IMG/VR virus record: IMGVR_UViG_3300042868_005134
Location: 303,636 to 367,635 of that record
Strand: one strand, 5' to 3'
Source of the DNA: a virus
Length of the DNA: 64,000 bases
Positions 1-64,000 of this stretch are shown here, piece after piece; positions within the stretch are counted from its first letter, which is position 1; every line of letters starts with the position of its first letter. The position numbers and the translations under genes are program-made. The notes beneath the pieces were generated by a model. The model made no database searches. It saw only the letters and a list, made by a program, of their open reading frames with translations, and was not told the DNA's origin.

Positions 1-882
1 TCCACTAATTGGACTAATAGTTACATTTGAGCCCGCTATAATTCTACTTACGCCTGACGTAATGGTATTTGGTGTCCACGCACTACCGTTCCACACCAGA
101 GACTGTCCAATTGTGGGTGTTGCGCTGGAAACGTCAGCAAGATCTTCTAAATTGTGATTGCCAATTGAGCTTACTGTTCCAGTCACATTGCCAATTAGCG
201 ACGAACCTGCCGTAGCAGTTACCACTCCAGTTACATTACCAGTTAAGTTTCCTTGAATGCCGTTGGACACAGTTAAATCTGTATCAACTAGCACACCGTT
301 TGCGCTTGTTAGTATTAACTGCAAATCAGAATCAATAACAAGTCCGTCGCCTACGGCTGTGGAAATATTATTAATGCCAGATGATATTTTGTTGTTACCA
401 CTGAACGTTAGGCCGTTGACACTTACACTATTGTAATTGGAAGTAACAGTGTTGTAGGCTTCTATAACTAAACTATTATTTCGTACAACAATGTTGCCAG
501 TGAATTCATCAGCAATTACCACACCGTCGATATCAATACTGCCAGTTCCTATAACATTAAAGTTGTTTAGGTCTAGATTGCCGCCTAGTTGTGGACTTGT
601 ATCTTCGACTAAGTTGTTTATGCTGTCTGGAGTGGCAATGCTAATATCATTGGCATTTTGTGTAACTGTGATGTTGATGCCAGCATTGATTTTACGCAGT
701 TGAAGATTTTTAGCTACTTTATCTTTAAATATTTCAGCGCCTAAACCTAGGTTAACAGCACTGACAACACGGGTAAGATCTAGCTCTTCGGTATTGCTAT
801 TTACTTTGATAAATGCCGTGCGTAAATCATCGCCGGTGCCGTCGTTAGCATATGAACCTAGATTAACTGTTTGAATTGTCAT
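1..882 (-). CDS. Tail-fibre-like protein, N-terminal part. The gene starts at 882 and continues past the window edge.
   Basis: The minus-strand reading from 882 begins MTIQTVNLGSYANDGTGDDLRTAFIKVNSNTEELD. This matches the conserved N-terminal motif of the 1412-aa and 2588-aa fibre proteins. There is no stop codon before position 1. Confidence 0.6.
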   Translation of the reverse strand, partial: MTIQTVNLGSYANDGTGDDLRTAFIKVNSNTEELDLTRVVSAVNLGLGAEIFKDKVAKNLQLRKINAGINITVTQNANDISIATPDSINNLVEDTSPQLGGNLDLNNFNVIGTGSIDIDGVVIADEFTGNIVVRNNSLVIEAYNTVTSNYNSVSVNGLTFSGNNKISSGINNISTAVGDGLVIDSDLQLILTSANGVLVDTDLTVSNGIQGNLTGNVTGVVTATAGSSLIGNVTGTVSSIGNHNLEDLADVSSATPTIGQSLVWNGSAWTPNTITSGVSRIIAGSNVTISPISG

Positions 883-903
883 AATTCGTTCTCTTTAGTA
901 TAT

Positions 904-1644
904 TTAGCTGGTTCGCACTTTTGCTAAACCTAGACAACTTAATATACGTATATAAAACCATCCTATGTCAAATTCATACCATTTCTGACTAAATTTGGGA
1001 TTTGCTATATCTGCATGGTGATTGTTATGTAGTTCTTCGCCGCCAATCCATATGCCCCATGGCATTAAATTTGTACTTTTATCGTTAGTGTTAGTATTGC
1101 GATAACCCCACCAGTGCGCCATTCCGTTGATAAATCCAGCAGCCCAAAATGGAATCCACAACATTTGTACACCCCACACTAGAAATCCCCATGGCCCAAA
1201 TAATACGAGATCTACGATCAACATTAAGAGAATGCCAAGGCGATGGTGGGGTGTATAAAGTTTACGTTCGATCCAGTCTTTGGGTGTGCCCATTCCGTAT
1301 TTCATAACCATGGCCGCATCACTGCCTGCACGATTGTAATACTTGACTCCGCCAAATACTAGATTCCAAATGCCGTATACGTGTGGGCTATGCGGATCAC
1401 CTTCAACGTCAGTGTTCTGATGATGCTTGCGATGTACTGCTACCCACTGCTTGGTAGTCATGCCTGTAGTCAGCCACAACCAAAAACGCATGGCATGTGC
1501 CAACACAGGATGGAACTCAACACCTCTATGACTTTGACTACGATGTAGGTACAACGTGACACTCACTATAGTCAAGTGCGTCATTAAAAGTGTGATTAAG
1601 ATTATCTCCATTATTAATCCCACGCTCCGCCACTTTGTTGCCAA
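904..1644 (-). CDS. Membrane fatty-acid desaturase family protein
   Basis: It has three histidine boxes: HRSQSH, HRKHH and HNNHH. The protein is hydrophobic with multiple membrane spans. It overlaps the upstream fibre gene by 31 nt. Confidence 0.7.
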   Translation of the reverse strand: MATKWRSVGLIMEIILITLLMTHLTIVSVTLYLHRSQSHRGVEFHPVLAHAMRFWLWLTTGMTTKQWVAVHRKHHQNTDVEGDPHSPHVYGIWNLVFGGVKYYNRAGSDAAMVMKYGMGTPKDWIERKLYTPHHRLGILLMLIVDLVLFGPWGFLVWGVQMLWIPFWAAGFINGMAHWWGYRNTNTNDKSTNLMPWGIWIGGEELHNNHHADIANPKFSQKWYEFDIGWFYIRILSCLGLAKVRTS

Positions 1645-4600
1645 GCACCGTCTGTAAAGATTAAAGTACAGATGCCACCGATATTACTATAATAACCCTC
1701 ACCGGAATTTTCGTATATTCTGAATGGCAATAATGTGCCAACGCCTATATTACGACTATTGGCAACTAATACACTTACGTTGGCCTCAACAACACCATTT
1801 TGTGCCACTAGGTACATGATTTGTCCTTCAACACCATCAGCTAGAGTATAAACACCTTCTGACAGTTTGTTAATAGTCTTAGTTAGGTCTATGGCAGTGG
1901 CTGCGATAACGTTGGTCAATGTGGCCACAGTAAATGTAGTGTCATCAACTCCCATTGTTCCACCTAGTGATCCACCACCTAATACTGTTCCATAATCGCC
2001 AACGCTGAGATTAACAGCACTATCAGTAACCACAGCACTAATGTCGCCGTTAGCTGCCACTGTGATGTCAAGTGTAAATCCTGTACCAAATACTACACCA
2101 AGTACTGTGCCTACGTTTAGGTTAATATTGTTGCTAGGTGATATGGTGACTGTTGCGGCTTCACCTTTGCCTACATCTTCAGCTACTGGACCATTCTTGG
2201 CCACAGTGGTAACACCAGGGTAGGCAGTAGTCTGAACTGTATCATCTGGGAATGTTAATCCACCATCACCTTTTAAAGTCCAACTTTCAAGTCCTGCTGT
2301 CAATACAACATCACTGGCAATGTCAGCCACATACCAAGTCCAGTTGCCACCGCCCGATATTCCCATGTCAGCATAAGGAACAGTTAGTACATCACCGCCA
2401 CCAGATTCGCCACCGCCTGTGTGACCAGAGCCACCGTTGACCACTACAAATGCTGGAGCATGATAGTCTTCGCCATTTGTATTCCAAGTGACATTGACTA
2501 CAATATCAGTTCCAGGAACAGCATAGTTGGATATGGGTGCTGGCGGTAATGAGGCAAAAGATGTATTCAAAATACTGGAAGCACTTTGTATTACTATTAC
2601 ATTCGCCGCGGCACCTGTAGCAGGAGTAACTTCTCCTACACTGCTATTTTTTGGTAATGTCAGTGTACCATCTGTGCCAAAGGTCCAAGTCTTGTACGAT
2701 TCCGCAAATGAAACTGTTTTTGGTCCATCATCAAATCCTGCGGTAATATCTTGGGCAACAAGAATTATCCACCTGTCGGTGTTGGTATCTTCTTGGATAT
2801 CTGTGATTGTAGCAGTTATTGGCGTTCCCCATGCTGTGGTCACAGTACCGCCTATATGAACAGTTGTACCCAAGGCAGGGTATATATTGGAGTCAATAAA
2901 CAAACGCCAAACGCCACCCGGTGGTACAAGCTCATCTACAGTGGCTACAACGACACCACTTACTAGTGGATTTCCTATTTTTATAGATGTATCGTCTACG
3001 TTTTTAATGGTGTTTTGGGGGAATGTTGTAGTACCATCTGTGCCAAATCTCCATACATGCTGAGCACCACCATCATTGTCGTTAGCACCAATCTCAACAC
3101 CGTATGCGGCACTTCCTTGATATGACTCAGAGCGTTGAAGAACATAGTTGAAGTCATCACCAAAGTACAAGTCCATGCTATTTTGACCAGTGCCTTTCAT
3201 AACGTGGAAGTGAGTCGTGCCGCCCGGTTCTGGTAGTGCGCCGAACTCTAATGTGCCACGGCTAGTACTCATAGTGACAACACCGTTGTTGTCTATACCA
3301 ACTGAGTATTGGCCGTTGTCTATACTGTTGATAGTGCCAATGCTACCTTGTGTGTACAGTGTACCGACTAGGTCACTGGTAAGATCAAAGTCTGGATCAA
3401 AATCAGTTATGGTAAACGCACTGGCATAGTTGATGTCTGTTTTGGCAGCGTTAACCACTGCGATATTGCTGGCAGACTCATCCAATAGTCCGCTAAATGT
3501 AGCAGCCTTAAAGTCATAGTCTCCGGCCGCAAATACCGTTCCGTCACTAGTAAACTGTGCCACAATGGCGTGGCTAACTGTGCCACCTGGATCACCGTAG
3601 CCTCCGCCTACTGCTACATAACCTGATTTAACTGCCAGATTACTGCCACCTCCTTGTGGACCGAACCAAACGCCACCACTAAATGTCCAAGTGGTTGTGT
3701 TGTCCAACAATCTCTGCCATACCACAGTACCGTCTAGATTATACTTGGCAATGACCATGCTGTAGTCGCTAGTATTGTTATTGCCAGTTATTGCCGATAG
3801 GTATAGACAATCGTCAGGACCAACTACAATACTGTTAGCAAAATCATCACAATCGCCTACTACCTTACGTGTCCATTGTTTAACACCTAGGCTGTTAAAC
3901 TTGATGATGATCATGGCGTTGTCATCATCAAACAGTTGAGGTCCTTCATAGACATAGTTTCCGCAAACATAGATGTTGCCTTCACTGTCTATATCAGCAT
4001 CTGCTCCCTTACAGTTAAATCCTGCGTCAACTTGTATGGCTCGCTGCCATTGTATTGCACCATCGCTATCGTACTTAACAACTAACATACGATCGTCATA
4101 CTCGTTAGCAGCCAGTGAGCCAACTTTAACAACCATGTCGTCTACACCTGTTACTCCACCAAATGCAGAGCCGTTGAGGGTAACGAGAGTTCCGTCTACT
4201 GTACGACCACCCACAAGGTCAACAATGTTGGTAAATGTTGGAACGCCATCAGTAAAATCAACGCTGAAGGTAAACTCACCACCAGTTGCGCTAGCACCCA
4301 GTGTCCAGTTGGGATTGCTTGCTGGCACAGTATACAGGGTGGCCGCCGCATCGATGAGACCCAGTTGATCCATGTAGCCTACAGTGACTACTTCATTGGT
4401 TGGACCAACAGCCATGCCATAGGCTTGTTCACCACCTTGTCCATTCAGTGCTCTTGACCAAGTGATTGCTCCAGTACTAGCGTTGATTTTACTAGTGACT
4501 ATTTGACTGTCTGTGCCGTTATCGGCATAACCAACTACAATAGGACTACCATCCGATGCCACATCAACTACTGAGTTGGTGTTATCGTCACCAACATTGT

Positions 4601-5504
4601 ACTTCTTGCTCCATACTACATTGCCATCTAGTTGACTAAGTTTAGTTAAAATAGCAGTTTCAGATTCTGTATCATCGGCAACACCTGCAACATAGATAAA
4701 CCCATTAACATTGTCCACTGCCATGCCCCAGCCGTCAGTTGTTGTGGCACCTTGAAAGGCCATACTCCAAATCTTTGTGCCAAGAGAATCAAATCTTGCC
4801 ACACTATTGAATCGACCGCTAGCGATAGTATCATGATTGATTAAGGCAACAATGTCACCGTTGGCCAAATATTCAACACTTGCGGCCATCTCTGGTACAT
4901 CAGCAGGTGCTCCTGCTGCGGTTTCAAAATCCTGTACCCACACATTAAGGTTGTTGCCAGGGTAGGCAGTGGTCTGTACTGTGCTGTCAGGGAATGTAAT
5001 GTGACCAGCTTGATCAAACATCCAAGTTTTTGATCCCAGAGTATTCTCAGCGGTAATGGTCACTGACTTATCATCATCACTTACGCTGACATTATTCTGC
5101 TCACCGCCTAAGATTAGATTAGCACTACTTTGATCTATTGTACCACCAGCACGAATGTGTATGTGATTGGGGCCAGTGGGATCTATGACGAGATATCGAT
5201 GGTCGCCGTAGTCACCTTCAAATTCATCGTTACCGCGGTATAGAACAGCGTCTGGGATCAGTTTGATAGTGTCTAAACCTTCGCCATCACCGCTGTCGGC
5301 ATTTCCGCCGTAGAATATACCTTTGCTTAATACTTTACTTCTTATGTTTTGTCTAACACCGTCAAACATCAAAAGTTCTAAGTTGCCATTATCGGTATTT
5401 TCATAAACCCCAAGTTCACCGCGAGGGCGAATTTCACTACTACTGTTGTTGTTGGCGTTGTCGCCTTCAATCTTGCTTGTTACTATTTTGCGTACTGTTG
5501 TCAT
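1614..5504 (-). CDS. Large tail fibre / adhesin protein (1296 aa)
   Basis: It carries two copies of the 'W.F..G.LTFPD.TVQTTAYPG' repeat shared with the neighbouring giant ORFs. The composition is rich in Gly, Ser, Thr, Asn and Asp, typical of beta-structure. Confidence 0.7.
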   Translation of the reverse strand: MTTVRKIVTSKIEGDNANNNSSSEIRPRGELGVYENTDNGNLELLMFDGVRQNIRSKVLSKGIFYGGNADSGDGEGLDTIKLIPDAVLYRGNDEFEGDYGDHRYLVIDPTGPNHIHIRAGGTIDQSSANLILGGEQNNVSVSDDDKSVTITAENTLGSKTWMFDQAGHITFPDSTVQTTAYPGNNLNVWVQDFETAAGAPADVPEMAASVEYLANGDIVALINHDTIASGRFNSVARFDSLGTKIWSMAFQGATTTDGWGMAVDNVNGFIYVAGVADDTESETAILTKLSQLDGNVVWSKKYNVGDDNTNSVVDVASDGSPIVVGYADNGTDSQIVTSKINASTGAITWSRALNGQGGEQAYGMAVGPTNEVVTVGYMDQLGLIDAAATLYTVPASNPNWTLGASATGGEFTFSVDFTDGVPTFTNIVDLVGGRTVDGTLVTLNGSAFGGVTGVDDMVVKVGSLAANEYDDRMLVVKYDSDGAIQWQRAIQVDAGFNCKGADADIDSEGNIYVCGNYVYEGPQLFDDDNAMIIIKFNSLGVKQWTRKVVGDCDDFANSIVVGPDDCLYLSAITGNNNTSDYSMVIAKYNLDGTVVWQRLLDNTTTWTFSGGVWFGPQGGGSNLAVKSGYVAVGGGYGDPGGTVSHAIVAQFTSDGTVFAAGDYDFKAATFSGLLDESASNIAVVNAAKTDINYASAFTITDFDPDFDLTSDLVGTLYTQGSIGTINSIDNGQYSVGIDNNGVVTMSTSRGTLEFGALPEPGGTTHFHVMKGTGQNSMDLYFGDDFNYVLQRSESYQGSAAYGVEIGANDNDGGAQHVWRFGTDGTTTFPQNTIKNVDDTSIKIGNPLVSGVVVATVDELVPPGGVWRLFIDSNIYPALGTTVHIGGTVTTAWGTPITATITDIQEDTNTDRWIILVAQDITAGFDDGPKTVSFAESYKTWTFGTDGTLTLPKNSSVGEVTPATGAAANVIVIQSASSILNTSFASLPPAPISNYAVPGTDIVVNVTWNTNGEDYHAPAFVVVNGGSGHTGGGESGGGDVLTVPYADMGISGGGNWTWYVADIASDVVLTAGLESWTLKGDGGLTFPDDTVQTTAYPGVTTVAKNGPVAEDVGKGEAATVTISPSNNINLNVGTVLGVVFGTGFTLDITVAANGDISAVVTDSAVNLSVGDYGTVLGGGSLGGTMGVDDTTFTVATLTNVIAATAIDLTKTINKLSEGVYTLADGVEGQIMYLVAQNGVVEANVSVLVANSRNIGVGTLLPFRIYENSGEGYYSNIGGICTLIFTDGAWQQSGGAWD

Positions 5505-5519
5505 TTTATTCGCCCTTGA

Positions 5520-8500
5520 TTAATCGTAATATTCTGAACCGTAGAACACTGTAGCGGTCCACTGTATTTTTAATGTATGATTGTCACCATCTAATCGACG
5601 ATACTGAATTTCGCCTTCGTTGGGCACAAACCACAGGTCATCATTTTCACCATCCTCGCCGCCACTTTGTACTTCGGTGTGAGTAATATGTTCTTCACCA
5701 TCGTCATCTACTATGTGTATGGTTCCTATCCAAGTAGCATCACCGGTGTAAGCGTGATATTTGATAACGGCACCTCGGAAGTTGCTACCGCCACTAGGTA
5801 AGTCGTCTTTATCCCACCAAGTCACCGGAGCACCGCCTGTAAGTATTCTATAGTAAACTGTGTCACCTTGGGCAACTGGTAATCTAACGCCGTTGTCAAA
5901 GTAAATGGTTACATTATCGTTGTCCCAGCTGGTGGCTGTTCCAGTAGCCCAATCGTCTTCGTTTAACGAAACTTGTACACGATAATAAACATTGCCGTTC
6001 GCCAATGCTATAAGAGCATCACGTGCTGCACCTACAGCACTGAGACCAACATAACCAGTATTATTTGAATTATTACTGAATACTGTAGTTGTAACTGTGT
6101 CGTCTGTTGTTCTCGAAGTCACACTAACTTGCTTGTAGCCATATACTTCTTCAATTCTGCGTTCGCCTGGCGAACGAAGTTTAACACGGCCTATACCTTC
6201 TGCAGAAGTTAGTCGTGTACCGTCTCGGAATCTAATACCTGTCTCTAAGCTATCTAAGTCCAACTCTTGACGAGTATAACTGGCGCCGCCACCTTGATTG
6301 TTATTAGTCCAACTTAAAAACTCTATGGCCCAATATTTGTCAGTGGTGGTATCAAGCATAATCATCTTGGCGCCTGGTATGTTGGCAAAGTTTCCGCCCC
6401 AGATGCTTTCTAATGGTCTGTATGTTCTTGACTCAACATTGCTGAAATCATCCCAGCCGTCGTTGTTCCATAAACTGCCTGTGGGAGTATTAGTACCGTG
6501 CTCTTCATCTTCTAATGCGTTATACAGCCAACCTTGATCGTCTTTAGTGATGTGTAGTCCTTCACTGATCTCGTCAATTTCGTCACCGTAGTCGGTTCTA
6601 GTAAATGTTATCAACGGACCTGCGTATGGATCACCTATGATGTTGATATGTGACACCGCATTGTCAAAAGTCTGAGCGGCTATGTTTGGTCCATAGATAT
6701 TACCGCTGATTATTGCGCTGCCAGAGTCTGGACCGCTACCACTAGTACCAATAGTAGTACTTGAGTTGCCGGTAACAAACAATCCAAATATACTGTCTCG
6801 GTAAACAAAACTATATGATGATCCTGTGCCAAATGCTGCTGCACCGTCGACTACAGTATTTCCACCGTTATAGGCAATCTCATTTAGGTATGAACTGTTA
6901 ATATAGTTGCCGCTGTCGTACTCATCTTCGCCACCATCACTGATATTGTTGTTTCTCCATACTACTGGAGCAGTTCCTGAACTGGTACTGCCATATGCTT
7001 CGCCGAGGCCGCTAATGCTGTTAACTGTTATAGTAATGTTGTTGGCAGGTGTTGTACCACCAGTAATGTTGGCTCCCAGCAAGGTTATCACATCACCTAC
7101 TACATAGTTAGTTCCGTAACTGCTTATGCCGACATAAGTTTCATATTTGTACACAACGGCCACGCTAAATCCGCTACCTACATTATAGTTGGTGCCTGTG
7201 ACTGGTCCGTAAGTAAAAAATTCAGTACCTGCGGCTACGCCTTCCACACTCCAGTTCAATATCCCTTCTGAATCAACGCTGTTTACAGTTATGATACAGT
7301 CGTTAACACCGTCAACGCCACCTAATGCACTACCTAAAATCTTGATCTTGTGTCCTGGTAGATAGTTAATGCCACCACTTATCACACCAGAACCGTTGTA
7401 AGTGCCATCGCCTAAGTCTTGAATCTCAAATATCGCACCACTACCTTCTCTAACTGTAGTTGGGCCGCCATCGATTACGTTTATATTATTTTCAAAGAAT
7501 TCAAAGTTAGTGGCTACGCCGCCCACTGCTGTGACTAGGTCTGCGTAGGCAGCGTCAAATGCTGCCTTCATTTGATCCACTGTGCGGAATTCGCCTTCTG
7601 TCCCTTCAAACAAGATCACAGTATCTATAACTTCTTCGGCAAATGCTGTAATGTCGCTAAGTGGTTTAGCCCCGTTGACATCGCCTATGATGACAAACAT
7701 TGCCAGTATATCACTAGAGCCTACACCTGACACTTGGAAGAAATCATCGTTGCTGTCATCTGTGATAGTGGTAGTTGTGGCCGCTGGTTTGTGTATGACT
7801 ACTTTGGTAACATTTCGTGTGCTACTTTGACCGGTGTTAGTATGGAAACCACCGTAGGAAACTTGTAGTCCCTTGTAATCTGTGCCAGTCTCTGCTGGTA
7901 CTGTGACTGTGGGCAATCCTTCGCCGCCACCCAATACCGAGTTACCTGCGCTGTCTTTAATATCGCCGCCTACCGGTAATGTTAAATCACCATCTGCGCC
8001 AAACGTCCAACCGTGAGCAGTAGGAGTAGGACCACTGTAGGTATATATTTGAATATCTTTGTCAACAGCACCGTCTATGATAAATGCATCTGTTCCGTCA
8101 GCGGTGGCAATTGTGGTGCCTTGTGGGAATGTTAATGCACCACTGTTGTTAAATGTCCAAGTATGAGCATCTGTACTGTAGTTTGTGGCAATAGTAGCGC
8201 CATTGTTGTCAACCCACACCCACGAATCTTCATCCTTGCCTGCTGGGCTTGCTGGGCCTGCTGTGATACCAGCATAGTTGCCTGCTATGGTTTTTAGTGT
8301 AGCACCGTTGATGATACTCTGATCTGGCAATACAACAACACCTGTGGTAGTTAGTTCTAGTCTATAATGCTGTGTTGGCTGTGTGATATCGCTACTGAAT
8401 AGTTTATTAGTAACAACTTTGTCGTCGTCTGTTAAACTAAATCCTTCACCAAAGTCTCCAATAGATATTCCACCACCACCGGTTACAGTACTGGTTAAGG

Positions 8501-8717
8501 TGTTAGTTGTTGAATCGTATGCGAATGTAATCCCAGTATGATTGCCATTGACAAACAAGGGCGCAACACGATCCTGGGTTATGTTTTCAAGTTCCGGACC
8601 AGTGTATATGGTAGAGTTAACCATCCACTTTTCACCGTCCCATATATAAACAGCCCCATTAGGTGCTGTGTATAACTCACCATTAGCTGGATCTGTTGGA
8701 AATGTAATTGCTGTCAT
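5520..8717 (-). CDS. Large tail fibre / adhesin protein (1065 aa)
   Basis: It contains the 'WTF..G.LT.P' fibre repeat units and has a Gly/Thr/Ser/Asn-rich composition. It is arranged in tandem with the other fibre genes. Confidence 0.65.
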   Translation of the reverse strand: MTAITFPTDPANGELYTAPNGAVYIWDGEKWMVNSTIYTGPELENITQDRVAPLFVNGNHTGITFAYDSTTNTLTSTVTGGGGISIGDFGEGFSLTDDDKVVTNKLFSSDITQPTQHYRLELTTTGVVVLPDQSIINGATLKTIAGNYAGITAGPASPAGKDEDSWVWVDNNGATIATNYSTDAHTWTFNNSGALTFPQGTTIATADGTDAFIIDGAVDKDIQIYTYSGPTPTAHGWTFGADGDLTLPVGGDIKDSAGNSVLGGGEGLPTVTVPAETGTDYKGLQVSYGGFHTNTGQSSTRNVTKVVIHKPAATTTTITDDSNDDFFQVSGVGSSDILAMFVIIGDVNGAKPLSDITAFAEEVIDTVILFEGTEGEFRTVDQMKAAFDAAYADLVTAVGGVATNFEFFENNINVIDGGPTTVREGSGAIFEIQDLGDGTYNGSGVISGGINYLPGHKIKILGSALGGVDGVNDCIITVNSVDSEGILNWSVEGVAAGTEFFTYGPVTGTNYNVGSGFSVAVVYKYETYVGISSYGTNYVVGDVITLLGANITGGTTPANNITITVNSISGLGEAYGSTSSGTAPVVWRNNNISDGGEDEYDSGNYINSSYLNEIAYNGGNTVVDGAAAFGTGSSYSFVYRDSIFGLFVTGNSSTTIGTSGSGPDSGSAIISGNIYGPNIAAQTFDNAVSHINIIGDPYAGPLITFTRTDYGDEIDEISEGLHITKDDQGWLYNALEDEEHGTNTPTGSLWNNDGWDDFSNVESRTYRPLESIWGGNFANIPGAKMIMLDTTTDKYWAIEFLSWTNNNQGGGASYTRQELDLDSLETGIRFRDGTRLTSAEGIGRVKLRSPGERRIEEVYGYKQVSVTSRTTDDTVTTTVFSNNSNNTGYVGLSAVGAARDALIALANGNVYYRVQVSLNEDDWATGTATSWDNDNVTIYFDNGVRLPVAQGDTVYYRILTGGAPVTWWDKDDLPSGGSNFRGAVIKYHAYTGDATWIGTIHIVDDDGEEHITHTEVQSGGEDGENDDLWFVPNEGEIQYRRLDGDNHTLKIQWTATVFYGSEYYD

Positions 8718-8746
8718 AATATTTTATCCTATTCTTATATTTATTG

Positions 8747-11700
8747 TTACCAAGTACCTGCGCCGTGTGCCGTACGTTTCCAGATGTCTGTGGTGTCATT
8801 AACATAGTTTGCTGTACAATAATAGATGTACGTGGAATCAAATGCCAACATACCTGCTTGATCGCCGGCTGCTCCATAACTGTGTGCTGGGACTGCTACT
8901 TTCTGATAAGCTGTGGTCTGTACTGTGGCGTCTGGGAATGTAATCTGCCCACCTGATGCCAAAATCAATCTATCAGCATTGATATATTGAAAATAATCAA
9001 TTGAGTTTGTACTTCCGCCTGTGCCTGAAGATGATGCCAAAGTTGAGTTTGGTTTATCAAACACGCAGTTGAAAATTGAATAAAACCCTGATAAAGAAAC
9101 TGGAGCAACGGCAGTTAATGCTGAAGTTAATATTTGGCAATTGGCTAAACTGACCACAGTTGAGGCACTAGATGTGACAGCGTTTGTGACAGCTGCAATT
9201 ACTACGGCATCTACAACATTTAATGTTCCTGCAATTACCGATGGGGCAATACAAGACATACTATTTTTGATAATTACACTTGCACCAGCATTATTCACTG
9301 TTACAAAAGATGGATTACCATCATTAATAGTCACAAGTCCATTGCCTGTTATATTACAAGCGGTGCCAATGTCACAGTTGTGTATATCAGTAAAAGTGGC
9401 ATTTCCACTTTTAGTTAATGTTCCACTTATATTACAATTAATAATATTAGGAACTCCAACACCTGTACCAGCAGTAATGGTAAGATTTTCAATTGTTAAT
9501 CCTGTAATTGTACAGCCCACAGATGTACTGACTGTTCCAATAATCGCAGTATTCCCACCCAATGGTTCAAATGTGGTTAAGACTGTGTATTGAACTGTTA
9601 TTGTTGGGCTTTCAGTATAGGTGCCTGGGTGAATAATAATTGTTCTACGTTGCCCACTTATCAAAGTCAACGCCTTGGTGATGGATGCTACTGGTTTAAG
9701 CAGGTCGCCATTACCACTGGTGTCGTTACCGTCAGTTTGACTAACGTGGATTTCATAGTCATATCCAGTAAAGATACCTGGGTAGGCTGTGCTTTGAACT
9801 GTGTTGTCGGGGAATGTTAAACCGCCCGTTGTGCCAAACTGCCATTGCTTACCAACTGCTGTGCCTGTAATAGTAGTAGTCAATATCCCTCCACCACCGT
9901 TTATTGTGGCAACCGTGATTTGTATATCATTGGCAGGTGTAGTACCACCAAGTTCATTGCCTGGAATTTTGAACCAGTTGCCCGGGTTAAACCCATTACC
10001 AATACCAGTGACATCAACAGTATAAGTGCCGTTTTGATTGGCTGTCACTGTACAGGCAAAATATTGTGCGTTGGACGAAGGTGTAAACATTCGTGTGACA
10101 TTTGCATTCAATGCTTCCCAATAGGCTTGATTAAATGTGTAAGTTGTTGTTGAATGGGTTGCTATGTTTAATGCTGTTTCATTTGTAAGAATAGAACTAT
10201 CTGCGGGCAATGTTAATGCACCATCTGTGCCAAATCTCCAGAGCTTAAAGCTCTCAACTGAGTTAGCAAAAATAGAAAACTCTCGCTCACTGGTTATTGC
10301 TAACCCAGTTGCATTTTCCCCAATCGTTCCATTTGAATCTCCTGGTAGTGTTAATGTACCATCCGTGCCAAATCCCCAAGTCTTATAGTCACCGTCCGCC
10401 TGCTGTTTTGCGCGAATAACAACATCGCCAGACATTGTAATGCTACTGAGGCCTGGATTAGTTAGACGTATATTATTATGCCACGATTCAATCAGCTGTA
10501 GAAAGGGCAGTTGTATAATACCCTTTCTATGAGTTGGATTGCCGGTGCCCTCTTCGATGTTGTCAAATGCCCATACGACTGGATAATCTGGTTGGGCAGG
10601 ATCATTGGCCCAAATCCCAACACCGGTAGTACCCTCTATATTGCCTTGAGATAATACTAAGTGTCCGTAATTATCAAGAGTCGCTGTGTGAACACCGTTG
10701 ACTAAACTATTTACACTGCCAGTCCATGCCGTAGTTTGAACTGTGCTATCTGGGAATGTCAATGCACCATCGTTGCTAAATGTCCAACGCTGTAGTGTAG
10801 GGCCAGCAGGATCAATGTCGATGTTGATGTTGCCCAGGCTCCTGATGTCACCTGGGATTCGTAAACTTCCATCTCCGGCGAATTGCCAACTATGGCTCAC
10901 ATCTTGGTCATTGAGTAATCCTATGTTAAGTCCAGTAACGCCAGCATATATGCCAGCAGTCTGTACATCTTCTCCAACAGGAAGTTGATTATTTCCCGCA
11001 GTCCACTCCACGACTAATTGATTCAGACCAGTGTGAACTATATAAAGACTACCGTTGGGACTGGTGTTAGTAATCTCGGCGTGACCGTTAGCACCACCAA
11101 ATCTAAGGCCGACTGGAGTTGTCAAATTACCATCTGTGTCAAACGTCCACTCATTCTCATTGGCAAGTATACTGATGTTGCTACTTGTTCTTGTTGAATA
11201 ATTTGGACTCTCAACTGAATATGGTGCTGATTCTAGAGGAAGGTTAGCATCAAATGTTAATTCTAAAATTGTGTTGCCTTCTACATATTCGGCGGCAAGT
11301 ACTGTGTAGTAATCGGTTGTGCCGTCAGGATTAAATTGCCAGTCAACTAGGCCTGTGGCATCCATAGCGTCTTTCAAACTTTGTGGAGTAGTATCCATCC
11401 AGAACCCAGCTGTCTTAGCGTTGATGTCTGCACGAATCCATCCTGGGATATCAGTGAGTCTAGTACCAACTTCTGGAGTTGTTAGCGTTTGAATAACACC
11501 GCCCACTGGTAATGTTAATTCACCGGCGTCACCAAAAGTCCAGGCGTCGTCAATTATGCCAGCACCAGGGGTTGTGGTTTTTATCAGTACCTTACTATTG
11601 TAGCCATCAATCTCAACGACTGCGGTTTTCCCACCTCCACCATCTACGTTTAGTTGTAGGTTGTCAAATCCCTTAATGGCTTTGTTGCCGGGAACAGATA

Positions 11701-12985
11701 AATCGCCAGCATTACTAAAATTCCAAGTATGCCCCGCTACTTGAATATCTAAGTAGATTGGTTCTAGTGCTGACCCTAATGCCAACCATGCAGTTCGTAC
11801 TGATTGAGCAAGCGGTATCCATTCTGGTCGTATAGCAGGATCAGTAGATAATAGCAATGCATTGTAAGAGTTTGGTCCTGCTGGCCAGCCATCGCCTTCA
11901 TAGCTGTCTGCCGCAAATGCCGCGTTCAACTGTTCTCTACTATTATCATAGGCGAGTTCTAAATCTTGTAACACACTGATGTCACCAACTGCTACAGTTG
12001 CCGAGTCTGGCAATGTTAGTTTACCATCTGTGCCAAACTTCCAAGTGTATTGGTCAATGCCGCTTAGTGTACGAACGAATACAGATTTGTTTGATGAGCC
12101 TAACACTATACCAGGATCAGTATTGTCATTTAAAGTTATAACACCATCTTGTAATACTATAGTTCCCGGAACTGTTAGCATACCTATTTCATCTAATACA
12201 AGTTCTGAAGTACCGTTAACTAATCTATCAGTAATGCCGGTAATGCTAACAGCACTGACCCACTGATTGTTATAGTACACATACAGGTTGCCGTCATTCA
12301 TGTTCCACCAGACGTTACCTTCTGTAAGTGGATTTGGCGCACTTAAAGAAAATTGTACTTGCGTTCCTGGATCGCCTTGCGGCCCTGGATCGCCATTAGT
12401 GCCATTAATTCCAGCTAGCCCTCTAGGTCCTTGCTCGCCTTGTGGTCCCGTTTCACCGTTTGTTCCATTCGTTCCGTTTGTGCCAGGATCGCCTTGATCA
12501 CCCTTAATGCCACGTGGTCCTTGTGCGCCAACTTCACCTTGAATTCCTTGTGCTCCGTCAAGGCCGTTTGCACCAGCATCTCCTTGATCACCTTTTAATC
12601 CACGTGGTCCAACTTCTCCTTGCGCACCAGTTTCTCCCGTAAACCCGCGAGGTCCAATATCTCCTGTGTTGCCTTTGAGACCTCTGATTCCGGCTGGACC
12701 TTCTAGACCTTGTGGTCCAATTTCACCTTGCGGTCCTTGTACTCCTGCATTCGCACTGGTCCACACACCTGAATAGTAAACATACAGATTACCATCGGTT
12801 GTATCCCACCACAAATCGCCTTCGCCTGGCGATACTGGCGGACTTGCTGATGTACTAACTACGCCAGTTGCAATTACACTACTGTAAAGTTCAGTAAAGT
12901 TGTCATTTACTTTGTCAAAAGCTGTACGCAACGGATCGCCATTGCCACTATCTGCTGTACCTAAATTTATTGATTGTTGTGACAT
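8747..12985 (-). CDS. Tail fibre protein with a collagen-like Gly-X-Y segment (1412 aa)
   Basis: The N-terminus is MSQQSINLGTADSGNGDPLRTAFDKVNDNFTELY. About 130 aa of uninterrupted GxY triplets (GPQGEIGPQGLEGPAGIRG...) are encoded near 12.30–12.72 kb. It also has several 'W.F..DG.LTFPD.TVQTTA' repeats. Confidence 0.75.
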   Translation of the reverse strand: MSQQSINLGTADSGNGDPLRTAFDKVNDNFTELYSSVIATGVVSTSASPPVSPGEGDLWWDTTDGNLYVYYSGVWTSANAGVQGPQGEIGPQGLEGPAGIRGLKGNTGDIGPRGFTGETGAQGEVGPRGLKGDQGDAGANGLDGAQGIQGEVGAQGPRGIKGDQGDPGTNGTNGTNGETGPQGEQGPRGLAGINGTNGDPGPQGDPGTQVQFSLSAPNPLTEGNVWWNMNDGNLYVYYNNQWVSAVSITGITDRLVNGTSELVLDEIGMLTVPGTIVLQDGVITLNDNTDPGIVLGSSNKSVFVRTLSGIDQYTWKFGTDGKLTLPDSATVAVGDISVLQDLELAYDNSREQLNAAFAADSYEGDGWPAGPNSYNALLLSTDPAIRPEWIPLAQSVRTAWLALGSALEPIYLDIQVAGHTWNFSNAGDLSVPGNKAIKGFDNLQLNVDGGGGKTAVVEIDGYNSKVLIKTTTPGAGIIDDAWTFGDAGELTLPVGGVIQTLTTPEVGTRLTDIPGWIRADINAKTAGFWMDTTPQSLKDAMDATGLVDWQFNPDGTTDYYTVLAAEYVEGNTILELTFDANLPLESAPYSVESPNYSTRTSSNISILANENEWTFDTDGNLTTPVGLRFGGANGHAEITNTSPNGSLYIVHTGLNQLVVEWTAGNNQLPVGEDVQTAGIYAGVTGLNIGLLNDQDVSHSWQFAGDGSLRIPGDIRSLGNINIDIDPAGPTLQRWTFSNDGALTFPDSTVQTTAWTGSVNSLVNGVHTATLDNYGHLVLSQGNIEGTTGVGIWANDPAQPDYPVVWAFDNIEEGTGNPTHRKGIIQLPFLQLIESWHNNIRLTNPGLSSITMSGDVVIRAKQQADGDYKTWGFGTDGTLTLPGDSNGTIGENATGLAITSEREFSIFANSVESFKLWRFGTDGALTLPADSSILTNETALNIATHSTTTYTFNQAYWEALNANVTRMFTPSSNAQYFACTVTANQNGTYTVDVTGIGNGFNPGNWFKIPGNELGGTTPANDIQITVATINGGGGILTTTITGTAVGKQWQFGTTGGLTFPDNTVQSTAYPGIFTGYDYEIHVSQTDGNDTSGNGDLLKPVASITKALTLISGQRRTIIIHPGTYTESPTITVQYTVLTTFEPLGGNTAIIGTVSTSVGCTITGLTIENLTITAGTGVGVPNIINCNISGTLTKSGNATFTDIHNCDIGTACNITGNGLVTINDGNPSFVTVNNAGASVIIKNSMSCIAPSVIAGTLNVVDAVVIAAVTNAVTSSASTVVSLANCQILTSALTAVAPVSLSGFYSIFNCVFDKPNSTLASSSGTGGSTNSIDYFQYINADRLILASGGQITFPDATVQTTAYQKVAVPAHSYGAAGDQAGMLAFDSTYIYYCTANYVNDTTDIWKRTAHGAGTW

Positions 12986-12999
12986 TGTTATTTCCTATA

Positions 13000-15900
13000 T
13001 TAAGCGAATGTAGCATCTAAGTTATACCAGTCGCCACCTACCCCACTAGTTGCTCCCAGTCCGCAAATGAATTCCAATCCAGCACCGGGGACAATGGGAG
13101 CTGCACTAGGATCATCGGCAGCGCCGCCATTAATAGTAGCGCCGGCTTCTGGGTATATTGCCAGGTCGTTTAATCCATTATTTCTAATAAAGATTTTATA
13201 TCCTGCCACAGCCACAGGCAATTGAACCTTGCCGCCCAGCGGGCATACAGTAATTATGTTAATATCTTTTGAGATTAACGTACCAGTGCCAGTAGTGATA
13301 GCTGTCACTGAACTATTAACACTAAATTGAGCGTGCCCACTTATGCTTAAACTGGTCAACGTGCCCACACTGGTCAAACTAGAATTTATCACAGTACTTG
13401 CCAATGTAGTTCCAGTTAGTGAATTAGCATCCCCATCAGGAATTACAAGTTCATTCCATACCGGTGGAAACCCGGTACCTTGACTTTTTAGATACCTACC
13501 CGATGTTCCAGGCGCTAAGAATGTGGTGGCATCAACAGCACTTTGATAAGGAATATAACCAACTAATCCGCCTGCCAAGTTAGTGGCTGTTGTTGCTGAT
13601 GAAGCTGTGCCAGTTAAATTGCCTATAAATGTAGTAGCATATACCGTATTGAATTTGTTAGCACTGTTACCTAAATTACTTGTTGCATCTGTTTTAACTA
13701 TACTACTTGCTGCCGCTGTTTGACTTACACTTTGTACACCCAAGTACACAACAGTATCTATATTTGAAACTGTGGGACTAGTTGGTTCCACTGTAAATGA
13801 CAAGTCGTTAGCGGGTGTTGCGCCACCCAATAACAAACCTGACACAAACAACTGATCACCTTCAGCATAACCCTGCCCGCCGTATGTCACCGCAACACCA
13901 GAATATGATCCGCCACTGCGACCCACAGTTACTCTTGCTCCAACACCACTGCCTGAAATACCGCTTACTGGAATATCCAAGAAATCTCCAGAGCCGCTTA
14001 TGGCAACACCTGCTATGGTAATAAAACTAGATGACGTTTTTAAACTGTTGACTCGACGAGTCATTACAAAAGCACCGTCATCCACTGCGGTAAACAAACT
14101 GTTAATACCATTCTGAACAATGCCACTGGCTGAAACTTCTTGAACAGATGCCGCTGAGCCAGTCAAGTTTCCTAAAATAGTACCTGCTGCAACGTCTTGT
14201 ATTTCTGCGTAGACAATGCCTTTGTCTTTAATAGTAACAGCACCAGCTGTAACACTAAAGTTGTCTGTGCTAAAACTTGCTTTACCTAACGCACTATCTG
14301 TTGCAGTATCTACATAGGCAGTCACGTTGGTTAAGGCAAGTTTAGTTTGCTCAATAGCAGCAATGGCACTAACGTCAGCATTAACTATTACACCTGGTTG
14401 TATTTGTAAATTAATACTGCTATTGTCTAATCCAATTACCGTAGCACCGGTCAAATGATCTGCTGCCACTGTCAAGAACTTGGCTCGTGTCACTCCATCG
14501 AAACGGTTTGACACAGGAGTTGTTCCTGAATATTGAAATACTTCACTGTCAATTTTTATAAAACCTGAAATTGGAAATCCAGTGATGTCCACTATGGTAA
14601 TAGTACTGGCAGTACTTGCAAGCAGATAATCAGCAGTTATGGTAGACATATTTGAACTGGTAAATGTTCCTCCGATGTCTCCACTTAAACTGGTACTAAC
14701 TACATGCTTGCCAGCACCAGTAAACGCCATGATGTCTCCAGCACCGGGAGTCATTAGATTAACTTCTTTCAGTTCTGTCAATTGATCGAATGCTGCAACC
14801 TGTAAGTCCACATAGGCTTTTGAAGTAGCTTCATCGTTACTTATTGGTGTAAGCGATAGATTGAAAATTCTGTGGTTTGAGCCACCGCCGCCCATATCCA
14901 AATCAGCACTCAGTTGTGGGCTGTTGTACACTGATAAGAATCCACCAGTCAATGTTGGAATTCTATCAGCTGCAGGCACAATGGCACCACCGTGTGTGTA
15001 GCCTAATCTCTTGTCAATATAACTTCTAATAGCACTTTCTACGGGTACCGTATCGTCGGCATTGTCAGTCATGGTAGAATCCGTTGAGAATTCTTTCACA
15101 ACCGTACCACGTTTGAACCCAATACCGTCTAAGTTACTCAAGGCAATACTTGCCGCAAATGTAACTGTTCCAGTTCCTTGGTCAACAGTAAAGAACTTAC
15201 CAACACGGAAAATACCAAATTGATCTGTACTTACGTAGAATACACGACCTGAAGTTTCTTCTACAGCTTCGTTAGCTCTTATAGGAGTTTGCGTTGGAGC
15301 ACCCAACAAGTTATTTGGATAATTGGTGGTATTAAAACCACCACTACCTATATCTAAGAAGTCATGACCTGTGGCACGACATGTACTGATATTAACAGTA
15401 ACTTCACCCGGAGAGCTTGCTTGTAAACTTGCTCTCAATGTAGTGCTTCTTGTTTCTGTGAATACAGTTCGTATACCAGTGGCAGTTGGATCAGTGGTTG
15501 GATCTATAATAGTTCCAGCACCCCATGCCTTGGGACTGGATTGAATGGTTATGTGTGCGGGTATAGGACCAGCTGCAACTACATATCCTGTAACAACGTG
15601 CATTCTACCATCCCAACAGAATACCTTATCTCCAGCATTCAGTTTGGCCTTGGTTGAATCACTGGTTATTTCTACCACAGCAATCTTTACATCGCCCACT
15701 GCACTTCCGTAACCACCTGTTAACATGGTAGGATCAGTTTGAATAATTACATGATCGAAACTGTTATCAAATGATAGGATAGCCTGATCACCATAACTGA
15801 TACTGCCAACCGCAGTCGTTCCAGCTGACACAGCAGTACCACTATTTAAATAACTAAATTCAGTTGGACTAACATATGTCACTGACACTGATGTAGTTGT

Positions 15901-18900
15901 GTTGAATGAGGTATTAGCAAGTCCATCCACTGTGGTTATGGTAATATTCACACTTGTACCGCTAGTCAAGCCATGAGGTGTAGTTGTGGTAATAGTTGCC
16001 GTACTTACCACACGCTCGACATATTGTACAGTTCGAGTTGTTAGTAAACTTTCGCCAGTGGGATAAGACAATTGATATGAAAGTGTTCTGTAAACAGTTC
16101 CTTGTAAATCAGCATTTGTAAATTCCAATGCCGTGCTGGGTCGCACTGGTCTAACTCTTTCAACTCCAGTAAACCTAAAGTTTTGTAGTCCACGTATTGT
16201 AACAATTTGATTATTGTCTAATGGAGCATTTAGTCCTGAACCACTAGCAGTGTTTAAATTTAATTTTACGACTGTTCTAGCTTCTTTCGCGGTACCAGTT
16301 CCACTACCTATTCCTGTGGCAATAAATGTTACACCAATAGTGTTAGTTGCTGCGCCGCTGGCTGTAAAGTTTGGACTAGCGTCCAGCGTTAAAATAGTAT
16401 ATCGATAGCCGATAACAAATGAGCCGGGTGTAACGATTGCGCCACTCGGCCCAACACCTTCACCGTAGTCTGTGGTTGTTTCTATATTGCTTATTTCGTA
16501 ACGATCAATGTTGCCCAAGAATGTTCCTGTAATAGTACATAGTGTACCTGCACTTGGAGACTCTGCAGCCGTTGCCATGGCAACACCCTTAACTGTGGGC
16601 CACACACCAGCAGGACTTACACTGTATAATCCACCATCGGATACTGAAACACTAGTAACACCACCACCACCGTTGACAGTTTCAATTCTTAGTCTTGCTA
16701 CAGTACCACCTGGATATAATGTACCTCCAACTATGGTAATAAAATCTCCTGCGGCGTACCCTGATCCAGCTGCTGCTATGGTAACGTTGTTAGGTAACGT
16801 AGTGGTATTGGCAATAAGGCTAGACTTTTTATTACTGTGATCCACTTCGAGTTCACTGACATTATAGATGGAAGGCTGAATAGTTAGTCCAGCGTAGGTA
16901 TAAAAATCAATATAGACGCTTTCTTCATCTGCTAAATTCTTACTGGCAAACGAACCTTCGGAATATACCCTAGCATTTTGTACCATGGTATCACCGAGTA
17001 CAACTGGATCAGGTACTTCATTTGGATCCGAACCTGCAGCACGTAATCCGTATTCTCCGTTACAGCTAGAGCCGTTTAAACTTCGAATTTGTCCACCATT
17101 AAGCGCATAGTAACTGGTCCAGTTATAGTATGTGAATACGCTAACTGCTTCAGCAATTCCGTTATTGGTACAAACAAGTCCATAACCCAAGTCATTAACC
17201 TGTGTAAAGTCATTGGACAACATACTTCTATTACCAGCAGTTTCTATTATAATGCTAACAGGCACGGTGTAGGCTGGTGAATAAGGAGTGGCAATGTCAA
17301 GCAGTACTGTACAAGTGCCGGTGCTACGATTGTAGCTTTCAACAGCATTGATTTGATAACGAGCACCGTTAATATAAAAACTGTTAGGAACTTGAGGTGC
17401 TCTTACAATGAGTCCGTCCAACAATAGTTCTGTAACAGAATTCTTTCCAATAATTCTTGCTGGTAAGTTACCATTAAATCCGTCGATAAACATGCCGCCG
17501 CGGAATGCTTTTTTATTAACACTGCCACTTAGACTTGTTAAGGTTTGGAAATAAGGCGATTTAGTCTGTATTTGACCTTCTGGATCAAGTACACACATGA
17601 ATCCGCCGTGTCCTTGAGCAGTGATGTTTCTCAAAATTGTTCCGTCATTCAACATGAACACATCCATGTCTTTGTTCTGCTTTGGAGGATTATTAACACC
17701 CACAATGGTATTGATAATACCATTAACAAGATCTGCCACCTGTATGTTAGCACCAACTTCACTAGTGCCTCCACTGGTATTTTGTGTGATGGGAGTGACT
17801 ATTCCGCCAACTGTTCCTGATATATTTCGTTTACCAACTGTGGCTCCACTGCCTGCCGGCACACTAGGAGTCGCAATAGTAGTTTTTGGCAGTATCAATT
17901 GAACAAGTTCGTTGATGTAATTGATACCATCAAGCGTTTCTGTCAATTGAGTTGTTATGGCAATTAAAGCACTGGCGTTTCTTCTATAGGCCTGTGCTGC
18001 CGCAATGGTTCTAGTAGTTCCACCATTGGTGATATCGTATACCAATGCGTCAACAATGTAGCCAACATCGCGGGCACACAATGTTTGATTGTAACTGGCG
18101 GCAAATGTCGTGCCATATTTGGCATTGATATACAGTACAGTCTCTACTTGTATAAAAGATTTGTTATTGTTTAACAAACTGGCAGCGTTGGTCCTACCTG
18201 AAGATTTTAAAATACTGTCATCAAAGATGCCACTAACACCACTAGGGTCTGTTAGGTAATGATATCCGAAGTTTGTGTTGGTAGGAGCAAGTCCAGAACT
18301 ATTTAATCCTCGTACTGTGGCACCTAAAAGTGTGACACTTGGAGCATGACCAATTTCAAATTCGGTGGTGCTTATAATTCTTGTCACGGTAGTTGCTGGA
18401 GAAAATGATCCTGTTCCAGCAGTAACATACATGTACATTCCAGTTTCTAATCCTGTTGTACTAGACACTGTAACTTTGTAATAGGCAGGACTTCCCACAT
18501 ACTCTGTATTTGCAGGAACAAAGCTACTGGCCGCACTGGCCGCAGAAGTATACGTTCTGGTCATAGCGTCGAAAGTACTGTCTCTATAAAAATACATTGC
18601 TGCCCATGGGCTGGTACTTACACCTGGAGCTGGTCTGATAATTACACGTCGGAATTCGTCGCCTTTGATAGACACGTTGGTAGGCACACGAATAGGCATC
18701 TGTTCGTAGTAAATACCACTTTCTACTCTGACGGTAATTTGTAATTCAGGAACAGGCTGACCAAATTCTAGTGGTTCGTCATCTAAAAATTCTAATGCTG
18801 TGCCGTTGCCGCTTAGGCCGTATTGTACAATATTTGTAATACTGGCTACTAGTCTAGTTATCAATGTTCCGGCAGCTGCTTCTCCTGCTGTGCCTAGGGT

Positions 18901-20766
18901 GTTTTGTGTACTGGGCACAGCTCTAAAACCAAAACCGGTCGAAGTAGTTGCGACAGGAATAACAGTATTGGTGATAATCTGCTGAGCAAGCAAGTTGATA
19001 TAATTGATACCATCGATAGTTTCAGTTACTTGTCCTGCCGGTAACACTGAAACTGCACCATTAAAGTAAGCTCTTGCGGCACGTATGGTCCTGGTGTTTC
19101 CGCCATACCTAGTATCAAATACTAGCGCATCAACAATGATCCCAGTATCTCTGCTGCACTTTATTTCGTCAAATATCAAACTAGGGTATTTGTCCTTGAT
19201 GTATTCAACTACTTCGGCGGCAATAAATGCTCTATTATCTTCTAAATTTTGCGCGGCGTACTTGTAGTCTGATTGAAAATATGTAACATCATCTATGGTA
19301 TGAAGCAACTCTACAAGATAAGAATCAGTAAGACTAACTGGAGCAGTATATGTGATAACACGACCTGTGGCACCACTACGTATGCCTTTAACAATACTGC
19401 CTTCTCTCAAATCTCTGTTATTGGCGTCTTTACTCTGATCCACTCCGCCGCCATTAGTATAAACATTTAATGTTCTACGCACACCTGTGCCTGTACTAAA
19501 ACTATCTAAATAGGCAAAGTTTGTGTTGTTGCCGTATGTTATTTGTTGTCTATATGGACCAGGTTCTGTGAGTGATTGATTTATTAAATCTTCAGCACGT
19601 TGACAGGCTCTATTTATGGTGGCAAACGCATAGGCAAATGCTCTACCTTGTTTTTCCAAAGGTACATTGTCCTGATCATCTATGCCTGAATTGGCCACAA
19701 ACAAATTGGATTGGCTGGCAAAACTGGAACTGTCCACGTAGAATTTTGTAGCTGCCTGTAAATCATCTGTTCCGTTGGGACTACCTTGTCCTGCAAATTC
19801 TCCAGGATGGTCGTGCAAATATAATGCGCCAGCCATGTGATCACCTTGTCTTCGCACAACTGATTTTCTAGGCAATGCTTCATTGCTGACCCAGAAACCG
19901 TCTAGTTCATATCCGTCCTCATCTTCGGTCATGTACATGGCATCAGTTAGATATTCTGTACCTCTGTCAATTGCGGGAACGTTGGGATCGTTCACTATAA
20001 TTCTAGCAATATCATCAATGGCGTTGTCTCTAGTCAAGTAAACGCCCATTCTATCTTTGGTAATGTATCTTAAATAATATGTGTCACCGATAGTTAAACC
20101 TGTGGCAGGAGCACTTCCTGTAATACTGTATACATAGGCAATACCGTTGCTACCACTGTTAAATCCATGATCGGGGATACTGGCATAACCATTTACCCAT
20201 AAATCTATAATGATTGTATATTCGGAAGCATTCAAAGGTTCGTCACGAATACGAATTTGACTGCCAGTACCGGGTCCACCATTGGCTTGTAGGTACCGTT
20301 GGTCAGCATAACCTTTGTTGATAACAAGGTCGTCTGCGGTAAGCGATGTGCTGTGTAAAGCATTGAATAACACCGCAGTTTCGTCTGTAGGTTCGGCCAA
20401 ATTTCCAATTGTAAAATTTTGTGCGTTTAAGTGCCCGCCTAGATTGGGTCTAATATCATTACCAACTTTACCACCAGTGCTGATAATACGTATTTGATTT
20501 TCATCAGTATGATCAACACTGATGCCTTCGCCGCCTACTAGTTCTTTAGCAACGAGACTGTCCCCTTCAGCATTGGAAACAATTACCTGATCGGCACCAT
20601 ATGTTTCAGGCGTGTCATCTAGATCTTTAAAGCTGATGGTATCACCAGCGCCAAAGATAGAAAATAATTGTACAAAGTTTTCATTAACTTTACGGAAAGA
20701 TTCGCGAATACTATCGCCGGTGCCGTCATTACCTTGTACACCAATATCAACGTTTTGTCTTGCCAT
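13000..20766 (-). CDS. Giant tail fibre / adhesin protein (2588 aa)
   Basis: The N-terminus MARQNVDIGVQGNDGTGDSIRESFRKVNENFVQLF is the same motif seen in the 1412-aa protein and the partial fibre gene at the window start. It is a single uninterrupted 7.8-kb ORF. Confidence 0.75.
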   Translation of the reverse strand: MARQNVDIGVQGNDGTGDSIRESFRKVNENFVQLFSIFGAGDTISFKDLDDTPETYGADQVIVSNAEGDSLVAKELVGGEGISVDHTDENQIRIISTGGKVGNDIRPNLGGHLNAQNFTIGNLAEPTDETAVLFNALHSTSLTADDLVINKGYADQRYLQANGGPGTGSQIRIRDEPLNASEYTIIIDLWVNGYASIPDHGFNSGSNGIAYVYSITGSAPATGLTIGDTYYLRYITKDRMGVYLTRDNAIDDIARIIVNDPNVPAIDRGTEYLTDAMYMTEDEDGYELDGFWVSNEALPRKSVVRRQGDHMAGALYLHDHPGEFAGQGSPNGTDDLQAATKFYVDSSSFASQSNLFVANSGIDDQDNVPLEKQGRAFAYAFATINRACQRAEDLINQSLTEPGPYRQQITYGNNTNFAYLDSFSTGTGVRRTLNVYTNGGGVDQSKDANNRDLREGSIVKGIRSGATGRVITYTAPVSLTDSYLVELLHTIDDVTYFQSDYKYAAQNLEDNRAFIAAEVVEYIKDKYPSLIFDEIKCSRDTGIIVDALVFDTRYGGNTRTIRAARAYFNGAVSVLPAGQVTETIDGINYINLLAQQIITNTVIPVATTSTGFGFRAVPSTQNTLGTAGEAAAGTLITRLVASITNIVQYGLSGNGTALEFLDDEPLEFGQPVPELQITVRVESGIYYEQMPIRVPTNVSIKGDEFRRVIIRPAPGVSTSPWAAMYFYRDSTFDAMTRTYTSAASAASSFVPANTEYVGSPAYYKVTVSSTTGLETGMYMYVTAGTGSFSPATTVTRIISTTEFEIGHAPSVTLLGATVRGLNSSGLAPTNTNFGYHYLTDPSGVSGIFDDSILKSSGRTNAASLLNNNKSFIQVETVLYINAKYGTTFAASYNQTLCARDVGYIVDALVYDITNGGTTRTIAAAQAYRRNASALIAITTQLTETLDGINYINELVQLILPKTTIATPSVPAGSGATVGKRNISGTVGGIVTPITQNTSGGTSEVGANIQVADLVNGIINTIVGVNNPPKQNKDMDVFMLNDGTILRNITAQGHGGFMCVLDPEGQIQTKSPYFQTLTSLSGSVNKKAFRGGMFIDGFNGNLPARIIGKNSVTELLLDGLIVRAPQVPNSFYINGARYQINAVESYNRSTGTCTVLLDIATPYSPAYTVPVSIIIETAGNRSMLSNDFTQVNDLGYGLVCTNNGIAEAVSVFTYYNWTSYYALNGGQIRSLNGSSCNGEYGLRAAGSDPNEVPDPVVLGDTMVQNARVYSEGSFASKNLADEESVYIDFYTYAGLTIQPSIYNVSELEVDHSNKKSSLIANTTTLPNNVTIAAAGSGYAAGDFITIVGGTLYPGGTVARLRIETVNGGGGVTSVSVSDGGLYSVSPAGVWPTVKGVAMATAAESPSAGTLCTITGTFLGNIDRYEISNIETTTDYGEGVGPSGAIVTPGSFVIGYRYTILTLDASPNFTASGAATNTIGVTFIATGIGSGTGTAKEARTVVKLNLNTASGSGLNAPLDNNQIVTIRGLQNFRFTGVERVRPVRPSTALEFTNADLQGTVYRTLSYQLSYPTGESLLTTRTVQYVERVVSTATITTTTPHGLTSGTSVNITITTVDGLANTSFNTTTSVSVTYVSPTEFSYLNSGTAVSAGTTAVGSISYGDQAILSFDNSFDHVIIQTDPTMLTGGYGSAVGDVKIAVVEITSDSTKAKLNAGDKVFCWDGRMHVVTGYVVAAGPIPAHITIQSSPKAWGAGTIIDPTTDPTATGIRTVFTETRSTTLRASLQASSPGEVTVNISTCRATGHDFLDIGSGGFNTTNYPNNLLGAPTQTPIRANEAVEETSGRVFYVSTDQFGIFRVGKFFTVDQGTGTVTFAASIALSNLDGIGFKRGTVVKEFSTDSTMTDNADDTVPVESAIRSYIDKRLGYTHGGAIVPAADRIPTLTGGFLSVYNSPQLSADLDMGGGGSNHRIFNLSLTPISNDEATSKAYVDLQVAAFDQLTELKEVNLMTPGAGDIMAFTGAGKHVVSTSLSGDIGGTFTSSNMSTITADYLLASTASTITIVDITGFPISGFIKIDSEVFQYSGTTPVSNRFDGVTRAKFLTVAADHLTGATVIGLDNSSINLQIQPGVIVNADVSAIAAIEQTKLALTNVTAYVDTATDSALGKASFSTDNFSVTAGAVTIKDKGIVYAEIQDVAAGTILGNLTGSAASVQEVSASGIVQNGINSLFTAVDDGAFVMTRRVNSLKTSSSFITIAGVAISGSGDFLDIPVSGISGSGVGARVTVGRSGGSYSGVAVTYGGQGYAEGDQLFVSGLLLGGATPANDLSFTVEPTSPTVSNIDTVVYLGVQSVSQTAAASSIVKTDATSNLGNSANKFNTVYATTFIGNLTGTASSATTATNLAGGLVGYIPYQSAVDATTFLAPGTSGRYLKSQGTGFPPVWNELVIPDGDANSLTGTTLASTVINSSLTSVGTLTSLSISGHAQFSVNSSVTAITTGTGTLISKDINIITVCPLGGKVQLPVAVAGYKIFIRNNGLNDLAIYPEAGATINGGAADDPSAAPIVPGAGLEFICGLGATSGVGGDWYNLDATFA

Positions 20767-20767
20767 T

Positions 20768-21121
20768 TTATTCCCCTACGTGATCGTAGAACTCATCTGC
20801 TACTGAAAAACTGCTTCCGCAACCGCATGTTGTTTGTGCGTTGGGATTTTTGATAGAAAACGTAGCGCCCATAAGATCTTCTTTATAATCTATTTCAGCA
20901 TCGTTTAAGTATGTCATACTCATGCTGTCCACAAGCAAAGAAACGCCTGATTTTTCAATACTGAAATCGTCATCGTTTTGTGCTTCGTCAAAGGTAAACC
21001 CATAGCTCATGCCGCTACAGCCCCCGCCTTGTACAAAAACACGCAATTTTAAGTTAGGATTGCTTTCTTCGGCTATTAAGTCTTTGATTTTTTCTACGCA
21101 AGAATCTGATAGTGTTAACAT
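20768..21121 (-). CDS. A-type iron-sulfur cluster carrier (IscA/ErpA/HesB family)
   Basis: It has the conserved 'GGGCSG ... C-G-C-G-S-S-F' cysteine motif of the family. Its length of 117 aa is typical. Confidence 0.8.
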
Positions 21122-21179
21122 GTTTTTCCCTTTATAGAATATTTATCGTATATTTTTATAACCTTAATGTAAATAGTGT

Positions 21180-21467
21180 ATGTACTTGAGTAAAGAATAC
21201 CGAACAATAACCTATACCAGAACCAGTAAGTTAGGGCATGAGCATGAGTATACCCGCACTCGAACTCTATTAATGTTTAGGTGTGACAATTGCGGCGAAC
21301 TGTTCACTAGACTCAAAGAGAAGATGAGTCCGGCAAGATTAAGCAATAATTATTTTCATTGTTGCGAGCACTGCGATGTCAAACGATTCGCACAAAAGAA
21401 AGGCGCAGAGCGTAGGACTATATGGGATAAGCCAGCAAGTAGCCTTGATGATATTAGCAAGATATAA
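21180..21467 (+). CDS. Small zinc-ribbon-like protein
   Basis: It has CDNCG...HCCEHCD cysteine and histidine pairs. It is the first gene of a short plus-strand island. Confidence 0.5.
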   Translation: MYLSKEYRTITYTRTSKLGHEHEYTRTRTLLMFRCDNCGELFTRLKEKMSPARLSNNYFHCCEHCDVKRFAQKKGAERRTIWDKPASSLDDISKI

Positions 21468-21492
21468 ATAAATCATTAAGGAGGAACACAGA

Positions 21493-21837
21493 ATGTTCAA
21501 CACAATTAAAGAGTTTATTTTTGGAAAACCAGCACCAGTGGCTGATGTAGTTGCACCCGGTGGTGCACCATACAAAATCGATCCTGTTGTATCAGGTGAA
21601 GATAGAACTGGAGTTGCTAAGGAAACTCCAAGTCATATACAAAATGAACAACGTCAGCACACCGCAACAGTAGCAGAACACGTAGTTATTCCGGCCGGTA
21701 CAGAAGCTTCAATTGCAGCACCTGTTAAGCAGCCACGTACTCCTAAAGCAGTTATAGAAAAGACAGTCGTAAAAAAAGCGGCCCCTGTTAAGAAGGCCGC
21801 CGCCATTAAAGCTGCCCCTAAGTCAAAGAAGGTCTAA
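21493..21837 (+). CDS. Lys/Ala/Pro-rich basic protein, possibly histone-H1-like or DNA-binding
   Basis: A strong Shine-Dalgarno sequence (AAGGAGGAACACAGA) precedes the ATG. The C-terminus carries KKAAPVKKAAAIKAAPKSKK repeats. Confidence 0.6.
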   Translation: MFNTIKEFIFGKPAPVADVVAPGGAPYKIDPVVSGEDRTGVAKETPSHIQNEQRQHTATVAEHVVIPAGTEASIAAPVKQPRTPKAVIEKTVVKKAAPVKKAAAIKAAPKSKKV

Positions 21838-22860
21838 TTCTTTAGCCCTGTTAGCTAGTGTAAAACTAGCTAAGTTTTTGCCCTTAGATTCGCACATAAT
21901 ATCATGTGTGTCTAAAAAGCTCAAAGCCCAATCATTAACACTACTATTCCAGTAGAAGTTAGAGTGGGCTCTGAGCTTTTGTCTTTTATAACCAGATTCA
22001 ATTAACTGTTTAAAGTCGGGCATAGTTTTGTCACAGTGATCAACAAGGCAATCTTCCCTACTCACGCTATAATGAATAACAGGCCGGACACCGCGCCAGC
22101 TGTCAATTATGCGTAATACTCTATCATCGGAGGGTTGAATGTAACCTCCAGTATTGATCCAGTTATGGTGTATATCAAGCACAAGGGCGCAGTGATTGAC
22201 AAGTTCGAGACTGCTATCAACTCCCCAGGACATTTCGTCGTTTTCAATTGTGATAACGTTTCTTGCTTCGGGGGTAAGTCGTCCGAGTACATCTTTAATG
22301 CCTTGGGGACCTTTTCGACCCGAAATGTGTACGTTGACTTTAAAGTCCTGGAACGACTTACCGTATCCCATCCACCGGGCCATATCCACATGATATTCAA
22401 ACTCCTCTATACTTCTATTTACAATATCTGGAGTATCACTAGCAAGCACAGTAAACTGACCAGGGTGCATAGACAGGCGAACACCCATCTTGCGAGACAG
22501 ATCTCCCACGATTCGAAATTCTCTTTCGCAATAGGCTCTAACGTCGCTAGTCCGCCAAAACCAAGCCCAATCACACTGAGTGTACACAGGCAGGATATCG
22601 CTGCTGAGTCGTACCATTCTAAGATTTTCATCAAGTGTTCCTACACGTTCAACAAGTTTGCGGATACTTTCGATGTTACCTTTCATGAGGTCCCACAGCT
22701 TTTCTACTGCCACATCCTTGTGCTGTCTATTTAACCAAGAAACTGTAGTGCTACCTGTGTTAAAGATTTTACAGTCATCCTTGGGTTTAATGCCGTTAAC
22801 TTGCTCGGGACGATCAATCCATTTACAAGCAAAACCAATACGCTTAATCATATTAACCAA
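21823..22860 (-). CDS. uvdE: UV-damage endonuclease (UvdE/Uve1 family)
   Basis: It shows family-like motifs LRMVRLSSDILP, SMHPGQFTVL and ITIENDE. Its length of 345 aa fits the family. Confidence 0.65.
   Translation of the reverse strand: MVNMIKRIGFACKWIDRPEQVNGIKPKDDCKIFNTGSTTVSWLNRQHKDVAVEKLWDLMKGNIESIRKLVERVGTLDENLRMVRLSSDILPVYTQCDWAWFWRTSDVRAYCEREFRIVGDLSRKMGVRLSMHPGQFTVLASDTPDIVNRSIEEFEYHVDMARWMGYGKSFQDFKVNVHISGRKGPQGIKDVLGRLTPEARNVITIENDEMSWGVDSSLELVNHCALVLDIHHNWINTGGYIQPSDDRVLRIIDSWRGVRPVIHYSVSREDCLVDHCDKTMPDFKQLIESGYKRQKLRAHSNFYWNSSVNDWALSFLDTHDIMCESKGKNLASFTLANRAKELDLL
21851..21880 (+). terminator. Rho-independent terminator for the plus-strand island
   Basis: The sequence TTAGCTAG-TGTAAAA-CTAGCTAA forms a hairpin followed by GTTTTTG. 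Confidence 0.5.
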
Positions 22861-22920
22861 TCAAAAAAATAGACATAGTGTATTGTAACATCTATGTCTA
22901 TTAAAAGCAATCACATTGGA

Positions 22921-23475
22921 TTATTCAAACAAGTTTTCATTCCATTCTCTATGACCTTCTCGGAAAGCCATATTGCTTTGTGTCTCACGCACTTCAACAC
23001 GATAACACCACAGCCGCTTGCTTTCGCCTTCACCCCACATCTCAGGAATGTAAACTCCGTTAACGTATTTGTAAAGCATATCGCTAAGACCTTCACAGCC
23101 TAGTTTTGGAAGAACAACAATTTTAGCCATGTTACGTTCTTGTAGCAGTTTGAATGTAGCCATTTCTGGATCATCTTGCGCCACAATAAGTGTATGATCA
23201 AATTGGTCTTCTAGGATCTTTTTAAGTTCTTTTAAACCACCATAGTCTGCCGCCCAATTACGAACGTCGAGATCATTAGTTCCAAAATAAAACTTCATAC
23301 TAAACGAGTAACCGTGAATTAAATTACAGTGACTGTCAGATCGCCATTGGCGATAAGCGCAAGGGAATGAGTCGTGATACTCTTTTGTGCTTGTGTACTT
23401 ATACAACACCGGTTTAGTGTTTTCTAAGTTGTCTTCTAAGTGACGAATTAAGTCACTGGTTGATGATATTGCCAT
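22921..23475 (-). CDS. queD: 6-pyruvoyl-tetrahydropterin synthase / QueD family protein
   Basis: It has the diagnostic 'SDSHCNLIHGYSF' motif (Cx5HGH). Its length of 184 aa fits the family. Confidence 0.65.
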   Translation of the reverse strand: MAISSTSDLIRHLEDNLENTKPVLYKYTSTKEYHDSFPCAYRQWRSDSHCNLIHGYSFSMKFYFGTNDLDVRNWAADYGGLKELKKILEDQFDHTLIVAQDDPEMATFKLLQERNMAKIVVLPKLGCEGLSDMLYKYVNGVYIPEMWGEGESKRLWCYRVEVRETQSNMAFREGHREWNENLFE

Positions 23476-23555
23476 TATATTCTCCTATGTTAAATTATAG
23501 CATAGGCGGCAGAGTTTGTAAAGCGGGAGTGACGCCAAGACCGCTAGACTAATAT

Positions 23556-24122
23556 TTATTGTTTGCGTTCCCACACCCAATATAATCGTTCATTTCGCTG
23601 ATTTTCAAATTCCACAACAGGTTGCGTATATAGTTCTAAACCATATAATTTACCTGCTTCTATTATATCAGCTAAGTTCCATATATAAAATATGTCAGCT
23701 ATGCCTTGCTTTCGACTGGCCAAGCTGGCTAGTGTCCTACATCGCATAAACAATCGTCCGTTAACCTTAAGCCATTTACTAATGATACTTAATTGATTAA
23801 ATGTATGAACTTTGTTGCCAAAATGTAAACTACCTAACGCAACTATTGCATCCGCAGATTCTGGCTCAAAATGAACAGTTTCTATATCTGCTTGTAAGTC
23901 AGCGGTAGGATAAGGTAGTCGATCAAACCCTATAAGATTTTTAACATGCGGTTTTAACTGATTGAAACCGCATCCAACATCGATCACTAACAACGGACTC
24001 ATCGAATTTAACTCTTTAGCAAGGGTAAATAGCGTTCGACGATGATCTGGATTCGTAGGACTACCCGGCGGATTATTGATATCCGGCAGATAAGTCTTAT
24101 CAATCTTATCTTGCAATGACAT
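23556..24122 (-). CDS. Small class I SAM-dependent methyltransferase
   Basis: It contains 'LLVIDVGCGFNQL', matching methyltransferase motif I. It is a paralogue of the gene at 26513–27052. Confidence 0.6.
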   Translation of the reverse strand: MSLQDKIDKTYLPDINNPPGSPTNPDHRRTLFTLAKELNSMSPLLVIDVGCGFNQLKPHVKNLIGFDRLPYPTADLQADIETVHFEPESADAIVALGSLHFGNKVHTFNQLSIISKWLKVNGRLFMRCRTLASLASRKQGIADIFYIWNLADIIEAGKLYGLELYTQPVVEFENQRNERLYWVWERKQ

Positions 24123-25300
24123 TAACCTACCTTAAGCAACATAGTTTCTTCGTTAAGACGACCATTCATCATGGTGTCTGTAGCATTGATTTCATCCAAG
24201 AACTTTCGAAGCGCAATCTTACCAGCTGCCTTAAACTCTTTGAGTTTTTCTTCCGGCTTTCGCAGTGTCTTACAAATGCTCTTGATTTGATCAAAGCCTG
24301 TGATTGTGGTTCCTTTAACACCGAGAGTATTAAATTCTGAGGCAACATACTTGCCCAATTTACGGCTCTTGGTATTATAGACCCACAATTCGCCTGCGCC
24401 GATAATGTCCACAGGGTTAACACTAACCAACTTTAAGGGTTCGTTAGTTTTCATGTACTTGAGCTTGGCAACGACCTTGCTGGTGTCTGTTGGCTTTTTG
24501 GCACGAGGCTTTTTGTTCACCTTGGCTTCTTGCATCAACATAGTACAGGCAGTTTGTACTTCAGTCAAAAACTGAATAAAGTTTTTAATCTGTTTGCGGC
24601 TACGATGCTTGTAGCCTTCTTTCAATTGTTCGTCGGCATTACCGCTGGCAAGTTCTTCAAGCTCTGCTAAGTCACGGGCATAAAAGTCTTTAATGATACG
24701 GGCATGTGCTGCCTTGGCCTGCTGACTCTTCAACAAGTTTAGAACCTTAAATGCTTTTGGATCAAATGCGTCAGGATCAGTTTGAAAGCTTTCGTAGGCG
24801 TTTTCAATTTCTTCAGTCATTTTATATGCGGCATCTCGCACCCGTTCCTGAATCGAAGGAACATATACATTAGTCTTGACTGCTTGCGCCGCAACCGCAT
24901 CTTCGTCGATATCGTTCTTGCCTTCGTCGATAACTTTGGCAATTTCTTTACCTAACCAAGTGGCAGTATCGCGGCCATTGTTGAAGTCCGGTCGTGTGCT
25001 TTGCATACCACGAAGTAGGCAAGAGGCAATTGAACCCACTGTCAATGAGCAACGATTGTCTTTGGTTTTCTTAAAACTAGCAATGGTCTTTTTGTCGTAG
25101 CCGTTTTTACCCATCCAGTCAATAACTTTGCCTTTGAGTTCTTTACTGCTAGACTCCATACGGTAGTAGGCCATAGAGCTGTGAAAATAGCGAAGAAATT
25201 GATTTTCGTCCCACGCCTCACAACCAACCCAACTAGGACTGTAATCGCGTTTGGCTTTTTCGCGGATTGCGATAGATGCTTTTTTAAGGTTAGTTGCCAT
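24122..25300 (-). CDS. Hypothetical protein (392 aa)
   Basis: It is a long ORF with a charged, Lys-rich composition. No motif was recognised. Confidence 0.55.
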   Translation of the reverse strand: MATNLKKASIAIREKAKRDYSPSWVGCEAWDENQFLRYFHSSMAYYRMESSSKELKGKVIDWMGKNGYDKKTIASFKKTKDNRCSLTVGSIASCLLRGMQSTRPDFNNGRDTATWLGKEIAKVIDEGKNDIDEDAVAAQAVKTNVYVPSIQERVRDAAYKMTEEIENAYESFQTDPDAFDPKAFKVLNLLKSQQAKAAHARIIKDFYARDLAELEELASGNADEQLKEGYKHRSRKQIKNFIQFLTEVQTACTMLMQEAKVNKKPRAKKPTDTSKVVAKLKYMKTNEPLKLVSVNPVDIIGAGELWVYNTKSRKLGKYVASEFNTLGVKGTTITGFDQIKSICKTLRKPEEKLKEFKAAGKIALRKFLDEINATDTMMNGRLNEETMLLKVG

Positions 25301-25419
25301 ACTTGCTCCAATGTGTTAAACAATATGTATATTATACAGTCAATTTATCTAGAAGTCAAGGCTTTTTTAGCCAAAAGAAAACCCGCCTGTTTAGCTATGC
25401 CAAAGTGAGGTGGGCCAAA

Positions 25420-25665
25420 TTATTTCTTTTTAGCGTCTGCTGGAGGTGCCTCTTTTGGTTTTTCAACTTTGGGCATTTCTTTTGAAGGCTTTTTACATTC
25501 AGTTTTGTCAGCATTGGCTTTGTCCTTACAATCAATCTTTGCTGATTTTGGAACTCTAGCTTCTACTGTTTTATTACCAACTTTGATGTCTTTGGTTTCT
25601 TCTTTGGCTTGAACCGGACTGGCAAGAACTAATGCCAAACCCATAACAAAAATAATATTCTTCAT
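25420..25665 (-). CDS. Small secreted Lys-rich protein
   Basis: The N-terminal signal peptide is MKNIIFVMGLALVLASPVQA. The mature part is highly charged and Lys-rich. Confidence 0.55.
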   Translation of the reverse strand: MKNIIFVMGLALVLASPVQAKEETKDIKVGNKTVEARVPKSAKIDCKDKANADKTECKKPSKEMPKVEKPKEAPPADAKKK

Positions 25666-25686
25666 GTTTATCTCCTACGTAACTAT

Positions 25687-25977
25687 TTATCGTTGATAGC
25701 AGGTACGTTCACGAAGGATAGTACCATCTTGTTGTTGGACTTCTCTCCAAGAACTACACACCGTTTGTTGTTGTAAAATAATGGGTTGTTGTTCTATTAC
25801 AACAGGTTGAGGAGTTGGTCGTGTTAGCACATAAGTAACTACACCTCCAATAATAGCAGGTGCCATCCAATTGTTGGCACTGCCATGCCAGTGATGATGT
25901 CTTAGGCCGTGTCCATGATGCTGTGCCATGGCAGGAACAGAAATCATCAACATTAAAGCTAACATAAATTTTTTCAT
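25687..25977 (-). CDS. Small secreted His-rich protein, a possible metal binder
   Basis: The signal peptide is MKKFMLALMLMISVPAMAQ. It is followed by HHGHGLRHHHWHG. Confidence 0.55.
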   Translation of the reverse strand: MKKFMLALMLMISVPAMAQHHGHGLRHHHWHGSANNWMAPAIIGGVVTYVLTRPTPQPVVIEQQPIILQQQTVCSSWREVQQQDGTILRERTCYQR

Positions 25978-26019
25978 ACCGAACTCCTAAACTAATATTT
26001 ATTCTAGAAGTTTGGGGTG

Positions 26020-26259
26020 TTACCCCCAAACTTCGTAGTACTTCTTCATTGCTAACTGTCTAGCTAGCCATAATCTAAACTTTACATGATCTGATAGTTC
26101 ATCATCTTGAACTAACTTACCAAACTCTGCACTTCGTCGATTACGACCAAAAGTGACCTCATCGTCTATTATGAGGTCACTGTGTTCTAGATCAAAATTA
26201 CTTTGCTGGAACAGCAGGCTTTGCGTCTGCTTTAGATGCGTCTTTCTTAGCAGGCTCAC
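26020..26259 (-). CDS. Hypothetical protein (79 aa)
   Basis: It is an ORF only. It overlaps the next ORF by about 60 nt, so one of the two start codons may be misplaced. Confidence 0.35.
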   Translation of the reverse strand: MSLLRKTHLKQTQSLLFQQSNFDLEHSDLIIDDEVTFGRNRRSAEFGKLVQDDELSDHVKFRLWLARQLAMKKYYEVWG

Positions 26260-26419
26260 TTTTTGCAGGCTTCTTTTCGTCCTTCTTAACTTCTTTCTTT
26301 GCTTCTACTTTAGCTGGAGCACTTACGGCAGCGGCAGGAGCAGCCGGCGCCTTAGCTGGCTCAGCGGCGAATACAGTTGCGGCAAACATTGTTGCGATTA
26401 GAGTTGCGATCAATTTCAT
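26198..26419 (-). CDS. Small secreted Ala/Lys/Pro-rich protein. The likely start is the internal ATG at 26419.
   Basis: An RBS (AAAAAGGAAAC) precedes MKLIATLIATMFAATVFA, which reads as a signal peptide. The rest is (A/P/K)-rich low-complexity sequence. Confidence 0.5.
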   Translation of the reverse strand: MKLIATLIATMFAATVFAAEPAKAPAAPAAAVSAPAKVEAKKEVKKDEKKPAKSEPAKKDASKADAKPAVPAK

Positions 26420-26512
26420 TATAAAGTTTCCTTTTTGTTTAATATACAGAAAACTATCTGTATACATATATAACGCCTTAGCCTAACAAACAGTTGACAC
26501 AGATTAATAAAA

Positions 26513-27052
26513 TTATTTTAAATTCCATTCTGCATATAATCTTCGAGGAGTATCAAAACAACATTCAATTAATACAGCATTAAATTTATCTGCTAATCGA
26601 ACATGCTCATTGATAGTCCATGGATAAAAATTAATATTTTTACATTCTTCGTTGGCATGATCGTGAAGGCCTGGGTTACAACGCCAATAGATCCGTGCGT
26701 TAGGTTTTAATAAAGATATCACTTTGGCAATTTGCCGTTCGATATCATTGACTGTTCCAAAATTAATACTACCTAGGCAGAAAGCAACATCAAATCTATC
26801 GTCTGTTTGGAACTCTTCGATTGTACATTTAAAGTCGGCTTGATCAAACGCAGGGTCTACTCCTACAATATGTGGTATAAGATTTTTAAACGGATTTGTG
26901 CCACACCCCACGTCAATTACACGTTCACCTGGTTTAATTTTATCAGCTAACGATAGTCCTGTTTTATCATATTTGTCTAAACGACTGTCTGTTTTATACC
27001 AAATTGTGCTAAAATAATTATTAAGATATTCTTGATTAACTTTTATGTCCAT
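26513..27052 (-). CDS. Small class I SAM-dependent methyltransferase (paralogue)
   Basis: It contains 'RVIDVGCGTNPF', matching methyltransferase motif I. The downstream 'VDPAFD...DVAFCLGSINFG' region is similar to the protein at 23556–24122. Confidence 0.6.
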   Translation of the reverse strand: MDIKVNQEYLNNYFSTIWYKTDSRLDKYDKTGLSLADKIKPGERVIDVGCGTNPFKNLIPHIVGVDPAFDQADFKCTIEEFQTDDRFDVAFCLGSINFGTVNDIERQIAKVISLLKPNARIYWRCNPGLHDHANEECKNINFYPWTINEHVRLADKFNAVLIECCFDTPRRLYAEWNLK

Positions 27053-27879
27053 AACGAGTCTCTTGCCTTAATAAGGCGAATCATCATGGCTTCGTCCTCT
27101 TTTTCGTAGTCAGCTTCAATCTTTTGTAGAAGCTTGTGAGTTTTATTACTTAGTTTTTCTAGTTCGGGAGTTTTCTTGCTGCCGAACAATTTACCACCAT
27201 TCAGTTCTCGACTCCGTTCACAGTACTCAGTCCAACCACTTGCGTCATATGGATCGGGACGATTTGGATAGACAGTAGTCCACCATGTGTAAAGCTCTTT
27301 GATTTCTTTCGCACGTATGGCCTGTCCAGTTGGCTTGTTGTAGTCAGGATGATCTGGCCCACACCAATCGCTGTTGGTCAATGTCATTGCCCAATCTAAG
27401 TGATCAAGGCCTGCTTGTGGGCAACGCCAGACCCGCCAACGGAACCAACCACTAGCCCAAAATGGAGGATCGTATTTTGCGCGAGCTTCTTTATCACCCC
27501 AAGCAATGTGACTCCACGCTGATTCTATCTCAACAAAATCAACCAGCTCATTGAATAAGCAAGGCAAAAAGCGGTTCCCCACGTCCTGCCATTGACCAGG
27601 CTTAATATCCCGGGCATGAGCGGTAAGACTATGAGTGCGACTAACCCAACGGTTGTTAATGTAGTACTTGATATCATAAATTTTCCTTATAGGCCATGTT
27701 ACAAAATCTTGGATATGCCCGAGTGCTTCTTCCGCCAACCAATAGCGGAAGTTATGTTTCATTTGGGCCGCAGTTGTCCATTCGTCCCATTCCTCGCTAG
27801 TCCCGGCGCCGAGTTTTTTAGTGCCGCGAATCCAGTCTGCGAACGGAGTACAACTCCAGTAACGTGTGTGTTGTGCCAT
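27043..27879 (-). CDS. Hypothetical Trp-rich protein (278 aa)
   Basis: It is a long ORF in the gene array. No motif was recognised. Confidence 0.5.
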   Translation of the reverse strand: MAQHTRYWSCTPFADWIRGTKKLGAGTSEEWDEWTTAAQMKHNFRYWLAEEALGHIQDFVTWPIRKIYDIKYYINNRWVSRTHSLTAHARDIKPGQWQDVGNRFLPCLFNELVDFVEIESAWSHIAWGDKEARAKYDPPFWASGWFRWRVWRCPQAGLDHLDWAMTLTNSDWCGPDHPDYNKPTGQAIRAKEIKELYTWWTTVYPNRPDPYDASGWTEYCERSRELNGGKLFGSKKTPELEKLSNKTHKLLQKIEADYEKEDEAMMIRLIKARDSLWT

Positions 27880-28554
27880 TTAGTCCTTCTTTACGCCAAA
27901 CAGTTGTAATAGATTGATGAATAGATTGATGAAATCCATATAGAGTGTTAGAGCTCCGATTACTTCTTCACGACCTGTGTTGTCATAACTAACCAATTCA
28001 CGAATACGTTGTGTATCATAGGCAGTCAATCCCAAGAAGATAATAATTGCCAAAGCACTAATAACCATTTGCATCACTGTACTGCCAATAAAGATATTAA
28101 TGATGCTGGCAATGATAATGGCAATTAAACCAATAATCATAAATTGTCCAACTCCAGATAGATCTCGTTTGGTAAAGTAGCCATACCCACTCATAACGCC
28201 AAAAAGTACACCAGCACCCATAAAGGCACTTACAATACTACCCATAGTATAAATGGCAAAAATTGTGGCAAAACTCAGACCCATCAAGGCCGCAAAGCCG
28301 TGTAAAAATAGCTGTAGCCCACTCTTGCTAAGTCGTTCACTAGCAAATGTAAAGGCAAAAATTGCTACCAGTGGGGCAAAGATTACAATCCATTTCAATA
28401 CGCCTGTAAAGAAAAATGCCAGTAGTTCAGGACTGGATCCTACAAAGTAACTAACAATCATGCTAGTTATAACAGCCAAGCTCATGTGACCGTAGACACG
28501 TCCCATTGCTGAATTAATCTCGCTTGCTGAGCGGTACATTGATGTTGTGTACAT
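27880..28554 (-). CDS. Bax-inhibitor-1 / YccA family membrane protein
   Basis: It has seven hydrophobic segments. The C-terminus 'ALTLYMDFINLFINLLQLFG' matches the YccA/BI-1 consensus. Confidence 0.7.
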   Translation of the reverse strand: MYTTSMYRSASEINSAMGRVYGHMSLAVITSMIVSYFVGSSPELLAFFFTGVLKWIVIFAPLVAIFAFTFASERLSKSGLQLFLHGFAALMGLSFATIFAIYTMGSIVSAFMGAGVLFGVMSGYGYFTKRDLSGVGQFMIIGLIAIIIASIINIFIGSTVMQMVISALAIIIFLGLTAYDTQRIRELVSYDNTGREEVIGALTLYMDFINLFINLLQLFGVKKD

Positions 28555-28583
28555 AAGTTTCTCCTTGTGTGTACTATATTTAA

Positions 28584-28808
28584 TTATCTTAGTGCGTCCA
28601 TGGTAAGTTCTTTACCATGGACATGTGCTACAGGTTTAAGCCATCCATACTCAATACATTCAGCAAGAACTTTTGCGTAATTTGTAGGACACTTTTCACT
28701 GATTTCAAATCCTGCTCTAGGGCATATCATTAGACCGTCCTGAAGCATAAACTTAGGGTCACCCTGACGTATGGTTCGAATATTAGTTGTTCTAGCACTT
28801 ATCTTCAC
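28584..28808 (-). CDS. Hypothetical protein (74 aa)
   Basis: It is an ORF positioned between two confident genes. Confidence 0.4.
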   Translation of the reverse strand: MKISARTTNIRTIRQGDPKFMLQDGLMICPRAGFEISEKCPTNYAKVLAECIEYGWLKPVAHVHGKELTMDALR

Positions 28809-30127
28809 AGTTTCTCTCCTACTTCAAATCCTCTGAACCGTAGGAACCGTGGAAATCGCAAACTGTATGTTCCGTCTTGGTTTTGTGTGACTGCGTCTGC
28901 TCGCACTTCCACGATCTGACCAAGTAAGGAATCACGTGAACTCCAATAACTATCACGATCACTATCACTAAAACCACTGCCAACATTGACTTGAATAGTT
29001 TTTCCGTCATCGACTCCCTGGCATACAATCGCTCCAAGTCGTCCAATATTTTTTCCTGTGCCTTCTTCAACATCGATTACCTCTAAACTTACTTCGATAA
29101 ACGGCTTCAGCTTGAGCCATGCTACACTGCGTTTACACTTATATCCAGCATCAGCATCTTTAAGCATGATGCCTTCGTAGCCGCCCTTGATAGCCAATGC
29201 GTTAATCTCTTTGTAACGCTTTTGTCCTGCTTCAGTATCCAAGTCCACAGTTTCCTGTGCCACAACTGTTATGTTGGGAATTTTATCTTCCCAAGTTCCA
29301 TGCCAAACTTTGAGCAACATACTGCGTTCTGATTGTGTGCGGCCACACACGCCTGTTTCAAAATCTTCAAGCGGAATAATGTCAAACAAGTTAAGCACCG
29401 CATCGTTGGCTTGAGCACTGCTCTTGCGATGAATCTGTTTCATCAAGTCTTGAAACGAGCCACTCATAATCTCACCGTCAAAAACAGTAGGCTGACTGAT
29501 GCCACCTTCTGCCGCTACAGCTTCAAACTGTGCCTTAACGTGCGGAAAGTTTACAAGTTCCTTGCCATTACGACTAAACTGATCCACGCGACCATCGGGA
29601 TACACAATAGTGATGACACGCACTCCGTCTAACTTAACTTCGATAATTTTTTTGCCTGTAACTTTTGCTTCGTGATTAGCACTATCGTGAGCAAGCTGAC
29701 AGCTAAACACAGGAACAGCATATTGCGGGTACTGTTTTTCTACAACTTTGTTAACTGTGTTTTCACTAAATCCGGCTCGCATGTCTTTAATAAGAATTCT
29801 GCGATACCATCCGTTCCATTCGGCCTTAGTGGCCGTCTTCATCATGTTCGCAACAGTGTCACGAGCAAGGTTGCCTGTGAATGAGCGATTGACAAAGCCA
29901 GTAATAATGAGACTAAAACTATCCCAATCCAAGCCAACACCATCTTCATCTTTTTTCTCCGGAATTTGTTTAAGCCCAAATGTAATCATGGAATCGTAGC
30001 AAAGGCGCAAACCTTCAAAAAATTCTTGATTACCTGCTTCCGCTTGAGCTTGAATAATAGCTTCTTTATTCAAACGGCTAGGATGGTCCTCCAAAGAGGA
30101 AATAACGCTGTAACATGGGTCTGACAT
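28805..30127 (-). CDS. ATP-dependent DNA ligase
   Basis: It has the nucleotidyltransferase motif I 'VKLDGVR'. Downstream segments resemble an adenylation domain and an OB fold. Its length is 440 aa. Confidence 0.7.
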   Translation of the reverse strand: MSDPCYSVISSLEDHPSRLNKEAIIQAQAEAGNQEFFEGLRLCYDSMITFGLKQIPEKKDEDGVGLDWDSFSLIITGFVNRSFTGNLARDTVANMMKTATKAEWNGWYRRILIKDMRAGFSENTVNKVVEKQYPQYAVPVFSCQLAHDSANHEAKVTGKKIIEVKLDGVRVITIVYPDGRVDQFSRNGKELVNFPHVKAQFEAVAAEGGISQPTVFDGEIMSGSFQDLMKQIHRKSSAQANDAVLNLFDIIPLEDFETGVCGRTQSERSMLLKVWHGTWEDKIPNITVVAQETVDLDTEAGQKRYKEINALAIKGGYEGIMLKDADAGYKCKRSVAWLKLKPFIEVSLEVIDVEEGTGKNIGRLGAIVCQGVDDGKTIQVNVGSGFSDSDRDSYWSSRDSLLGQIVEVRADAVTQNQDGTYSLRFPRFLRFRGFEVGEKL

Positions 30128-30174
30128 TTGGGCTCCTATATCTTTTACAATACAAGTATTATAGCATCGAACGG

Positions 30175-30906
30175 TCAGTAGGTCAAGTGATTTGTTGTTC
30201 GAAATGGTTTACCAATTTGGGCGTAGGGCAAGTTTCGAATTATTTTCTTTTTCATGGAGCGTATGACAGGATGGTTATGATTCCAATCAAACGTCTTTAA
30301 ATACTTATGATAGCTGGATTTTTTGGCACGTTTTGCCAAATTGCTGTCTAAATATCGTTTGGCTGCGTCAAAATCGTCGCCAAATTTATCGTACAATTCA
30401 CAGGCAATGTTAAAACTAAATGCGCCCATTTCGTCTTTGTGCCCGTAATACTCTTGCTCTTTGCGATCTCTCGCATAATAGGCTGTGCTTTCGTAACCTG
30501 GAATATCTTTAAATGTTCTAGTACGATATTGCCTCACGTGTATTATTTCGTGTAGCATGGTATCCGCAAACAATTTACACATTCTATCCCATCTGCTGTC
30601 CGATAGTTTGATGGTAGCATTGGTATCTTTATAACTAAACGTTATTTCAACATGCCGACGATTTTCAACATCATTATCAGAATAATATGCGCCGCCAATA
30701 TAGACCAGCCCTTTTTCGTGAGTGAGATCCCGTTTCAAGGTAACTTTAATGGGTAAGTGCCATTTGATATGCGCTGCCAATAACTTTTGTAAGTCTTTGA
30801 TGGCGATACGGCGCCCCACAACAGAGGGCTTCAATTCGTATAGCATAGTATACAAATTGGTTCTGTCCAATACTGACCAGTTAAATGGTTTCCTATTCAT
30901 TGCCAT
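30175..30906 (-). CDS. HExxH zinc-metallopeptidase-like protein (paralogue 1 of 3)
   Basis: It has 'MLHEIIHVRQY' and a downstream 'DEMGAFSFNIA' element. The same arrangement occurs in the proteins at 36991–37653 and 46887–47288. Confidence 0.55.
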   Translation of the reverse strand: MAMNRKPFNWSVLDRTNLYTMLYELKPSVVGRRIAIKDLQKLLAAHIKWHLPIKVTLKRDLTHEKGLVYIGGAYYSDNDVENRRHVEITFSYKDTNATIKLSDSRWDRMCKLFADTMLHEIIHVRQYRTRTFKDIPGYESTAYYARDRKEQEYYGHKDEMGAFSFNIACELYDKFGDDFDAAKRYLDSNLAKRAKKSSYHKYLKTFDWNHNHPVIRSMKKKIIRNLPYAQIGKPFRTTNHLTY

Positions 30907-30957
30907 TCCCCTATAACATATTTATATTATACAGGGAATACCAATTAACTGCGTAGT

Positions 30958-31548
30958 TTACGGACGTTTTGTTATGATTTCGTCAATCAATCCATAATCC
31001 AGTGCTTCTTGTGCGCTCATAAACTTGTCACGTTCCATATCAGCACTAAATTGAGCAAAGGTTTTACCTTTACTATTGTGGGCAACATAGATTCCGGTTA
31101 GCTCTTTTTTCATTTTCAAAATCTCTTCCACTTGAATCTGCATATCTGTAGCTTGTCCACGGGCGCCGCCACTGGGCTGATGAATCATGTGTCTAGCAAA
31201 CGGCAACATCTTACGCTTGCCTTTCGCACCCGCTGTGGCTAGCAAACTGCCCATACTACAGGCCTGCCCCATAACCACAGTACAAACATCGGGTTTGATA
31301 AACTGCATTGTGTCGTAGATGGCCAAGCCCGCCGTAACTACACCCCCAGGGCTGTTGATAAAGAATGTGATATCTTCATTACCTTGGCTTTCCAAAAACA
31401 GCAACTGAGCCACTAGTAAACTGGCACTATGCTCATTCACGTCCGTGTCTAGCATCACAATACGATCTTTAAGTAGTCGACTATAAATGTCGTAACTGCG
31501 TTCTCCTCGAGCTTCTTGCTCGATTACCATAGGCACTAAATTAGGCAT
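30958..31548 (-). CDS. clpP: ATP-dependent Clp protease proteolytic subunit ClpP
   Basis: The full-length alignment matches ClpP-like motifs: 'GQACSMGS' (Ser), 'HQPSGG' (His), and the 'RIVMLD...INSPGG' core. Confidence 0.85.
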
Positions 31549-31556
31549 TTGTTTCC

Positions 31557-32438
31557 TTATTTTCCGTTAGTTTGTACAGTGGGAGTTACAACACCATTGA
31601 TGACTAAAGTCTGGCCCTTGAAGTTGGCAATAGCATCTGGCAACTTACGCATGGCTTCTGCTTGGGCTTCCGCCATCAGCAACGGAATTGCCATCGGGTT
31701 GGCCTGCATCGACTCGTTACGCTTACGTGCTGTAGCCACTTTGACTTCTTCAGTCTTGAATTCGTTCTTGGCCTTGACCAATTCGTTAGCACTTGCCACA
31801 ACTGAATCAGCTGGCACAATATTACGAATCAATACTTGACTAATACTGATACTACCGTCCAATTTTTCTTCGGCAAGATTGCGAACAATTTCTTCCTTAA
31901 TAAAAGTTTCCATGTCGCTACGAGCATCTGCCATGTCCAATGCTTCGTACTTTCGTGCCGCCTTGTAGATAGCGTTACGAGCATTTTGTACAATGTAGTT
32001 GTACATTACAAATGTATCACCTTTGAACTCGGCGTGGAAGCTCTTGTTCTTAGTTGAATACAATTCAGAGACTTGCTGGGGGTTAATGTTGTAGACAACC
32101 ACTGCATCAAAGTCTTTCATGGTCGAGTTGTCTTTGGCAACAGGTGTCATGTCGTTAAGAGTTACATTCACATCCTTGATAGGAAATGTAAGTACTTCTC
32201 CAATGATGGATTGGTTGAAAGAACCAGGAAGCAGTTCACCACTTTGAACTTGTTTGTCGAATCCAACTCGAACACCGACTTCACCAGTTTCAATACGAGT
32301 ACAACCTGTTGCCAGCACAGCCGCGGCAAGAACGGAAAGAGTCAAAATACGTTTCATTTTAAATAATACCTTGTGAAAAAAGAAAAAAGCAAACAGCAAA
32401 ACCCAAAGCAAAATACAAAGGGCGAAGATAACGATCAT
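31557..32438 (-). CDS. SPFH/band-7 (stomatin/HflC-like) lipoprotein
   Basis: It has a signal peptide with a lipobox (LATGC). The body matches the SPFH domain, including a C-terminal coiled-coil / Ala-rich region. Confidence 0.7.
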
Positions 32439-32453
32439 TGATCATATAAATCC

Positions 32454-32735
32454 TTAAAATAAAATAACAATTATAGCCATCACTAGAACAGCTAGTAATG
32501 CGACAATTATACTATACGCAATGGACTTTGTCAAGGTCCAACGTTCCTTACCTTCCATCTTTCTCCAGGCAGTAATGCCAAAGTGAATGATAACAGCAAG
32601 GATGGCAAATGCTAACCAAAGTCTAATCATTTTATTCCTTTGTAAAATTAAATTGGAATAGAGTGTAATAGTACATATTATCAATTCTATTTGGTTTGTA
32701 GTAGGTTGTAAATTTACAAAGTTTACCAGGCTCAA
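32454..32735 (-). CDS. Small membrane protein (two transmembrane segments)
   Basis: It has two strongly hydrophobic segments and a length of 93 aa. Confidence 0.45.
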   Translation of the reverse strand: MSLVNFVNLQPTTNQIELIICTITLYSNLILQRNKMIRLWLAFAILAVIIHFGITAWRKMEGKERWTLTKSIAYSIIVALLAVLVMAIIVILF

Positions 32736-33372
32736 TCATGGTGTTAAACATTTCTAAAAACGGATTGTCGTCTAACACTTCAATGTTAAACAGGTGGGTA
32801 CTATCGGTAAACCAAAATCTAACTAATTTTCTCTTTTGTTGTCTACTAAGTGTACTTTTCAAATAGGTTAATTCTAAATTTTGTTTAGCAGAATTATTAC
32901 CGTGAACTAAGCCTGTGGTAGTGTTATATTGTTTTTTAAATTCGTCGTAGATCATATCTTCGTTATAGAACCATGGTAATTTATAATATATACCAGAATC
33001 CTTTTCCATACACTCGCGAATTCGTCCTTCTAACAAAACACAAACTCTTCGCCTATAATCACTCATGTGATTGCTATTTTTCAACGACTGCCAAAGAAAC
33101 TTTCGCGTGTAATACTTACGAACAGCTTCCGAATATGTACGGGTGTCGTCTGTAATATTATCCAGTACTTCTTGACTTTCCAGTTGGCGATACTTGCCGG
33201 GTTCTTTTTTACCAAGCTCGTATAATGAACAAGCAAGCACTAAGGGATCTTCGGTGTACTTGGTTGCGCTTTCCTGATAGCTTGTAGTGATCCAATCTTG
33301 AATAGCGTTCATTGGTATGTGTCGTCTAAGTTTACGTTGGTTAATCCTGCTACAGTTTGGAACTTTTCCCAA
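32632..33372 (-). CDS. Hypothetical protein (246 aa). The true start is probably an internal Met near 33312.
   Basis: It is a long ORF. Its 5' end overlaps the upstream gene in another frame. Confidence 0.5.
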   Translation of the reverse strand: MGKVPNCSRINQRKLRRHIPMNAIQDWITTSYQESATKYTEDPLVLACSLYELGKKEPGKYRQLESQEVLDNITDDTRTYSEAVRKYYTRKFLWQSLKNSNHMSDYRRRVCVLLEGRIRECMEKDSGIYYKLPWFYNEDMIYDEFKKQYNTTTGLVHGNNSAKQNLELTYLKSTLSRQQKRKLVRFWFTDSTHLFNIEVLDDNPFLEMFNTMIEPGKLCKFTTYYKPNRIDNMYYYTLFQFNFTKE

Positions 33373-33734
33373 GCCTTCTTGGCTGTAGGATTCTTAGCAA
33401 GTTCTTCGCTGGGCAATACAGTCTCTAGCCAAAACTCCGGACGACGTCGAGGATGAGCACCAAATTGCCGAGGCTGATGCATTTTGCCATCTGTGTAAAG
33501 CATGGTGCTCACACTGCGAAATTTGTCCTCATCGTCTTTGCTGTTGAAATCGTAGTGACCCCATTCAGTATTACTCATACCTCCTAGGCAGTAGCCTGAC
33601 CAAATACCACTCCATTGGACATCGTCTCGTGGGTCGAAATTTGTACGAGTAATCAACACTAGTACATCTTCCATGTCTACACGGCCTTCTACAATGTCCA
33701 AAATGCAACGACTATAGCTTAATCCGATTTTCAT
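33309..33734 (-). CDS. Hypothetical protein (141 aa)
   Basis: ORF only. Confidence 0.5.
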   Translation of the reverse strand: MKIGLSYSRCILDIVEGRVDMEDVLVLITRTNFDPRDDVQWSGIWSGYCLGGMSNTEWGHYDFNSKDDEDKFRSVSTMLYTDGKMHQPRQFGAHPRRRPEFWLETVLPSEELAKNPTAKKAWEKFQTVAGLTNVNLDDTYQ

Positions 33735-33736
33735 TT

Positions 33737-33964
33737 TTATCTACCTTGTCTGTATGTGCTAACTGTTGGACCGTCTGTGCTAAAGTTAAGACCGGCCACA
33801 CCGCCTTCGTAAAACTTACCATTCCATTGTAACTGAACTTTGACCTTCTTGTCAACACTCACTGACAAGTACTGTCGATCTTTAAAGTCCAAAACGTCAG
33901 CTACCATTTTGCGACCGTTTGATTCGCAAAGGATTTCGCAAGTGTCTTCAATATATTGTCTCAT
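33737..33964 (-). CDS. Hypothetical protein (75 aa)
   Basis: The ORF is tightly packed against its neighbours. Confidence 0.45.
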   Translation of the reverse strand: MRQYIEDTCEILCESNGRKMVADVLDFKDRQYLSVSVDKKVKVQLQWNGKFYEGGVAGLNFSTDGPTVSTYRQGR

Positions 33965-34266
33965 AGTGTTAACCTTATTTGTTTAATACTATCCCATCTA
34001 AAACTTTTCCATGCCCGTGATTCAAGATCGTAAACTGGCATGATATCTTCGCTAACTTTACGTTCTTTCTTGGCAACAGGAAAGTCAATAGGGTTGTCTG
34101 TGTTTGTCTCATGTAACACTTGGGGAACAAGTGATGTATTAGTTGTACATTCCATCACTCGTTCCGAGCCGTCTTTCTTGGTGAAAATAACAGTTACAGG
34201 ACCATAGTTGAGATGACTTCTCAACCACTTCTTGAATAATTTCAAGTCTTGTTCACTTAAGGTCAT
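33961..34266 (-). CDS. Hypothetical protein (101 aa)
   Basis: The ORF overlaps its neighbours by 4 nt. Confidence 0.45.
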   Translation of the reverse strand: MTLSEQDLKLFKKWLRSHLNYGPVTVIFTKKDGSERVMECTTNTSLVPQVLHETNTDNPIDFPVAKKERKVSEDIMPVYDLESRAWKSFRWDSIKQIRLTL

Positions 34267-34510
34267 CTTGATGTAACTCTAGTTTGCGTTTAAGTTCGGC
34301 ATTTTCTGCCTGTAGCTTTTCAATATGAGTTGACAGTTCCATCAACATCTCATACATGTTTTTGGCAGTCACTCTTGTTAAGTCAACAATGTTAATTTTT
34401 TCTTCAATCATTTCAAATCTCCAATACAATGTCAGGATTCCAGCCAGTGTCTTCGCTGTATCCGTCGCCTTCATAACCACGAGGGTTACATACAACTCTA
34501 GTCTCACCAA
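34253..34510 (-). CDS. Hypothetical coiled-coil protein (85 aa)
   Basis: It has a heptad-like Leu/Glu/Lys pattern. Confidence 0.4.
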   Translation of the reverse strand: MVRLELYVTLVVMKATDTAKTLAGILTLYWRFEMIEEKINIVDLTRVTAKNMYEMLMELSTHIEKLQAENAELKRKLELHQDDLK

Positions 34511-35267
34511 TTACATAATCAAACGGATAATGGGTGTGACCATGTGTCCACAGTTTGACCTGTGGGTGATCCATGATAAACTCGCTCAAGTCACTATGAT
34601 AGCCACCGTTCATCAAGTACTGCGACTTGTAAGACTCATGTACACTTTGATAGCTGGGACTGTGATGCCCAACTACCACGCACTTTTTATCTTTGTTATC
34701 TGCCAACACCGATTTAAAGTATCCAAGTGTACGAGCATGACGATCCGCAACATCTCTAGCACTCATTGAAGCATAGTTACGCTTGTCGTTTTTAATGATA
34801 CGGAAGTCGTTCATCATACCTTCAATAGCATGCATGGTCAAAGGATCACCTTTATTCATGTCAGTCCACAACGTGCCGCCCACGAATGTTACATCGTCAA
34901 TTACCTTGGTATCTTGTTCCAACATATAGATGTTGGGATACTTAGCAATTTCTTCACGCATGTGATCGATGCTAGCAAAGAATTTACCGTGGTAAAATTC
35001 ATGGTTGCCCATAACGTAGATCACATGCGGAAACTGGAACGAACAACGCTTCAAAAAATCACGGAAGCGAGCAACACGTTGCATTTTTCGGCTAAGGTCT
35101 GCCAAGGCACCATTACTGTAAGGATTAAAGTCTGCGGCATGATGGTCGTGGAGATCCTGAGCAACCATGATATCGCCTCCGAGAATCAAGACATCGCAGC
35201 CTTGATCATTTTTAATATTGATATCGGAAAACTCTAAATGGAGATCCGATACTAGTTTAATTTTCAT
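34413..35267 (-). CDS. Calcineurin-like metallophosphoesterase
   Basis: It contains the motifs 'VSDLHLE', 'ILGGDI', 'GNHEFY', 'GHHSP' and 'GHTH'. Confidence 0.7.
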   Translation of the reverse strand: MKIKLVSDLHLEFSDINIKNDQGCDVLILGGDIMVAQDLHDHHAADFNPYSNGALADLSRKMQRVARFRDFLKRCSFQFPHVIYVMGNHEFYHGKFFASIDHMREEIAKYPNIYMLEQDTKVIDDVTFVGGTLWTDMNKGDPLTMHAIEGMMNDFRIIKNDKRNYASMSARDVADRHARTLGYFKSVLADNKDKKCVVVGHHSPSYQSVHESYKSQYLMNGGYHSDLSEFIMDHPQVKLWTHGHTHYPFDYVIGETRVVCNPRGYEGDGYSEDTGWNPDIVLEI

Positions 35268-35593
35268 AATCTTTCGCTTAATAATATTCTACATAAGTCA
35301 GCATCTTTTGTTGACTTAAATGTAAACGTCATAAAATCTTCGCTAGGCGTGTATACAAATCTGTGTCCTGGCAAGCCAAACACTTCAAGTACAAGAGCAC
35401 AAGTGTCGTTCCACCAAGTCACACCTTGCATGTGCCAATCTACAATTACTTCATGATCGCTGGGCGTCATATTCTGCCATATCTTTGGCACGTTTAACTT
35501 CACGTGCTTGTTCACAAGGTTCGCAAATAGTACGAATCCACCCAGGTCCATGTGTTTCAGCTGGTGCGCTACATTCTTCACAGGTAACGCCAC
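35264..35593 (-). CDS. Hypothetical protein. Its start is uncertain because it overlaps the next gene.
   Basis: It is a 109-aa ORF. Its first ~47 codons overlap the gene at 35451–36044 in another frame. Confidence 0.35.
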   Translation of the reverse strand: MALPVKNVAHQLKHMDLGGFVLFANLVNKHVKLNVPKIWQNMTPSDHEVIVDWHMQGVTWWNDTCALVLEVFGLPGHRFVYTPSEDFMTFTFKSTKDADLCRILLSERL

Positions 35594-36044
35594 TCATGCT
35601 TTCTGCCATACGTACCATACCACTAATCTCATCATCACCACCTGTGTAATAAAATCTCAGTGTACCAAACTTTTCTTTAACTTGATCCAATGTCACTTGC
35701 GGAATGCTTTCTGGAATCTGTCTAAAATCTCCAGCAATAATTTCTGCCAATCTTTCATCTTTGTATGCTTGATTGGTAATAGAACTATTTTGTTCAAAAA
35801 ATAATTTACAATCACCAGCCTTGGCTTGTGCGGCCATTTCATTATATTCCATAGCCCACTTACGCTGTTTCTCTTTCCAATCAATGTGATGTTGGATATT
35901 ACCCATAAGTTGATCCAGTATATTGAACCAACCATCACCACATTCGAATCCCCAACACATACAAGTTTCCTGCATGTTCTTGTTGCGGTTCACCATCATC
36001 TTTGGATATTTCTTACAAAGCAGTTCGTCTAGTTCTTGTTTCAT
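35451..36044 (-). CDS. Hypothetical Cys-rich protein (197 aa)
   Basis: It has a CxxC ... CxxC pattern near the C-terminus (CEECSAP...CEPCEQ). Confidence 0.5.
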   Translation of the reverse strand: MKQELDELLCKKYPKMMVNRNKNMQETCMCWGFECGDGWFNILDQLMGNIQHHIDWKEKQRKWAMEYNEMAAQAKAGDCKLFFEQNSSITNQAYKDERLAEIIAGDFRQIPESIPQVTLDQVKEKFGTLRFYYTGGDDEISGMVRMAESMSGVTCEECSAPAETHGPGWIRTICEPCEQAREVKRAKDMAEYDAQRS

Positions 36045-36268
36045 TATTCTTTTCCAAAGTGTTTGATAACCAAATTCAATGCTTCTATAGTTCGTATGTT
36101 ACCACTTACGTCTTCAGGGTGTAGCCAGTATCCGTCTGGGTTAGAATCCGTCCTGGGATTCTTTTTCCATTGCGCCAATTCTTTTTTAAGGTAGGCACGA
36201 TAATCTTGTAGATTAAGCACCGTAATACGGTCTGCCGCTTCACCATCCAATTCAATTTTTCTACTCAT
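36044..36268 (-). CDS. Hypothetical protein (74 aa)
   Basis: ORF only. Confidence 0.45.
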   Translation of the reverse strand: MSRKIELDGEAADRITVLNLQDYRAYLKKELAQWKKNPRTDSNPDGYWLHPEDVSGNIRTIEALNLVIKHFGKE

Positions 36269-36987
36269 TGTGCTGCCTTTACATAGTTAAGACGTGTTTC
36301 AATTTTCTTAGTGTGCCAATTTTCGCCGATTGTTTTTACTTTGGCCTTGACAACAACGCAAGGTCCAGTTTTCAATTCTACTTTGCTGAACCAGCTGACT
36401 ATCCTGTTGTTAATTATAGCACAGATGTTCCAAGCGTCAAAGTTTTCCGAGCGTCTTGCTGAAACAATTTCGCAATCCAAATCGGTAAACACATCTCCTG
36501 GCATACCCAACGGCTCATTGTCTGCCGACTTGAGACTGCGTGTTTGGTTAAGTCTTTGTTTATCTCTTTCCATGACGCTGGGCAAACAGGCAATAAACCC
36601 AAATTTATTCCGAGCAACAGTTTCTGAACTCAAAATAGAGTTAACTTCTGTTTGAAACTCATTGTCACCTGCTACAGCACCAAACATATAACGTCGAAAG
36701 AATTTTCGAATTTCTTCTGCTTGTTCTCTATCTGCTTGTATAACATTCAAGGGCTCGGGCCTAGTCTGTTCATCGTAGGCTTTTTCTAGTCCTAGTGTAA
36801 ACAACATTAGATACTTGTTTGCTTCTTTTCGGTATAATGGTTTCATTTCCGAATCGTAAACGAATTCGGTTTGCTTAATATAGGCATTGTTAATGCGCTG
36901 TGCCGCGCAGGCCAAATCTAACACTTGTTCCAAAGTAAACTCAGGGTGTGACATTTCAAACTTTCCGTTATCGTTTGCGAGTATCAT
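36265..36987 (-). CDS. Hypothetical protein (240 aa)
   Basis: ORF only. Confidence 0.5.
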   Translation of the reverse strand: MILANDNGKFEMSHPEFTLEQVLDLACAAQRINNAYIKQTEFVYDSEMKPLYRKEANKYLMLFTLGLEKAYDEQTRPEPLNVIQADREQAEEIRKFFRRYMFGAVAGDNEFQTEVNSILSSETVARNKFGFIACLPSVMERDKQRLNQTRSLKSADNEPLGMPGDVFTDLDCEIVSARRSENFDAWNICAIINNRIVSWFSKVELKTGPCVVVKAKVKTIGENWHTKKIETRLNYVKAAQ

Positions 36988-36990
36988 ATT

Positions 36991-37653
36991 TTACACGAAT
37001 ATATGTCGTTTGTCAAGCACTTCTAAATTTTTATAGACCTTTTTGGCTAATCGATTGAGTAATGGATTGTTGCGAAAATGCGACACGTAGGCTTGTAAAT
37101 TGGTACTAACGTAAACCGGACCAAATCGCATTTTGGCTAATACCGTTAATCTACTCATGTATCGCTTGGCCCGTTCAGCAGTCATAACTCTTAGCAAATC
37201 TACAGCTATACTAACCGCATAGGCATCTAGCTCGTCAGGATCTGCTAGATATTTGTCATAAGGAGATTCAGCATGATCGCTGAAATTTTCATATTTACGA
37301 TGTTTACTTTGCTGTTGATGACGTAGCTCGTGTACCGTAGCATCATATATTTCTACTAGAAGTTCTGTAGTTTGACTGTCTTTAAACTTTAGTAAGTCAT
37401 CAAAGTTGTGATGAATAATAACTTCGATTGGCGTTTCATTATTGAAATCGCTGTCAGCATCGTAGTATGCTAACACGTAAAAATTAGATGGTTCTAATTT
37501 CTTATCTTTTTTGGTTTTTAGATCTATATCTAAATCCTGTTCCTTGAATTCTTTTCTTACACTGCCCACTAGTTTCTTAAAACTAATTGAGTCACAGTTA
37601 ATGTCTCGAACATTTTTACATACTGTATTCACACGCCCGAGCAAAGAATTCAT
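36991..37653 (-). CDS. HExxH zinc-metallopeptidase-like protein (paralogue 2 of 3)
   Basis: It has 'TVHELRHQQQ' and a downstream 'DELDAYAVSIAV' element. These are also found in the proteins at 30175–30906 and 46887–47288. Confidence 0.5.
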   Translation of the reverse strand: MNSLLGRVNTVCKNVRDINCDSISFKKLVGSVRKEFKEQDLDIDLKTKKDKKLEPSNFYVLAYYDADSDFNNETPIEVIIHHNFDDLLKFKDSQTTELLVEIYDATVHELRHQQQSKHRKYENFSDHAESPYDKYLADPDELDAYAVSIAVDLLRVMTAERAKRYMSRLTVLAKMRFGPVYVSTNLQAYVSHFRNNPLLNRLAKKVYKNLEVLDKRHIFV

Positions 37654-37654
37654 C

Positions 37655-37876
37655 TTACATCCTATAAGTTATTCTACCCTTGGTTAAATCATAAGGGCTC
37701 ATTTCTATCTTAACCTTGTCTCCAAGTATAATTTTAATTTTATGTTGCTTGAGTCGTCCACCTATGTAGCACAAAACTATCTGTCCTACATTGTCAACCT
37801 TAACTCTAAAAGTGGTATTTGGCAATACTTCATCTACTACACCAGTGAGCTCTATTAACTCTGATTTTTTACTCAT
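37655..37876 (-). CDS. infA: Translation initiation factor IF-1
   Basis: The 73-aa sequence '...[55 protein letters not shown]' aligns along the full length with bacterial IF-1 (S1-like OB fold). Confidence 0.85.
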
Positions 37877-38036
37877 GTTTTGTCACAACTATTGCTCCGT
37901 TTTCCAGTTTGATGTCGAGTGTATCACCAGTCTTCCATCCTGTTTGTTCAATAATTTCCGGAGGAAATTTTAATAACACATTGTCGGGATCTCCTGGAAT
38001 GTCTTCAAATATATCTTCTACGTTAAATGTTGGCAT
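37869..38036 (-). CDS. Small AbrB/MazE-like (swapped-hairpin) protein. It lies below the ORF-track size cutoff.
   Basis: The 55-aa product is [55 protein letters not shown]. Its TAA stop overlaps the IF-1 start (ATGAGTAA). The 'VKFPPEI...GWK.GD.L' pattern resembles AbrB/MazE. Confidence 0.4.
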
Positions 38037-38102
38037 ATTGGTCCTGAAATTTCTTACTAGTATTTACATTAATTAAATACAGTATACACTTTTTATCAAC
38101 CA

Positions 38103-38852
38103 ATGTCAAACGCAATAATGCCAATCGATTACGAAAACATTTTAACAAATGGGATTACCATTTGTAGTTCAGGAACAAGCGGTCGACCATCTGCTTATTT
38201 TCAAACTCCAAAAAAACTCAAATGTGCCAATGACGTAGCAATCAATGTCCAACAATTAACCAAAGATAGTAGAGTATACACTTGCTGTAGTTTGGAACAT
38301 GCAGGTGGCCTTCTTGCTCAAACATTGCCAGCATTGAGTATAGGGGCAACAGTCGATGTAGTAAAGTTCAGTGCTTATGATTTTGTACGCGATGTTAACA
38401 AATATACGCATACTCATATAACACCGTTACATGCTAAAGCAATAATGCTTACTAAAGGATTCGATACCTTAGACCTACATGGCGTATGGGTTACATGTGG
38501 CGCAGATCCGGTTACGTGGAATATCATCGAAGCATTTGTACAGCGCGGTGCGACATTCATGACTAATTGGGGAATGAGCGAAGTGGGTCCTATAGCTATT
38601 AATACTATTTTCGACAGTATGGAGAAAATTAATAAGTATAAAACACTCGCGCCCACTAATGCCACTATTATGGGTGACCAATACTGGTGTAGCATAAATG
38701 TAGTTGACAACGAATTACGGGTCAAGGGTGACATTTGTATATTCGATAGTTGGTTTGAAACTAAGGATAAAGTGTGTATGATTAACGGCGTCATGTATTA
38801 CATGGGCAGAACTAATAAGGAGGTAGACTTATGGTCTCCGAAGAAAGGTTAA
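38103..38852 (+). CDS. Hypothetical protein with an AMP-binding-like (adenylate-forming) motif
   Basis: It has 'SSGTSGRPS', which resembles the [ST]SG[ST]TGxPK core motif. At 249 aa it is too short for a full ANL-family enzyme. Confidence 0.4.
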   Translation: MSNAIMPIDYENILTNGITICSSGTSGRPSAYFQTPKKLKCANDVAINVQQLTKDSRVYTCCSLEHAGGLLAQTLPALSIGATVDVVKFSAYDFVRDVNKYTHTHITPLHAKAIMLTKGFDTLDLHGVWVTCGADPVTWNIIEAFVQRGATFMTNWGMSEVGPIAINTIFDSMEKINKYKTLAPTNATIMGDQYWCSINVVDNELRVKGDICIFDSWFETKDKVCMINGVMYYMGRTNKEVDLWSPKKG

Positions 38853-39421
38853 AAACAGTCCAATACTCTCCAGAGCATTTGGAATCATTAAAAATATTTT
38901 GCGAAAAGTGTAGGCTTGAGGGCAATTTAAATAATAGCTCATTAAAAGCTATGCGATTAGAATGGGCATTAGAAACCGGGGGACAGTTTTTCTTGACTTA
39001 TTTAGACGATGAACTTATCAGTGTCAGCGGCTGTCATCCATTGCCAGCGGCAGGCCCTGGAATATTTAGAGTCTTATTTAGAGGTATAGAACTTGCCGAG
39101 TACCGCAATGTATTCGATATTGTTAGTAAGTCCCATATGTCATCTATTCCATTTTATTACCATTTACCATTACAGCGTGAGTGGGCTAAACAACAGGGTG
39201 CTGAAACATTAGTTATTACTACTAATAAACAAAATCCTGACGGTATTGTTTCAATGGATCAAAGTCATAGGGTATTTCAATTACTAGAAAAACAAGGCAT
39301 GGTAACTTGCTTAACAGAAAGTATTATGCTTTTTGATACTGAGCAATCTATATGGGGTATAAATTTAGATTATTACGATACTGCCCGTGAAGGATTCCGA
39401 GAAAGAAATGGATTACGCTAA
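38831..39421 (+). CDS. Hypothetical protein (196 aa)
   Basis: It is an ORF in the plus-strand island and overlaps the upstream gene. Confidence 0.45.
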   Translation: MVSEERLKTVQYSPEHLESLKIFCEKCRLEGNLNNSSLKAMRLEWALETGGQFFLTYLDDELISVSGCHPLPAAGPGIFRVLFRGIELAEYRNVFDIVSKSHMSSIPFYYHLPLQREWAKQQGAETLVITTNKQNPDGIVSMDQSHRVFQLLEKQGMVTCLTESIMLFDTEQSIWGINLDYYDTAREGFRERNGLR

Positions 39422-40217
39422 CAGTGATAAATTAATTTTTATTTTAGCAAGCCCCGGTGGCAGCGGCCACCGCCTTGGCAGAATAGTGTCCTGTTTTGAC
39501 AATGTCTATTGGTATAATAATAAGACTCACAACGGAATCACTCCCTGGGATGTTTTTCATACTAACTTAGTAAAGGGAAAAACAATCAGTCCTCATCATT
39601 TTGATAGACGTACTACTAAGAACATGATCCCATTAATGGGAGAACGAATTGAAAAGTTTTGGGCTGACGAATTTGTACATATTTTATACGAAACACGTTG
39701 GCCAGACGCAATGGCAGCGGCAGGTGCAGATGAAATTCTCAACGAGGGTAAACATTTAGTCTGGGTATTACATGATATAGGCGATTATCTGCTGACTCAT
39801 TTCCCTAATGCTAAGATTATTAATCTAATAGATCAAAATGTTGAATACATAGTTGACAGGTACATTAACACAACAGCACTATTTCCAATTAACATAGAAA
39901 ACAAAAGTTTAAAACCTATCGCAGGTAAGGAAAGCAAGTTTGCATTATCGTTAGCCAAGTTGCTGGATATAAATCCAATCCCGACACATCGCGATTATTG
40001 GGCATGGTCGACACACGGAGACACGGTGTATTCTTCCGTGTATGATTCCGAGTATTACGATTATGTGGCAACAATTTTGACCACACAACACATTGAGCGT
40101 ATAAAGAAAAATCCCAAGTACATTAATGTAACTTGGGATAATCTAGATTTAGAACTTATAAAATCTTTTATAGGCGCAACATCGATAGATCTTAATTATA
40201 AAAATCTTATGAAATAA
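39387..40217 (+). CDS. P-loop-like protein, possibly a sulfotransferase or kinase fold (paralogue A)
   Basis: The N-terminus has 'LIFILASPGGSGHRLGRIVS', which is paralogous to 'LIFAAGAPGSRWTRVLS' in the protein at 40799–41719. Confidence 0.4.
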   Translation: MKDSEKEMDYANSDKLIFILASPGGSGHRLGRIVSCFDNVYWYNNKTHNGITPWDVFHTNLVKGKTISPHHFDRRTTKNMIPLMGERIEKFWADEFVHILYETRWPDAMAAAGADEILNEGKHLVWVLHDIGDYLLTHFPNAKIINLIDQNVEYIVDRYINTTALFPINIENKSLKPIAGKESKFALSLAKLLDINPIPTHRDYWAWSTHGDTVYSSVYDSEYYDYVATILTTQHIERIKKNPKYINVTWDNLDLELIKSFIGATSIDLNYKNLMK

Positions 40218-40809
40218 TTTCCCAACACATTGCTTCTATATTACTAGTTAGAGGAGCATTCCCTCCGTTAAATAATTCTGCGTTAAATGGTTGCCAGTCG
40301 TGTACAATATGAAGGTTATTTATAGCGTTAGCTTGATTTGTAAGTTTGCCCATTCTAATTTCTACAAATTTCAATGCTTGTTCTATAGTAGTTATTGAAT
40401 CGCCGTATTCTTCAATAATTCTATGGTTACCGGCTTGGGAACAGTTATTAGACATATCGATTAAACATTCAGCAGTTACTCTTGTATCGGTTGGTCTAAA
40501 AAACCATAATCGAGATCCTATCGCCGCTTTTTCCATCACCGTTTTAGTTGTATTTTTAAATCCAAAGAATCCTAAATTACATACTGTTTTATTGTCGACT
40601 ATATTAAACATTTTGGACAATACAGTATCTAGTGTATCTGCTCTGTTTAATGGTTCTCTCATTAAGGGGCCCGTGATCATCTGTATATTAGTAAGAGCAA
40701 GTTCTTGTTGTAACTTGTTATTATTTGGTAACGCAATGGAAGGTCCTCCTACCATATCATCAACTAACTTATGTGTCCCTTCTATACCTACAAATATATT
40801 AATTTTCAT
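40207..40809 (-). CDS. Hypothetical protein (200 aa)
   Basis: ORF only. Confidence 0.45.
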   Translation of the reverse strand: MKINIFVGIEGTHKLVDDMVGGPSIALPNNNKLQQELALTNIQMITGPLMREPLNRADTLDTVLSKMFNIVDNKTVCNLGFFGFKNTTKTVMEKAAIGSRLWFFRPTDTRVTAECLIDMSNNCSQAGNHRIIEEYGDSITTIEQALKFVEIRMGKLTNQANAINNLHIVHDWQPFNAELFNGGNAPLTSNIEAMCWEIIS

Positions 40810-41719
40810 GTTTTTCCTTTATTATACGATTATAATGCTCTAACTTTTCGATACCGAACTCATCTACAATCTTTTGTTCAACTGCGGACCATTCATATTG
40901 TCTTTGAAATTGATAAGCACATTTAATAAGTGAATGATCAAACTCTTCTGCGCTGTTAAATTTAGTGGAAATATTTTTATTATAAATTCCAATAGCCGAT
41001 ACAGAAGCTTTAGAATGGAATTCATCTGCTTGCTTAACTATATCGTAAATTAAGTCATAGTCTGCCTGAGTTAATTTATCAAAATATTCAATCTCATCAG
41101 TAAACGCTAAATCTTTTATTAATGAATCGTAGTTTTCATGAAATTTAAATTTTATCAAGTGACGTCTTGCGAAATCTGTGATGGTCTTATTATTCTCTTG
41201 AATAACGTCGTACATATATTCATCATTTTGATACCATTGATACGATGGAAATGTTATATCGAACCCACCATTATACATCCACCATTTGTAAGAGGCGGCG
41301 TCACCGTTATAAAACAACATAATACTAGCATCTGGAAAATTAGATACTAACCAATCTAGATTTTTATTATGGCAGAACCAATGCGATTTGATTATCTTTA
41401 CACCAGTGTCCCAATTTGAGAATGGCTTTTTAATTTCTGCCAAGAACTCTTCTTTAGTTAGCTTTGATAAGTCTTCAAAGTTTTCGCCGATTTCGTTGTA
41501 CGGTCCAAAGTATGCACCAAAGTGATGTACTGCCCTAGTAAAGTTTTGTTTTTTTACATTGGCGGCGTCGGAGTTATTTATTGCGGGGTGAAGTGATAAT
41601 AAAGATAACACTCTAGTCCATCTGGATCCAGGTGCCCCTGCCGCAAAAATTAAATCGTGTCCGTTACTCATATTATACTTCAAATGTATGTTTATTTTTG
41701 GCAGCAGATAAAAATTCAA
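40799..41719 (-). CDS. P-loop-like protein, possibly a sulfotransferase or kinase fold (paralogue B)
   Basis: It has 'AAGAPGSRWTRVL' near the N-terminus and a length of 306 aa. Confidence 0.4.
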   Translation of the reverse strand: MNFYLLPKINIHLKYNMSNGHDLIFAAGAPGSRWTRVLSLLSLHPAINNSDAANVKKQNFTRAVHHFGAYFGPYNEIGENFEDLSKLTKEEFLAEIKKPFSNWDTGVKIIKSHWFCHNKNLDWLVSNFPDASIMLFYNGDAASYKWWMYNGGFDITFPSYQWYQNDEYMYDVIQENNKTITDFARRHLIKFKFHENYDSLIKDLAFTDEIEYFDKLTQADYDLIYDIVKQADEFHSKASVSAIGIYNKNISTKFNSAEEFDHSLIKCAYQFQRQYEWSAVEQKIVDEFGIEKLEHYNRIIKEKHEN

Positions 41720-42341
41720 TTGTTTTTGTTGTCAGTGTGCCCGTTGTTAGTAAACTAACTCGCGGAGTCAATCCTGCGTTAGCGGAAGAGTGCGGAACAT
41801 TATGCCAGTCAAATGTATGAATGTCACCTGCTTTCCAACCTTGATATGTAAAGTTTCCGTACTGACTGAAATGTCCTTGATCCCAATCTGTTAATTGTAT
41901 CATGATTCTCATAATTTTACTAGGATCTTCAGGATTAAACTTTTCTAATTTATCTAGGTGTTTATTGAATACTTGCCCTGGCATTTGAACATGTATTCTG
42001 TCCATCCTATTAGCCAATCCAATAACGTCACACATCTTTTTAAATATGTCAGGTAGCTTGTAATCGAAATTGCTAATAATCAGTTCAGGATTAGCGCCTG
42101 CTACTTCTAAGTCATATTCTTCAGAAGCAAGTTCTTCTTCGGGGCGAGACGGCTTGTTAGGATCCCCGCGTGTTCTCCAAGATACTGGTTTAGATGTTTC
42201 TTTGACAACTTCTAACTCTTTACTCCAGTCTCCTGCAAATTTTCCTAACTCAATTATACAGTCCCACTTAGGGTCTATTACTGTGGTATCGAAATGATAT
42301 TGTGATTTAACTTTTAATTTTTCCCAGTTACTATTATTCAT
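41673..42341 (-). CDS. Cupin-like protein, possibly a 2OG/Fe oxygenase fold
   Basis: It contains 'WKAGDIHTFDWHNVPHSS', which resembles a cupin metal-binding motif. Confidence 0.35.
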   Translation of the reverse strand: MNNSNWEKLKVKSQYHFDTTVIDPKWDCIIELGKFAGDWSKELEVVKETSKPVSWRTRGDPNKPSRPEEELASEEYDLEVAGANPELIISNFDYKLPDIFKKMCDVIGLANRMDRIHVQMPGQVFNKHLDKLEKFNPEDPSKIMRIMIQLTDWDQGHFSQYGNFTYQGWKAGDIHTFDWHNVPHSSANAGLTPRVSLLTTGTLTTKTIEFLSAAKNKHTFEV

Positions 42342-42957
42342 CTTTATTTTCCCATATTGCGTATTGTTCGTATTTCTTAAGACTACGTGCTATTAAATTT
42401 TCATGTTTGACCGGATCAACCCATCCATGACAAAATAATATATATCGATCCTTTGGTATCCCTGTATTAGTATGTAATGTTGTTGTGTGTCCTAACACAT
42501 AGCAGTCGGTGTCCTCTGGCATAGTTGGACGAAGTATATCGTCTTTGACTCTTACTTCTAATTCGCCAGAACGCGATCCTTGTATCACAATCCTATATCC
42601 GCAAGGTTCGAATTGTTGATTGTGTGTGTATAATTCTGGATTACGATCTGGTGATCTAAAATCAATATGCCACGTAGATTCTTTAATAACATTATGCATT
42701 TTGATAGTTACCAGTTTTGTAAACGGAAGATACAAGTCCACATATTCTTTTAATTTTTGCTGACTATATGTTAGGTCGTTGCGCCAAGTCGCGTCTTTAT
42801 AATTATGATAATCTTCATTTGAGTCACACACTGTCAACCGCTGAGCAGCGAATGCCAACGCCGATGGCGGGATAAATTCACATTTAAAATCTTGGACTAT
42901 TTCTTTACAATATTCAAACTTAGGAATATCTATAGGTAGCCAGTGTAGTCTTTTCAA
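42334..42957 (-). CDS. Hypothetical protein (207 aa)
   Basis: ORF only. Confidence 0.45.
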   Translation of the reverse strand: MKRLHWLPIDIPKFEYCKEIVQDFKCEFIPPSALAFAAQRLTVCDSNEDYHNYKDATWRNDLTYSQQKLKEYVDLYLPFTKLVTIKMHNVIKESTWHIDFRSPDRNPELYTHNQQFEPCGYRIVIQGSRSGELEVRVKDDILRPTMPEDTDCYVLGHTTTLHTNTGIPKDRYILFCHGWVDPVKHENLIARSLKKYEQYAIWENKDE

Positions 42958-43574
42958 AATTTATATCCTATTAACATGAATCGTTTATATTGATCTAAGT
43001 CTAATGTACCTGCGTATAAAATATCCAGCGGATACTTTGTTTTCATTTCTTCTACATTGTCGCATAAATTAGCGTGATCTTCCGCTGGCATATTTGTACT
43101 GTGTAATATAACTAACGAACCAGTTCCTATACCGTCGAACCACGTATTATTTATAATATGCTCAGAACTAGGGTTAATTATCAACTCGTAATCGTTAAGA
43201 TTTATGTCATTGACATCTGCGGTAACATGTTTAAATTGTTTATTAAATCTATTTAAATGTTTAGCAAACACTGTTAATCTACCATCAGGATCTACTTCTG
43301 TTATATTGGTGAATCCTAACTTCCATAAGCAGAAAGAAGTAAATCCAAACCAGGATCCTATAACTAATACGGGTACAGTTTTGTCTAGGCAATAATTTTT
43401 TAACTCATCTAGCAACCACGTTTTCCCCTGCATTTGTTTTATTCTAAATGCGTCTCGCATTTCTGTTAACGATGTTGAAGAAAATGCGTCTGGGTTATAA
43501 AGAGAATTCATAACTTCGGGAATATACGAAGCAACTAACGAGTAGTCTAAATCTGATCCTTTTAAATTATTCAT
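42954..43574 (-). CDS. Possible Rossmann-fold methyltransferase-like protein
   Basis: It has 'VLVIGSWFGFTSF', a motif-I-like element. The match is weak. Confidence 0.35.
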   Translation of the reverse strand: MNNLKGSDLDYSLVASYIPEVMNSLYNPDAFSSTSLTEMRDAFRIKQMQGKTWLLDELKNYCLDKTVPVLVIGSWFGFTSFCLWKLGFTNITEVDPDGRLTVFAKHLNRFNKQFKHVTADVNDINLNDYELIINPSSEHIINNTWFDGIGTGSLVILHSTNMPAEDHANLCDNVEEMKTKYPLDILYAGTLDLDQYKRFMLIGYKF

Positions 43575-44259
43575 GTTGTCTAGAATTAAAATGAGTAATT
43601 AGCCATTTATAATCATTTATTTTATACAATAAATCTAAATCGTCATTACACAAGTTTACATACTGTTCTGCATCAAGGTAACCTCTATAGCACCATATCG
43701 CATTGTTTGTGCCGTTATCTAAATGTTGGTATGATTTCCATATGTCTAAATATTTTTCAACGTTTACTGCTAATGGACGATCTCTAAAGATCTTAGATAA
43801 TAACTTAACGCAATGCCTAAAAGAAGTTTTCCAAGCATCGTATGGTATAGTGTTATATCTAGTAATTGATAAAACTTTATCCGGACTAATTTTTGCAGCA
43901 GTTGCAGCAACAGAAAAATCTCCCTGGCTCATGTCAGTATTAACAAAACAATCTTTTCGCCATAGTTTAACTCCGCCATTTTTTACACGTATATCGAGTA
44001 CCGGATCCAGAGCGTAGAACCATAATAAATCTCTCGCAGGATCTGGCTCCCAATCTAAGGTTTCAGTTAGCCAGTTATCTCCGTCAATAGTCCAGAAATG
44101 TTCAGTCGTTGATAACGCATTACATGCCATATGTGCTTTATCAATTCCCAAGATACCATGTATTCTTTTTGCGGCTGGATGAAGTTCAAGTACACGTAAC
44201 CAATTTTCTTCTTGATTGGCTTCATTAAATGTAATATGAAAAATATCAAACGTAGTCAT
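43567..44259 (-). CDS. Hypothetical protein (230 aa)
   Basis: ORF only. Confidence 0.45.
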   Translation of the reverse strand: MTTFDIFHITFNEANQEENWLRVLELHPAAKRIHGILGIDKAHMACNALSTTEHFWTIDGDNWLTETLDWEPDPARDLLWFYALDPVLDIRVKNGGVKLWRKDCFVNTDMSQGDFSVAATAAKISPDKVLSITRYNTIPYDAWKTSFRHCVKLLSKIFRDRPLAVNVEKYLDIWKSYQHLDNGTNNAIWCYRGYLDAEQYVNLCNDDLDLLYKINDYKWLITHFNSRQHE

Positions 44260-44843
44260 TCATCGTCCTTTAAGTCAGCAACCAACCAACCGATTTTAAA
44301 TAAGTCATCGGTTATCTCGTCAGTAACTACACTTTCAGGAACATAGGCAGCAACTTTCTTACGAATTATTTCTTGTTCTATAGTTAGTTCTTGTCCGTCA
44401 TCTTGATCATCTAGGTACCCGTCATTGCGTATACCGCTACAGTACCAATCAATATAATCACCTTCTTCTCTCATATCGGCAATTATGCCACCGGCATGTC
44501 TCCAACTACAACTCCATCGTTCGTCTTTCAAAATAGGCCACATCTCGCGTTTAGTGAATTCATTATTACACATGGCAGCATATAGATGTTGGGCATATAC
44601 TTGATCTCCTCGAACTTTTTCTAACATCCATTCACAAGTTCTTAAATCGTACTCCATATTATGTTTTTGCCATGCTGGATTATCTTCCTGTTCCTCGGCT
44701 TGCTCTGTCCAGCTATTGTAAAATTTAATCATGCTTACTACATCTGGATCTTGGAGACTTGTGCCTTTTTGTTCTATTCGAGCAATATAATTATTACGTT
44801 GAAAAGTGAATCGCTCACTGCTTTTAGATATTTTTTTTGACAT
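44256..44843 (-). CDS. Hypothetical acidic protein (195 aa)
   Basis: ORF only. Confidence 0.45.
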   Translation of the reverse strand: MSKKISKSSERFTFQRNNYIARIEQKGTSLQDPDVVSMIKFYNSWTEQAEEQEDNPAWQKHNMEYDLRTCEWMLEKVRGDQVYAQHLYAAMCNNEFTKREMWPILKDERWSCSWRHAGGIIADMREEGDYIDWYCSGIRNDGYLDDQDDGQELTIEQEIIRKKVAAYVPESVVTDEITDDLFKIGWLVADLKDDE

Positions 44844-44906
44844 ATACTATTATATAGCATACATAAATTTTAGTCAAAAAAATAGGCACCAAAGTGCCTA
44901 TTTTAA

Positions 44907-45674
44907 TTATTGTTCTAGGAAAGATACTACTGCTCGCCTGGCTTCTGCTGAAGATACAGTTCCGTGTCCTTGTCCGTTTAATAGAACTAATTTACCATTT
45001 GTCCTGTCACCCCACTGTGAATCGCATTGAAAGCCTCCGTTAGCAAAATACGGATCGTTACCCCAAGATATAGCTATGATTGGTGTATTAGCACTAGCCA
45101 TCACACCTAAGCTACATACAAATCCAGACACAATGACGCCTTTAAATCCCATATCGGGAGTGCGTGTCGCGGCCATAGCACCTTCGCTATGTCCCATTAA
45201 AAAAATACGTTTTTTGTCTGCCCATTTCATAGTTTGAAGTTGAGACATGGCATACGCTACTTCTGCTGGCCTAAGCCTGTTAACAGGTACTAATCTTAAA
45301 TTGTTAATTCTCTCTGTGGTAGAGCAGTTAACAACTCGATTAGGTATTGCGAAAGAATCAGGTAACACTACAATATATCCATTATCTTTCAGCAAACGAG
45401 CCCACTGTGTTTCCTCTTGTGTAATGCCTGTACACCCGTGCATCAAGACAACAACAGGCAGTGGACTGGTTACTTCCACAGTACTAATTTGTTTGGTAAA
45501 GAAATTTCCAGGAACATGTACTTCGGCCTTTTCCCAGGATTTACTAATGTCGTAGGCTTCTAACGGCAATGCGTTAACAGAACTAGCTAATAAGAATAAC
45601 AATGTAGCAATAATTTTAGACATACCAAATTTCCTTAAATCCTTCTTCTTCTGTTGGATCTTCCCAGCTAGCAA
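44907..45674 (-). CDS. Secreted alpha/beta-hydrolase (esterase / dienelactone-hydrolase-like)
   Basis: It has a signal peptide (MSKIIATLLFLLASSVNALP), a 'GHSEGA' nucleophile elbow, and 'VVLMHGCTG'. Confidence 0.6.
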   Translation of the reverse strand: MLAGKIQQKKKDLRKFGMSKIIATLLFLLASSVNALPLEAYDISKSWEKAEVHVPGNFFTKQISTVEVTSPLPVVVLMHGCTGITQEETQWARLLKDNGYIVVLPDSFAIPNRVVNCSTTERINNLRLVPVNRLRPAEVAYAMSQLQTMKWADKKRIFLMGHSEGAMAATRTPDMGFKGVIVSGFVCSLGVMASANTPIIAISWGNDPYFANGGFQCDSQWGDRTNGKLVLLNGQGHGTVSSAEARRAVVSFLEQ

Positions 45675-46077
45675 TCATGCTGGCAATAACATGATCCGGA
45701 ATCTCTTTGCCAGGGCGGCCCATCAATCGTCGCATTAGTTCCGTATGCTCAGGTGTCTTAAACACCACGGCAATATGCTCATAGTCTGTTAACATGTTAA
45801 ACTTGCGAGCACGACTTTTAACGGTAGTGCTTGTTTGATCCCAAATGATGTCGCGATTCATTTCACGAGCCACAACAACTTCTTTTGCCATAAGGTCTAC
45901 GGCAGTGGGCATAAAGTCTACAAACACTTCACTGTAGGTGCGTCCTACTTCCTTTGCGTAGATTTCAACCCATTTGTCTGTACTAATATGGGCACAGGTT
46001 AACGCCCAGTCTTGTTCAGCTACCCAGGTAGATTTTCCGCTACCTGGGACTCCAATTAGTTGATAACACTTTGGCAT
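45616..46077 (-). CDS. P-loop kinase (polynucleotide-kinase / AAA_33-like)
   Basis: The N-terminus 'YQLIGVPGSGKSTWVAEQ' resembles the N-terminus of the T4 polynucleotide kinase (Pnk) kinase domain. Confidence 0.55.
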   Translation of the reverse strand: MPKCYQLIGVPGSGKSTWVAEQDWALTCAHISTDKWVEIYAKEVGRTYSEVFVDFMPTAVDLMAKEVVVAREMNRDIIWDQTSTTVKSRARKFNMLTDYEHIAVVFKTPEHTELMRRLMGRPGKEIPDHVIASMIASWEDPTEEEGFKEIWYV

Positions 46078-46085
46078 AATACTCC

Positions 46086-46688
46086 TTACATTGTTGGGCC
46101 GTTGCCGTTTTTAAAACCTACACTGCCACCTTCGGCTTCGATACGAGCAATAACATCTTCGAACAAGATAGGTTCAAAGTCAGTTTGCTCCACGCAAACA
46201 CAATGATAACGAACATCGTTCTCATCGCTGTATAAAACTTCGCCAGTTCTAGCATCAACACCGCGAGCCTTCTTCACACGGTTGGCGTGAGTGTGTCCGT
46301 GAATGTTAACTCCAAAACGACCCATGCTATCACTATGTAACGGGATATGGCTCAAGATCATTCCGTTCATAACATGATATGCTCGTAATTCACGGAAGTA
46401 AGTCCTATACTCGTCATCACGGAAGATGTCGTGGTTACCGCGGATTAAGACCTTGTCACCGTTTAAGCGACCTAATGTCTTTAATGCCTTACGGTTAATG
46501 ACCGCATCACCTAAGTGATAAACTTTATCAGTTGGCTTAACTTTGGCGTTCCATTTAGCAACCATGGCTTCGTCCATTTCCTCTGGACTGTCCCATGGCC
46601 TTAACTTGGTAACACCGTCGTTACGTGTGAAGCGACATACACCCATGTGACCAAAGTGTGTGTCGCTTACTAAAAATACACTAGGCAT
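46086..46688 (-). CDS. Calcineurin-like metallophosphoesterase (lambda-phosphatase / Pnkp-phosphatase-like)
   Basis: It contains the motifs 'VSDTHFGH', 'LGDAV', 'RGNHD' and 'HGHTH'. Confidence 0.65.
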   Translation of the reverse strand: MPSVFLVSDTHFGHMGVCRFTRNDGVTKLRPWDSPEEMDEAMVAKWNAKVKPTDKVYHLGDAVINRKALKTLGRLNGDKVLIRGNHDIFRDDEYRTYFRELRAYHVMNGMILSHIPLHSDSMGRFGVNIHGHTHANRVKKARGVDARTGEVLYSDENDVRYHCVCVEQTDFEPILFEDVIARIEAEGGSVGFKNGNGPTM

Positions 46689-46703
46689 ATTGCCCTCCTT
46701 TCT

Positions 46704-46874
46704 TTAATAAATTTCTTTTACAATTTTAAATTCTGTTCCTGGATACTTTGCTTTGAATTCGTCAGTTTTAACATAGTCGTTAAACTCTTTTGCGTTAAAA
46801 AACACTCGATGAAAAACTGATTTGTGATCCAGAGTAGTTACTGTGAGGTAAACTGATTTTGCTTTGCCAGCCAT
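46704..46874 (-). CDS. Small hypothetical protein (56 aa). It lies below the ORF-track size cutoff.
   Basis: The reading frame starts MAGKAKSVYLTV. The intergenic region is otherwise unexplained. The following gene has a strong RBS (AAAGGAGGG). Confidence 0.35.
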   Translation of the reverse strand: MAGKAKSVYLTVTTLDHKSVFHRVFFNAKEFNDYVKTDEFKAKYPGTEFKIVKEIY

Positions 46875-46886
46875 TAAAGTGTCCTT

Positions 46887-47288
46887 TTATTCAATTGCTT
46901 TTCTAAAAACTATCTCTTGTCGGGCAAAAGCATCTTGTTCCCAAGGCTGATCCAGATATTTTGTTCGTTTAGTGTAGCGTTTGCCGCACCAATAATTTAC
47001 ACCATTCTTTACTTTAAGAATGCCTTTGGCAAATTGGCGTACATGGACCATCTCGTGTGCCAGCGTAACTCCGATAGACTTGATAGACATAGTGGGTTTA
47101 ATAACTATTACATAGCTATCCAAAATGTCCACAGGAACAGTATAACCCATTCCTTCACAATCTTGTTCTAATCGAATAACCAGCGACTTCCTAGTGTTGG
47201 TTAAGCCCAATTGCTCAACTATCGAAGGAAGAATAGCTTCGATAAACTTTTTCTTCGTTCGACTACGTGCTTCTACAAGATAATCCAT
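46887..47288 (-). CDS. HExxH zinc-metallopeptidase-like protein (paralogue 3 of 3)
   Basis: It has 'LAHEMVHVRQF' and an 'EQDAFARQEIVF' element downstream. Confidence 0.55.
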   Translation of the reverse strand: MDYLVEARSRTKKKFIEAILPSIVEQLGLTNTRKSLVIRLEQDCEGMGYTVPVDILDSYVIVIKPTMSIKSIGVTLAHEMVHVRQFAKGILKVKNGVNYWCGKRYTKRTKYLDQPWEQDAFARQEIVFRKAIE

Positions 47289-47334
47289 GCTCGCTCCTTG
47301 TTAGTGTAAATGTATTATAACACAGAACTCGCGG

Positions 47335-47802
47335 TCAGTCAACCGATCTAAAAGTTCTCCAGTCGTCTAAATTAGGCTTTTCGTCCGAATCGTATGTCCA
47401 GCCGAGGGCTTTCATCATACGATGCTTGACCAAAAGATTTGGACTACGGAATCGACCCGTATCTTCAAAACCCAACATGACTCCAAGCTCACAAACCGCA
47501 CCCGATCTGCAAACGCCGGCGTAGCAATGAACTACAACGTTCATACGGTTAGCCAAAGCGTGTTGTAGCAGTCGAACAAGTTCAGCGGCCTGCTCATGAC
47601 TACACCGCATGGCTTCGTCTAATGCAAAGTCCTTTTCTTCTATGTCTAAAAATTCAAAGTTATGTTGTTCTTTGAACTTGTGTGCGGGTACGGGGCGCCA
47701 GCTGGCTGGATCAACAATGCTGATCAGCATACTGTTCTCTCCGGCTTCGTGATGGAACCTTGTGGGTATATCAGCAGCCGCTACGTTTTCAATCCATGGC
47801 AT
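47335..47802 (-). CDS. Dual-specificity / protein-tyrosine phosphatase
   Basis: It has the active-site loop 'VVHCYAGVCRSG' (HCxxGxxRS). Confidence 0.75.
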   Translation of the reverse strand: MPWIENVAAADIPTRFHHEAGENSMLISIVDPASWRPVPAHKFKEQHNFEFLDIEEKDFALDEAMRCSHEQAAELVRLLQHALANRMNVVVHCYAGVCRSGAVCELGVMLGFEDTGRFRSPNLLVKHRMMKALGWTYDSDEKPNLDDWRTFRSVD

Positions 47803-47811
47803 ATATGCCTC

Positions 47812-48018
47812 CTAAGTTTCTATGTCGATGTGTCGACCTTTGTCTAAATCTAGACGAAGATTCCTTGCCACTCGTTCTGCTATTATTTGATCAAGTCTGC
47901 GCTGTTCAATCTGCTTGCTGTAATCTTGTTCTCGTTGTTTTTCCAATCGAGACTGATCCAGACGATACTGTTCTTGATTATATTTTATAACACTTTGTTC
48001 TGCTCTTGATATTTCCAT
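47812..48018 (-). CDS. Small coiled-coil protein (68 aa)
   Basis: It has a charged heptad pattern (QEQYRLDQSRLEKQREQ). Confidence 0.4.
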   Translation of the reverse strand: MEISRAEQSVIKYNQEQYRLDQSRLEKQREQDYSKQIEQRRLDQIIAERVARNLRLDLDKGRHIDIET

Positions 48019-48290
48019 TACACTCGTTCCTTTTTAACACGGCCGATGCGACTCGCCTTGTTCCAATCATAAACAACACCATCTGGGCATAGTCCGTTTT
48101 TAACGCTGTCAACACCAAACATGCCCACAATTTCAAAATCTGGACCTGTGATAGAGACAAACTCATTCATTGCCTTGGCAGTGCTCATTGCTTCATCCAA
48201 TGTTGTTACATCGAATGTTACTACCGATCCTTTTACCTTATACATTTTTTGTTCTATCTTCAAAATTTTCATCATTACATAACGGATCAA
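48018..48290 (-). CDS. Hypothetical protein (90 aa)
   Basis: ORF only. Confidence 0.45.
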   Translation of the reverse strand: MIRYVMMKILKIEQKMYKVKGSVVTFDVTTLDEAMSTAKAMNEFVSITGPDFEIVGMFGVDSVKNGLCPDGVVYDWNKASRIGRVKKERV

Positions 48291-48723
48291 ATATCAACAT
48301 CATTGCGCCTTCCAAATATGTGCGATCAACTGCTTTTGAGCATTCAAAATATTCGATAGTCCATGATACAGGATCCCACCATTGTTCTTCTCGGGTCGCT
48401 TTCCAACCCTTACCGTGGCTAGTGCCTTCTTTCAGAATGGCATACGCCTTATTGTGGTGATGTTCAAAACGAGCACGGATGCCTGAACCACCACCGCCTT
48501 GTCCTACATAAATGCAAGTATCACCTTGCCAAATGCTGTACAGTCCATTACTTTTTGGTAACGATTTAAACTCGTTAAAAGAATGGGTTTGGATAGCTGG
48601 GCTAATGCCGCAACGCTGAAAGTCGGGTTGTAGTTTTGCTAATTTCATATCATTATTATAACAGCATCTGACTATCTTGTCAATAGCCAAATGTGTTGTA
48701 TATTTACAACATTTATGACCCAT
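48238..48723 (-). CDS. GIY-YIG-like domain protein
   Basis: It contains 'GLYSIWQGDTCIYVGQGG', which resembles GIY-(x10)-YIG. Confidence 0.4.
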   Translation of the reverse strand: MGHKCCKYTTHLAIDKIVRCCYNNDMKLAKLQPDFQRCGISPAIQTHSFNEFKSLPKSNGLYSIWQGDTCIYVGQGGGGSGIRARFEHHHNKAYAILKEGTSHGKGWKATREEQWWDPVSWTIEYFECSKAVDRTYLEGAMMLIFDPLCNDENFEDRTKNV

Positions 48724-48866
48724 TTAAATGCCCTACAAGCGTCGATAACGGTTCTAAGCAGGTCAACATTGCCCTAGCTGTTTTAAACTCAGTGTAGGGC
48801 TGTATTTTGGGTAACAACAGCCAAAAAAATAGCACCCGAAGGTGCTATTCAAAACTAAGTTTTTGC

Positions 48867-49967
48867 TTAAAAAGCATCGTAGTAGTGGAAGTTCTTTTCT
48901 TTCACTTTGGTAAGTGTAAGAGCATGACCATCCTTGTTCATGAAGATAAACATGCCACTTTGTGGATCAATCTTTTGGATTTCAGCTGGCGTAAAACTAG
49001 CTTCTTCCCAGTTCCAATCTGCATCTTCCTTGTCGTCGTCTTTGTCAGTCCAGGGTAGGCCTGCGTTAGACACTTTGAACGACAAGTGGATCTTGCTTTG
49101 GAGTGGATTACCTTTCCATTCGCGAGACTCCAGATGCTTTTGTTCAACAGGAATACCTTTGAAGCTCAGTTGAGTTGAATACTTGTTGCCGTCATCAAAT
49201 TCTGGTTTGGCATTCAACATCTTCAATGCTTCTTCAGGAGATTCATTGTAGCGATTCATTTCTTCAACTAATGCTTTCAGCATGTCAAAGTTGAACTGGT
49301 TAAACAACATGGCAATTGAGCAAATCTTAGCAATGTGTTCCTTGGCATTCAAGTTGTCCTCACAGTACTCGATGATAAAGTCCTGTGTCAAGCCTGTGTA
49401 GTCCAGCATGTAGTAGATACGACCTGGACGATTACGCATGTGGCTATCCACACGCCACTTGTCGTTACAGGTAATCACAAACATTTTCTTGCTGGGGAAT
49501 ACACCGTCCAACAAAGTCAGCATGGCTTCTTGCTCTTGTGCGTCGTAGACTTTTTCAAACTCGTCAAACAACACAACACATGGTTGCTCGATAGCCTGAA
49601 TCAAGGCATTGAACTTATCACCGGTCCACGCATTGTTAATAACAATGGTAGGATGGCCTTGATTGGCTGCATGAATTGACAAGGCTTTTGCCAGCAAACT
49701 TTTGCCGCTACCTTTCTCACCAGTAAGCATTACGCCAGTGCTGGCACTACGATCCATGAATGTATTAAAAATACGATTTGTATTTTTGTCTAAGTCGCCG
49801 TACCGCTTGCCTTTGATCTCAAACGAATCAATTTGTTCAAGATACAACTCACCACTCATTGGATTTTCTTTAATGGTAAAATTAGCCGCTGGTAGTGCCT
49901 CGTGTAGGTCCATGGCTTCTTTTGATGTTACACGAAACGAGATTCCTGATTTTAAAAAATATGACAT
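48867..49967 (-). CDS. AAA+ family ATPase
   Basis: It has a Walker A motif (GEKGSGKS), a Walker B motif (VVLFDEFE), and a sensor-2-like 'NRPGRI'. Confidence 0.75.
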   Translation of the reverse strand: MSYFLKSGISFRVTSKEAMDLHEALPAANFTIKENPMSGELYLEQIDSFEIKGKRYGDLDKNTNRIFNTFMDRSASTGVMLTGEKGSGKSLLAKALSIHAANQGHPTIVINNAWTGDKFNALIQAIEQPCVVLFDEFEKVYDAQEQEAMLTLLDGVFPSKKMFVITCNDKWRVDSHMRNRPGRIYYMLDYTGLTQDFIIEYCEDNLNAKEHIAKICSIAMLFNQFNFDMLKALVEEMNRYNESPEEALKMLNAKPEFDDGNKYSTQLSFKGIPVEQKHLESREWKGNPLQSKIHLSFKVSNAGLPWTDKDDDKEDADWNWEEASFTPAEIQKIDPQSGMFIFMNKDGHALTLTKVKEKNFHYYDAF

Positions 49968-50100
49968 GTTAGTCTTTTGATGTAGTGTAGTACAATTACT
50001 ATAGGTTAATTATAACATCTAAAATGTTTCTAGTTGCCTACTTTGACAGAATTAATATAAAAAAAATAGCACCCGAAGGTGCTATTTAAAAACAATGTTT

Positions 50101-58346: not shown

Positions 58347-58523
58347 ATAAATATTTTTGTGAAAACTTACGATCACTTAACACCGCAAGGATTACAGTTT
58401 CACCTTTGTTTGTACCAAGGTGTGTGCTGTGTTATGGTACACGATATATACGACAACACCTACTTCGAATTACAATACTTCACTGACGTTAACAAAGCAC
58501 TTCGCTTTGTCAACAATTTATAA

Positions 58524-58600
58524 TGGTACCCCTTGTCTGATTCGAACAGACAGCCAACTCCTTTTGAGAGAATCCGCACTACCAATTAGCGTAAAGGGGC
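58524..58600 (-). tRNA. tRNA with anticodon CAA (nominally Leu), class-I shape. It is member 2 of the family.
   Basis: It begins GCCCCTTTACGCTAATTGGTAGTGCGG. The anticodon arm is ATTCT-CTCAAAA-GGAGT. The stem changes are compensatory relative to member 1. Confidence 0.55.
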
Positions 58601-58603
58601 ATA

Positions 58604-58680
58604 TGGTACCTTCGGGCGGGTTCGAACCCCCAACCAACAGTTTCTAAAACTATCCGCACTCCCAATTAGCGTACGAAGGC
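58604..58680 (-). tRNA. tRNA with anticodon UAG (nominally Leu), class-I shape. It is member 3 of the family.
   Basis: It begins GCCTTCGTACGCTAATTGGGAGTGCGG. The anticodon arm is ATAGT-TTTAGAA-ACTGT. Confidence 0.55.
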
Positions 58681-58691
58681 ATTTAAATTTT

Positions 58692-58766
58692 TGGTAGTCG
58701 ATGCTGGGTTCGAACCAGCGACCTACACGATGTCAACGTGGTGCTCTACCACTGAGCTAATCGACT
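58692..58766 (-). tRNA. tRNA-Val (GAC)
   Basis: The D-arm is GCTC-AGTGGTA-GAGC. The anticodon loop is TTGACAT. The acceptor stem is AGTCGAT/ATCGACT. Confidence 0.65.
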
Positions 58767-58767
58767 A

Positions 58768-58842
58768 TGGTACCCTTGGACAGTTTCGAAATGTCGACCC
58801 TCGCCTTATCAAGACGATGCTCTTCCTCTGAGCTACAAGGGC
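58768..58842 (-). tRNA. tRNA-Ile (GAU)
   Basis: The anticodon arm is TCGTC-TTGATAA-GGCGA. The T-loop is unusual (TTTCGAAAC). Confidence 0.6.
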
Positions 58843-58854
58843 ATAAACTACTTA

Positions 58855-58927
58855 GGGGTGACTATCGGGGCTCGAACCCGAACTACCAGAGTCACAGTCT
58901 AGGTTGCTACCATTACAACATAGCCAC
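58855..58927 (-). tRNA. tRNA-His (GUG). It lacks an encoded G-1 and has CCT in place of the terminal CCA.
   Basis: The acceptor stem is GTGGCTA/TAGTCAC and the discriminator is C73. The D-arm is TTG-TAATGGTAG-CAA. The anticodon arm is CTAGA-CTGTGAC-TCTGG and the T-arm is TCGGG-TTCGAGC-CCCGA. Confidence 0.5.
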
Positions 58928-58939
58928 ACCTAAATAGTC

Positions 58940-59013
58940 TGGTCCTCTCGACAAGAATCGAACTTGTAATGGCCGGTTATCAGCCGACTGTTATACCATT
59001 TAACTACAAGAGG
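58940..59013 (-). tRNA. tRNA with anticodon GAU (a second Ile-type)
   Basis: It has a C1-G72 pair. The D-arm is GTTA-AATGGTA-TAAC. The anticodon arm is GTCGG-CTGATAA-CCGGC. Confidence 0.55.
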
Positions 59014-59016
59014 AAT

Positions 59017-59087
59017 AAAAACAGGATAGCATTTTTTGGCTTTTTTTACAGAAAAGATTTTTTTGATTTGCTGTTGCTATCCTAAAC
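59017..59087. repeat. Copy 1 of a tRNA-flanking hairpin repeat (AAAACAGGATAGCA ... TGCTATCCTAAA)
   Basis: A 9-bp inverted repeat (AGGATAGCA/TGCTATCCT) encloses a ~45-nt A/T-rich loop. It directly abuts a tRNA 3' end. Confidence 0.6.
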
Positions 59088-59177
59088 TGGCAGTGAGTAA
59101 GGGATTCGAACCCTTGGGCCCCTAGCGGAGCCGACAGTTTAGCAAACTATTGGGTTAAGCCACTCCCCCAACTCACT
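59088..59177 (-). tRNA. tRNA-Ser (GCU), class II (second copy)
   Basis: It is 90 nt. The acceptor stem is AGTGAGT/ACTCACT. It has a 3-bp D-stem. The anticodon arm is ATAGT-TTGCTAA-ACTGT, and the variable arm is 18 nt. Confidence 0.6.
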
Positions 59178-59339
59178 ATATAGGTTTTCCCGGCGACCAA
59201 CTATCTTTCTTAAGGACTCGCTGGCTTGTCTCGTGTGAAAGAGTTTATACAGACCTTGTACAATTCTACTGGCGTGTCATGCTCAAGAAATAGGGCACTA
59301 GAATACAAGGGACTCATCTCAACGTCTAGCTGGGAAACT

Positions 59340-59431
59340 TGGCGGAAGACGGAGGAGTCGAACCCCATCCCATTTCTGAGAACCCAGTTTTCAAGGCTGG
59401 TCGGCGCACCAACGCACCTGCATCATCTTCC
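59340..59431 (-). tRNA. tRNA-Ser (UGA), class II
   Basis: It is 92 nt. The anticodon loop is CTTGAAA inside CCAGC...ACTGG. The acceptor stem is GGAAGAT/GTCTTCC. Confidence 0.55.
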
Positions 59432-59437
59432 ATAACT

Positions 59438-59512
59438 TGGTGCTCCCTCACGGACTCGAACCGCAATAACCGGACTACAAAACCGGTATAATAGCCTTTA
59501 TATTAAAGGAGC
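59438..59512 (-). tRNA. tRNA-like gene with an apparent 9-nt anticodon loop (TTTTGTAGT). Its identity is undetermined.
   Basis: It has good acceptor (GCTCCTT/AGGGAGC, A73, CCA) and T-arms. The anticodon stem is ACCGG/CCGGT with a 9-nt loop. Confidence 0.4.
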
Positions 59513-59517
59513 AAATT

Positions 59518-59592
59518 TGGCGCCCACATATGGAATCGAACCACAATCCCCGGTTTCGTAAACCAGTATATTATCCATTATACTATGCGGGC
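59518..59592 (-). tRNA. tRNA-Arg (ACG)
   Basis: The anticodon arm is CTGGT-TTACGAA-ACCGG. The acceptor stem is GCCCGCA/TGTGGGC. Confidence 0.7.
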
Positions 59593-59597
59593 AAATT

Positions 59598-59672
59598 TGG
59601 TGGTAATAGTAGGATTTGAACCTACACCTTGCTCCGTATGAAGGAGGTGCACTACCGTTATGCTATATTACC
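59598..59672 (-). tRNA. tRNA-Met (elongator) or tRNA-Ile2 (CAU)
   Basis: The anticodon loop is TTCATAC in stem CTCC/GGAG. The acceptor stem is GGTAATA/TATTACC. Confidence 0.6.
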
Positions 59673-59767
59673 ATATAGAAACACACTAGAGTTTTACGAT
59701 AAACTACGCTCCTGAGTTTCTGCCCAAGAGCTCATAGGTCTGCCTATGTTTCTAATGTGTTTTTATA

Positions 59768-59842
59768 TGGTAGGGGCACAGGGAATCGAACCCTGATAGA
59801 CCGGTTAAAAGCCGGATATTCTAGCCGTTGAATTATACCCCC
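59768..59842 (-). tRNA. tRNA-Lys (UUU)
   Basis: The anticodon arm is CCGG-CTTTTAA-CCGG. The acceptor stem is GGGGGTA. Confidence 0.65.
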
Positions 59843-59845
59843 ATA

Positions 59846-59921
59846 TGGTCCACAGCGTCAGATTCGAACTGACACCTCATCGGTTAAGAGCCGAGTACGC
59901 TACCGTTAACGCCAGCTGTGG
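59846..59921 (-). tRNA. tRNA-Lys (CUU)
   Basis: The anticodon loop is CTCTTAA. The acceptor stem is CCACAGC/GCTGTGG. The T-arm is GTCAG-TTCGAAT-CTGAC. Confidence 0.55.
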
Positions 59922-60150
59922 ATGGATCGTAAATATTTTCTTTTACGTGCCATCCAGGACCATACGGGATCCGGGATGACACTACAGTTTACCTGTACGT
60001 TTCATGTCATTCTCCTTTGTTGATATTTCTCTTTTGTGCTTGGCGTTCTGATTTCCAGAACACTCGTTTCCAATCTTTCAAATGCTTCCACCATTGTGGA
60101 GGCGCAGTTAGGTTACCTTTTTTGACATTTGCCATAGGATTTCCTTTATA

Positions 60151-60213
60151 AAACAGGATGCTTATTTTTCAATTAAAAGTTGAATTTTTGAATTTGCTGT
60201 TCGCATCCTAAAA
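60151..60213. repeat. Copy 2 of the tRNA-flanking hairpin repeat
   Basis: It reads AAACAGGATGC ... TTAAAAGTTGAATTTTTGAATTTGCTGTTCGCATCCTAAAA. Its stem is AGGATGC/GCATCCT. Confidence 0.55.
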
Positions 60214-60289
60214 TGGTACACCCTGTTGGAATCGAACCAACTTCAACGGCTCTTCAGACCGCCGCTATGACCACATCAGCTAAAGGTGC
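60214..60289 (-). tRNA. tRNA-Phe (GAA)
   Basis: The anticodon arm is GCGGT-CTGAAGA-GCCGT. The T-arm is GTTGG-TTCGATT-CCAAC. Confidence 0.65.
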
Positions 60290-60297
60290 ATTATACT

Positions 60298-60373
60298 TGG
60301 TCTCCCTACCAGGATTCGAACCTGGACCACACGGCCCCAAACCGTGTACGCAACCTGATAACGCTTTAGAGAG
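60298..60373 (-). tRNA. tRNA-Pro (UGG) (second copy)
   Basis: It has a C1-G72 pair. The anticodon arm is CACGG-TTTGGGG-CCGTG. The T-arm is CCAGG-TTCGAAT-CCTGG. Confidence 0.65.
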
Positions 60374-60380
60374 ATAAAAT

Positions 60381-60455
60381 TGGTGGAGGCCGAGGGAATC
60401 GAACCCTTCTAGTCACGATGCTTGCAAGGCAACGCCGTAGCCCACTACTGCCCCC
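60381..60455 (-). tRNA. tRNA with anticodon UGC (Ala-type). The D-arm is atypical.
   Basis: The acceptor stem is GGGGGCA. The anticodon arm is GTTGC-CTTGCAA-GCATC. The D-arm is very short. Confidence 0.45.
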
Positions 60456-60524
60456 AATTACAAAGCATACTATTCTAACTCGTCAAAAGAGTCTGCGTTA
60501 TACGTCTTTAGTATACTTTGTAAT

Positions 60525-60602
60525 TGGCTGTCCGACTAGGGATCGAACCTAGCTCATTCTTCGTTAACAGCGAAGCGCCTACACCATGCTTGCTCTCGGA
60601 CA
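60525..60602 (-). tRNA. tRNA-Asn (GUU) (second copy)
   Basis: The anticodon arm is CTTCG-CTGTTAA-CGAAG. The acceptor stem is TGTCCGA/TCGGACA. Confidence 0.6.
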
Positions 60603-60609
60603 ATAAAAT

Positions 60610-60685
60610 TGGCGCCATGGACGGGACTCGAACCCGCCTGGTACGGATAGACAATCCGCTGCCCTACCCCGAGGACTACCATGGC
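60610..60685 (-). tRNA. tRNA-Asp (GUC) (second copy)
   Basis: It has a perfect acceptor stem (GCCATGG/CCATGGC). The anticodon arm is GCGGA-TTGTCTA-TCCGT. Confidence 0.65.
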
Positions 60686-60689
60686 ATGT

Positions 60690-60764
60690 TGGTATCGCGT
60701 ACGGGGATCGAACCCGCCTGAGTAAGTTGAAAGCCTACGGACCTCACCAGAAGTCAAACGCGAT
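60690..60764 (-). tRNA. tRNA-Glu (UUC) (second copy)
   Basis: The anticodon arm is GTAGG-CTTTCAA-CTTAC. The acceptor stem is ATCGCGT/ACGCGAT. Confidence 0.6.
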
Positions 60765-60770
60765 GTAATA

Positions 60771-60826
60771 AAACAGGATAGCATCTTTTTTCCATTAAAA
60801 GTGAAATTAGAATTTTTGCTGTTGCT
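60771..60826. repeat. Copy 3 of the tRNA-flanking hairpin repeat
   Basis: It reads AAACAGGATAGCA ... TTAAAAGTGAAATTAGAATTTTTGCTGTTGCTATCCTAAAA. Confidence 0.55.
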
Positions 60827-60914
60827 ATCCTAAAATTGGTGGAGGCTGATGGAATCGAACCACTTGACAGCCACCCTGCTTAATATGTCTACCGGGTTAC
60901 AGCCGGCAACAGGG
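60827..60914 (-). tRNA. Class-II-length tRNA-like gene (88 nt). It contains a GUA (Tyr-type) hairpin, but the fold is non-canonical.
   Basis: The acceptor stem is GGAGGTT/AGCCTCC and the T-loop is TTCGATT. There is a hairpin GCCGG-CTGTAAC-CCGGT. The D-region and variable region do not fit the standard model. Confidence 0.35.
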
Positions 60915-61894
60915 AACAACCTCCAATTTGTTAACACACTCACGACCGGTAATTACCAATCCATAAGCAAACTATGTTCACTTATAAAGAATGTGTATAT
61001 TAAAAGCCACTAGCAGGAAGAACTATGTTCCACTAGCCTCCAAGGACTAGCCCAACACCAATTGCTTTTAATATGACAGATTTTTCGCTCTAGAAGAAGA
61101 GTTTCATCCTTGCCACCGCCCGTTTGCCCATGTTTTAAGTGCGGGCCAGGACCTCGTTTCCTGTATGTTCACACTTTGCGGTCTACAACTGCCCTTGAGC
61201 AATCTCGCGCTTTCCAACAGCTTTGTGGTATAGTTTAGCTCTTGCTAACTTGTTCACAATCAATTGCTTGAACTGTTCTTTAGTTAACTCGTACTGCCTA
61301 GTCCACTCTGCTTCTTTAATCTTTTTTTCTATCATTCTTCTTGCGAAAAACAAAAAACCCCAGGAGTGTTAATCCTAGGGTCCTTGGAGTGAGCGTGTAA
61401 TTTGTGTTACACAATGTCCTCCCGGACCCTTGAAATCTCTGGTGTACGATCATATGATAGACTTCCGCCATTAATCGATAACCAAGCGCAGGCTATTACA
61501 CCTGCCTGTTTGGGCATCGTATTAAACAGTTGATGTCTATTGGACAATTGCATTTTGTTTCTCTTTAAAACCTTGTTTACTTAAACAGCACCATTGCTGT
61601 CTATGTGTTAATTATAACGCCTTTCAGCGTCCCTGTCAACAACTTTTGGAATCTTTCTTTGTTGTATTTTTACAACACTCGCAGACTACATTGTTTGCTA
61701 ACTTGTTTCTATTGTACTACTAATTAGTCTCTGTGTCAACAACTTTTTGTCTTTTTGGACAAATTGTTTTAACAGCGAATCTTTAACAGTCTTTCTATTG
61801 TATGTTTATTTAGTCTCTTTGTCAAGAGCCATATGATAATGTGGCATTTTTACAACAAAATAAAAAAGCCACATCGTTATTTAAAATGAACAGT

Positions 61895-62932
61895 CTAGAT
61901 TACATGTTTAGTTACCATAATTTCGTCAACTGTTAGACACTGTGATCGTCTACATATAGTTGGAATTGTGTTGAAAACTATTTCATCGTTGAACACATTG
62001 CCAATCTTGCCATCGTTCTTACAAATGCCAAAGTGCATGTCGCCGTTGGCATCTATAGCAAGTTTTTTCATTCCTACATTACAACTCCAGCCTTTGAACT
62101 TGTTTAAGTCTTTCATTATAATAGAGTATGCACTTGCCTGTGTAGTTTTAATTATGCCATCTTCTTCTACAGTTAAGTTTATCTTAAAATTTTTTCGATT
62201 GTTAGTGGGTGCTGCGTTTTTACGCTCATCCTCTATTGATTTAATAATAGCTTTTTCGTCTTCGGAAAAATAATCAAGAGTTAAATCAGACTTTTGTGTG
62301 TAATCTTCAAGGTGTCTACTTGTTTGGAATGGCAAATTAATGTGCTGGGTAGTAGTGTTTACTAATGGGAATATAATAAGTTTGTTAATGCCAATCGAGT
62401 GCGGTTTTAACTTTTCTTCTAACACATTCACTCTATCGAACAGCGTAGGCACCAGCATGGCCCGTACTTCAACTTTGCCGCCATTTTCTTTTAGACGCAC
62501 TGCAAGATTAACAAATTTTTCAATATCTGCGGTTTCTGGATGAAAACTAAGAAATATGTTAACAGATTTTAAAGCTTCGCTACAACGCTCGTACATCTTT
62601 GCGGGCATACTACCATTAGTAAAAATAAAAATCTTAAACTTGTGTTCTACTAATCGTTGTAAGAATAACTCAAAATTTGGTATGAGAAAAGGTTCGCCGC
62701 CAGTTAGTACTACTAACACAGTTTTATCTTCCGGCACTGCTGCCTTTATCTTGTCCGATACTGCCATTAAGTCTTCGACTTTTGGCATTGTGTTAACATC
62801 TATAGTTCTGTGATTGTAAGGCTCGCAATAAGAACAGTCGTAATTACACATATCAAGTGGCTTCCAATGTACAATGTAATCAGTTAACCAATTGTCTTTT
62901 TCAATTCTTAGGAGATTCATATTTTGTAGCAT
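61895..62932 (-). CDS. Radical SAM enzyme with a Cys-rich C-terminal (SPASM/twitch-like) extension. The likely start is the ATG at 62932; the ORF track shows a GTG at 62956.
   Basis: It has the CxxxCxxC motif 'CNYDCSYC' near the N-terminus. The C-terminus has 'WSCNVG...ICKNDG...ICRRSQC'. Confidence 0.6.
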   Translation of the reverse strand: MLQNMNLLRIEKDNWLTDYIVHWKPLDMCNYDCSYCEPYNHRTIDVNTMPKVEDLMAVSDKIKAAVPEDKTVLVVLTGGEPFLIPNFELFLQRLVEHKFKIFIFTNGSMPAKMYERCSEALKSVNIFLSFHPETADIEKFVNLAVRLKENGGKVEVRAMLVPTLFDRVNVLEEKLKPHSIGINKLIIFPLVNTTTQHINLPFQTSRHLEDYTQKSDLTLDYFSEDEKAIIKSIEDERKNAAPTNNRKNFKINLTVEEDGIIKTTQASAYSIIMKDLNKFKGWSCNVGMKKLAIDANGDMHFGICKNDGKIGNVFNDEIVFNTIPTICRRSQCLTVDEIMVTKHVI

Positions 62933-62937
62933 AAAAA

Positions 62938-62968
62938 ACAATGTGGCCGAAGCCACATTGTTTATAAA
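62938..62968 (-). terminator. Intrinsic terminator hairpin with a UUCG tetraloop
   Basis: The minus-sense sequence is AACAATGTGGC-TTCG-GCCACATTGTT followed by TTTTTTATG. It lies between the stop of the gene at 62980 and the ATG of the radical SAM gene. Confidence 0.55.
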
Positions 62969-62979
62969 TCAATTTGTGT

Positions 62980-63573
62980 TTAGATTGATTCAATCCAATC
63001 TGGTATGTGATTTAAAACGTTCTTGTTAATTCCTAACAGTTCGTTAACTTCATTGGGCAGTACAGGAACTTCCATCATTTCAGGATGCCACACTAAACCC
63101 CAGATTGGTTTAGTCTTATGTTTAAACCCTTCGATGTTGCCATCTAAGTCTACTGCAATTGCGTCATAATCAGTACCTACAGTAACAATGTTAGAACCGT
63201 GGAAGCTATTAACTAACACATTATGTCCTTCCATTGTTACTACATGTTCTGTTCCTCTATGATTTTCAATATCATCACACACTGCTCCAGATATCTCTGC
63301 TAGAAAAAATGCCCCATGACAAATACCAAGAATAGGAATATTGTGTTCTATAGCATAGTTATATAACTTTAACTCAGTGTACAAACGTGTCATACTAGAA
63401 TTCCCGCCACTTAATATTAACATATCAAATTCGTAAATCTTACCAGTATCCACATTTGGTATGGGCATAACATCATGTTTCTTCAAGAAGGTATGCCATA
63501 CATGACTTAAACAATCATGTGTGAGACCGCTGTTTCCAACAATCTCTTCACGTTGACTAATTGCAATTTTCAA
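62980..63573 (-). CDS. Class I glutamine-amidotransferase-like protein
   Basis: It has 'ILGICHGAFFL' as the nucleophile-elbow Cys and a downstream His. Its length is 197 aa. Confidence 0.55.
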   Translation of the reverse strand: MKIAISQREEIVGNSGLTHDCLSHVWHTFLKKHDVMPIPNVDTGKIYEFDMLILSGGNSSMTRLYTELKLYNYAIEHNIPILGICHGAFFLAEISGAVCDDIENHRGTEHVVTMEGHNVLVNSFHGSNIVTVGTDYDAIAVDLDGNIEGFKHKTKPIWGLVWHPEMMEVPVLPNEVNELLGINKNVLNHIPDWIESI

Positions 63574-63574
63574 C

Positions 63575-63973
63575 TTATACCTGCTCTTGTGTTAACGGGC
63601 GAGTAGTTTTGCCATAAGCAGCTTCGATCATTTCACGAGTGCCTGGTAATTCCACTGTACCTTTACAGTTAACTTCGAACAAATCTAAACGCATCTGTTT
63701 TGCCAACTCAACTACGCGAGCTTGCTTTTCAGGTGTGTCACAGATTTGTAAAAGTTTACGACGTCCCATCTTGCTATGAAATTTTTCATCACGAGCAATC
63801 TTAGCATAAGTGGTTGCAATGAAAGAATCTTCAACACAAGTTGCCATCATGGCCCAGTTACGTGCAGCACGGCCTTCGCCGATCAACTGATATAACGCCA
63901 TGGCTAATTCGTCTGTGTCGCAATTATATTCTGTAAGAATCTTTGCGCCACGAATTGCTTTGTTATTTGCCAT
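63575..63973 (-). CDS. Hypothetical protein (132 aa)
   Basis: The ORF is tightly coupled to the downstream gene by a 1-nt gap. Confidence 0.45.
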   Translation of the reverse strand: MANNKAIRGAKILTEYNCDTDELAMALYQLIGEGRAARNWAMMATCVEDSFIATTYAKIARDEKFHSKMGRRKLLQICDTPEKQARVVELAKQMRLDLFEVNCKGTVELPGTREMIEAAYGKTTRPLTQEQV

Positions 63974-64000
63974 GTCAAACTCAACTGCTGCAGCAACATC

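What the first reader, a model, noticed from the sequence alone, without database searches (positions are those of the whole stretch)
904..1644. Membrane fatty-acid desaturase gene nested inside the tail-fibre operon
It has the three canonical His boxes HxxxxH, HxxHH and HxxHH in a polytopic membrane protein. It overlaps the 1296-aa fibre gene by 31 nt and is followed by another fibre gene. An auxiliary lipid-desaturating enzyme could alter host membrane fluidity during infection. Co-transcription with virion genes is unexpected.
Basis: partly seen in the sequence, partly recalled or inferred. Interest (0 to 1): 0.55.

Follow-up and report, generated by a model that had tools for sequence, protein, structure and literature searches.

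The report
Phage-borne minimal DesA-type lipid desaturase
An uncultured jumbo phage carries an intact, strongly conserved copy of a bacterial membrane-lipid desaturase inside its tail-fibre gene cluster; phage desaturases of other subfamilies are already known, so this is a new member of a known kind of host-manipulating gene.

Summary
The ORF is real and is a desaturase. It lies on the minus strand and ends at 904. Its conserved start is ATG 1611 (235 aa), not TTG 1644, so the reported 31-nt overlap is an ORF-calling artefact; the true gap is 2 nt.

It passes Pfam PF00487 and the NCBIfam DesA-family equivalog. It has HRSQSH, HRKHH, HNNHH and NGMAH, with His-box spacing identical to Pseudomonas DesA. 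Stearoyl-CoA desaturase is the only solved fold it matches.

The closest 81 of 391 IMG/VR matches were examined. All are about 235 aa, form one clade and are under strong purifying selection (median dN/dS 0.07). Cellular relatives (55-61% identity) carry an extra C-terminal segment of about 145 aa, often ISL3-transposase-like, which the phage copies lack.

The gene sits co-directionally in a run of giant fibre-like genes on a 236-kb contig. That position holds only for close relatives. In related phages (74-81% identity) it lies among ordinary non-structural genes, so a functional link to fibres is unlikely.

Phage desaturases are already described in cyanophages, pelagiphages and cryopeg and Lake Baikal viruses. 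Verdict: a new member of a known kind, of modest interest.

The parts
904..1611 (-). Desaturase CDS, 235 aa plus stop, from the conserved ATG at 1611-1609. It is a DesA-family membrane desaturase core.
   Evidence: ORF. Start set by homologues. Family assignment from Pfam and NCBIfam. dN/dS is 0.07.
1612..1644 (-). In-frame extension back to TTG 1644.
   Evidence: The top 120 homologues are almost all 234-237 aa. In relatives an in-frame stop lies one codon upstream of the ATG.
1528..1545 (-). His box 1, HRSQSH (aa 23-28).
   Evidence: invariant H23, H28. It aligns to SCD1 HRLWSH.
1420..1434 (-). His box 2, HRKHH (aa 60-64).
   Evidence: It aligns to SCD1 HRAHH.
1114..1128 (-). NGMAH (aa 162-166). 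It aligns to SCD1 NSAAH, which from my recollection of the SCD1 structures supplies the ninth metal-binding His and a water-bridging Asn.
1015..1029 (-). His box 3, HNNHH (aa 195-199).
   Evidence: Read directly from the sequence. It aligns to SCD1 HNYHH.
1543..1611 (-). N-terminal hydrophobic helix (aa 1-23), predicted transmembrane.
   Evidence: Kyte-Doolittle analysis. The AF2 model has a helix at 2-27.
1129..1254 (-). Long hydrophobic block (aa 120-161), predicted membrane hairpin.
1614..5504 (-). Upstream 1296-aa gene, a putative fibre or adhesin. Its stop lies 2 nt before the desaturase ATG.
   Evidence: It has no Pfam, PHROG or PDB hit. It shares repeats with the collagen-type 1412-aa fibre protein.
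1..882 (-). Downstream gene, 329 aa on full contigs, running off the window. It has a fibre-type N-terminus.
   Evidence: Its N-terminal motif is shared with the 1412- and 2588-aa proteins.
5520..20766 (-). Three further giant co-directional genes (1065, 1412 and 2588 aa) of the same fibre-like cluster. The 1412-aa protein has collagen repeats.

Best explanation
The gene encodes an intact, functional, phage-borne membrane desaturase of the proteobacterial DesA family: an O2-dependent di-iron enzyme. It is reduced to the catalytic core. It keeps one N-terminal transmembrane helix, the cytosolic His-box domain and a membrane hairpin. It lacks the C-terminal extension of about 145 aa found in cellular DesA.

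By analogy with Pseudomonas aeruginosa DesA, it most likely inserts a cis-delta-9 double bond into saturated C16 acyl chains already esterified in the host's inner-membrane phospholipids, using host electron donors. That would raise membrane unsaturation and fluidity during infection without needing host de novo fatty-acid synthesis.

In this phage lineage the gene has lodged in the recombination-prone tail-fibre cluster. It is probably transcribed with that cluster, and possibly translationally coupled to the upstream gene through the TAA-TA-ATG junction.

Shown: family membership of the core, intactness, purifying selection, phage-specific short architecture, and genomic context. Inferred: regiospecificity, substrate, electron donor, timing of expression and physiological benefit.
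For: Family and active site:
- PF00487 and NF049918 are both above their curated cut-offs.
- The protein is 55-61% identical over its whole length to DesA genes of Lysobacter, Aquitalea, Marinobacterium and others.
- His boxes lie at 23/60/195, giving spacings of 37 and 135. These equal those of the experimentally active Pseudomonas sp. A3 DesA at 34/71/206 (PMC4975390).
- The nine His positions and the Asn are invariant and align to the SCD1 motifs.
- Foldseek finds only SCD1 structures (probability 1.0, TMq 0.63).

Function retained:
- Median dN/dS is 0.07 over 602 viral pairs.
- 391 IMG/VR stretches encode relatives; the 81 closest loci examined all have the same length of about 235 aa.
- The viral sequences form a clan in 100 of 100 bootstraps.

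Mechanism by analogy:
- DesA acts on 16:0 at sn-2 of existing phospholipids (PMC10634369).
- Pseudomonas DesA is active in E. coli without a co-expressed partner (PMC4975390).
- Phage desaturases of another subfamily were shown to be active delta-9 enzymes (PMC5776448).

Context.
Against: - No biochemical data exist for this protein or for any short DesA form.
- The NCBIfam score clears its cut-off by only 1.6 bits, because 145 of 385 profile positions are unmatched.
- The AF2 model has moderate confidence (pLDDT 69) and low confidence around His box 3.
- No ferredoxin, flavodoxin or cytochrome b5 gene was seen in the 64-kb window. The rest of the genome could not be surveyed.
- The host is unknown.
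- The role of the missing C-terminal domain is unknown, so its loss might change activity or regulation.
Confidence: 0.75

Rival explanations
1. It is an active di-iron membrane enzyme but with a different substrate or chemistry from DesA. Examples are an acyl-CoA or acyl-ACP desaturase, a different double-bond position, or a hydroxylase acting on another lipid. Loss of the C-terminal domain and the diverged sequence after His box 2 would have changed its specificity.
For: - The region after box 2 differs: phage HRKHHQNTDVEGDPHSP versus cellular HRKHHAKCETEEDPHSP.
- The viral clade is long separated from cellular DesA, with at most 62% identity.
- The FA_desaturase superfamily is known to switch regiospecificity with few substitutions (general knowledge).
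Against: - About 60% identity with identical His-box spacing usually preserves regiospecificity.
- The only NCBIfam model matched is the DesA equivalog.
- The C-terminal end of the phage protein coincides with the end of the SCD1 catalytic core, so nothing catalytic appears to be missing.
Confidence: 0.15
2. The desaturase is functionally tied to the fibre or virion genes. For example, it would prepare the membrane for fibre assembly or lysis late in infection, or modify a lipid linked to receptor recognition. Its position in the fibre operon would then be selected for.
For: - It is co-directional, with a 2-nt gap upstream and 21 nt downstream, and no minus-strand terminator.
- The same placement is seen in relatives of at least 85% identity even though the flanking fibre genes are mosaic, at 47-100% identity.
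Against: - In related phages the desaturase (74-81% identical) lies among small non-structural genes, often on the opposite strand to its neighbours. These phages share homologues of window genes at 60-88% identity, for example the AAA protein at 48867-49967.
- Fibre regions are general recombination hot-spots where accessory genes accumulate (general knowledge).
Confidence: 0.07
3. It is a decaying, C-terminally truncated remnant of a captured host desA with no function.
For: It lacks about 145 aa present in the full-length cellular homologues retrieved from GTDB genomes.
Against: - dN/dS is 0.07.
- Length is identical across the 81 viral loci examined.
- All metal ligands are invariant.
- The clade is deep, down to 63% identity within it.
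- Other short-form clusters exist in the wider family.
Confidence: 0.02

Closest known systems
Pseudomonas aeruginosa DesA (PA0286) and the proteobacterial DesA family (NCBIfam NF049918): aerobic delta-9 phospholipid acyl desaturases
   Same: - 55-61% identity over the whole 235 aa.
- The same three His boxes with the same spacing, and the same short N-terminus with one hydrophobic helix before box 1.
- The same NxxxH motif.
- It scores above the equivalog cut-off (PMC4975390; PMC10634369).
   Different: - It lacks the C-terminal extension of 140-157 aa, which is ISL3-transposase-like in 4 of 6 long forms tested.
- It is 11 aa shorter at the N-terminus than Pseudomonas DesA.
- The sequence after box 2 has diverged.
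- It is encoded by a phage and forms its own clade.
Cyanophage vFAD-I and vFAD-II (Roitman et al. 2018, PMC5776448)
   Same: They are phage-encoded membrane delta-9 desaturases regarded as auxiliary metabolic genes. They have three His boxes and are widespread in metagenomes.
   Different: - Those are DesC-like (cyanobacterial or plant acyl-lipid type) with HXXXHH-type boxes, and occur in T4-like cyanomyophages.
- This one is DesA-like, in a PA5oct-like jumbo phage lineage.
Other reported viral desaturases: cryopeg and sea-ice vFADs (PMC7300359), the Lake Baikal virus acyl-CoA desaturase (PMC7678222), pelagiphage desaturases (PMC11480375, PMC7029224) and Pelagibacter phage Mosig
   Same: They share the concept and the fold. 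The Lake Baikal viral population also carries an Fe-S cluster biosynthesis gene, as this window does (20768-21121).
   Different: - Pelagibacter phage Mosig's protein is only 24% identical (E 6e-4).
- No record among 50,697 GenBank phage records carries a DesA-type copy.
- Relationship to the cryopeg and Baikal sequences was not tested.
Mammalian stearoyl-CoA desaturase SCD1 (PDB 4YMK, 4ZYO, 6WF2)
   Same: The only solved fold matched. The His boxes and the NxxxH motif align, and the phage protein ends where the SCD1 core ends.
   Different: - About 21% identity.
- SCD1 extends well beyond the aligned core at its N-terminus; from my knowledge of the structures this includes an additional transmembrane helix.
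- SCD1 uses acyl-CoA and cytochrome b5.

Membership tests
Membrane fatty-acid desaturase superfamily (Pfam PF00487) | HMM score above the gathering threshold | tested here: met
   42.8 bits against a cut-off of 29.7, covering profile positions 7-222 of 253.
Membrane fatty-acid desaturase superfamily (Pfam PF00487) | Three His boxes (HX3-4H, HX2-3HH, H/QX2-3HH) on the same side of hydrophobic segments | tested here: met
   HRSQSH, HRKHH and HNNHH are present and invariant in 37 homologues. Hydrophobic blocks lie at aa 1-23 and 120-161. Sidedness was not tested.
DesA family (NCBIfam NF049918, equivalog) | Whole-protein score above the curated cut-off | tested here: met
   401.6 bits against a cut-off of 400. 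The margin is narrow because only profile positions 8-240 of 385 are matched.
DesA family (NCBIfam NF049918, equivalog) | His-box spacing of characterised DesA (34/71/206 in Pseudomonas sp. A3) | tested here: met
   Phage boxes lie at 23/60/195, so the spacings of 37 and 135 are identical (PMC4975390).
DesA family (NCBIfam NF049918, equivalog) | Full-length architecture of about 385-395 aa with a C-terminal soluble extension | tested here: not met
   All 81 viral loci stop 0-3 aa after the core. Full-length cellular homologues continue for roughly 116-157 aa. The extension is not encoded elsewhere in the window or in the viral loci.
DesA family (NCBIfam NF049918, equivalog) | Delta-9 desaturation of 16:0 at sn-2 of existing phospholipids | not testable with these tools
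   This needs expression and lipid analysis. It is known for P. aeruginosa DesA (PMC10634369).
SCD1-like fold | Structural match to the stearoyl-CoA desaturase core with aligned metal ligands | tested here: met
   Foldseek gives probability 1.0 and TMq 0.61-0.63 to 4ZYO, 6WF2 and 4YMK, with no other hit below E=1. The profile hit to 4ymk has E 1e-8. Model confidence is moderate (pLDDT 69).
Phage auxiliary metabolic gene | Encoded on a bona fide phage genome, flanked by phage genes on both sides | tested here: met
   It lies in the middle of a 236-kb contig among fibre, collagen and Mtd_N genes. It is found in 391 IMG/VR stretches. Other window genes relate to PA5oct-like jumbo phages.
Phage auxiliary metabolic gene | Expressed during infection and alters host metabolism | not testable with these tools
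   The only related evidence is strong purifying selection.
Cyanophage vFAD-I/II (DesC-like) | DesC-type His boxes (two HXXXHH plus HXXXXH) and clustering with cyanobacterial DesC | tested here: not met
   The boxes here are HX4H, HX2HH and HX2HH. The best family is DesA and the nearest cellular relatives are Gamma- and Betaproteobacteria. Motif description is from PMC5776448. No direct alignment to vFAD sequences was possible.

The most novel reading that the evidence does not exclude
The phage clade is a natural minimal DesA. Its hundreds of strongly conserved copies would show that the C-terminal, ISL3-transposase-derived domain of proteobacterial DesA is dispensable for catalysis. That domain would then be a regulatory or partner-docking add-on. 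The phage would deploy a deregulated, constitutively active desaturase, in this lineage translationally coupled to late fibre genes, to remodel existing host phospholipids when host lipid synthesis is shut down.
Probability: 0.3. Interest if true: 0.45.

Novelty: new member of a known kind. Interest (0 to 1): 0.3.

Why it matters
It extends phage-encoded lipid desaturases from the cyanobacterial DesC type to the proteobacterial DesA type. It shows that such genes are widespread in an uncultured lineage of jumbo phages: 391 IMG/VR stretches, and none in GenBank phage records.

The uniform loss or absence of the DesA C-terminal domain offers a ready-made construct for asking what that domain does in bacteria. 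The enzyme acts on existing phospholipids, so it is a plausible way for a phage to tune membrane fluidity after host biosynthesis has stopped.

None of this overturns current ideas. The placement among fibre genes appears incidental.

Tried and rejected
- Megablast of window 1-6000 and tblastn of the desaturase against 50,697 GenBank phage records found no match at E<=1e-5. At E<=10 only Pelagibacter phage Mosig (24% identity) and an Acinetobacter phage (24%) appeared.
- A search for the missing DesA C-terminal domain as a separate gene in the window and in 82 viral loci found nothing. A split gene is therefore rejected.
- I tried to decide whether the short form is ancestral or a secondary loss, using an NJ tree rooted on SCD1. 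The result is unresolved: the viral clade is monophyletic in 68 of 100 replicates and nested among long forms in 73 of 100.
- The promoter and terminator scan of 1-6000 showed no excess of promoter-like sites and no minus-strand terminator. It is uninformative beyond being compatible with read-through.
- Pfam, PHROG and PDB sequence searches for the 1296-aa and 1065-aa neighbours gave no hits. Their fibre assignment rests on shared repeats and N-termini with the collagen-type protein and on Mtd_N genes downstream.
- A first Biopython NJ bootstrap timed out and was replaced by a numpy implementation.
- The pseudogene hypothesis was rejected by the dN/dS result.
- A search of the window for an electron-donor gene (ferredoxin, flavodoxin, cytochrome b5) found none among the Pfam-annotated genes. 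The whole genome could not be surveyed.
- A literature search for 'jumbo phage' together with 'fatty acid desaturase' returned no papers.

Full report
**Observation**

Window 904-1644 on the minus strand is an uninterrupted ORF of 246 codons if counted from TTG 1644. The upstream 1296-aa ORF ends with its stop at 1616-1614. The minus-strand sequence there reads GGCGGAGCGTGGGAT-TAA-TA-ATG-GAG.

The top 120 database homologues are almost all 234-237 aa and begin at the Met encoded by ATG 1611. That Met is nearly invariant. In many related loci an in-frame stop lies one codon upstream of it. The real CDS is therefore 904-1611 (235 aa). The '31-nt overlap' is an artefact of taking the first possible start codon; the true gap is 2 nt. 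One public gene call on a 236-kb contig uses Met10 instead, giving 226 aa. That would remove half of the N-terminal hydrophobic helix and is less likely.

The His boxes are present as described: HRSQSH (aa 23-28), HRKHH (60-64) and HNNHH (195-199). NGMAH (162-166) is also present. Hydrophobic blocks at aa 1-23 and 120-161 match the helices of the structure model.

**What it is**

- Pfam PF00487 scores 42.8 bits against a cut-off of 29.7.
- The NCBIfam equivalog NF049918, 'DesA family fatty acid desaturase', scores 401.6 bits against a cut-off of 400. It covers only profile positions 8-240 of 385.
- PHROGs gives only a family of unknown function.
- A profile of 37 homologues hits mouse and human stearoyl-CoA desaturase in the PDB (E 1e-8). 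All His boxes and the NxxxH motif align, and the alignment runs to the last residues of the phage protein.
- An AlphaFold model has moderate confidence (pLDDT 69, pTM 0.72) and is weak around aa 178-208.
- The model finds only SCD1 structures by Foldseek (probability 1.0, TMq 0.61-0.63). The next hit has E about 4.
- The His-box positions 23/60/195 give spacings of 37 and 135 residues. These are identical to the 34/71/206 reported for the Pseudomonas sp. A3 DesA, which raised palmitoleate when expressed in E. coli (PMC4975390).

**Relatives**

IMG/VR holds 391 stretches encoding relatives. The best 80 are 74-100% identical, and several lie on contigs of 100-300 kb. In one-genome-per-species GTDB the best matches are 55-61% identical and belong to Gamma- and Betaproteobacteria such as Lysobacter, Luteimonas, Aquitalea, Marinobacterium, Methylococcus and Burkholderiales.

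Extending every match to its stop codon gives a clean split:
- All 81 viral loci end 0-3 residues after the core.
- Full-length cellular genes continue well beyond the core, typically for 140-157 residues.
- The one apparent exception is a 7.6-kb contig binned into a 'Bifidobacterium' MAG, whose copy is short. It groups with the viral sequences and is probably a mis-binned phage fragment.

The cellular extension is a helical soluble segment. In 4 of 6 long forms tested it matches Pfam DDE_Tnp_ISL3 above threshold, at 27-54 bits. It is not encoded anywhere else in the window or in the viral loci.

In an NJ tree the viral sequences form a clan in 100 of 100 bootstraps. Minimum identity within the clan is 63% and maximum identity to cellular sequences is 62%. 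Rooting on SCD1 does not resolve whether the short form is a secondary loss or ancestral. Other short-form clusters at 37-51% identity exist in the 1.8-billion-protein library.

Pairwise Nei-Gojobori dN/dS over 602 viral pairs with dS between 0.05 and 1.5 has a median of 0.07 and a maximum of 0.20. The short protein is therefore under strong purifying selection and is not a remnant.

JGI's automatic annotation already calls these proteins 'stearoyl-CoA desaturase (delta-9 desaturase)'.

**Context**

The window corresponds to the middle of a 236-kb metagenomic contig (JBFDEP010000420.1). It has 38 tRNA genes. Its other genes are distantly related (about 33% identity) to PA5oct-like Pseudomonas jumbo phages and to Stenotrophomonas and Sinorhizobium phages.

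The desaturase sits in a co-directional run of genes of these sizes:
- 2588 aa
- 1412 aa (collagen repeats; PHROG tail-fibre hits)
- 1065 aa
- 1296 aa
- the desaturase
- 329 aa
- 191 aa (Mtd_N)
- 1031 aa (Mtd_N)
- 764 aa (Peptidase_S8)

The 329-, 1412- and 2588-aa proteins share an N-terminal NLG..NDGTGD.LR.AF.KVN motif. The 1296- and 1065-aa proteins share internal repeats with the 1412-aa protein. The flanking genes are thus one mosaic fibre-like family, although the 1296-aa protein has no database hit of its own.

Gaps are 2 nt upstream and 21 nt downstream. No minus-strand terminator-like site and no excess of promoter-like sites occur in 1-6000. Co-transcription is a reasonable inference but has not been demonstrated.

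**Is the position meaningful?**

In relatives with at least 85% identical desaturases the same arrangement recurs. The flanking fibre genes range from 100% down to 47% identity or are replaced, while the desaturase stays at 88-95%.

In relatives with 74-81% identical desaturases the gene lies among ordinary genes of 100-700 aa, often on the opposite strand to its neighbours. Those loci belong to related phages. They carry homologues, at 60-88% identity, of window genes that lie 27-49 kb away from the desaturase here. One example is the AAA protein of 48867-49967, which is found 3-6 kb from the desaturase in L030 and L050.

The gene has therefore moved within this phage group. Its residence in the fibre cluster is lineage-specific, as expected for an accessory gene in a recombination hot-spot. 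This argues against a functional coupling to virion genes.

**Mechanism**

This section is inferred. P. aeruginosa DesA introduces a delta-9 double bond into 16:0 chains at sn-2 of existing phospholipids, independently of the FabA/FabB pathway (PMC10634369). With about 60% identity and identical ligand geometry, the phage enzyme most likely does the same in the host inner membrane. It would use O2 and host reductants.

Pseudomonas DesA works in E. coli without a co-expressed partner (PMC4975390). No ferredoxin, flavodoxin or cytochrome b5 gene was found in the window. Acting on pre-formed lipids suits a phage that has shut down host biosynthesis.

The benefit is speculative. It could be fluidity in cold water, membrane expansion, or lysis.

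**Comparison with what is known**

- Phage desaturases were first described in cyanomyophages and shown to be active delta-9 enzymes in yeast (PMC5776448).
- They have since been reported in cryopeg and sea-ice viruses (PMC7300359).
- They were reported in Lake Baikal viruses, together with ferredoxin and Fe-S biosynthesis genes (PMC7678222).
- They were also reported in pelagiphages (PMC11480375, PMC7029224).

The present gene differs in subfamily (DesA rather than DesC), in carrier (an uncultured jumbo-phage lineage) and in being a C-terminally minimal form. No GenBank phage record has a close homologue.

**Verdict**

This is a new member of a known kind. The 'unexpected' operon placement is incidental, and interest is modest.

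Noticed in passing
L086, L091, L104 and L127 (cellular DesA genes), residues about 245-390 of each protein: The C-terminal extension of about 145 aa in proteobacterial DesA matches Pfam DDE_Tnp_ISL3 (profile positions about 80-195 of 240) above the gathering threshold in 4 of 6 long forms tested. This suggests a domesticated transposase fragment fused to the desaturase. Its function is unknown, and the phage copies lack it.
   Followed up: partly
window 52110-60685 (minus strand): There is an array of 38 tRNA genes covering nearly all amino acids, interrupted by a radical-SAM gene (55626-57044) and a nitroreductase gene (57078-57743).
   Followed up: no
window 20768-21121 (minus strand): An IscA/HesB-type Fe-S cluster biosynthesis gene (PF01521, 73 bits) lies directly upstream of the 2588-aa fibre-like gene. 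A Lake Baikal viral population was reported to combine an Fe-S biosynthesis gene, ferredoxin genes and an acyl-CoA desaturase (PMC7678222). A possible link to metal or electron supply for the desaturase was not tested.
   Followed up: partly
window 27880-28554, 30958-31548 and 31557-32438 (minus strand): Further membrane-directed accessory genes are present: a Bax-inhibitor-1/YccA family protein (182.8 bits), and an SPFH/Band_7 protein next to a ClpP-family protease. Together with the desaturase this suggests broad manipulation of the host membrane.
   Followed up: no
window 1-20766 (minus strand) and L167: The giant genes are paralogous mosaics. Three share an N-terminal NDGTGD.LR.AF.KVN motif and two share repeats with the collagen-type protein. 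Across related contigs they vary from 47 to 100% identity, while the embedded desaturase stays at 88-95%.
   Followed up: partly
window 22921-23475, 61895-62956 and 62980-63573 (minus strand); L001 8947-9537: The window has a QueD-like PTPS, a radical-SAM/4Fe-4S enzyme and a class-I glutamine amidotransferase. A related contig has a faint QueC hit beside the desaturase. This could indicate a 7-deazaguanine DNA-modification pathway.
   Followed up: no
window 38103-38852 (plus strand): A 249-aa protein matches only the C-terminal half of the AMP-binding (acyl/aryl-CoA ligase) domain. It sits in one of the few plus-strand gene blocks, in a low-GC stretch (34-38%) of the window.
   Followed up: no
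L082 (CAZCDW010000126.1, binned as uncultured Bifidobacterium): This 7.6-kb contig carries a short-form desaturase that is 66% identical and groups with the viral clade. It is probably a phage fragment mis-binned into a MAG.
   Followed up: partly
L167 17134-17814, versus window 904-1611: The public gene call on the 236-kb contig starts the desaturase at Met10 (226 aa). JGI and other calls use Met1 (235 aa), so start-site annotation is inconsistent across databases.
   Followed up: yes

Follow-up and report, generated by a model that had tools for sequence, protein, structure and literature searches.

The question raised by this locus was which genes are served by a repeat-rich region of about 980 nt that adjoins three enzyme genes near one end of the analyzed stretch of DNA (64,000 nt; hereafter, the window). 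A sequence-only reading had placed this region, described as free of ORFs, upstream of the three genes as the leader of a radical SAM/glutamine-amidotransferase operon. The three ORFs are co-directional, as had been stated; they lie on the minus strand, which carries all ORFs and 38 tRNAs of the window, and the source of the window is a large uncultivated phage with every gene on that strand. In this orientation, the enzyme genes precede the 980-nt region, which lies 3' of them and 5' of a minus-strand array with about 40 tRNA genes. The region was accordingly assigned to the control of the tRNA array instead of the enzyme operon, and the head of a phage tRNA operon was placed at 61830 to 60930. 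Moreover, the region holds two small ORFs, 61553..61407 (48 aa) and 61335..61183 (50 aa), both conserved in more than 100 related contigs. The reading that we favor, with reasonable but not strong confidence, is a ribosome-mediated attenuator at the head of the tRNA operon that senses a shortage of any tRNA, with the enzyme genes as separate cargo.

The repeats were resolved into sigma-70 consensus promoters, three in tandem at a spacing of about 90–100 nt and facing the tRNA array. In the promoter scan, P1 (61797..61825, minus strand) and P2 (61711..61739, minus strand) were both TTGACA-17-TACAAT and matched 11 of 12 consensus positions, while P3 (61611..61639, minus strand) was TTGACA-17-TATAAT and matched 12 of 12. 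P1 was also found in a relative, L076. P3 is the family-wide promoter of the leader, GTTGACA-N17-TAnAAT being aligned across 84 unique loci, and 68 of the 103 related upstream regions had at least two promoter copies, whose distances to the leader ATG were about 88, 180, and 270 nt. The palindrome GTTGTAAAAATACAAC (61661..61676, minus strand) lies upstream of P3 and is kept there in the family alignment, with a half copy at 61846-61857 upstream of P1; it is a possible operator or UP-like element. The pattern TTGTA-N4-6-TACAA occurred in 29 of the 103 upstream regions. Most of the repeats reported earlier were recovered: ATTTTTACAACA is exactly repeated at 61666 and 61846, TAGTCTCT[G/T]TGTCAA is exactly repeated at 61725 and 61811, and the GCCACAT/ATGTGGC pair is present at 61868/61839. 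The 17-mer TTGTCAACAACTTTTTG was not an exact repeat, as its copies at 61633 and 61733 have only TGTCAACAACTTTT in common. The suggestion of a promoter or operator cluster was borne out, the repeats being three tandem TTGACA-N17-TAyAAT promoters with a conserved palindrome, while that of a riboswitch or small-RNA locus held in spirit only, as a terminator/antiterminator switch and a covarying structured RNA.

Downstream of P3, the leader transcript would begin with a 5'-terminal hairpin (61582..61603, minus strand; predicted fold), whose stem varies with compensation in the family alignment and which gave a weak, sub-threshold match to Rfam freshwater-2 (18.8 bits). The leader ORF follows (61407..61553, minus strand; MQLSNRHQLFNTMPKQAGVIACAWLSINGGSLSYDRTPEISRVREDIV), with 48 codons and TAA in the window. 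A profile HMM found it in at least 141 loci on uncultivated viral contigs. Its versions have 42-51 codons and differ in length by whole triplets, and the context of the ATG is conserved. Its ribosome-binding site, AAAGAGAAAC, is weak by the E. coli standard; the only clue to the host was one Polynucleobacter MAG contig.

The leader ORF ends within the first of two alternative RNA structures. The antiterminator (61378..61429, minus strand) consists of GGGUCC:GGACCC, GGAG:CUCC, and a variable hairpin and encloses the leader stop codon. The intrinsic terminator (61346..61385, minus strand; terminator scan) is AAGGACCCUAGG-loop-CCUGGGG followed by U6GU5, with a 5' arm that doubles as the antiterminator's 3' strand. 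Folding was performed on sets of 84 and 109 unique versions, including compensatory variants. The two structures were mutually exclusive, with mean energies of -22.4 kcal/mol for the antiterminator and -14.9 kcal/mol for the terminator, and the outer antiterminator stem was found in the minimum-free-energy fold of 81 of 84 versions, the stop codon being located 20-33 nt past GGGUCC and 19-33 nt ahead of AAGGACCC. In all 109 unique contexts, the terminator 5' arm paired upstream with the stop codon enclosed. Compensatory variants of the outer stem were GGGUUU/AAACCC, GGGUUC/GAACCC, and GGGUCU/AGACCC, and the use of two different reading frames across GGGUCC shows that the constraint on it acts on the RNA. 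The whole leader RNA had a z of -5.6, and the antiterminator was kept in its minimum-free-energy fold.

The leader ORF of the window encodes all 20 amino acids and uses 40 distinct codons among its 48 (P about 1e-4). All 20 amino acids were encoded by 89 of 114 unique leaders (78%) and at least 19 by 106 of 114; the other 22% were without one or two amino acids, most often Cys. When long ORFs of these contigs were cut into pieces matched in length for comparison, all 20 were found in 69 of 85 unique leader ORFs versus 2.65% of the pieces, and for the 35-43 codons before the hairpin, in 66 of 84 versus 0.8% by chance. In a more divergent, separately ascertained sample, all 20 were present in 21 of 31 leaders and at least 19 in 28 of 31. 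As the family members are related, these sequence counts are not independent events, and kinship was addressed only by the following two analyses: the all-20 property was kept in 23 of 38 clusters at 70% identity, and independent resampling of alignment columns gave all 20 in 18.7% versus the 81.9% observed. The rare residues shift position yet are retained, with Cys (mean 0.94 copies) spread across 18 alignment columns, Tyr across 14, and His across 13. At the anticodon level, of the 30 species present in the array of the window, 28 are engaged by the leader, whereas the null averaged 20.4 ± 2.0 and did not exceed 27 in 20,000 samples, and at 40 other loci a mean of 90% of the species of the array was engaged versus 70% for the null (mean z 2.4), although this coverage is partly a by-product of amino-acid diversity.

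We infer an attenuator reading of this leader, including its transcript ends, leader translation, and regulated read-through. The attenuator would be of the trp/his type, with two outcomes set by the ribosome on the leader. Smooth translation to the stop codon would melt the 5' strand of the hairpin, the terminator would form, and the transcript would end before the tRNAs. When the ribosome stalls at any of the first 40 or so codons, the antiterminator hairpin would stay intact, and RNA polymerase would pass the terminator and go on to transcribe ORF2, the structured RNA, and the tRNA array. Since the codons sample 20 amino acids and nearly all anticodon species of the array, a shortage of any aminoacyl-tRNA would lead to more phage tRNA, and the switch probably turns the tRNA genes on once any tRNA runs short. 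Such shortages could arise when codon usage is mismatched, when the host is shut off, or when host defences cleave tRNAs. However, the ribosome would stall under amino-acid starvation as well, a condition that more tRNA would not relieve.

Past the terminator, ORF2 (61183..61335, minus strand; 50 aa, MIEKKIKEAEW...) is an optional, conserved gene for a small helical protein. Of 102 loci, 71 had it directly past the terminator, preceded by a purine-rich ribosome-binding site, and it had no match in protein family searches. Although ORF2 is similar in size to the leader, none of its 56 versions encoded all 20 amino acids, and it showed an ordinary coding signature. Between the leader or ORF2 and the first tRNA lies a structured RNA, block 2 (60945..61185, minus strand), whose motif was present in 75 of 100 loci. 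Compensatory changes were found at 18 of its 24 base pairs with clean controls (alignment A1), and it had no Rfam match. The first array element is a tRNA-Tyr(GUA)-like gene (60840..60925, minus strand) with an aberrant D arm; it gave a sub-threshold Rfam score of 26.3 bits and was not called by ARAGORN, even with relaxed settings, while a canonical tRNA-Tyr occupies the syntenic position in the related locus L004. The array itself (52110..60765, minus strand) comprises 38 ARAGORN tRNAs, along with weak or extra ones and a few protein genes between them, and presumably represents the payload of the promoters and the attenuator.

The same order, namely, 5' hairpin, 42-51-codon ORF, three-tier hairpin/terminator, often ORF2, structured RNA, and tRNAs, describes the module as a whole. 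A terminator-arm 16-mer was common to at least 117 viral contigs and the block-2 motif to at least 118. In 100 of 102 related loci, a same-strand tRNA was located 202-1231 nt (median 446) past the terminator, and the arrays behind the module held up to 23 tRNAs within 3 kb. About one-fifth of loci have an extra consensus promoter directly before the first tRNA; thus, the array is not always under the attenuator alone. In the window, the promoter scan found no such promoter. Rfam searches returned no family for the module, no GenBank phage match was obtained, and the literature search found no paper that describes it.

In transcription order, the first enzyme gene is a di-metal oxidase-like gene of the helical heme-oxygenase-like/ferritin-like type (63575..64000, minus strand; 3' part, about 141 codons, of a gene for about 230-237 aa). 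It had been read as an ORF of 132 aa; instead, it is a fragment cut by the window edge, as there is no stop upstream of the ATG at 63973 and the frame continues past the window end. With homologues of 225-237 aa, the window holds the C-terminal 141 or so residues, and about 95 N-terminal codons lie beyond. Its motifs are DEAxHF, EGRA, and ARDExFH (alignment A2), and its model (pLDDT 93.5) was nearest to the solved folds of UndA, TenA-like proteins, CADD, PaaA, and ADO, with TM of 0.6-0.67 and weak E-values. The second gene (62980..63573, minus strand) encodes a stand-alone class-I GATase/peptidase C26-like protein of 197 aa with a TTG start and 278 homologues. Pfam Peptidase_C26 and GATase were matched above cut-offs, the best NCBIfam model was gamma-glutamyl-CDP-amidate hydrolase (86.9 bits, far under the equivalog cut-off of 250), and the best PDB sequence match was GMP synthase subunit A. 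The third gene (61895..62932, minus strand) encodes a radical SAM enzyme of 345 aa from the ATG at 62932, although the alignment consensus suggests that the true start may be the ATG at 62920. It has a Pfam Radical_SAM match, a conserved CNYDCSYC motif, and a C-terminal twitch/SPASM-like cluster of conserved C284, C304, C327, and C332.

The tight coupling by a 1-nt gap that had been ascribed to all three genes applies to the oxidase-like ORF (stop 63575) and the GATase-like ORF (start 63573). Similarly, the strong intrinsic terminator AAACAATGTGGC-UUCG-GCCACAUUGUUU with a U run (62936..62963, minus strand; 12 bp, terminator scan) exists, but in transcription order it separates the second and third genes, not the first and second. 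The cargo consists of translationally coupled oxidase-like and GATase-like genes, a terminator, and then the radical SAM gene. The oxidase-like/GATase-like pair was the only one of the three enzymes to recur together; the radical SAM family was linked neither to this pair nor to the module, and its homologues occur in varied phage contexts. The upstream neighbours of the module differ by locus and include ClpP, rubrerythrin, AhpD-like, and other genes. The three enzyme genes are variable cargo unrelated to the tRNA control module. Of the two outcomes that the earlier note had joined as grounds for rejection, namely, repeats that are not conserved in related genomes and genes that are unrelated hitch-hikers, only the second was seen: the repeats are conserved, whereas the enzyme genes behave as variable hitch-hikers with respect to the module.

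Several other explanations of the small ORF were weighed. The 48-aa ORF may be a functional micro-protein, with the hairpin and U run as its terminator or 3' stabiliser and the tRNAs transcribed independently, in which case the all-20 composition has no regulatory meaning. The conservation at the amino-acid level of W, KQAG, and SYDRTPE (with fixed ACA CCA GAG codons) favors this; it exceeds the need of a pure composition sensor, and the attenuator model has no explanation for the excess, which could stem from a role of the peptide itself, from an effect of the nascent chain, or from a constraint on the RNA. Small proteins of the family are also called in metagenomes, and the extra promoter before the first tRNA in one-fifth of loci points the same way. 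Yet the rare residues change columns and stay, and the all-20 property is about four times the column-resampled expectation. The mismatch rates by codon position were 0.161/0.165/0.207 in the leader, a weak third-position excess that points to regulatory rather than protein character, unlike the 0.150/0.116/0.249 of ORF2. Furthermore, the hairpin in competition with the terminator encloses the stop codon in every case, the module is always found at the head of a tRNA array, and it would be uncommon for a 48-aa protein on its own to be driven by two to four strong promoters in tandem. A micro-protein was judged unlikely. That the region yields noncoding RNAs only, an sRNA ending at the terminator and block 2, with the small ORF untranslated, was judged distinctly improbable; the strong structure of the leader RNA, the RNA-level constraint on GGGUCC, the clear RNA nature of block 2, and the weak Shine-Dalgarno sequence agree with it, but the ORF is open in 141 loci with triplet length changes and a conserved ATG context, and an amino-acid composition so far from chance would be meaningless for an untranslated RNA.

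Two further explanations tie the region to the enzymes. Given the similarity of the radical SAM model to peptide maturases (SuiB, SkfB, EpeE, and PqqE) and the position of the ORF directly downstream of the radical SAM gene in the window, the ORF could be a RiPP precursor for this neighbour, the whole forming one biosynthetic locus. Among 233 related loci, however, a member of the radical SAM family (>40% identity) accompanied the module only in L004, where the gene lies 5.4 kb downstream inside the tRNA array; the upstream neighbours are heterogeneous, and separate promoters drive the ORF, which goes together with a terminator and tRNAs, so that a RiPP precursor appears very improbable. We give almost no credence to the original proposal, in which the repeat field is a riboswitch, operator, or iteron leader of a radical SAM/GATase operon making a queuosine-like or modified-nucleotide product. 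The repeats and palindromes are present, the PTPS/QueD-family gene at 22921-23475 was confirmed as a Pfam match (E 8e-15), and the second-best PHROG of the radical SAM protein is QueE-like. Nevertheless, the strand assignment already contradicts this proposal, as it puts the region at the 3' side of the genes, and the promoters point away from the enzymes. Against an iteron field or origin, no switch in GC skew was seen, and the -35/-10 geometry is exact in every repeat unit. QueE models scored 20-38 bits versus cut-offs of 206-300, no QueC, QueE, or DpdA homologue was found among about 30 window ORFs scanned, and the three genes are not a conserved trio.

Like SPASM/twitch enzymes, the radical SAM protein combines Cx3Cx2C and a partial TIM barrel with a Cys-rich C-terminal domain, and its model (pLDDT 89) was nearest to SuiB, BlsE, SkfB, EpeE, DesII, and PqqE (Foldseek E-values of 5e-10 to 5e-5; TM of 0.44 to 0.55); unlike them, it shows 11-16% identity and only four conserved C-terminal Cys, and no precursor peptide or substrate was identified. 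The GATase-like protein shares the Peptidase_C26/GATase fold family with Cj1417/PuuD-type hydrolases. It differs from Cj1417 in its low model score and in its constant partner, the di-metal oxidase-like protein, and no Cj1415, Cj1416, or Cj1418 partners were seen.

Among RNA elements, phage tRNA regions contain ornate or stable RNAs such as GOLLD and ROOL (Rfam) and the stable RNAs of the T4 tRNA region. Block 2 is likewise a conserved structured RNA adjoining phage tRNA genes, with which it probably shares a transcript, whereas it is only about 200-240 nt, has no counterpart in Rfam, and holds a fixed place between the attenuator and the first tRNA; GOLLD occurs elsewhere in the tRNA arrays of the related contigs L059 and L041. 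Bacterial rRNA/tRNA operons have tandem strong promoters, such as E. coli rrn P1/P2. The 2-4 consensus promoters in tandem, about 90-100 nt apart before stable-RNA genes, are similar, but in the phage a leader ORF, presumably translated, and a terminator come after them. T-box riboswitches precede Gram-positive aminoacyl-tRNA synthetase and amino-acid genes as tRNA-sensing leaders and, like the proposed attenuator, sense tRNA status and switch between terminator and antiterminator; however, they are untranslated and bind one specific uncharged tRNA directly, whereas the proposed sensor of the phage module is the ribosome, which would sample all tRNAs. No T-box match was obtained at E <= 10.

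In design, the module parallels the ribosome-mediated attenuators of enterobacterial amino-acid operons (trpL, hisL, pheL, leuL, thrL, and ilvL). In common with these, the module has a short leader ORF behind a promoter, an intrinsic terminator ahead of the payload, an upstream hairpin that shares bases with the terminator, and a leader ORF end placed so that the ribosome position would decide the structure. No 1:2-type pause hairpin was identified in the phage leader. Unlike the trpL type, the module occurs in phages, its leader is longer (42-51 codons) with the stop codon inside the antiterminator, and in place of a single-codon run there is about one copy per amino acid and some 40 different codons. 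Moreover, the payload of the phage module is a tRNA gene array, whereas that of trpL-type attenuators is biosynthetic enzymes.

All 38 tRNAs called by ARAGORN (52110–60685) and the sizeable ORFs of the window lie on the minus strand, save those at 38103–40217 (plus strand). Read in the direction of the minus strand, an oxidase-like ORF enters from outside the window (..64000–63575) and is followed, after a 1-nt gap, by a class-I glutamine amidotransferase (GATase)-like ORF of 197 aa (63573–62980), a canonical intrinsic terminator between the GATase-like and radical SAM genes (62963–62936), the radical SAM ORF (62932–61895), and a stretch of approximately 980 nt (61894–60915), after which the tRNA array begins. 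Thus, by the order of transcription, this stretch comes after the enzyme genes and stands at the head of the tRNA array. The sequence-only reading had taken it for an ORF-free leader upstream of an enzyme operon; it lies 3' of the enzyme genes, and a small leader ORF (61553..61407) and a second one, ORF2 (61335–61183), were found in it, both on the minus strand. A supposedly ORF-free leader is therefore open to misreading while its strand is unresolved, which is a general lesson for annotation.

A promoter scan of the minus strand gave three tandem promoters in this stretch, namely, P1 (61825..61797, TTGACA-17-TACAAT), P2 (61739..61711, TTGACA-17-TACAAT), and P3 (61639..61611, TTGACA-17-TATAAT). 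The direct repeats noticed earlier are present in the sequence, one of them inexactly, and in minus-strand reading they make up the −35 hexamers, spacers, and upstream flanks of these promoters. The sequence ATTTTTACAACA is half of the palindrome GTTGTAAAAATACAAC, which is located upstream of P3. An iteron-type replication origin had been proposed for the repeats, but cumulative GC skew was monotonic over 50–64 kb, with no skew switch, and the repeats are −35/−10 pairs with 17-nt spacers. The possibility that the repeats would be missing from relatives was not borne out either: of 103 unique upstream regions, 68 have at least two consensus promoters in the 450 nt before the leader ATG, these promoters stand at about 88, 180, and 270 nt before that ATG, as in the window, and P1 and P2 recur nearly unchanged in one related locus (L076). 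Behind the stop codon of the radical SAM gene, at 61839–61875 (minus strand), ATGTGGC and U6 were observed, with the matching GCCACAT 22 nt downstream; the element resembles the 3' half of the 62936–62963 terminator with the 5' arm missing, and may be either the remnant of a terminator or an alternative one ahead of P1.

When the region was compared by blastn with the loci fetched for enzyme homologues, a match (75% identity, E 1e-12) was found at the start of the related locus L004, just upstream of its tRNA-Tyr. A 16-mer from this match, AAGGACCCTAGGATTA, occurs without mismatch at least 117 times in IMG/VR contigs, and the downstream-RNA motif retrieves at least 118 loci, 98 of those listed being without the 16-mer. 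Alignment of the loci gave one order of elements: GTTGACA-N17-TAnAAT, a 5' hairpin, AAAGAGAAAC-AAA-ATG with the small ORF, GGGUCC-GGAG, a variable hairpin, CUYC-AA-GGACCC, a terminator (ACCCUAGG, loop, CCUGGGGU, and U6GU5), a second small ORF with a good ribosome-binding site (71/102 loci), a structured RNA termed block 2 (75/100 loci), and the tRNAs. A same-strand tRNA was present within 202–1231 nt (median 446) in 100 of 102 loci, Tyr, Cys, and Asp being its commonest identities. These sequences share kinship, and counts of them are not independent. The genes upstream of the module vary by locus and include ClpP, rubrerythrin, and AhpD-like genes, among others. Family-wide, the first tRNA after the module is most often Tyr, followed by Asp, Asn, or Cys, an order that may reflect demand. 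Tyr, Asp, Asn, and His tRNAs form the queuosine family, and colicin-E5-type and some retron-linked anticodon nucleases target them.

The window carries collagen-like tail-fibre proteins, ClpP, UvdE, DNA ligase, and about 40 tRNAs, and therefore comes from a large uncultivated phage. A eukaryotic giant virus had been suspected from the Rpb6 and eIF-1a Pfam matches in L004. This was rejected because L004 has a 23-tRNA array and phage-like genes in common with the window, and because the window has bacterial promoters, bacterial terminators, and tail-fibre genes. Among 50,697 GenBank phage records, no close relative was found by megablast and sensitive blastn of the region or by tblastn of the leader peptide. 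Outside IMG/VR, the terminator pattern matched only one contig among 185,579 species-representative genomes, the 6.2-kb L234 (JBBAKF010000113.1) of a Polynucleobacter sp. MAG; it is probably phage DNA binned with that MAG, and it gives a weak hint of a freshwater betaproteobacterial host. Further observations in the window were two very large minus-strand ORFs, at 13000–20766 (2588 aa) and 8747–12985 (1412 aa, with collagen-like tail-fibre repeats by PHROGs), and ClpP, a Bax1-inhibitor-like protein, and an SPFH protein at 27880–32438.

The centre of the module is a pair of mutually exclusive predicted structures. On folding, the segment from GGGUCC to GGACCC formed a three-tier stem in every family member, the innermost hairpin of which varies in sequence, is constant in shape, and encloses the stop codon of the leader ORF (TAA in 80/84). 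This antiterminator shares its ACCC bases with the terminator, which in the window is a stem followed by U6GU5 (61385..61346, minus strand, by terminator scan); the mean energies were −22.4 kcal/mol for the antiterminator versus −14.9 for the terminator. In 109 of 109 unique contexts, the 5' arm of the terminator pairs with a segment that precedes the stop codon, and divergent members have altered both partners of the stem (GGGUUU/AAACCC, GGGUUC/GAACCC, GGGUCU/AGACCC, and GGGUUUAAGUUAA/UUAACUUAAACCC). Moreover, GGGUCC is constrained as RNA, since it is translated in two different frames (RV.. or GS..). Across 84 unique versions, the stop codon stands 20–33 nt after the start of GGGUCC and 19–33 nt before AAGGACCC. 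Published footprints place the ribosome over about −15 to +13 nt relative to the A site. From this spacing and such a footprint, the leader ORF ends where a terminating ribosome would block the antiterminator and not the terminator. The whole 260-nt leader RNA folded with z = −5.6 and kept the antiterminator, so an untranslated or stalled transcript should read through. In the minimum-free-energy fold of the terminated leader RNA (61345–61604, minus strand), the U tract of the terminator was observed to pair with the A-rich ribosome-binding region AGAGAAACAAAAUG, which in this model would hide the start codon on the completed transcript. A trp-like 1:2 pause hairpin inside the leader ORF was considered as well and set aside, the hairpin at 61505..61488 not being conserved in the family.

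The leader ORF was found by profile HMM in at least 141 loci, with 114 unique peptides of 41–51 aa (one of 37) that differ in length by triplets. It starts at a median of 56 nt after the −10 element in the conserved AAAGAGAAAC-AAA-ATG context, and its peptide has no family in Pfam, PHROGs, or NCBIfam. Its composition is unusual: all 20 amino acids occur in 69 of 85 unique leader ORFs versus 2.65% of 20,000 pieces of the same length from long ORFs of the same contigs, and the 35–43 codons preceding GGGUCC hold all 20 in 66/84 versus 0.8%. In total, 89 of 114 leaders contain all 20 and 106 at least 19. The property recurs in 23 of 38 clusters at 70% identity and in 21 of 31 separately ascertained, more divergent leaders, 41-residue peptides among them. 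Rare residues shift position yet stay, as Cys has a mean of 0.94 copies spread over 18 alignment columns, with 13 columns for His and 14 for Tyr; where Y is lost from SYDRTP, it is gained in PSYW. Independent sampling of columns yielded all 20 in 18.7% versus the observed 81.9%. Mismatch rates by codon position were 0.161/0.165/0.207 in the sensing part, and the last eight codons showed no periodicity.

The codons follow the same tendency. The window leader uses 40 different codons among 48, with four for Arg, four for Leu, three for Gly, and two for Ile. Its own array has 30 anticodon species, of which the leader, under simple wobble rules, engages 28 (null 20.4 ± 2.0, maximum 27 in 20,000 samples). 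In 40 other loci, chosen for having at least 18 anticodon species in the fetched DNA and holding parts of their tRNA arrays as fetched, the leader engages 90% of the array anticodon species versus 70% for the null (mean z 2.4).

We infer from these features, with somewhat more confidence than doubt, that the module is a ribosome-mediated attenuator of the tRNA array that follows the logic of trp and his. Smooth translation of the leader would bring the terminating ribosome to a position where it holds the 5' strands of the two inner stems, abuts the outer stem, and leaves GGACCC free for the terminator, and transcription would end. A stall in the sensing part would allow the antiterminator to form, and transcription would read through. 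The signal could come from each of the 20 amino acids and from nearly every tRNA species in the array, and the payload would be the tRNA genes.

Several observations weigh against this or are not explained by it. The Shine-Dalgarno sequence of the leader is weak, and one or two amino acids are missing from 22% of leaders. Attenuation does not account for the conservation of W, KQAG, and SYDRTPE, in the last of which synonymous sites are fixed as well. Furthermore, about a fifth of the loci have an extra consensus promoter just before the first tRNA, though the window has none. In examples such as L054, L063, L067, L081, and L205, this late promoter lies about 38 nt before the first tRNA (TTGACA-N17-TA(T/C)AAT, spacer ending GGAGAGTGT), shares sequence with the last hairpin of block 2, and would place the transcript start practically at the 5' end of the tRNA; the promoter count between terminator and first tRNA is partly confounded by block 2's own TTGACAGGAAACGAGG sequence. 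A different role for the leader ORF, as the RiPP precursor of the radical SAM enzyme, is contradicted by co-occurrence in the related loci.

Between the terminator and the tRNAs, two further conserved elements were characterized. ORF2 belongs to a helical family of 45–58 aa conserved in related loci, with the motif (F/W/Y)T..HTL(T/S).EQ..KLI..K.ERA..Y and no family in Pfam, PHROGs, or NCBIfam. Its mismatch rates by codon position (0.150/0.116/0.249) are a normal coding signature, and none of 56 ORF2 sequences (50–58 aa) contains all 20 amino acids. Block 2 (~61185–60945, minus strand) is a real structured RNA. RNAalifold gave 24 pairs, 18 of them with compensatory changes, and 99.4% of the alignment cells were paired; the covariation score was 0.518 versus 0.192 ± 0.012 for shuffles (0/500 reached it) and at most 0.095 for slid controls. 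Two more helices tried by eye were left out of this structure owing to an inconsistent MAFFT register. A closing stem of 15 bp surrounds a variable insert, which in some loci has a T-arm-like GGGGUUCGAAUCCCC; the AACGAGG hairpin loop of the RNA and its AAACGGGCGG are both invariant, and a further loop reads CACUUAAAACA. No Rfam family matched block 2, and its identification as tmRNA, RNase P RNA, Y RNA, or T-box was unsupported by Rfam and ARAGORN.

The tRNA array itself held further features, all on the minus strand. Two tRNA-like genes were missed by default ARAGORN: a tRNA-Tyr(GUA)-like gene with an encoded CCA, a long variable arm, and almost no D arm (60840–60925), and a weak tRNA-Glu(UUC) whose D arm has a 6-bp stem and a 4-nt loop and for which the tRNA-Sec model gave the best score (37.1 bits; 60693–60765). 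Both could be non-canonical tRNAs or decaying copies. A repeat between tRNA blocks (60150–60210 and 60770–60838) reads AGGAT(G/A)C...G(C/T)ATCCT, a 7–9-bp stem around an A/T-rich loop of about 40 nt, then GUUUUAU; its 60150–60210 copy overlaps a promoter-like TTGAAA-16-TATAAA and precedes a 42-aa ORF (60135..60007) with a ribosome-binding site. Inside the array, a low-G+C island (55626–57743, 0.34–0.36) holds two enzyme genes, one for another radical SAM protein of 472 aa and one for a nitroreductase-family protein of 221 aa, and their homologues lie within or near the tRNA arrays of L004, L178, L081, and L070. A DUF2828/DUF7788 protein (471 aa) and an AAA ATPase adjoin the array (48867–51516); a Ro60/Y-RNA-like system was considered there, and Rfam found no Y RNA.

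As for the enzyme genes, their region has a G+C content of 0.35–0.39, lower than that of the tRNA region (0.44–0.47). The 132-aa ORF covers the C-terminal portion of a protein of about 230–237 aa, a putative member of the ferritin-like/heme-oxygenase-like di-metal oxidases, which are helical bundles with E...ExxH ligand motifs twice; it has DEAxHF and DExFH motifs and conserved E residues. Its all-helical model (pLDDT 93.5) resembles UndA, CADD, TenA-like, PaaA, and ADO proteins, at TM 0.6–0.67 with weak E-values (at least 2.7e-3) for UndA, CADD, PaaA, and ADO; its Pfam matches were below the cut-offs, and the fragment had no PHROGs or NCBIfam family. By its profile scores, the 197-aa protein is a member of the Peptidase_C26/GATase family (PF07722, 58.1 bits, cut-off 20.5; PF00117, 53.2 bits, cut-off 22.8), and its closest specific model, gamma-glutamyl-CDP-amidate hydrolase (Cj1417, NF045546), gave 86.9 bits where 250 are needed. 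The radical SAM protein matched PF04055 (50.4 bits versus a cut-off of 29.5) and not the Pfam SPASM model. The earlier label "SPASM-like" nevertheless holds, because the protein has CNYDCSYC (C29/C33/C36 invariant) and four conserved C-terminal Cys (C284, C304, C327, and C332), and because the nearest folds to its model (pLDDT 89) are SPASM/twitch enzymes, namely, SuiB, BlsE, SkfB, EpeE, DesII, and PqqE. A queuosine-like product had also been envisaged. No QueE, QueC, or DpdA was found among the scanned window ORFs, and the QueE NCBIfam scores of the radical SAM protein (38.2, 23.5, 21.4, and 20.4 bits) were far below the cut-offs (260, 206, 240, and 300).

The distribution of these genes was also determined. 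The oxidase-like and GATase-like genes recur as a pair. In three related loci (L014, L015, and L017) they are adjacent, in the 315-kb contig L011 they are neighbours in divergent orientation, and in L067, L105, L108, and L124 they are located upstream of the module. By tblastn against GenBank phages, only Campylobacter phage radical SAM genes matched the radical SAM protein (29–30% identical), and a back-translated search of viral contigs found nothing. Its family sits inside the tRNA array of L004 and, in the marine contigs L001–L008, beside halogenase/AMP-ligase/multi-radical-SAM clusters. The only sizeable plus-strand genes of the window (38103–40217), a truncated AMP-binding-like protein and two unknowns, have homologues (up to 48% identity) that neighbour the radical SAM family in L001–L008, where Trp-halogenase, TctA, and several SPASM radical SAM genes also adjoin them.

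The purpose of phage tRNA genes and the circumstances of their use have been under debate for about 50 years. Among other roles, the genes have been proposed to compensate for codon usage, to replace host tRNAs that are degraded, and to evade defences that cleave tRNAs (for instance, PMC10264068 and PMC11555353). We give even chances to a broader reading, in which large aquatic phages keep their tRNA arrays under a "pan-tRNA" attenuator, so that a ribosome stalled by shortage or cleavage of any single tRNA would turn on transcription of the entire array, along with that of a small protein and a structured RNA; the leader peptide would then have been selected to hold every amino acid and nearly every codon class of the phage's own tRNAs. 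If this is true, the attenuator would be a general sensor of translation capacity and possibly a counter-measure to host anticodon nucleases or host tRNA decay. A cis element that ties transcription of the array to stalling at any codon would also be direct genomic evidence of on-demand arrays, a question testable with a reporter of about 300 nt. In addition, the analysis provides two further conserved elements at the heads of phage tRNA arrays, a protein of ~50 aa and a structured RNA of ~200 nt, as well as a recipe for finding such heads in metagenomes.

The module was finally compared with known regulators. At gathering and E-value thresholds, the Rfam matches in the window and 21 related loci were tRNA, GOLLD, and tmRNA, all away from the module, and a freshwater-2 match (18.8 bits) was below threshold. 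GOLLD RNAs lie inside the tRNA arrays of L059 (7302–7765, 207 bits) and L041 (1132–1594, 196 bits), and a tmRNA (permuted-type model, 126 bits) lies upstream of the module in L063 (9786–10228); in the window, Rfam gave neither GOLLD nor tmRNA and no covariance match to the GOLLD/ROOL ornate RNAs. A T-box riboswitch had no Rfam match at E ≤ 10 in window 60600–62000, nor at E ≤ 0.5 in 10 related loci. In the full-text literature, whose coverage was incomplete so that an earlier description is possible, no all-amino-acid leader or attenuator before phage tRNA arrays was found, and to our knowledge, no earlier leader-peptide attenuator has all amino acids rather than one as its signal. Like leader-peptide attenuators, the module has a short ORF with a start codon and a (weak) ribosome-binding site between promoter and genes, an intrinsic terminator before the regulated genes, which are tRNAs in 100 of 102 loci, and an alternative hairpin exclusive with that terminator. 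Unlike them, it lacks a run of codons for the amino acid of the operon, each of the 20 occurring about once, and this absence sets it apart as a variant of leader-peptide attenuation. It would differ from trp and his attenuation in that its payload is tRNA genes and its signal is any amino acid.
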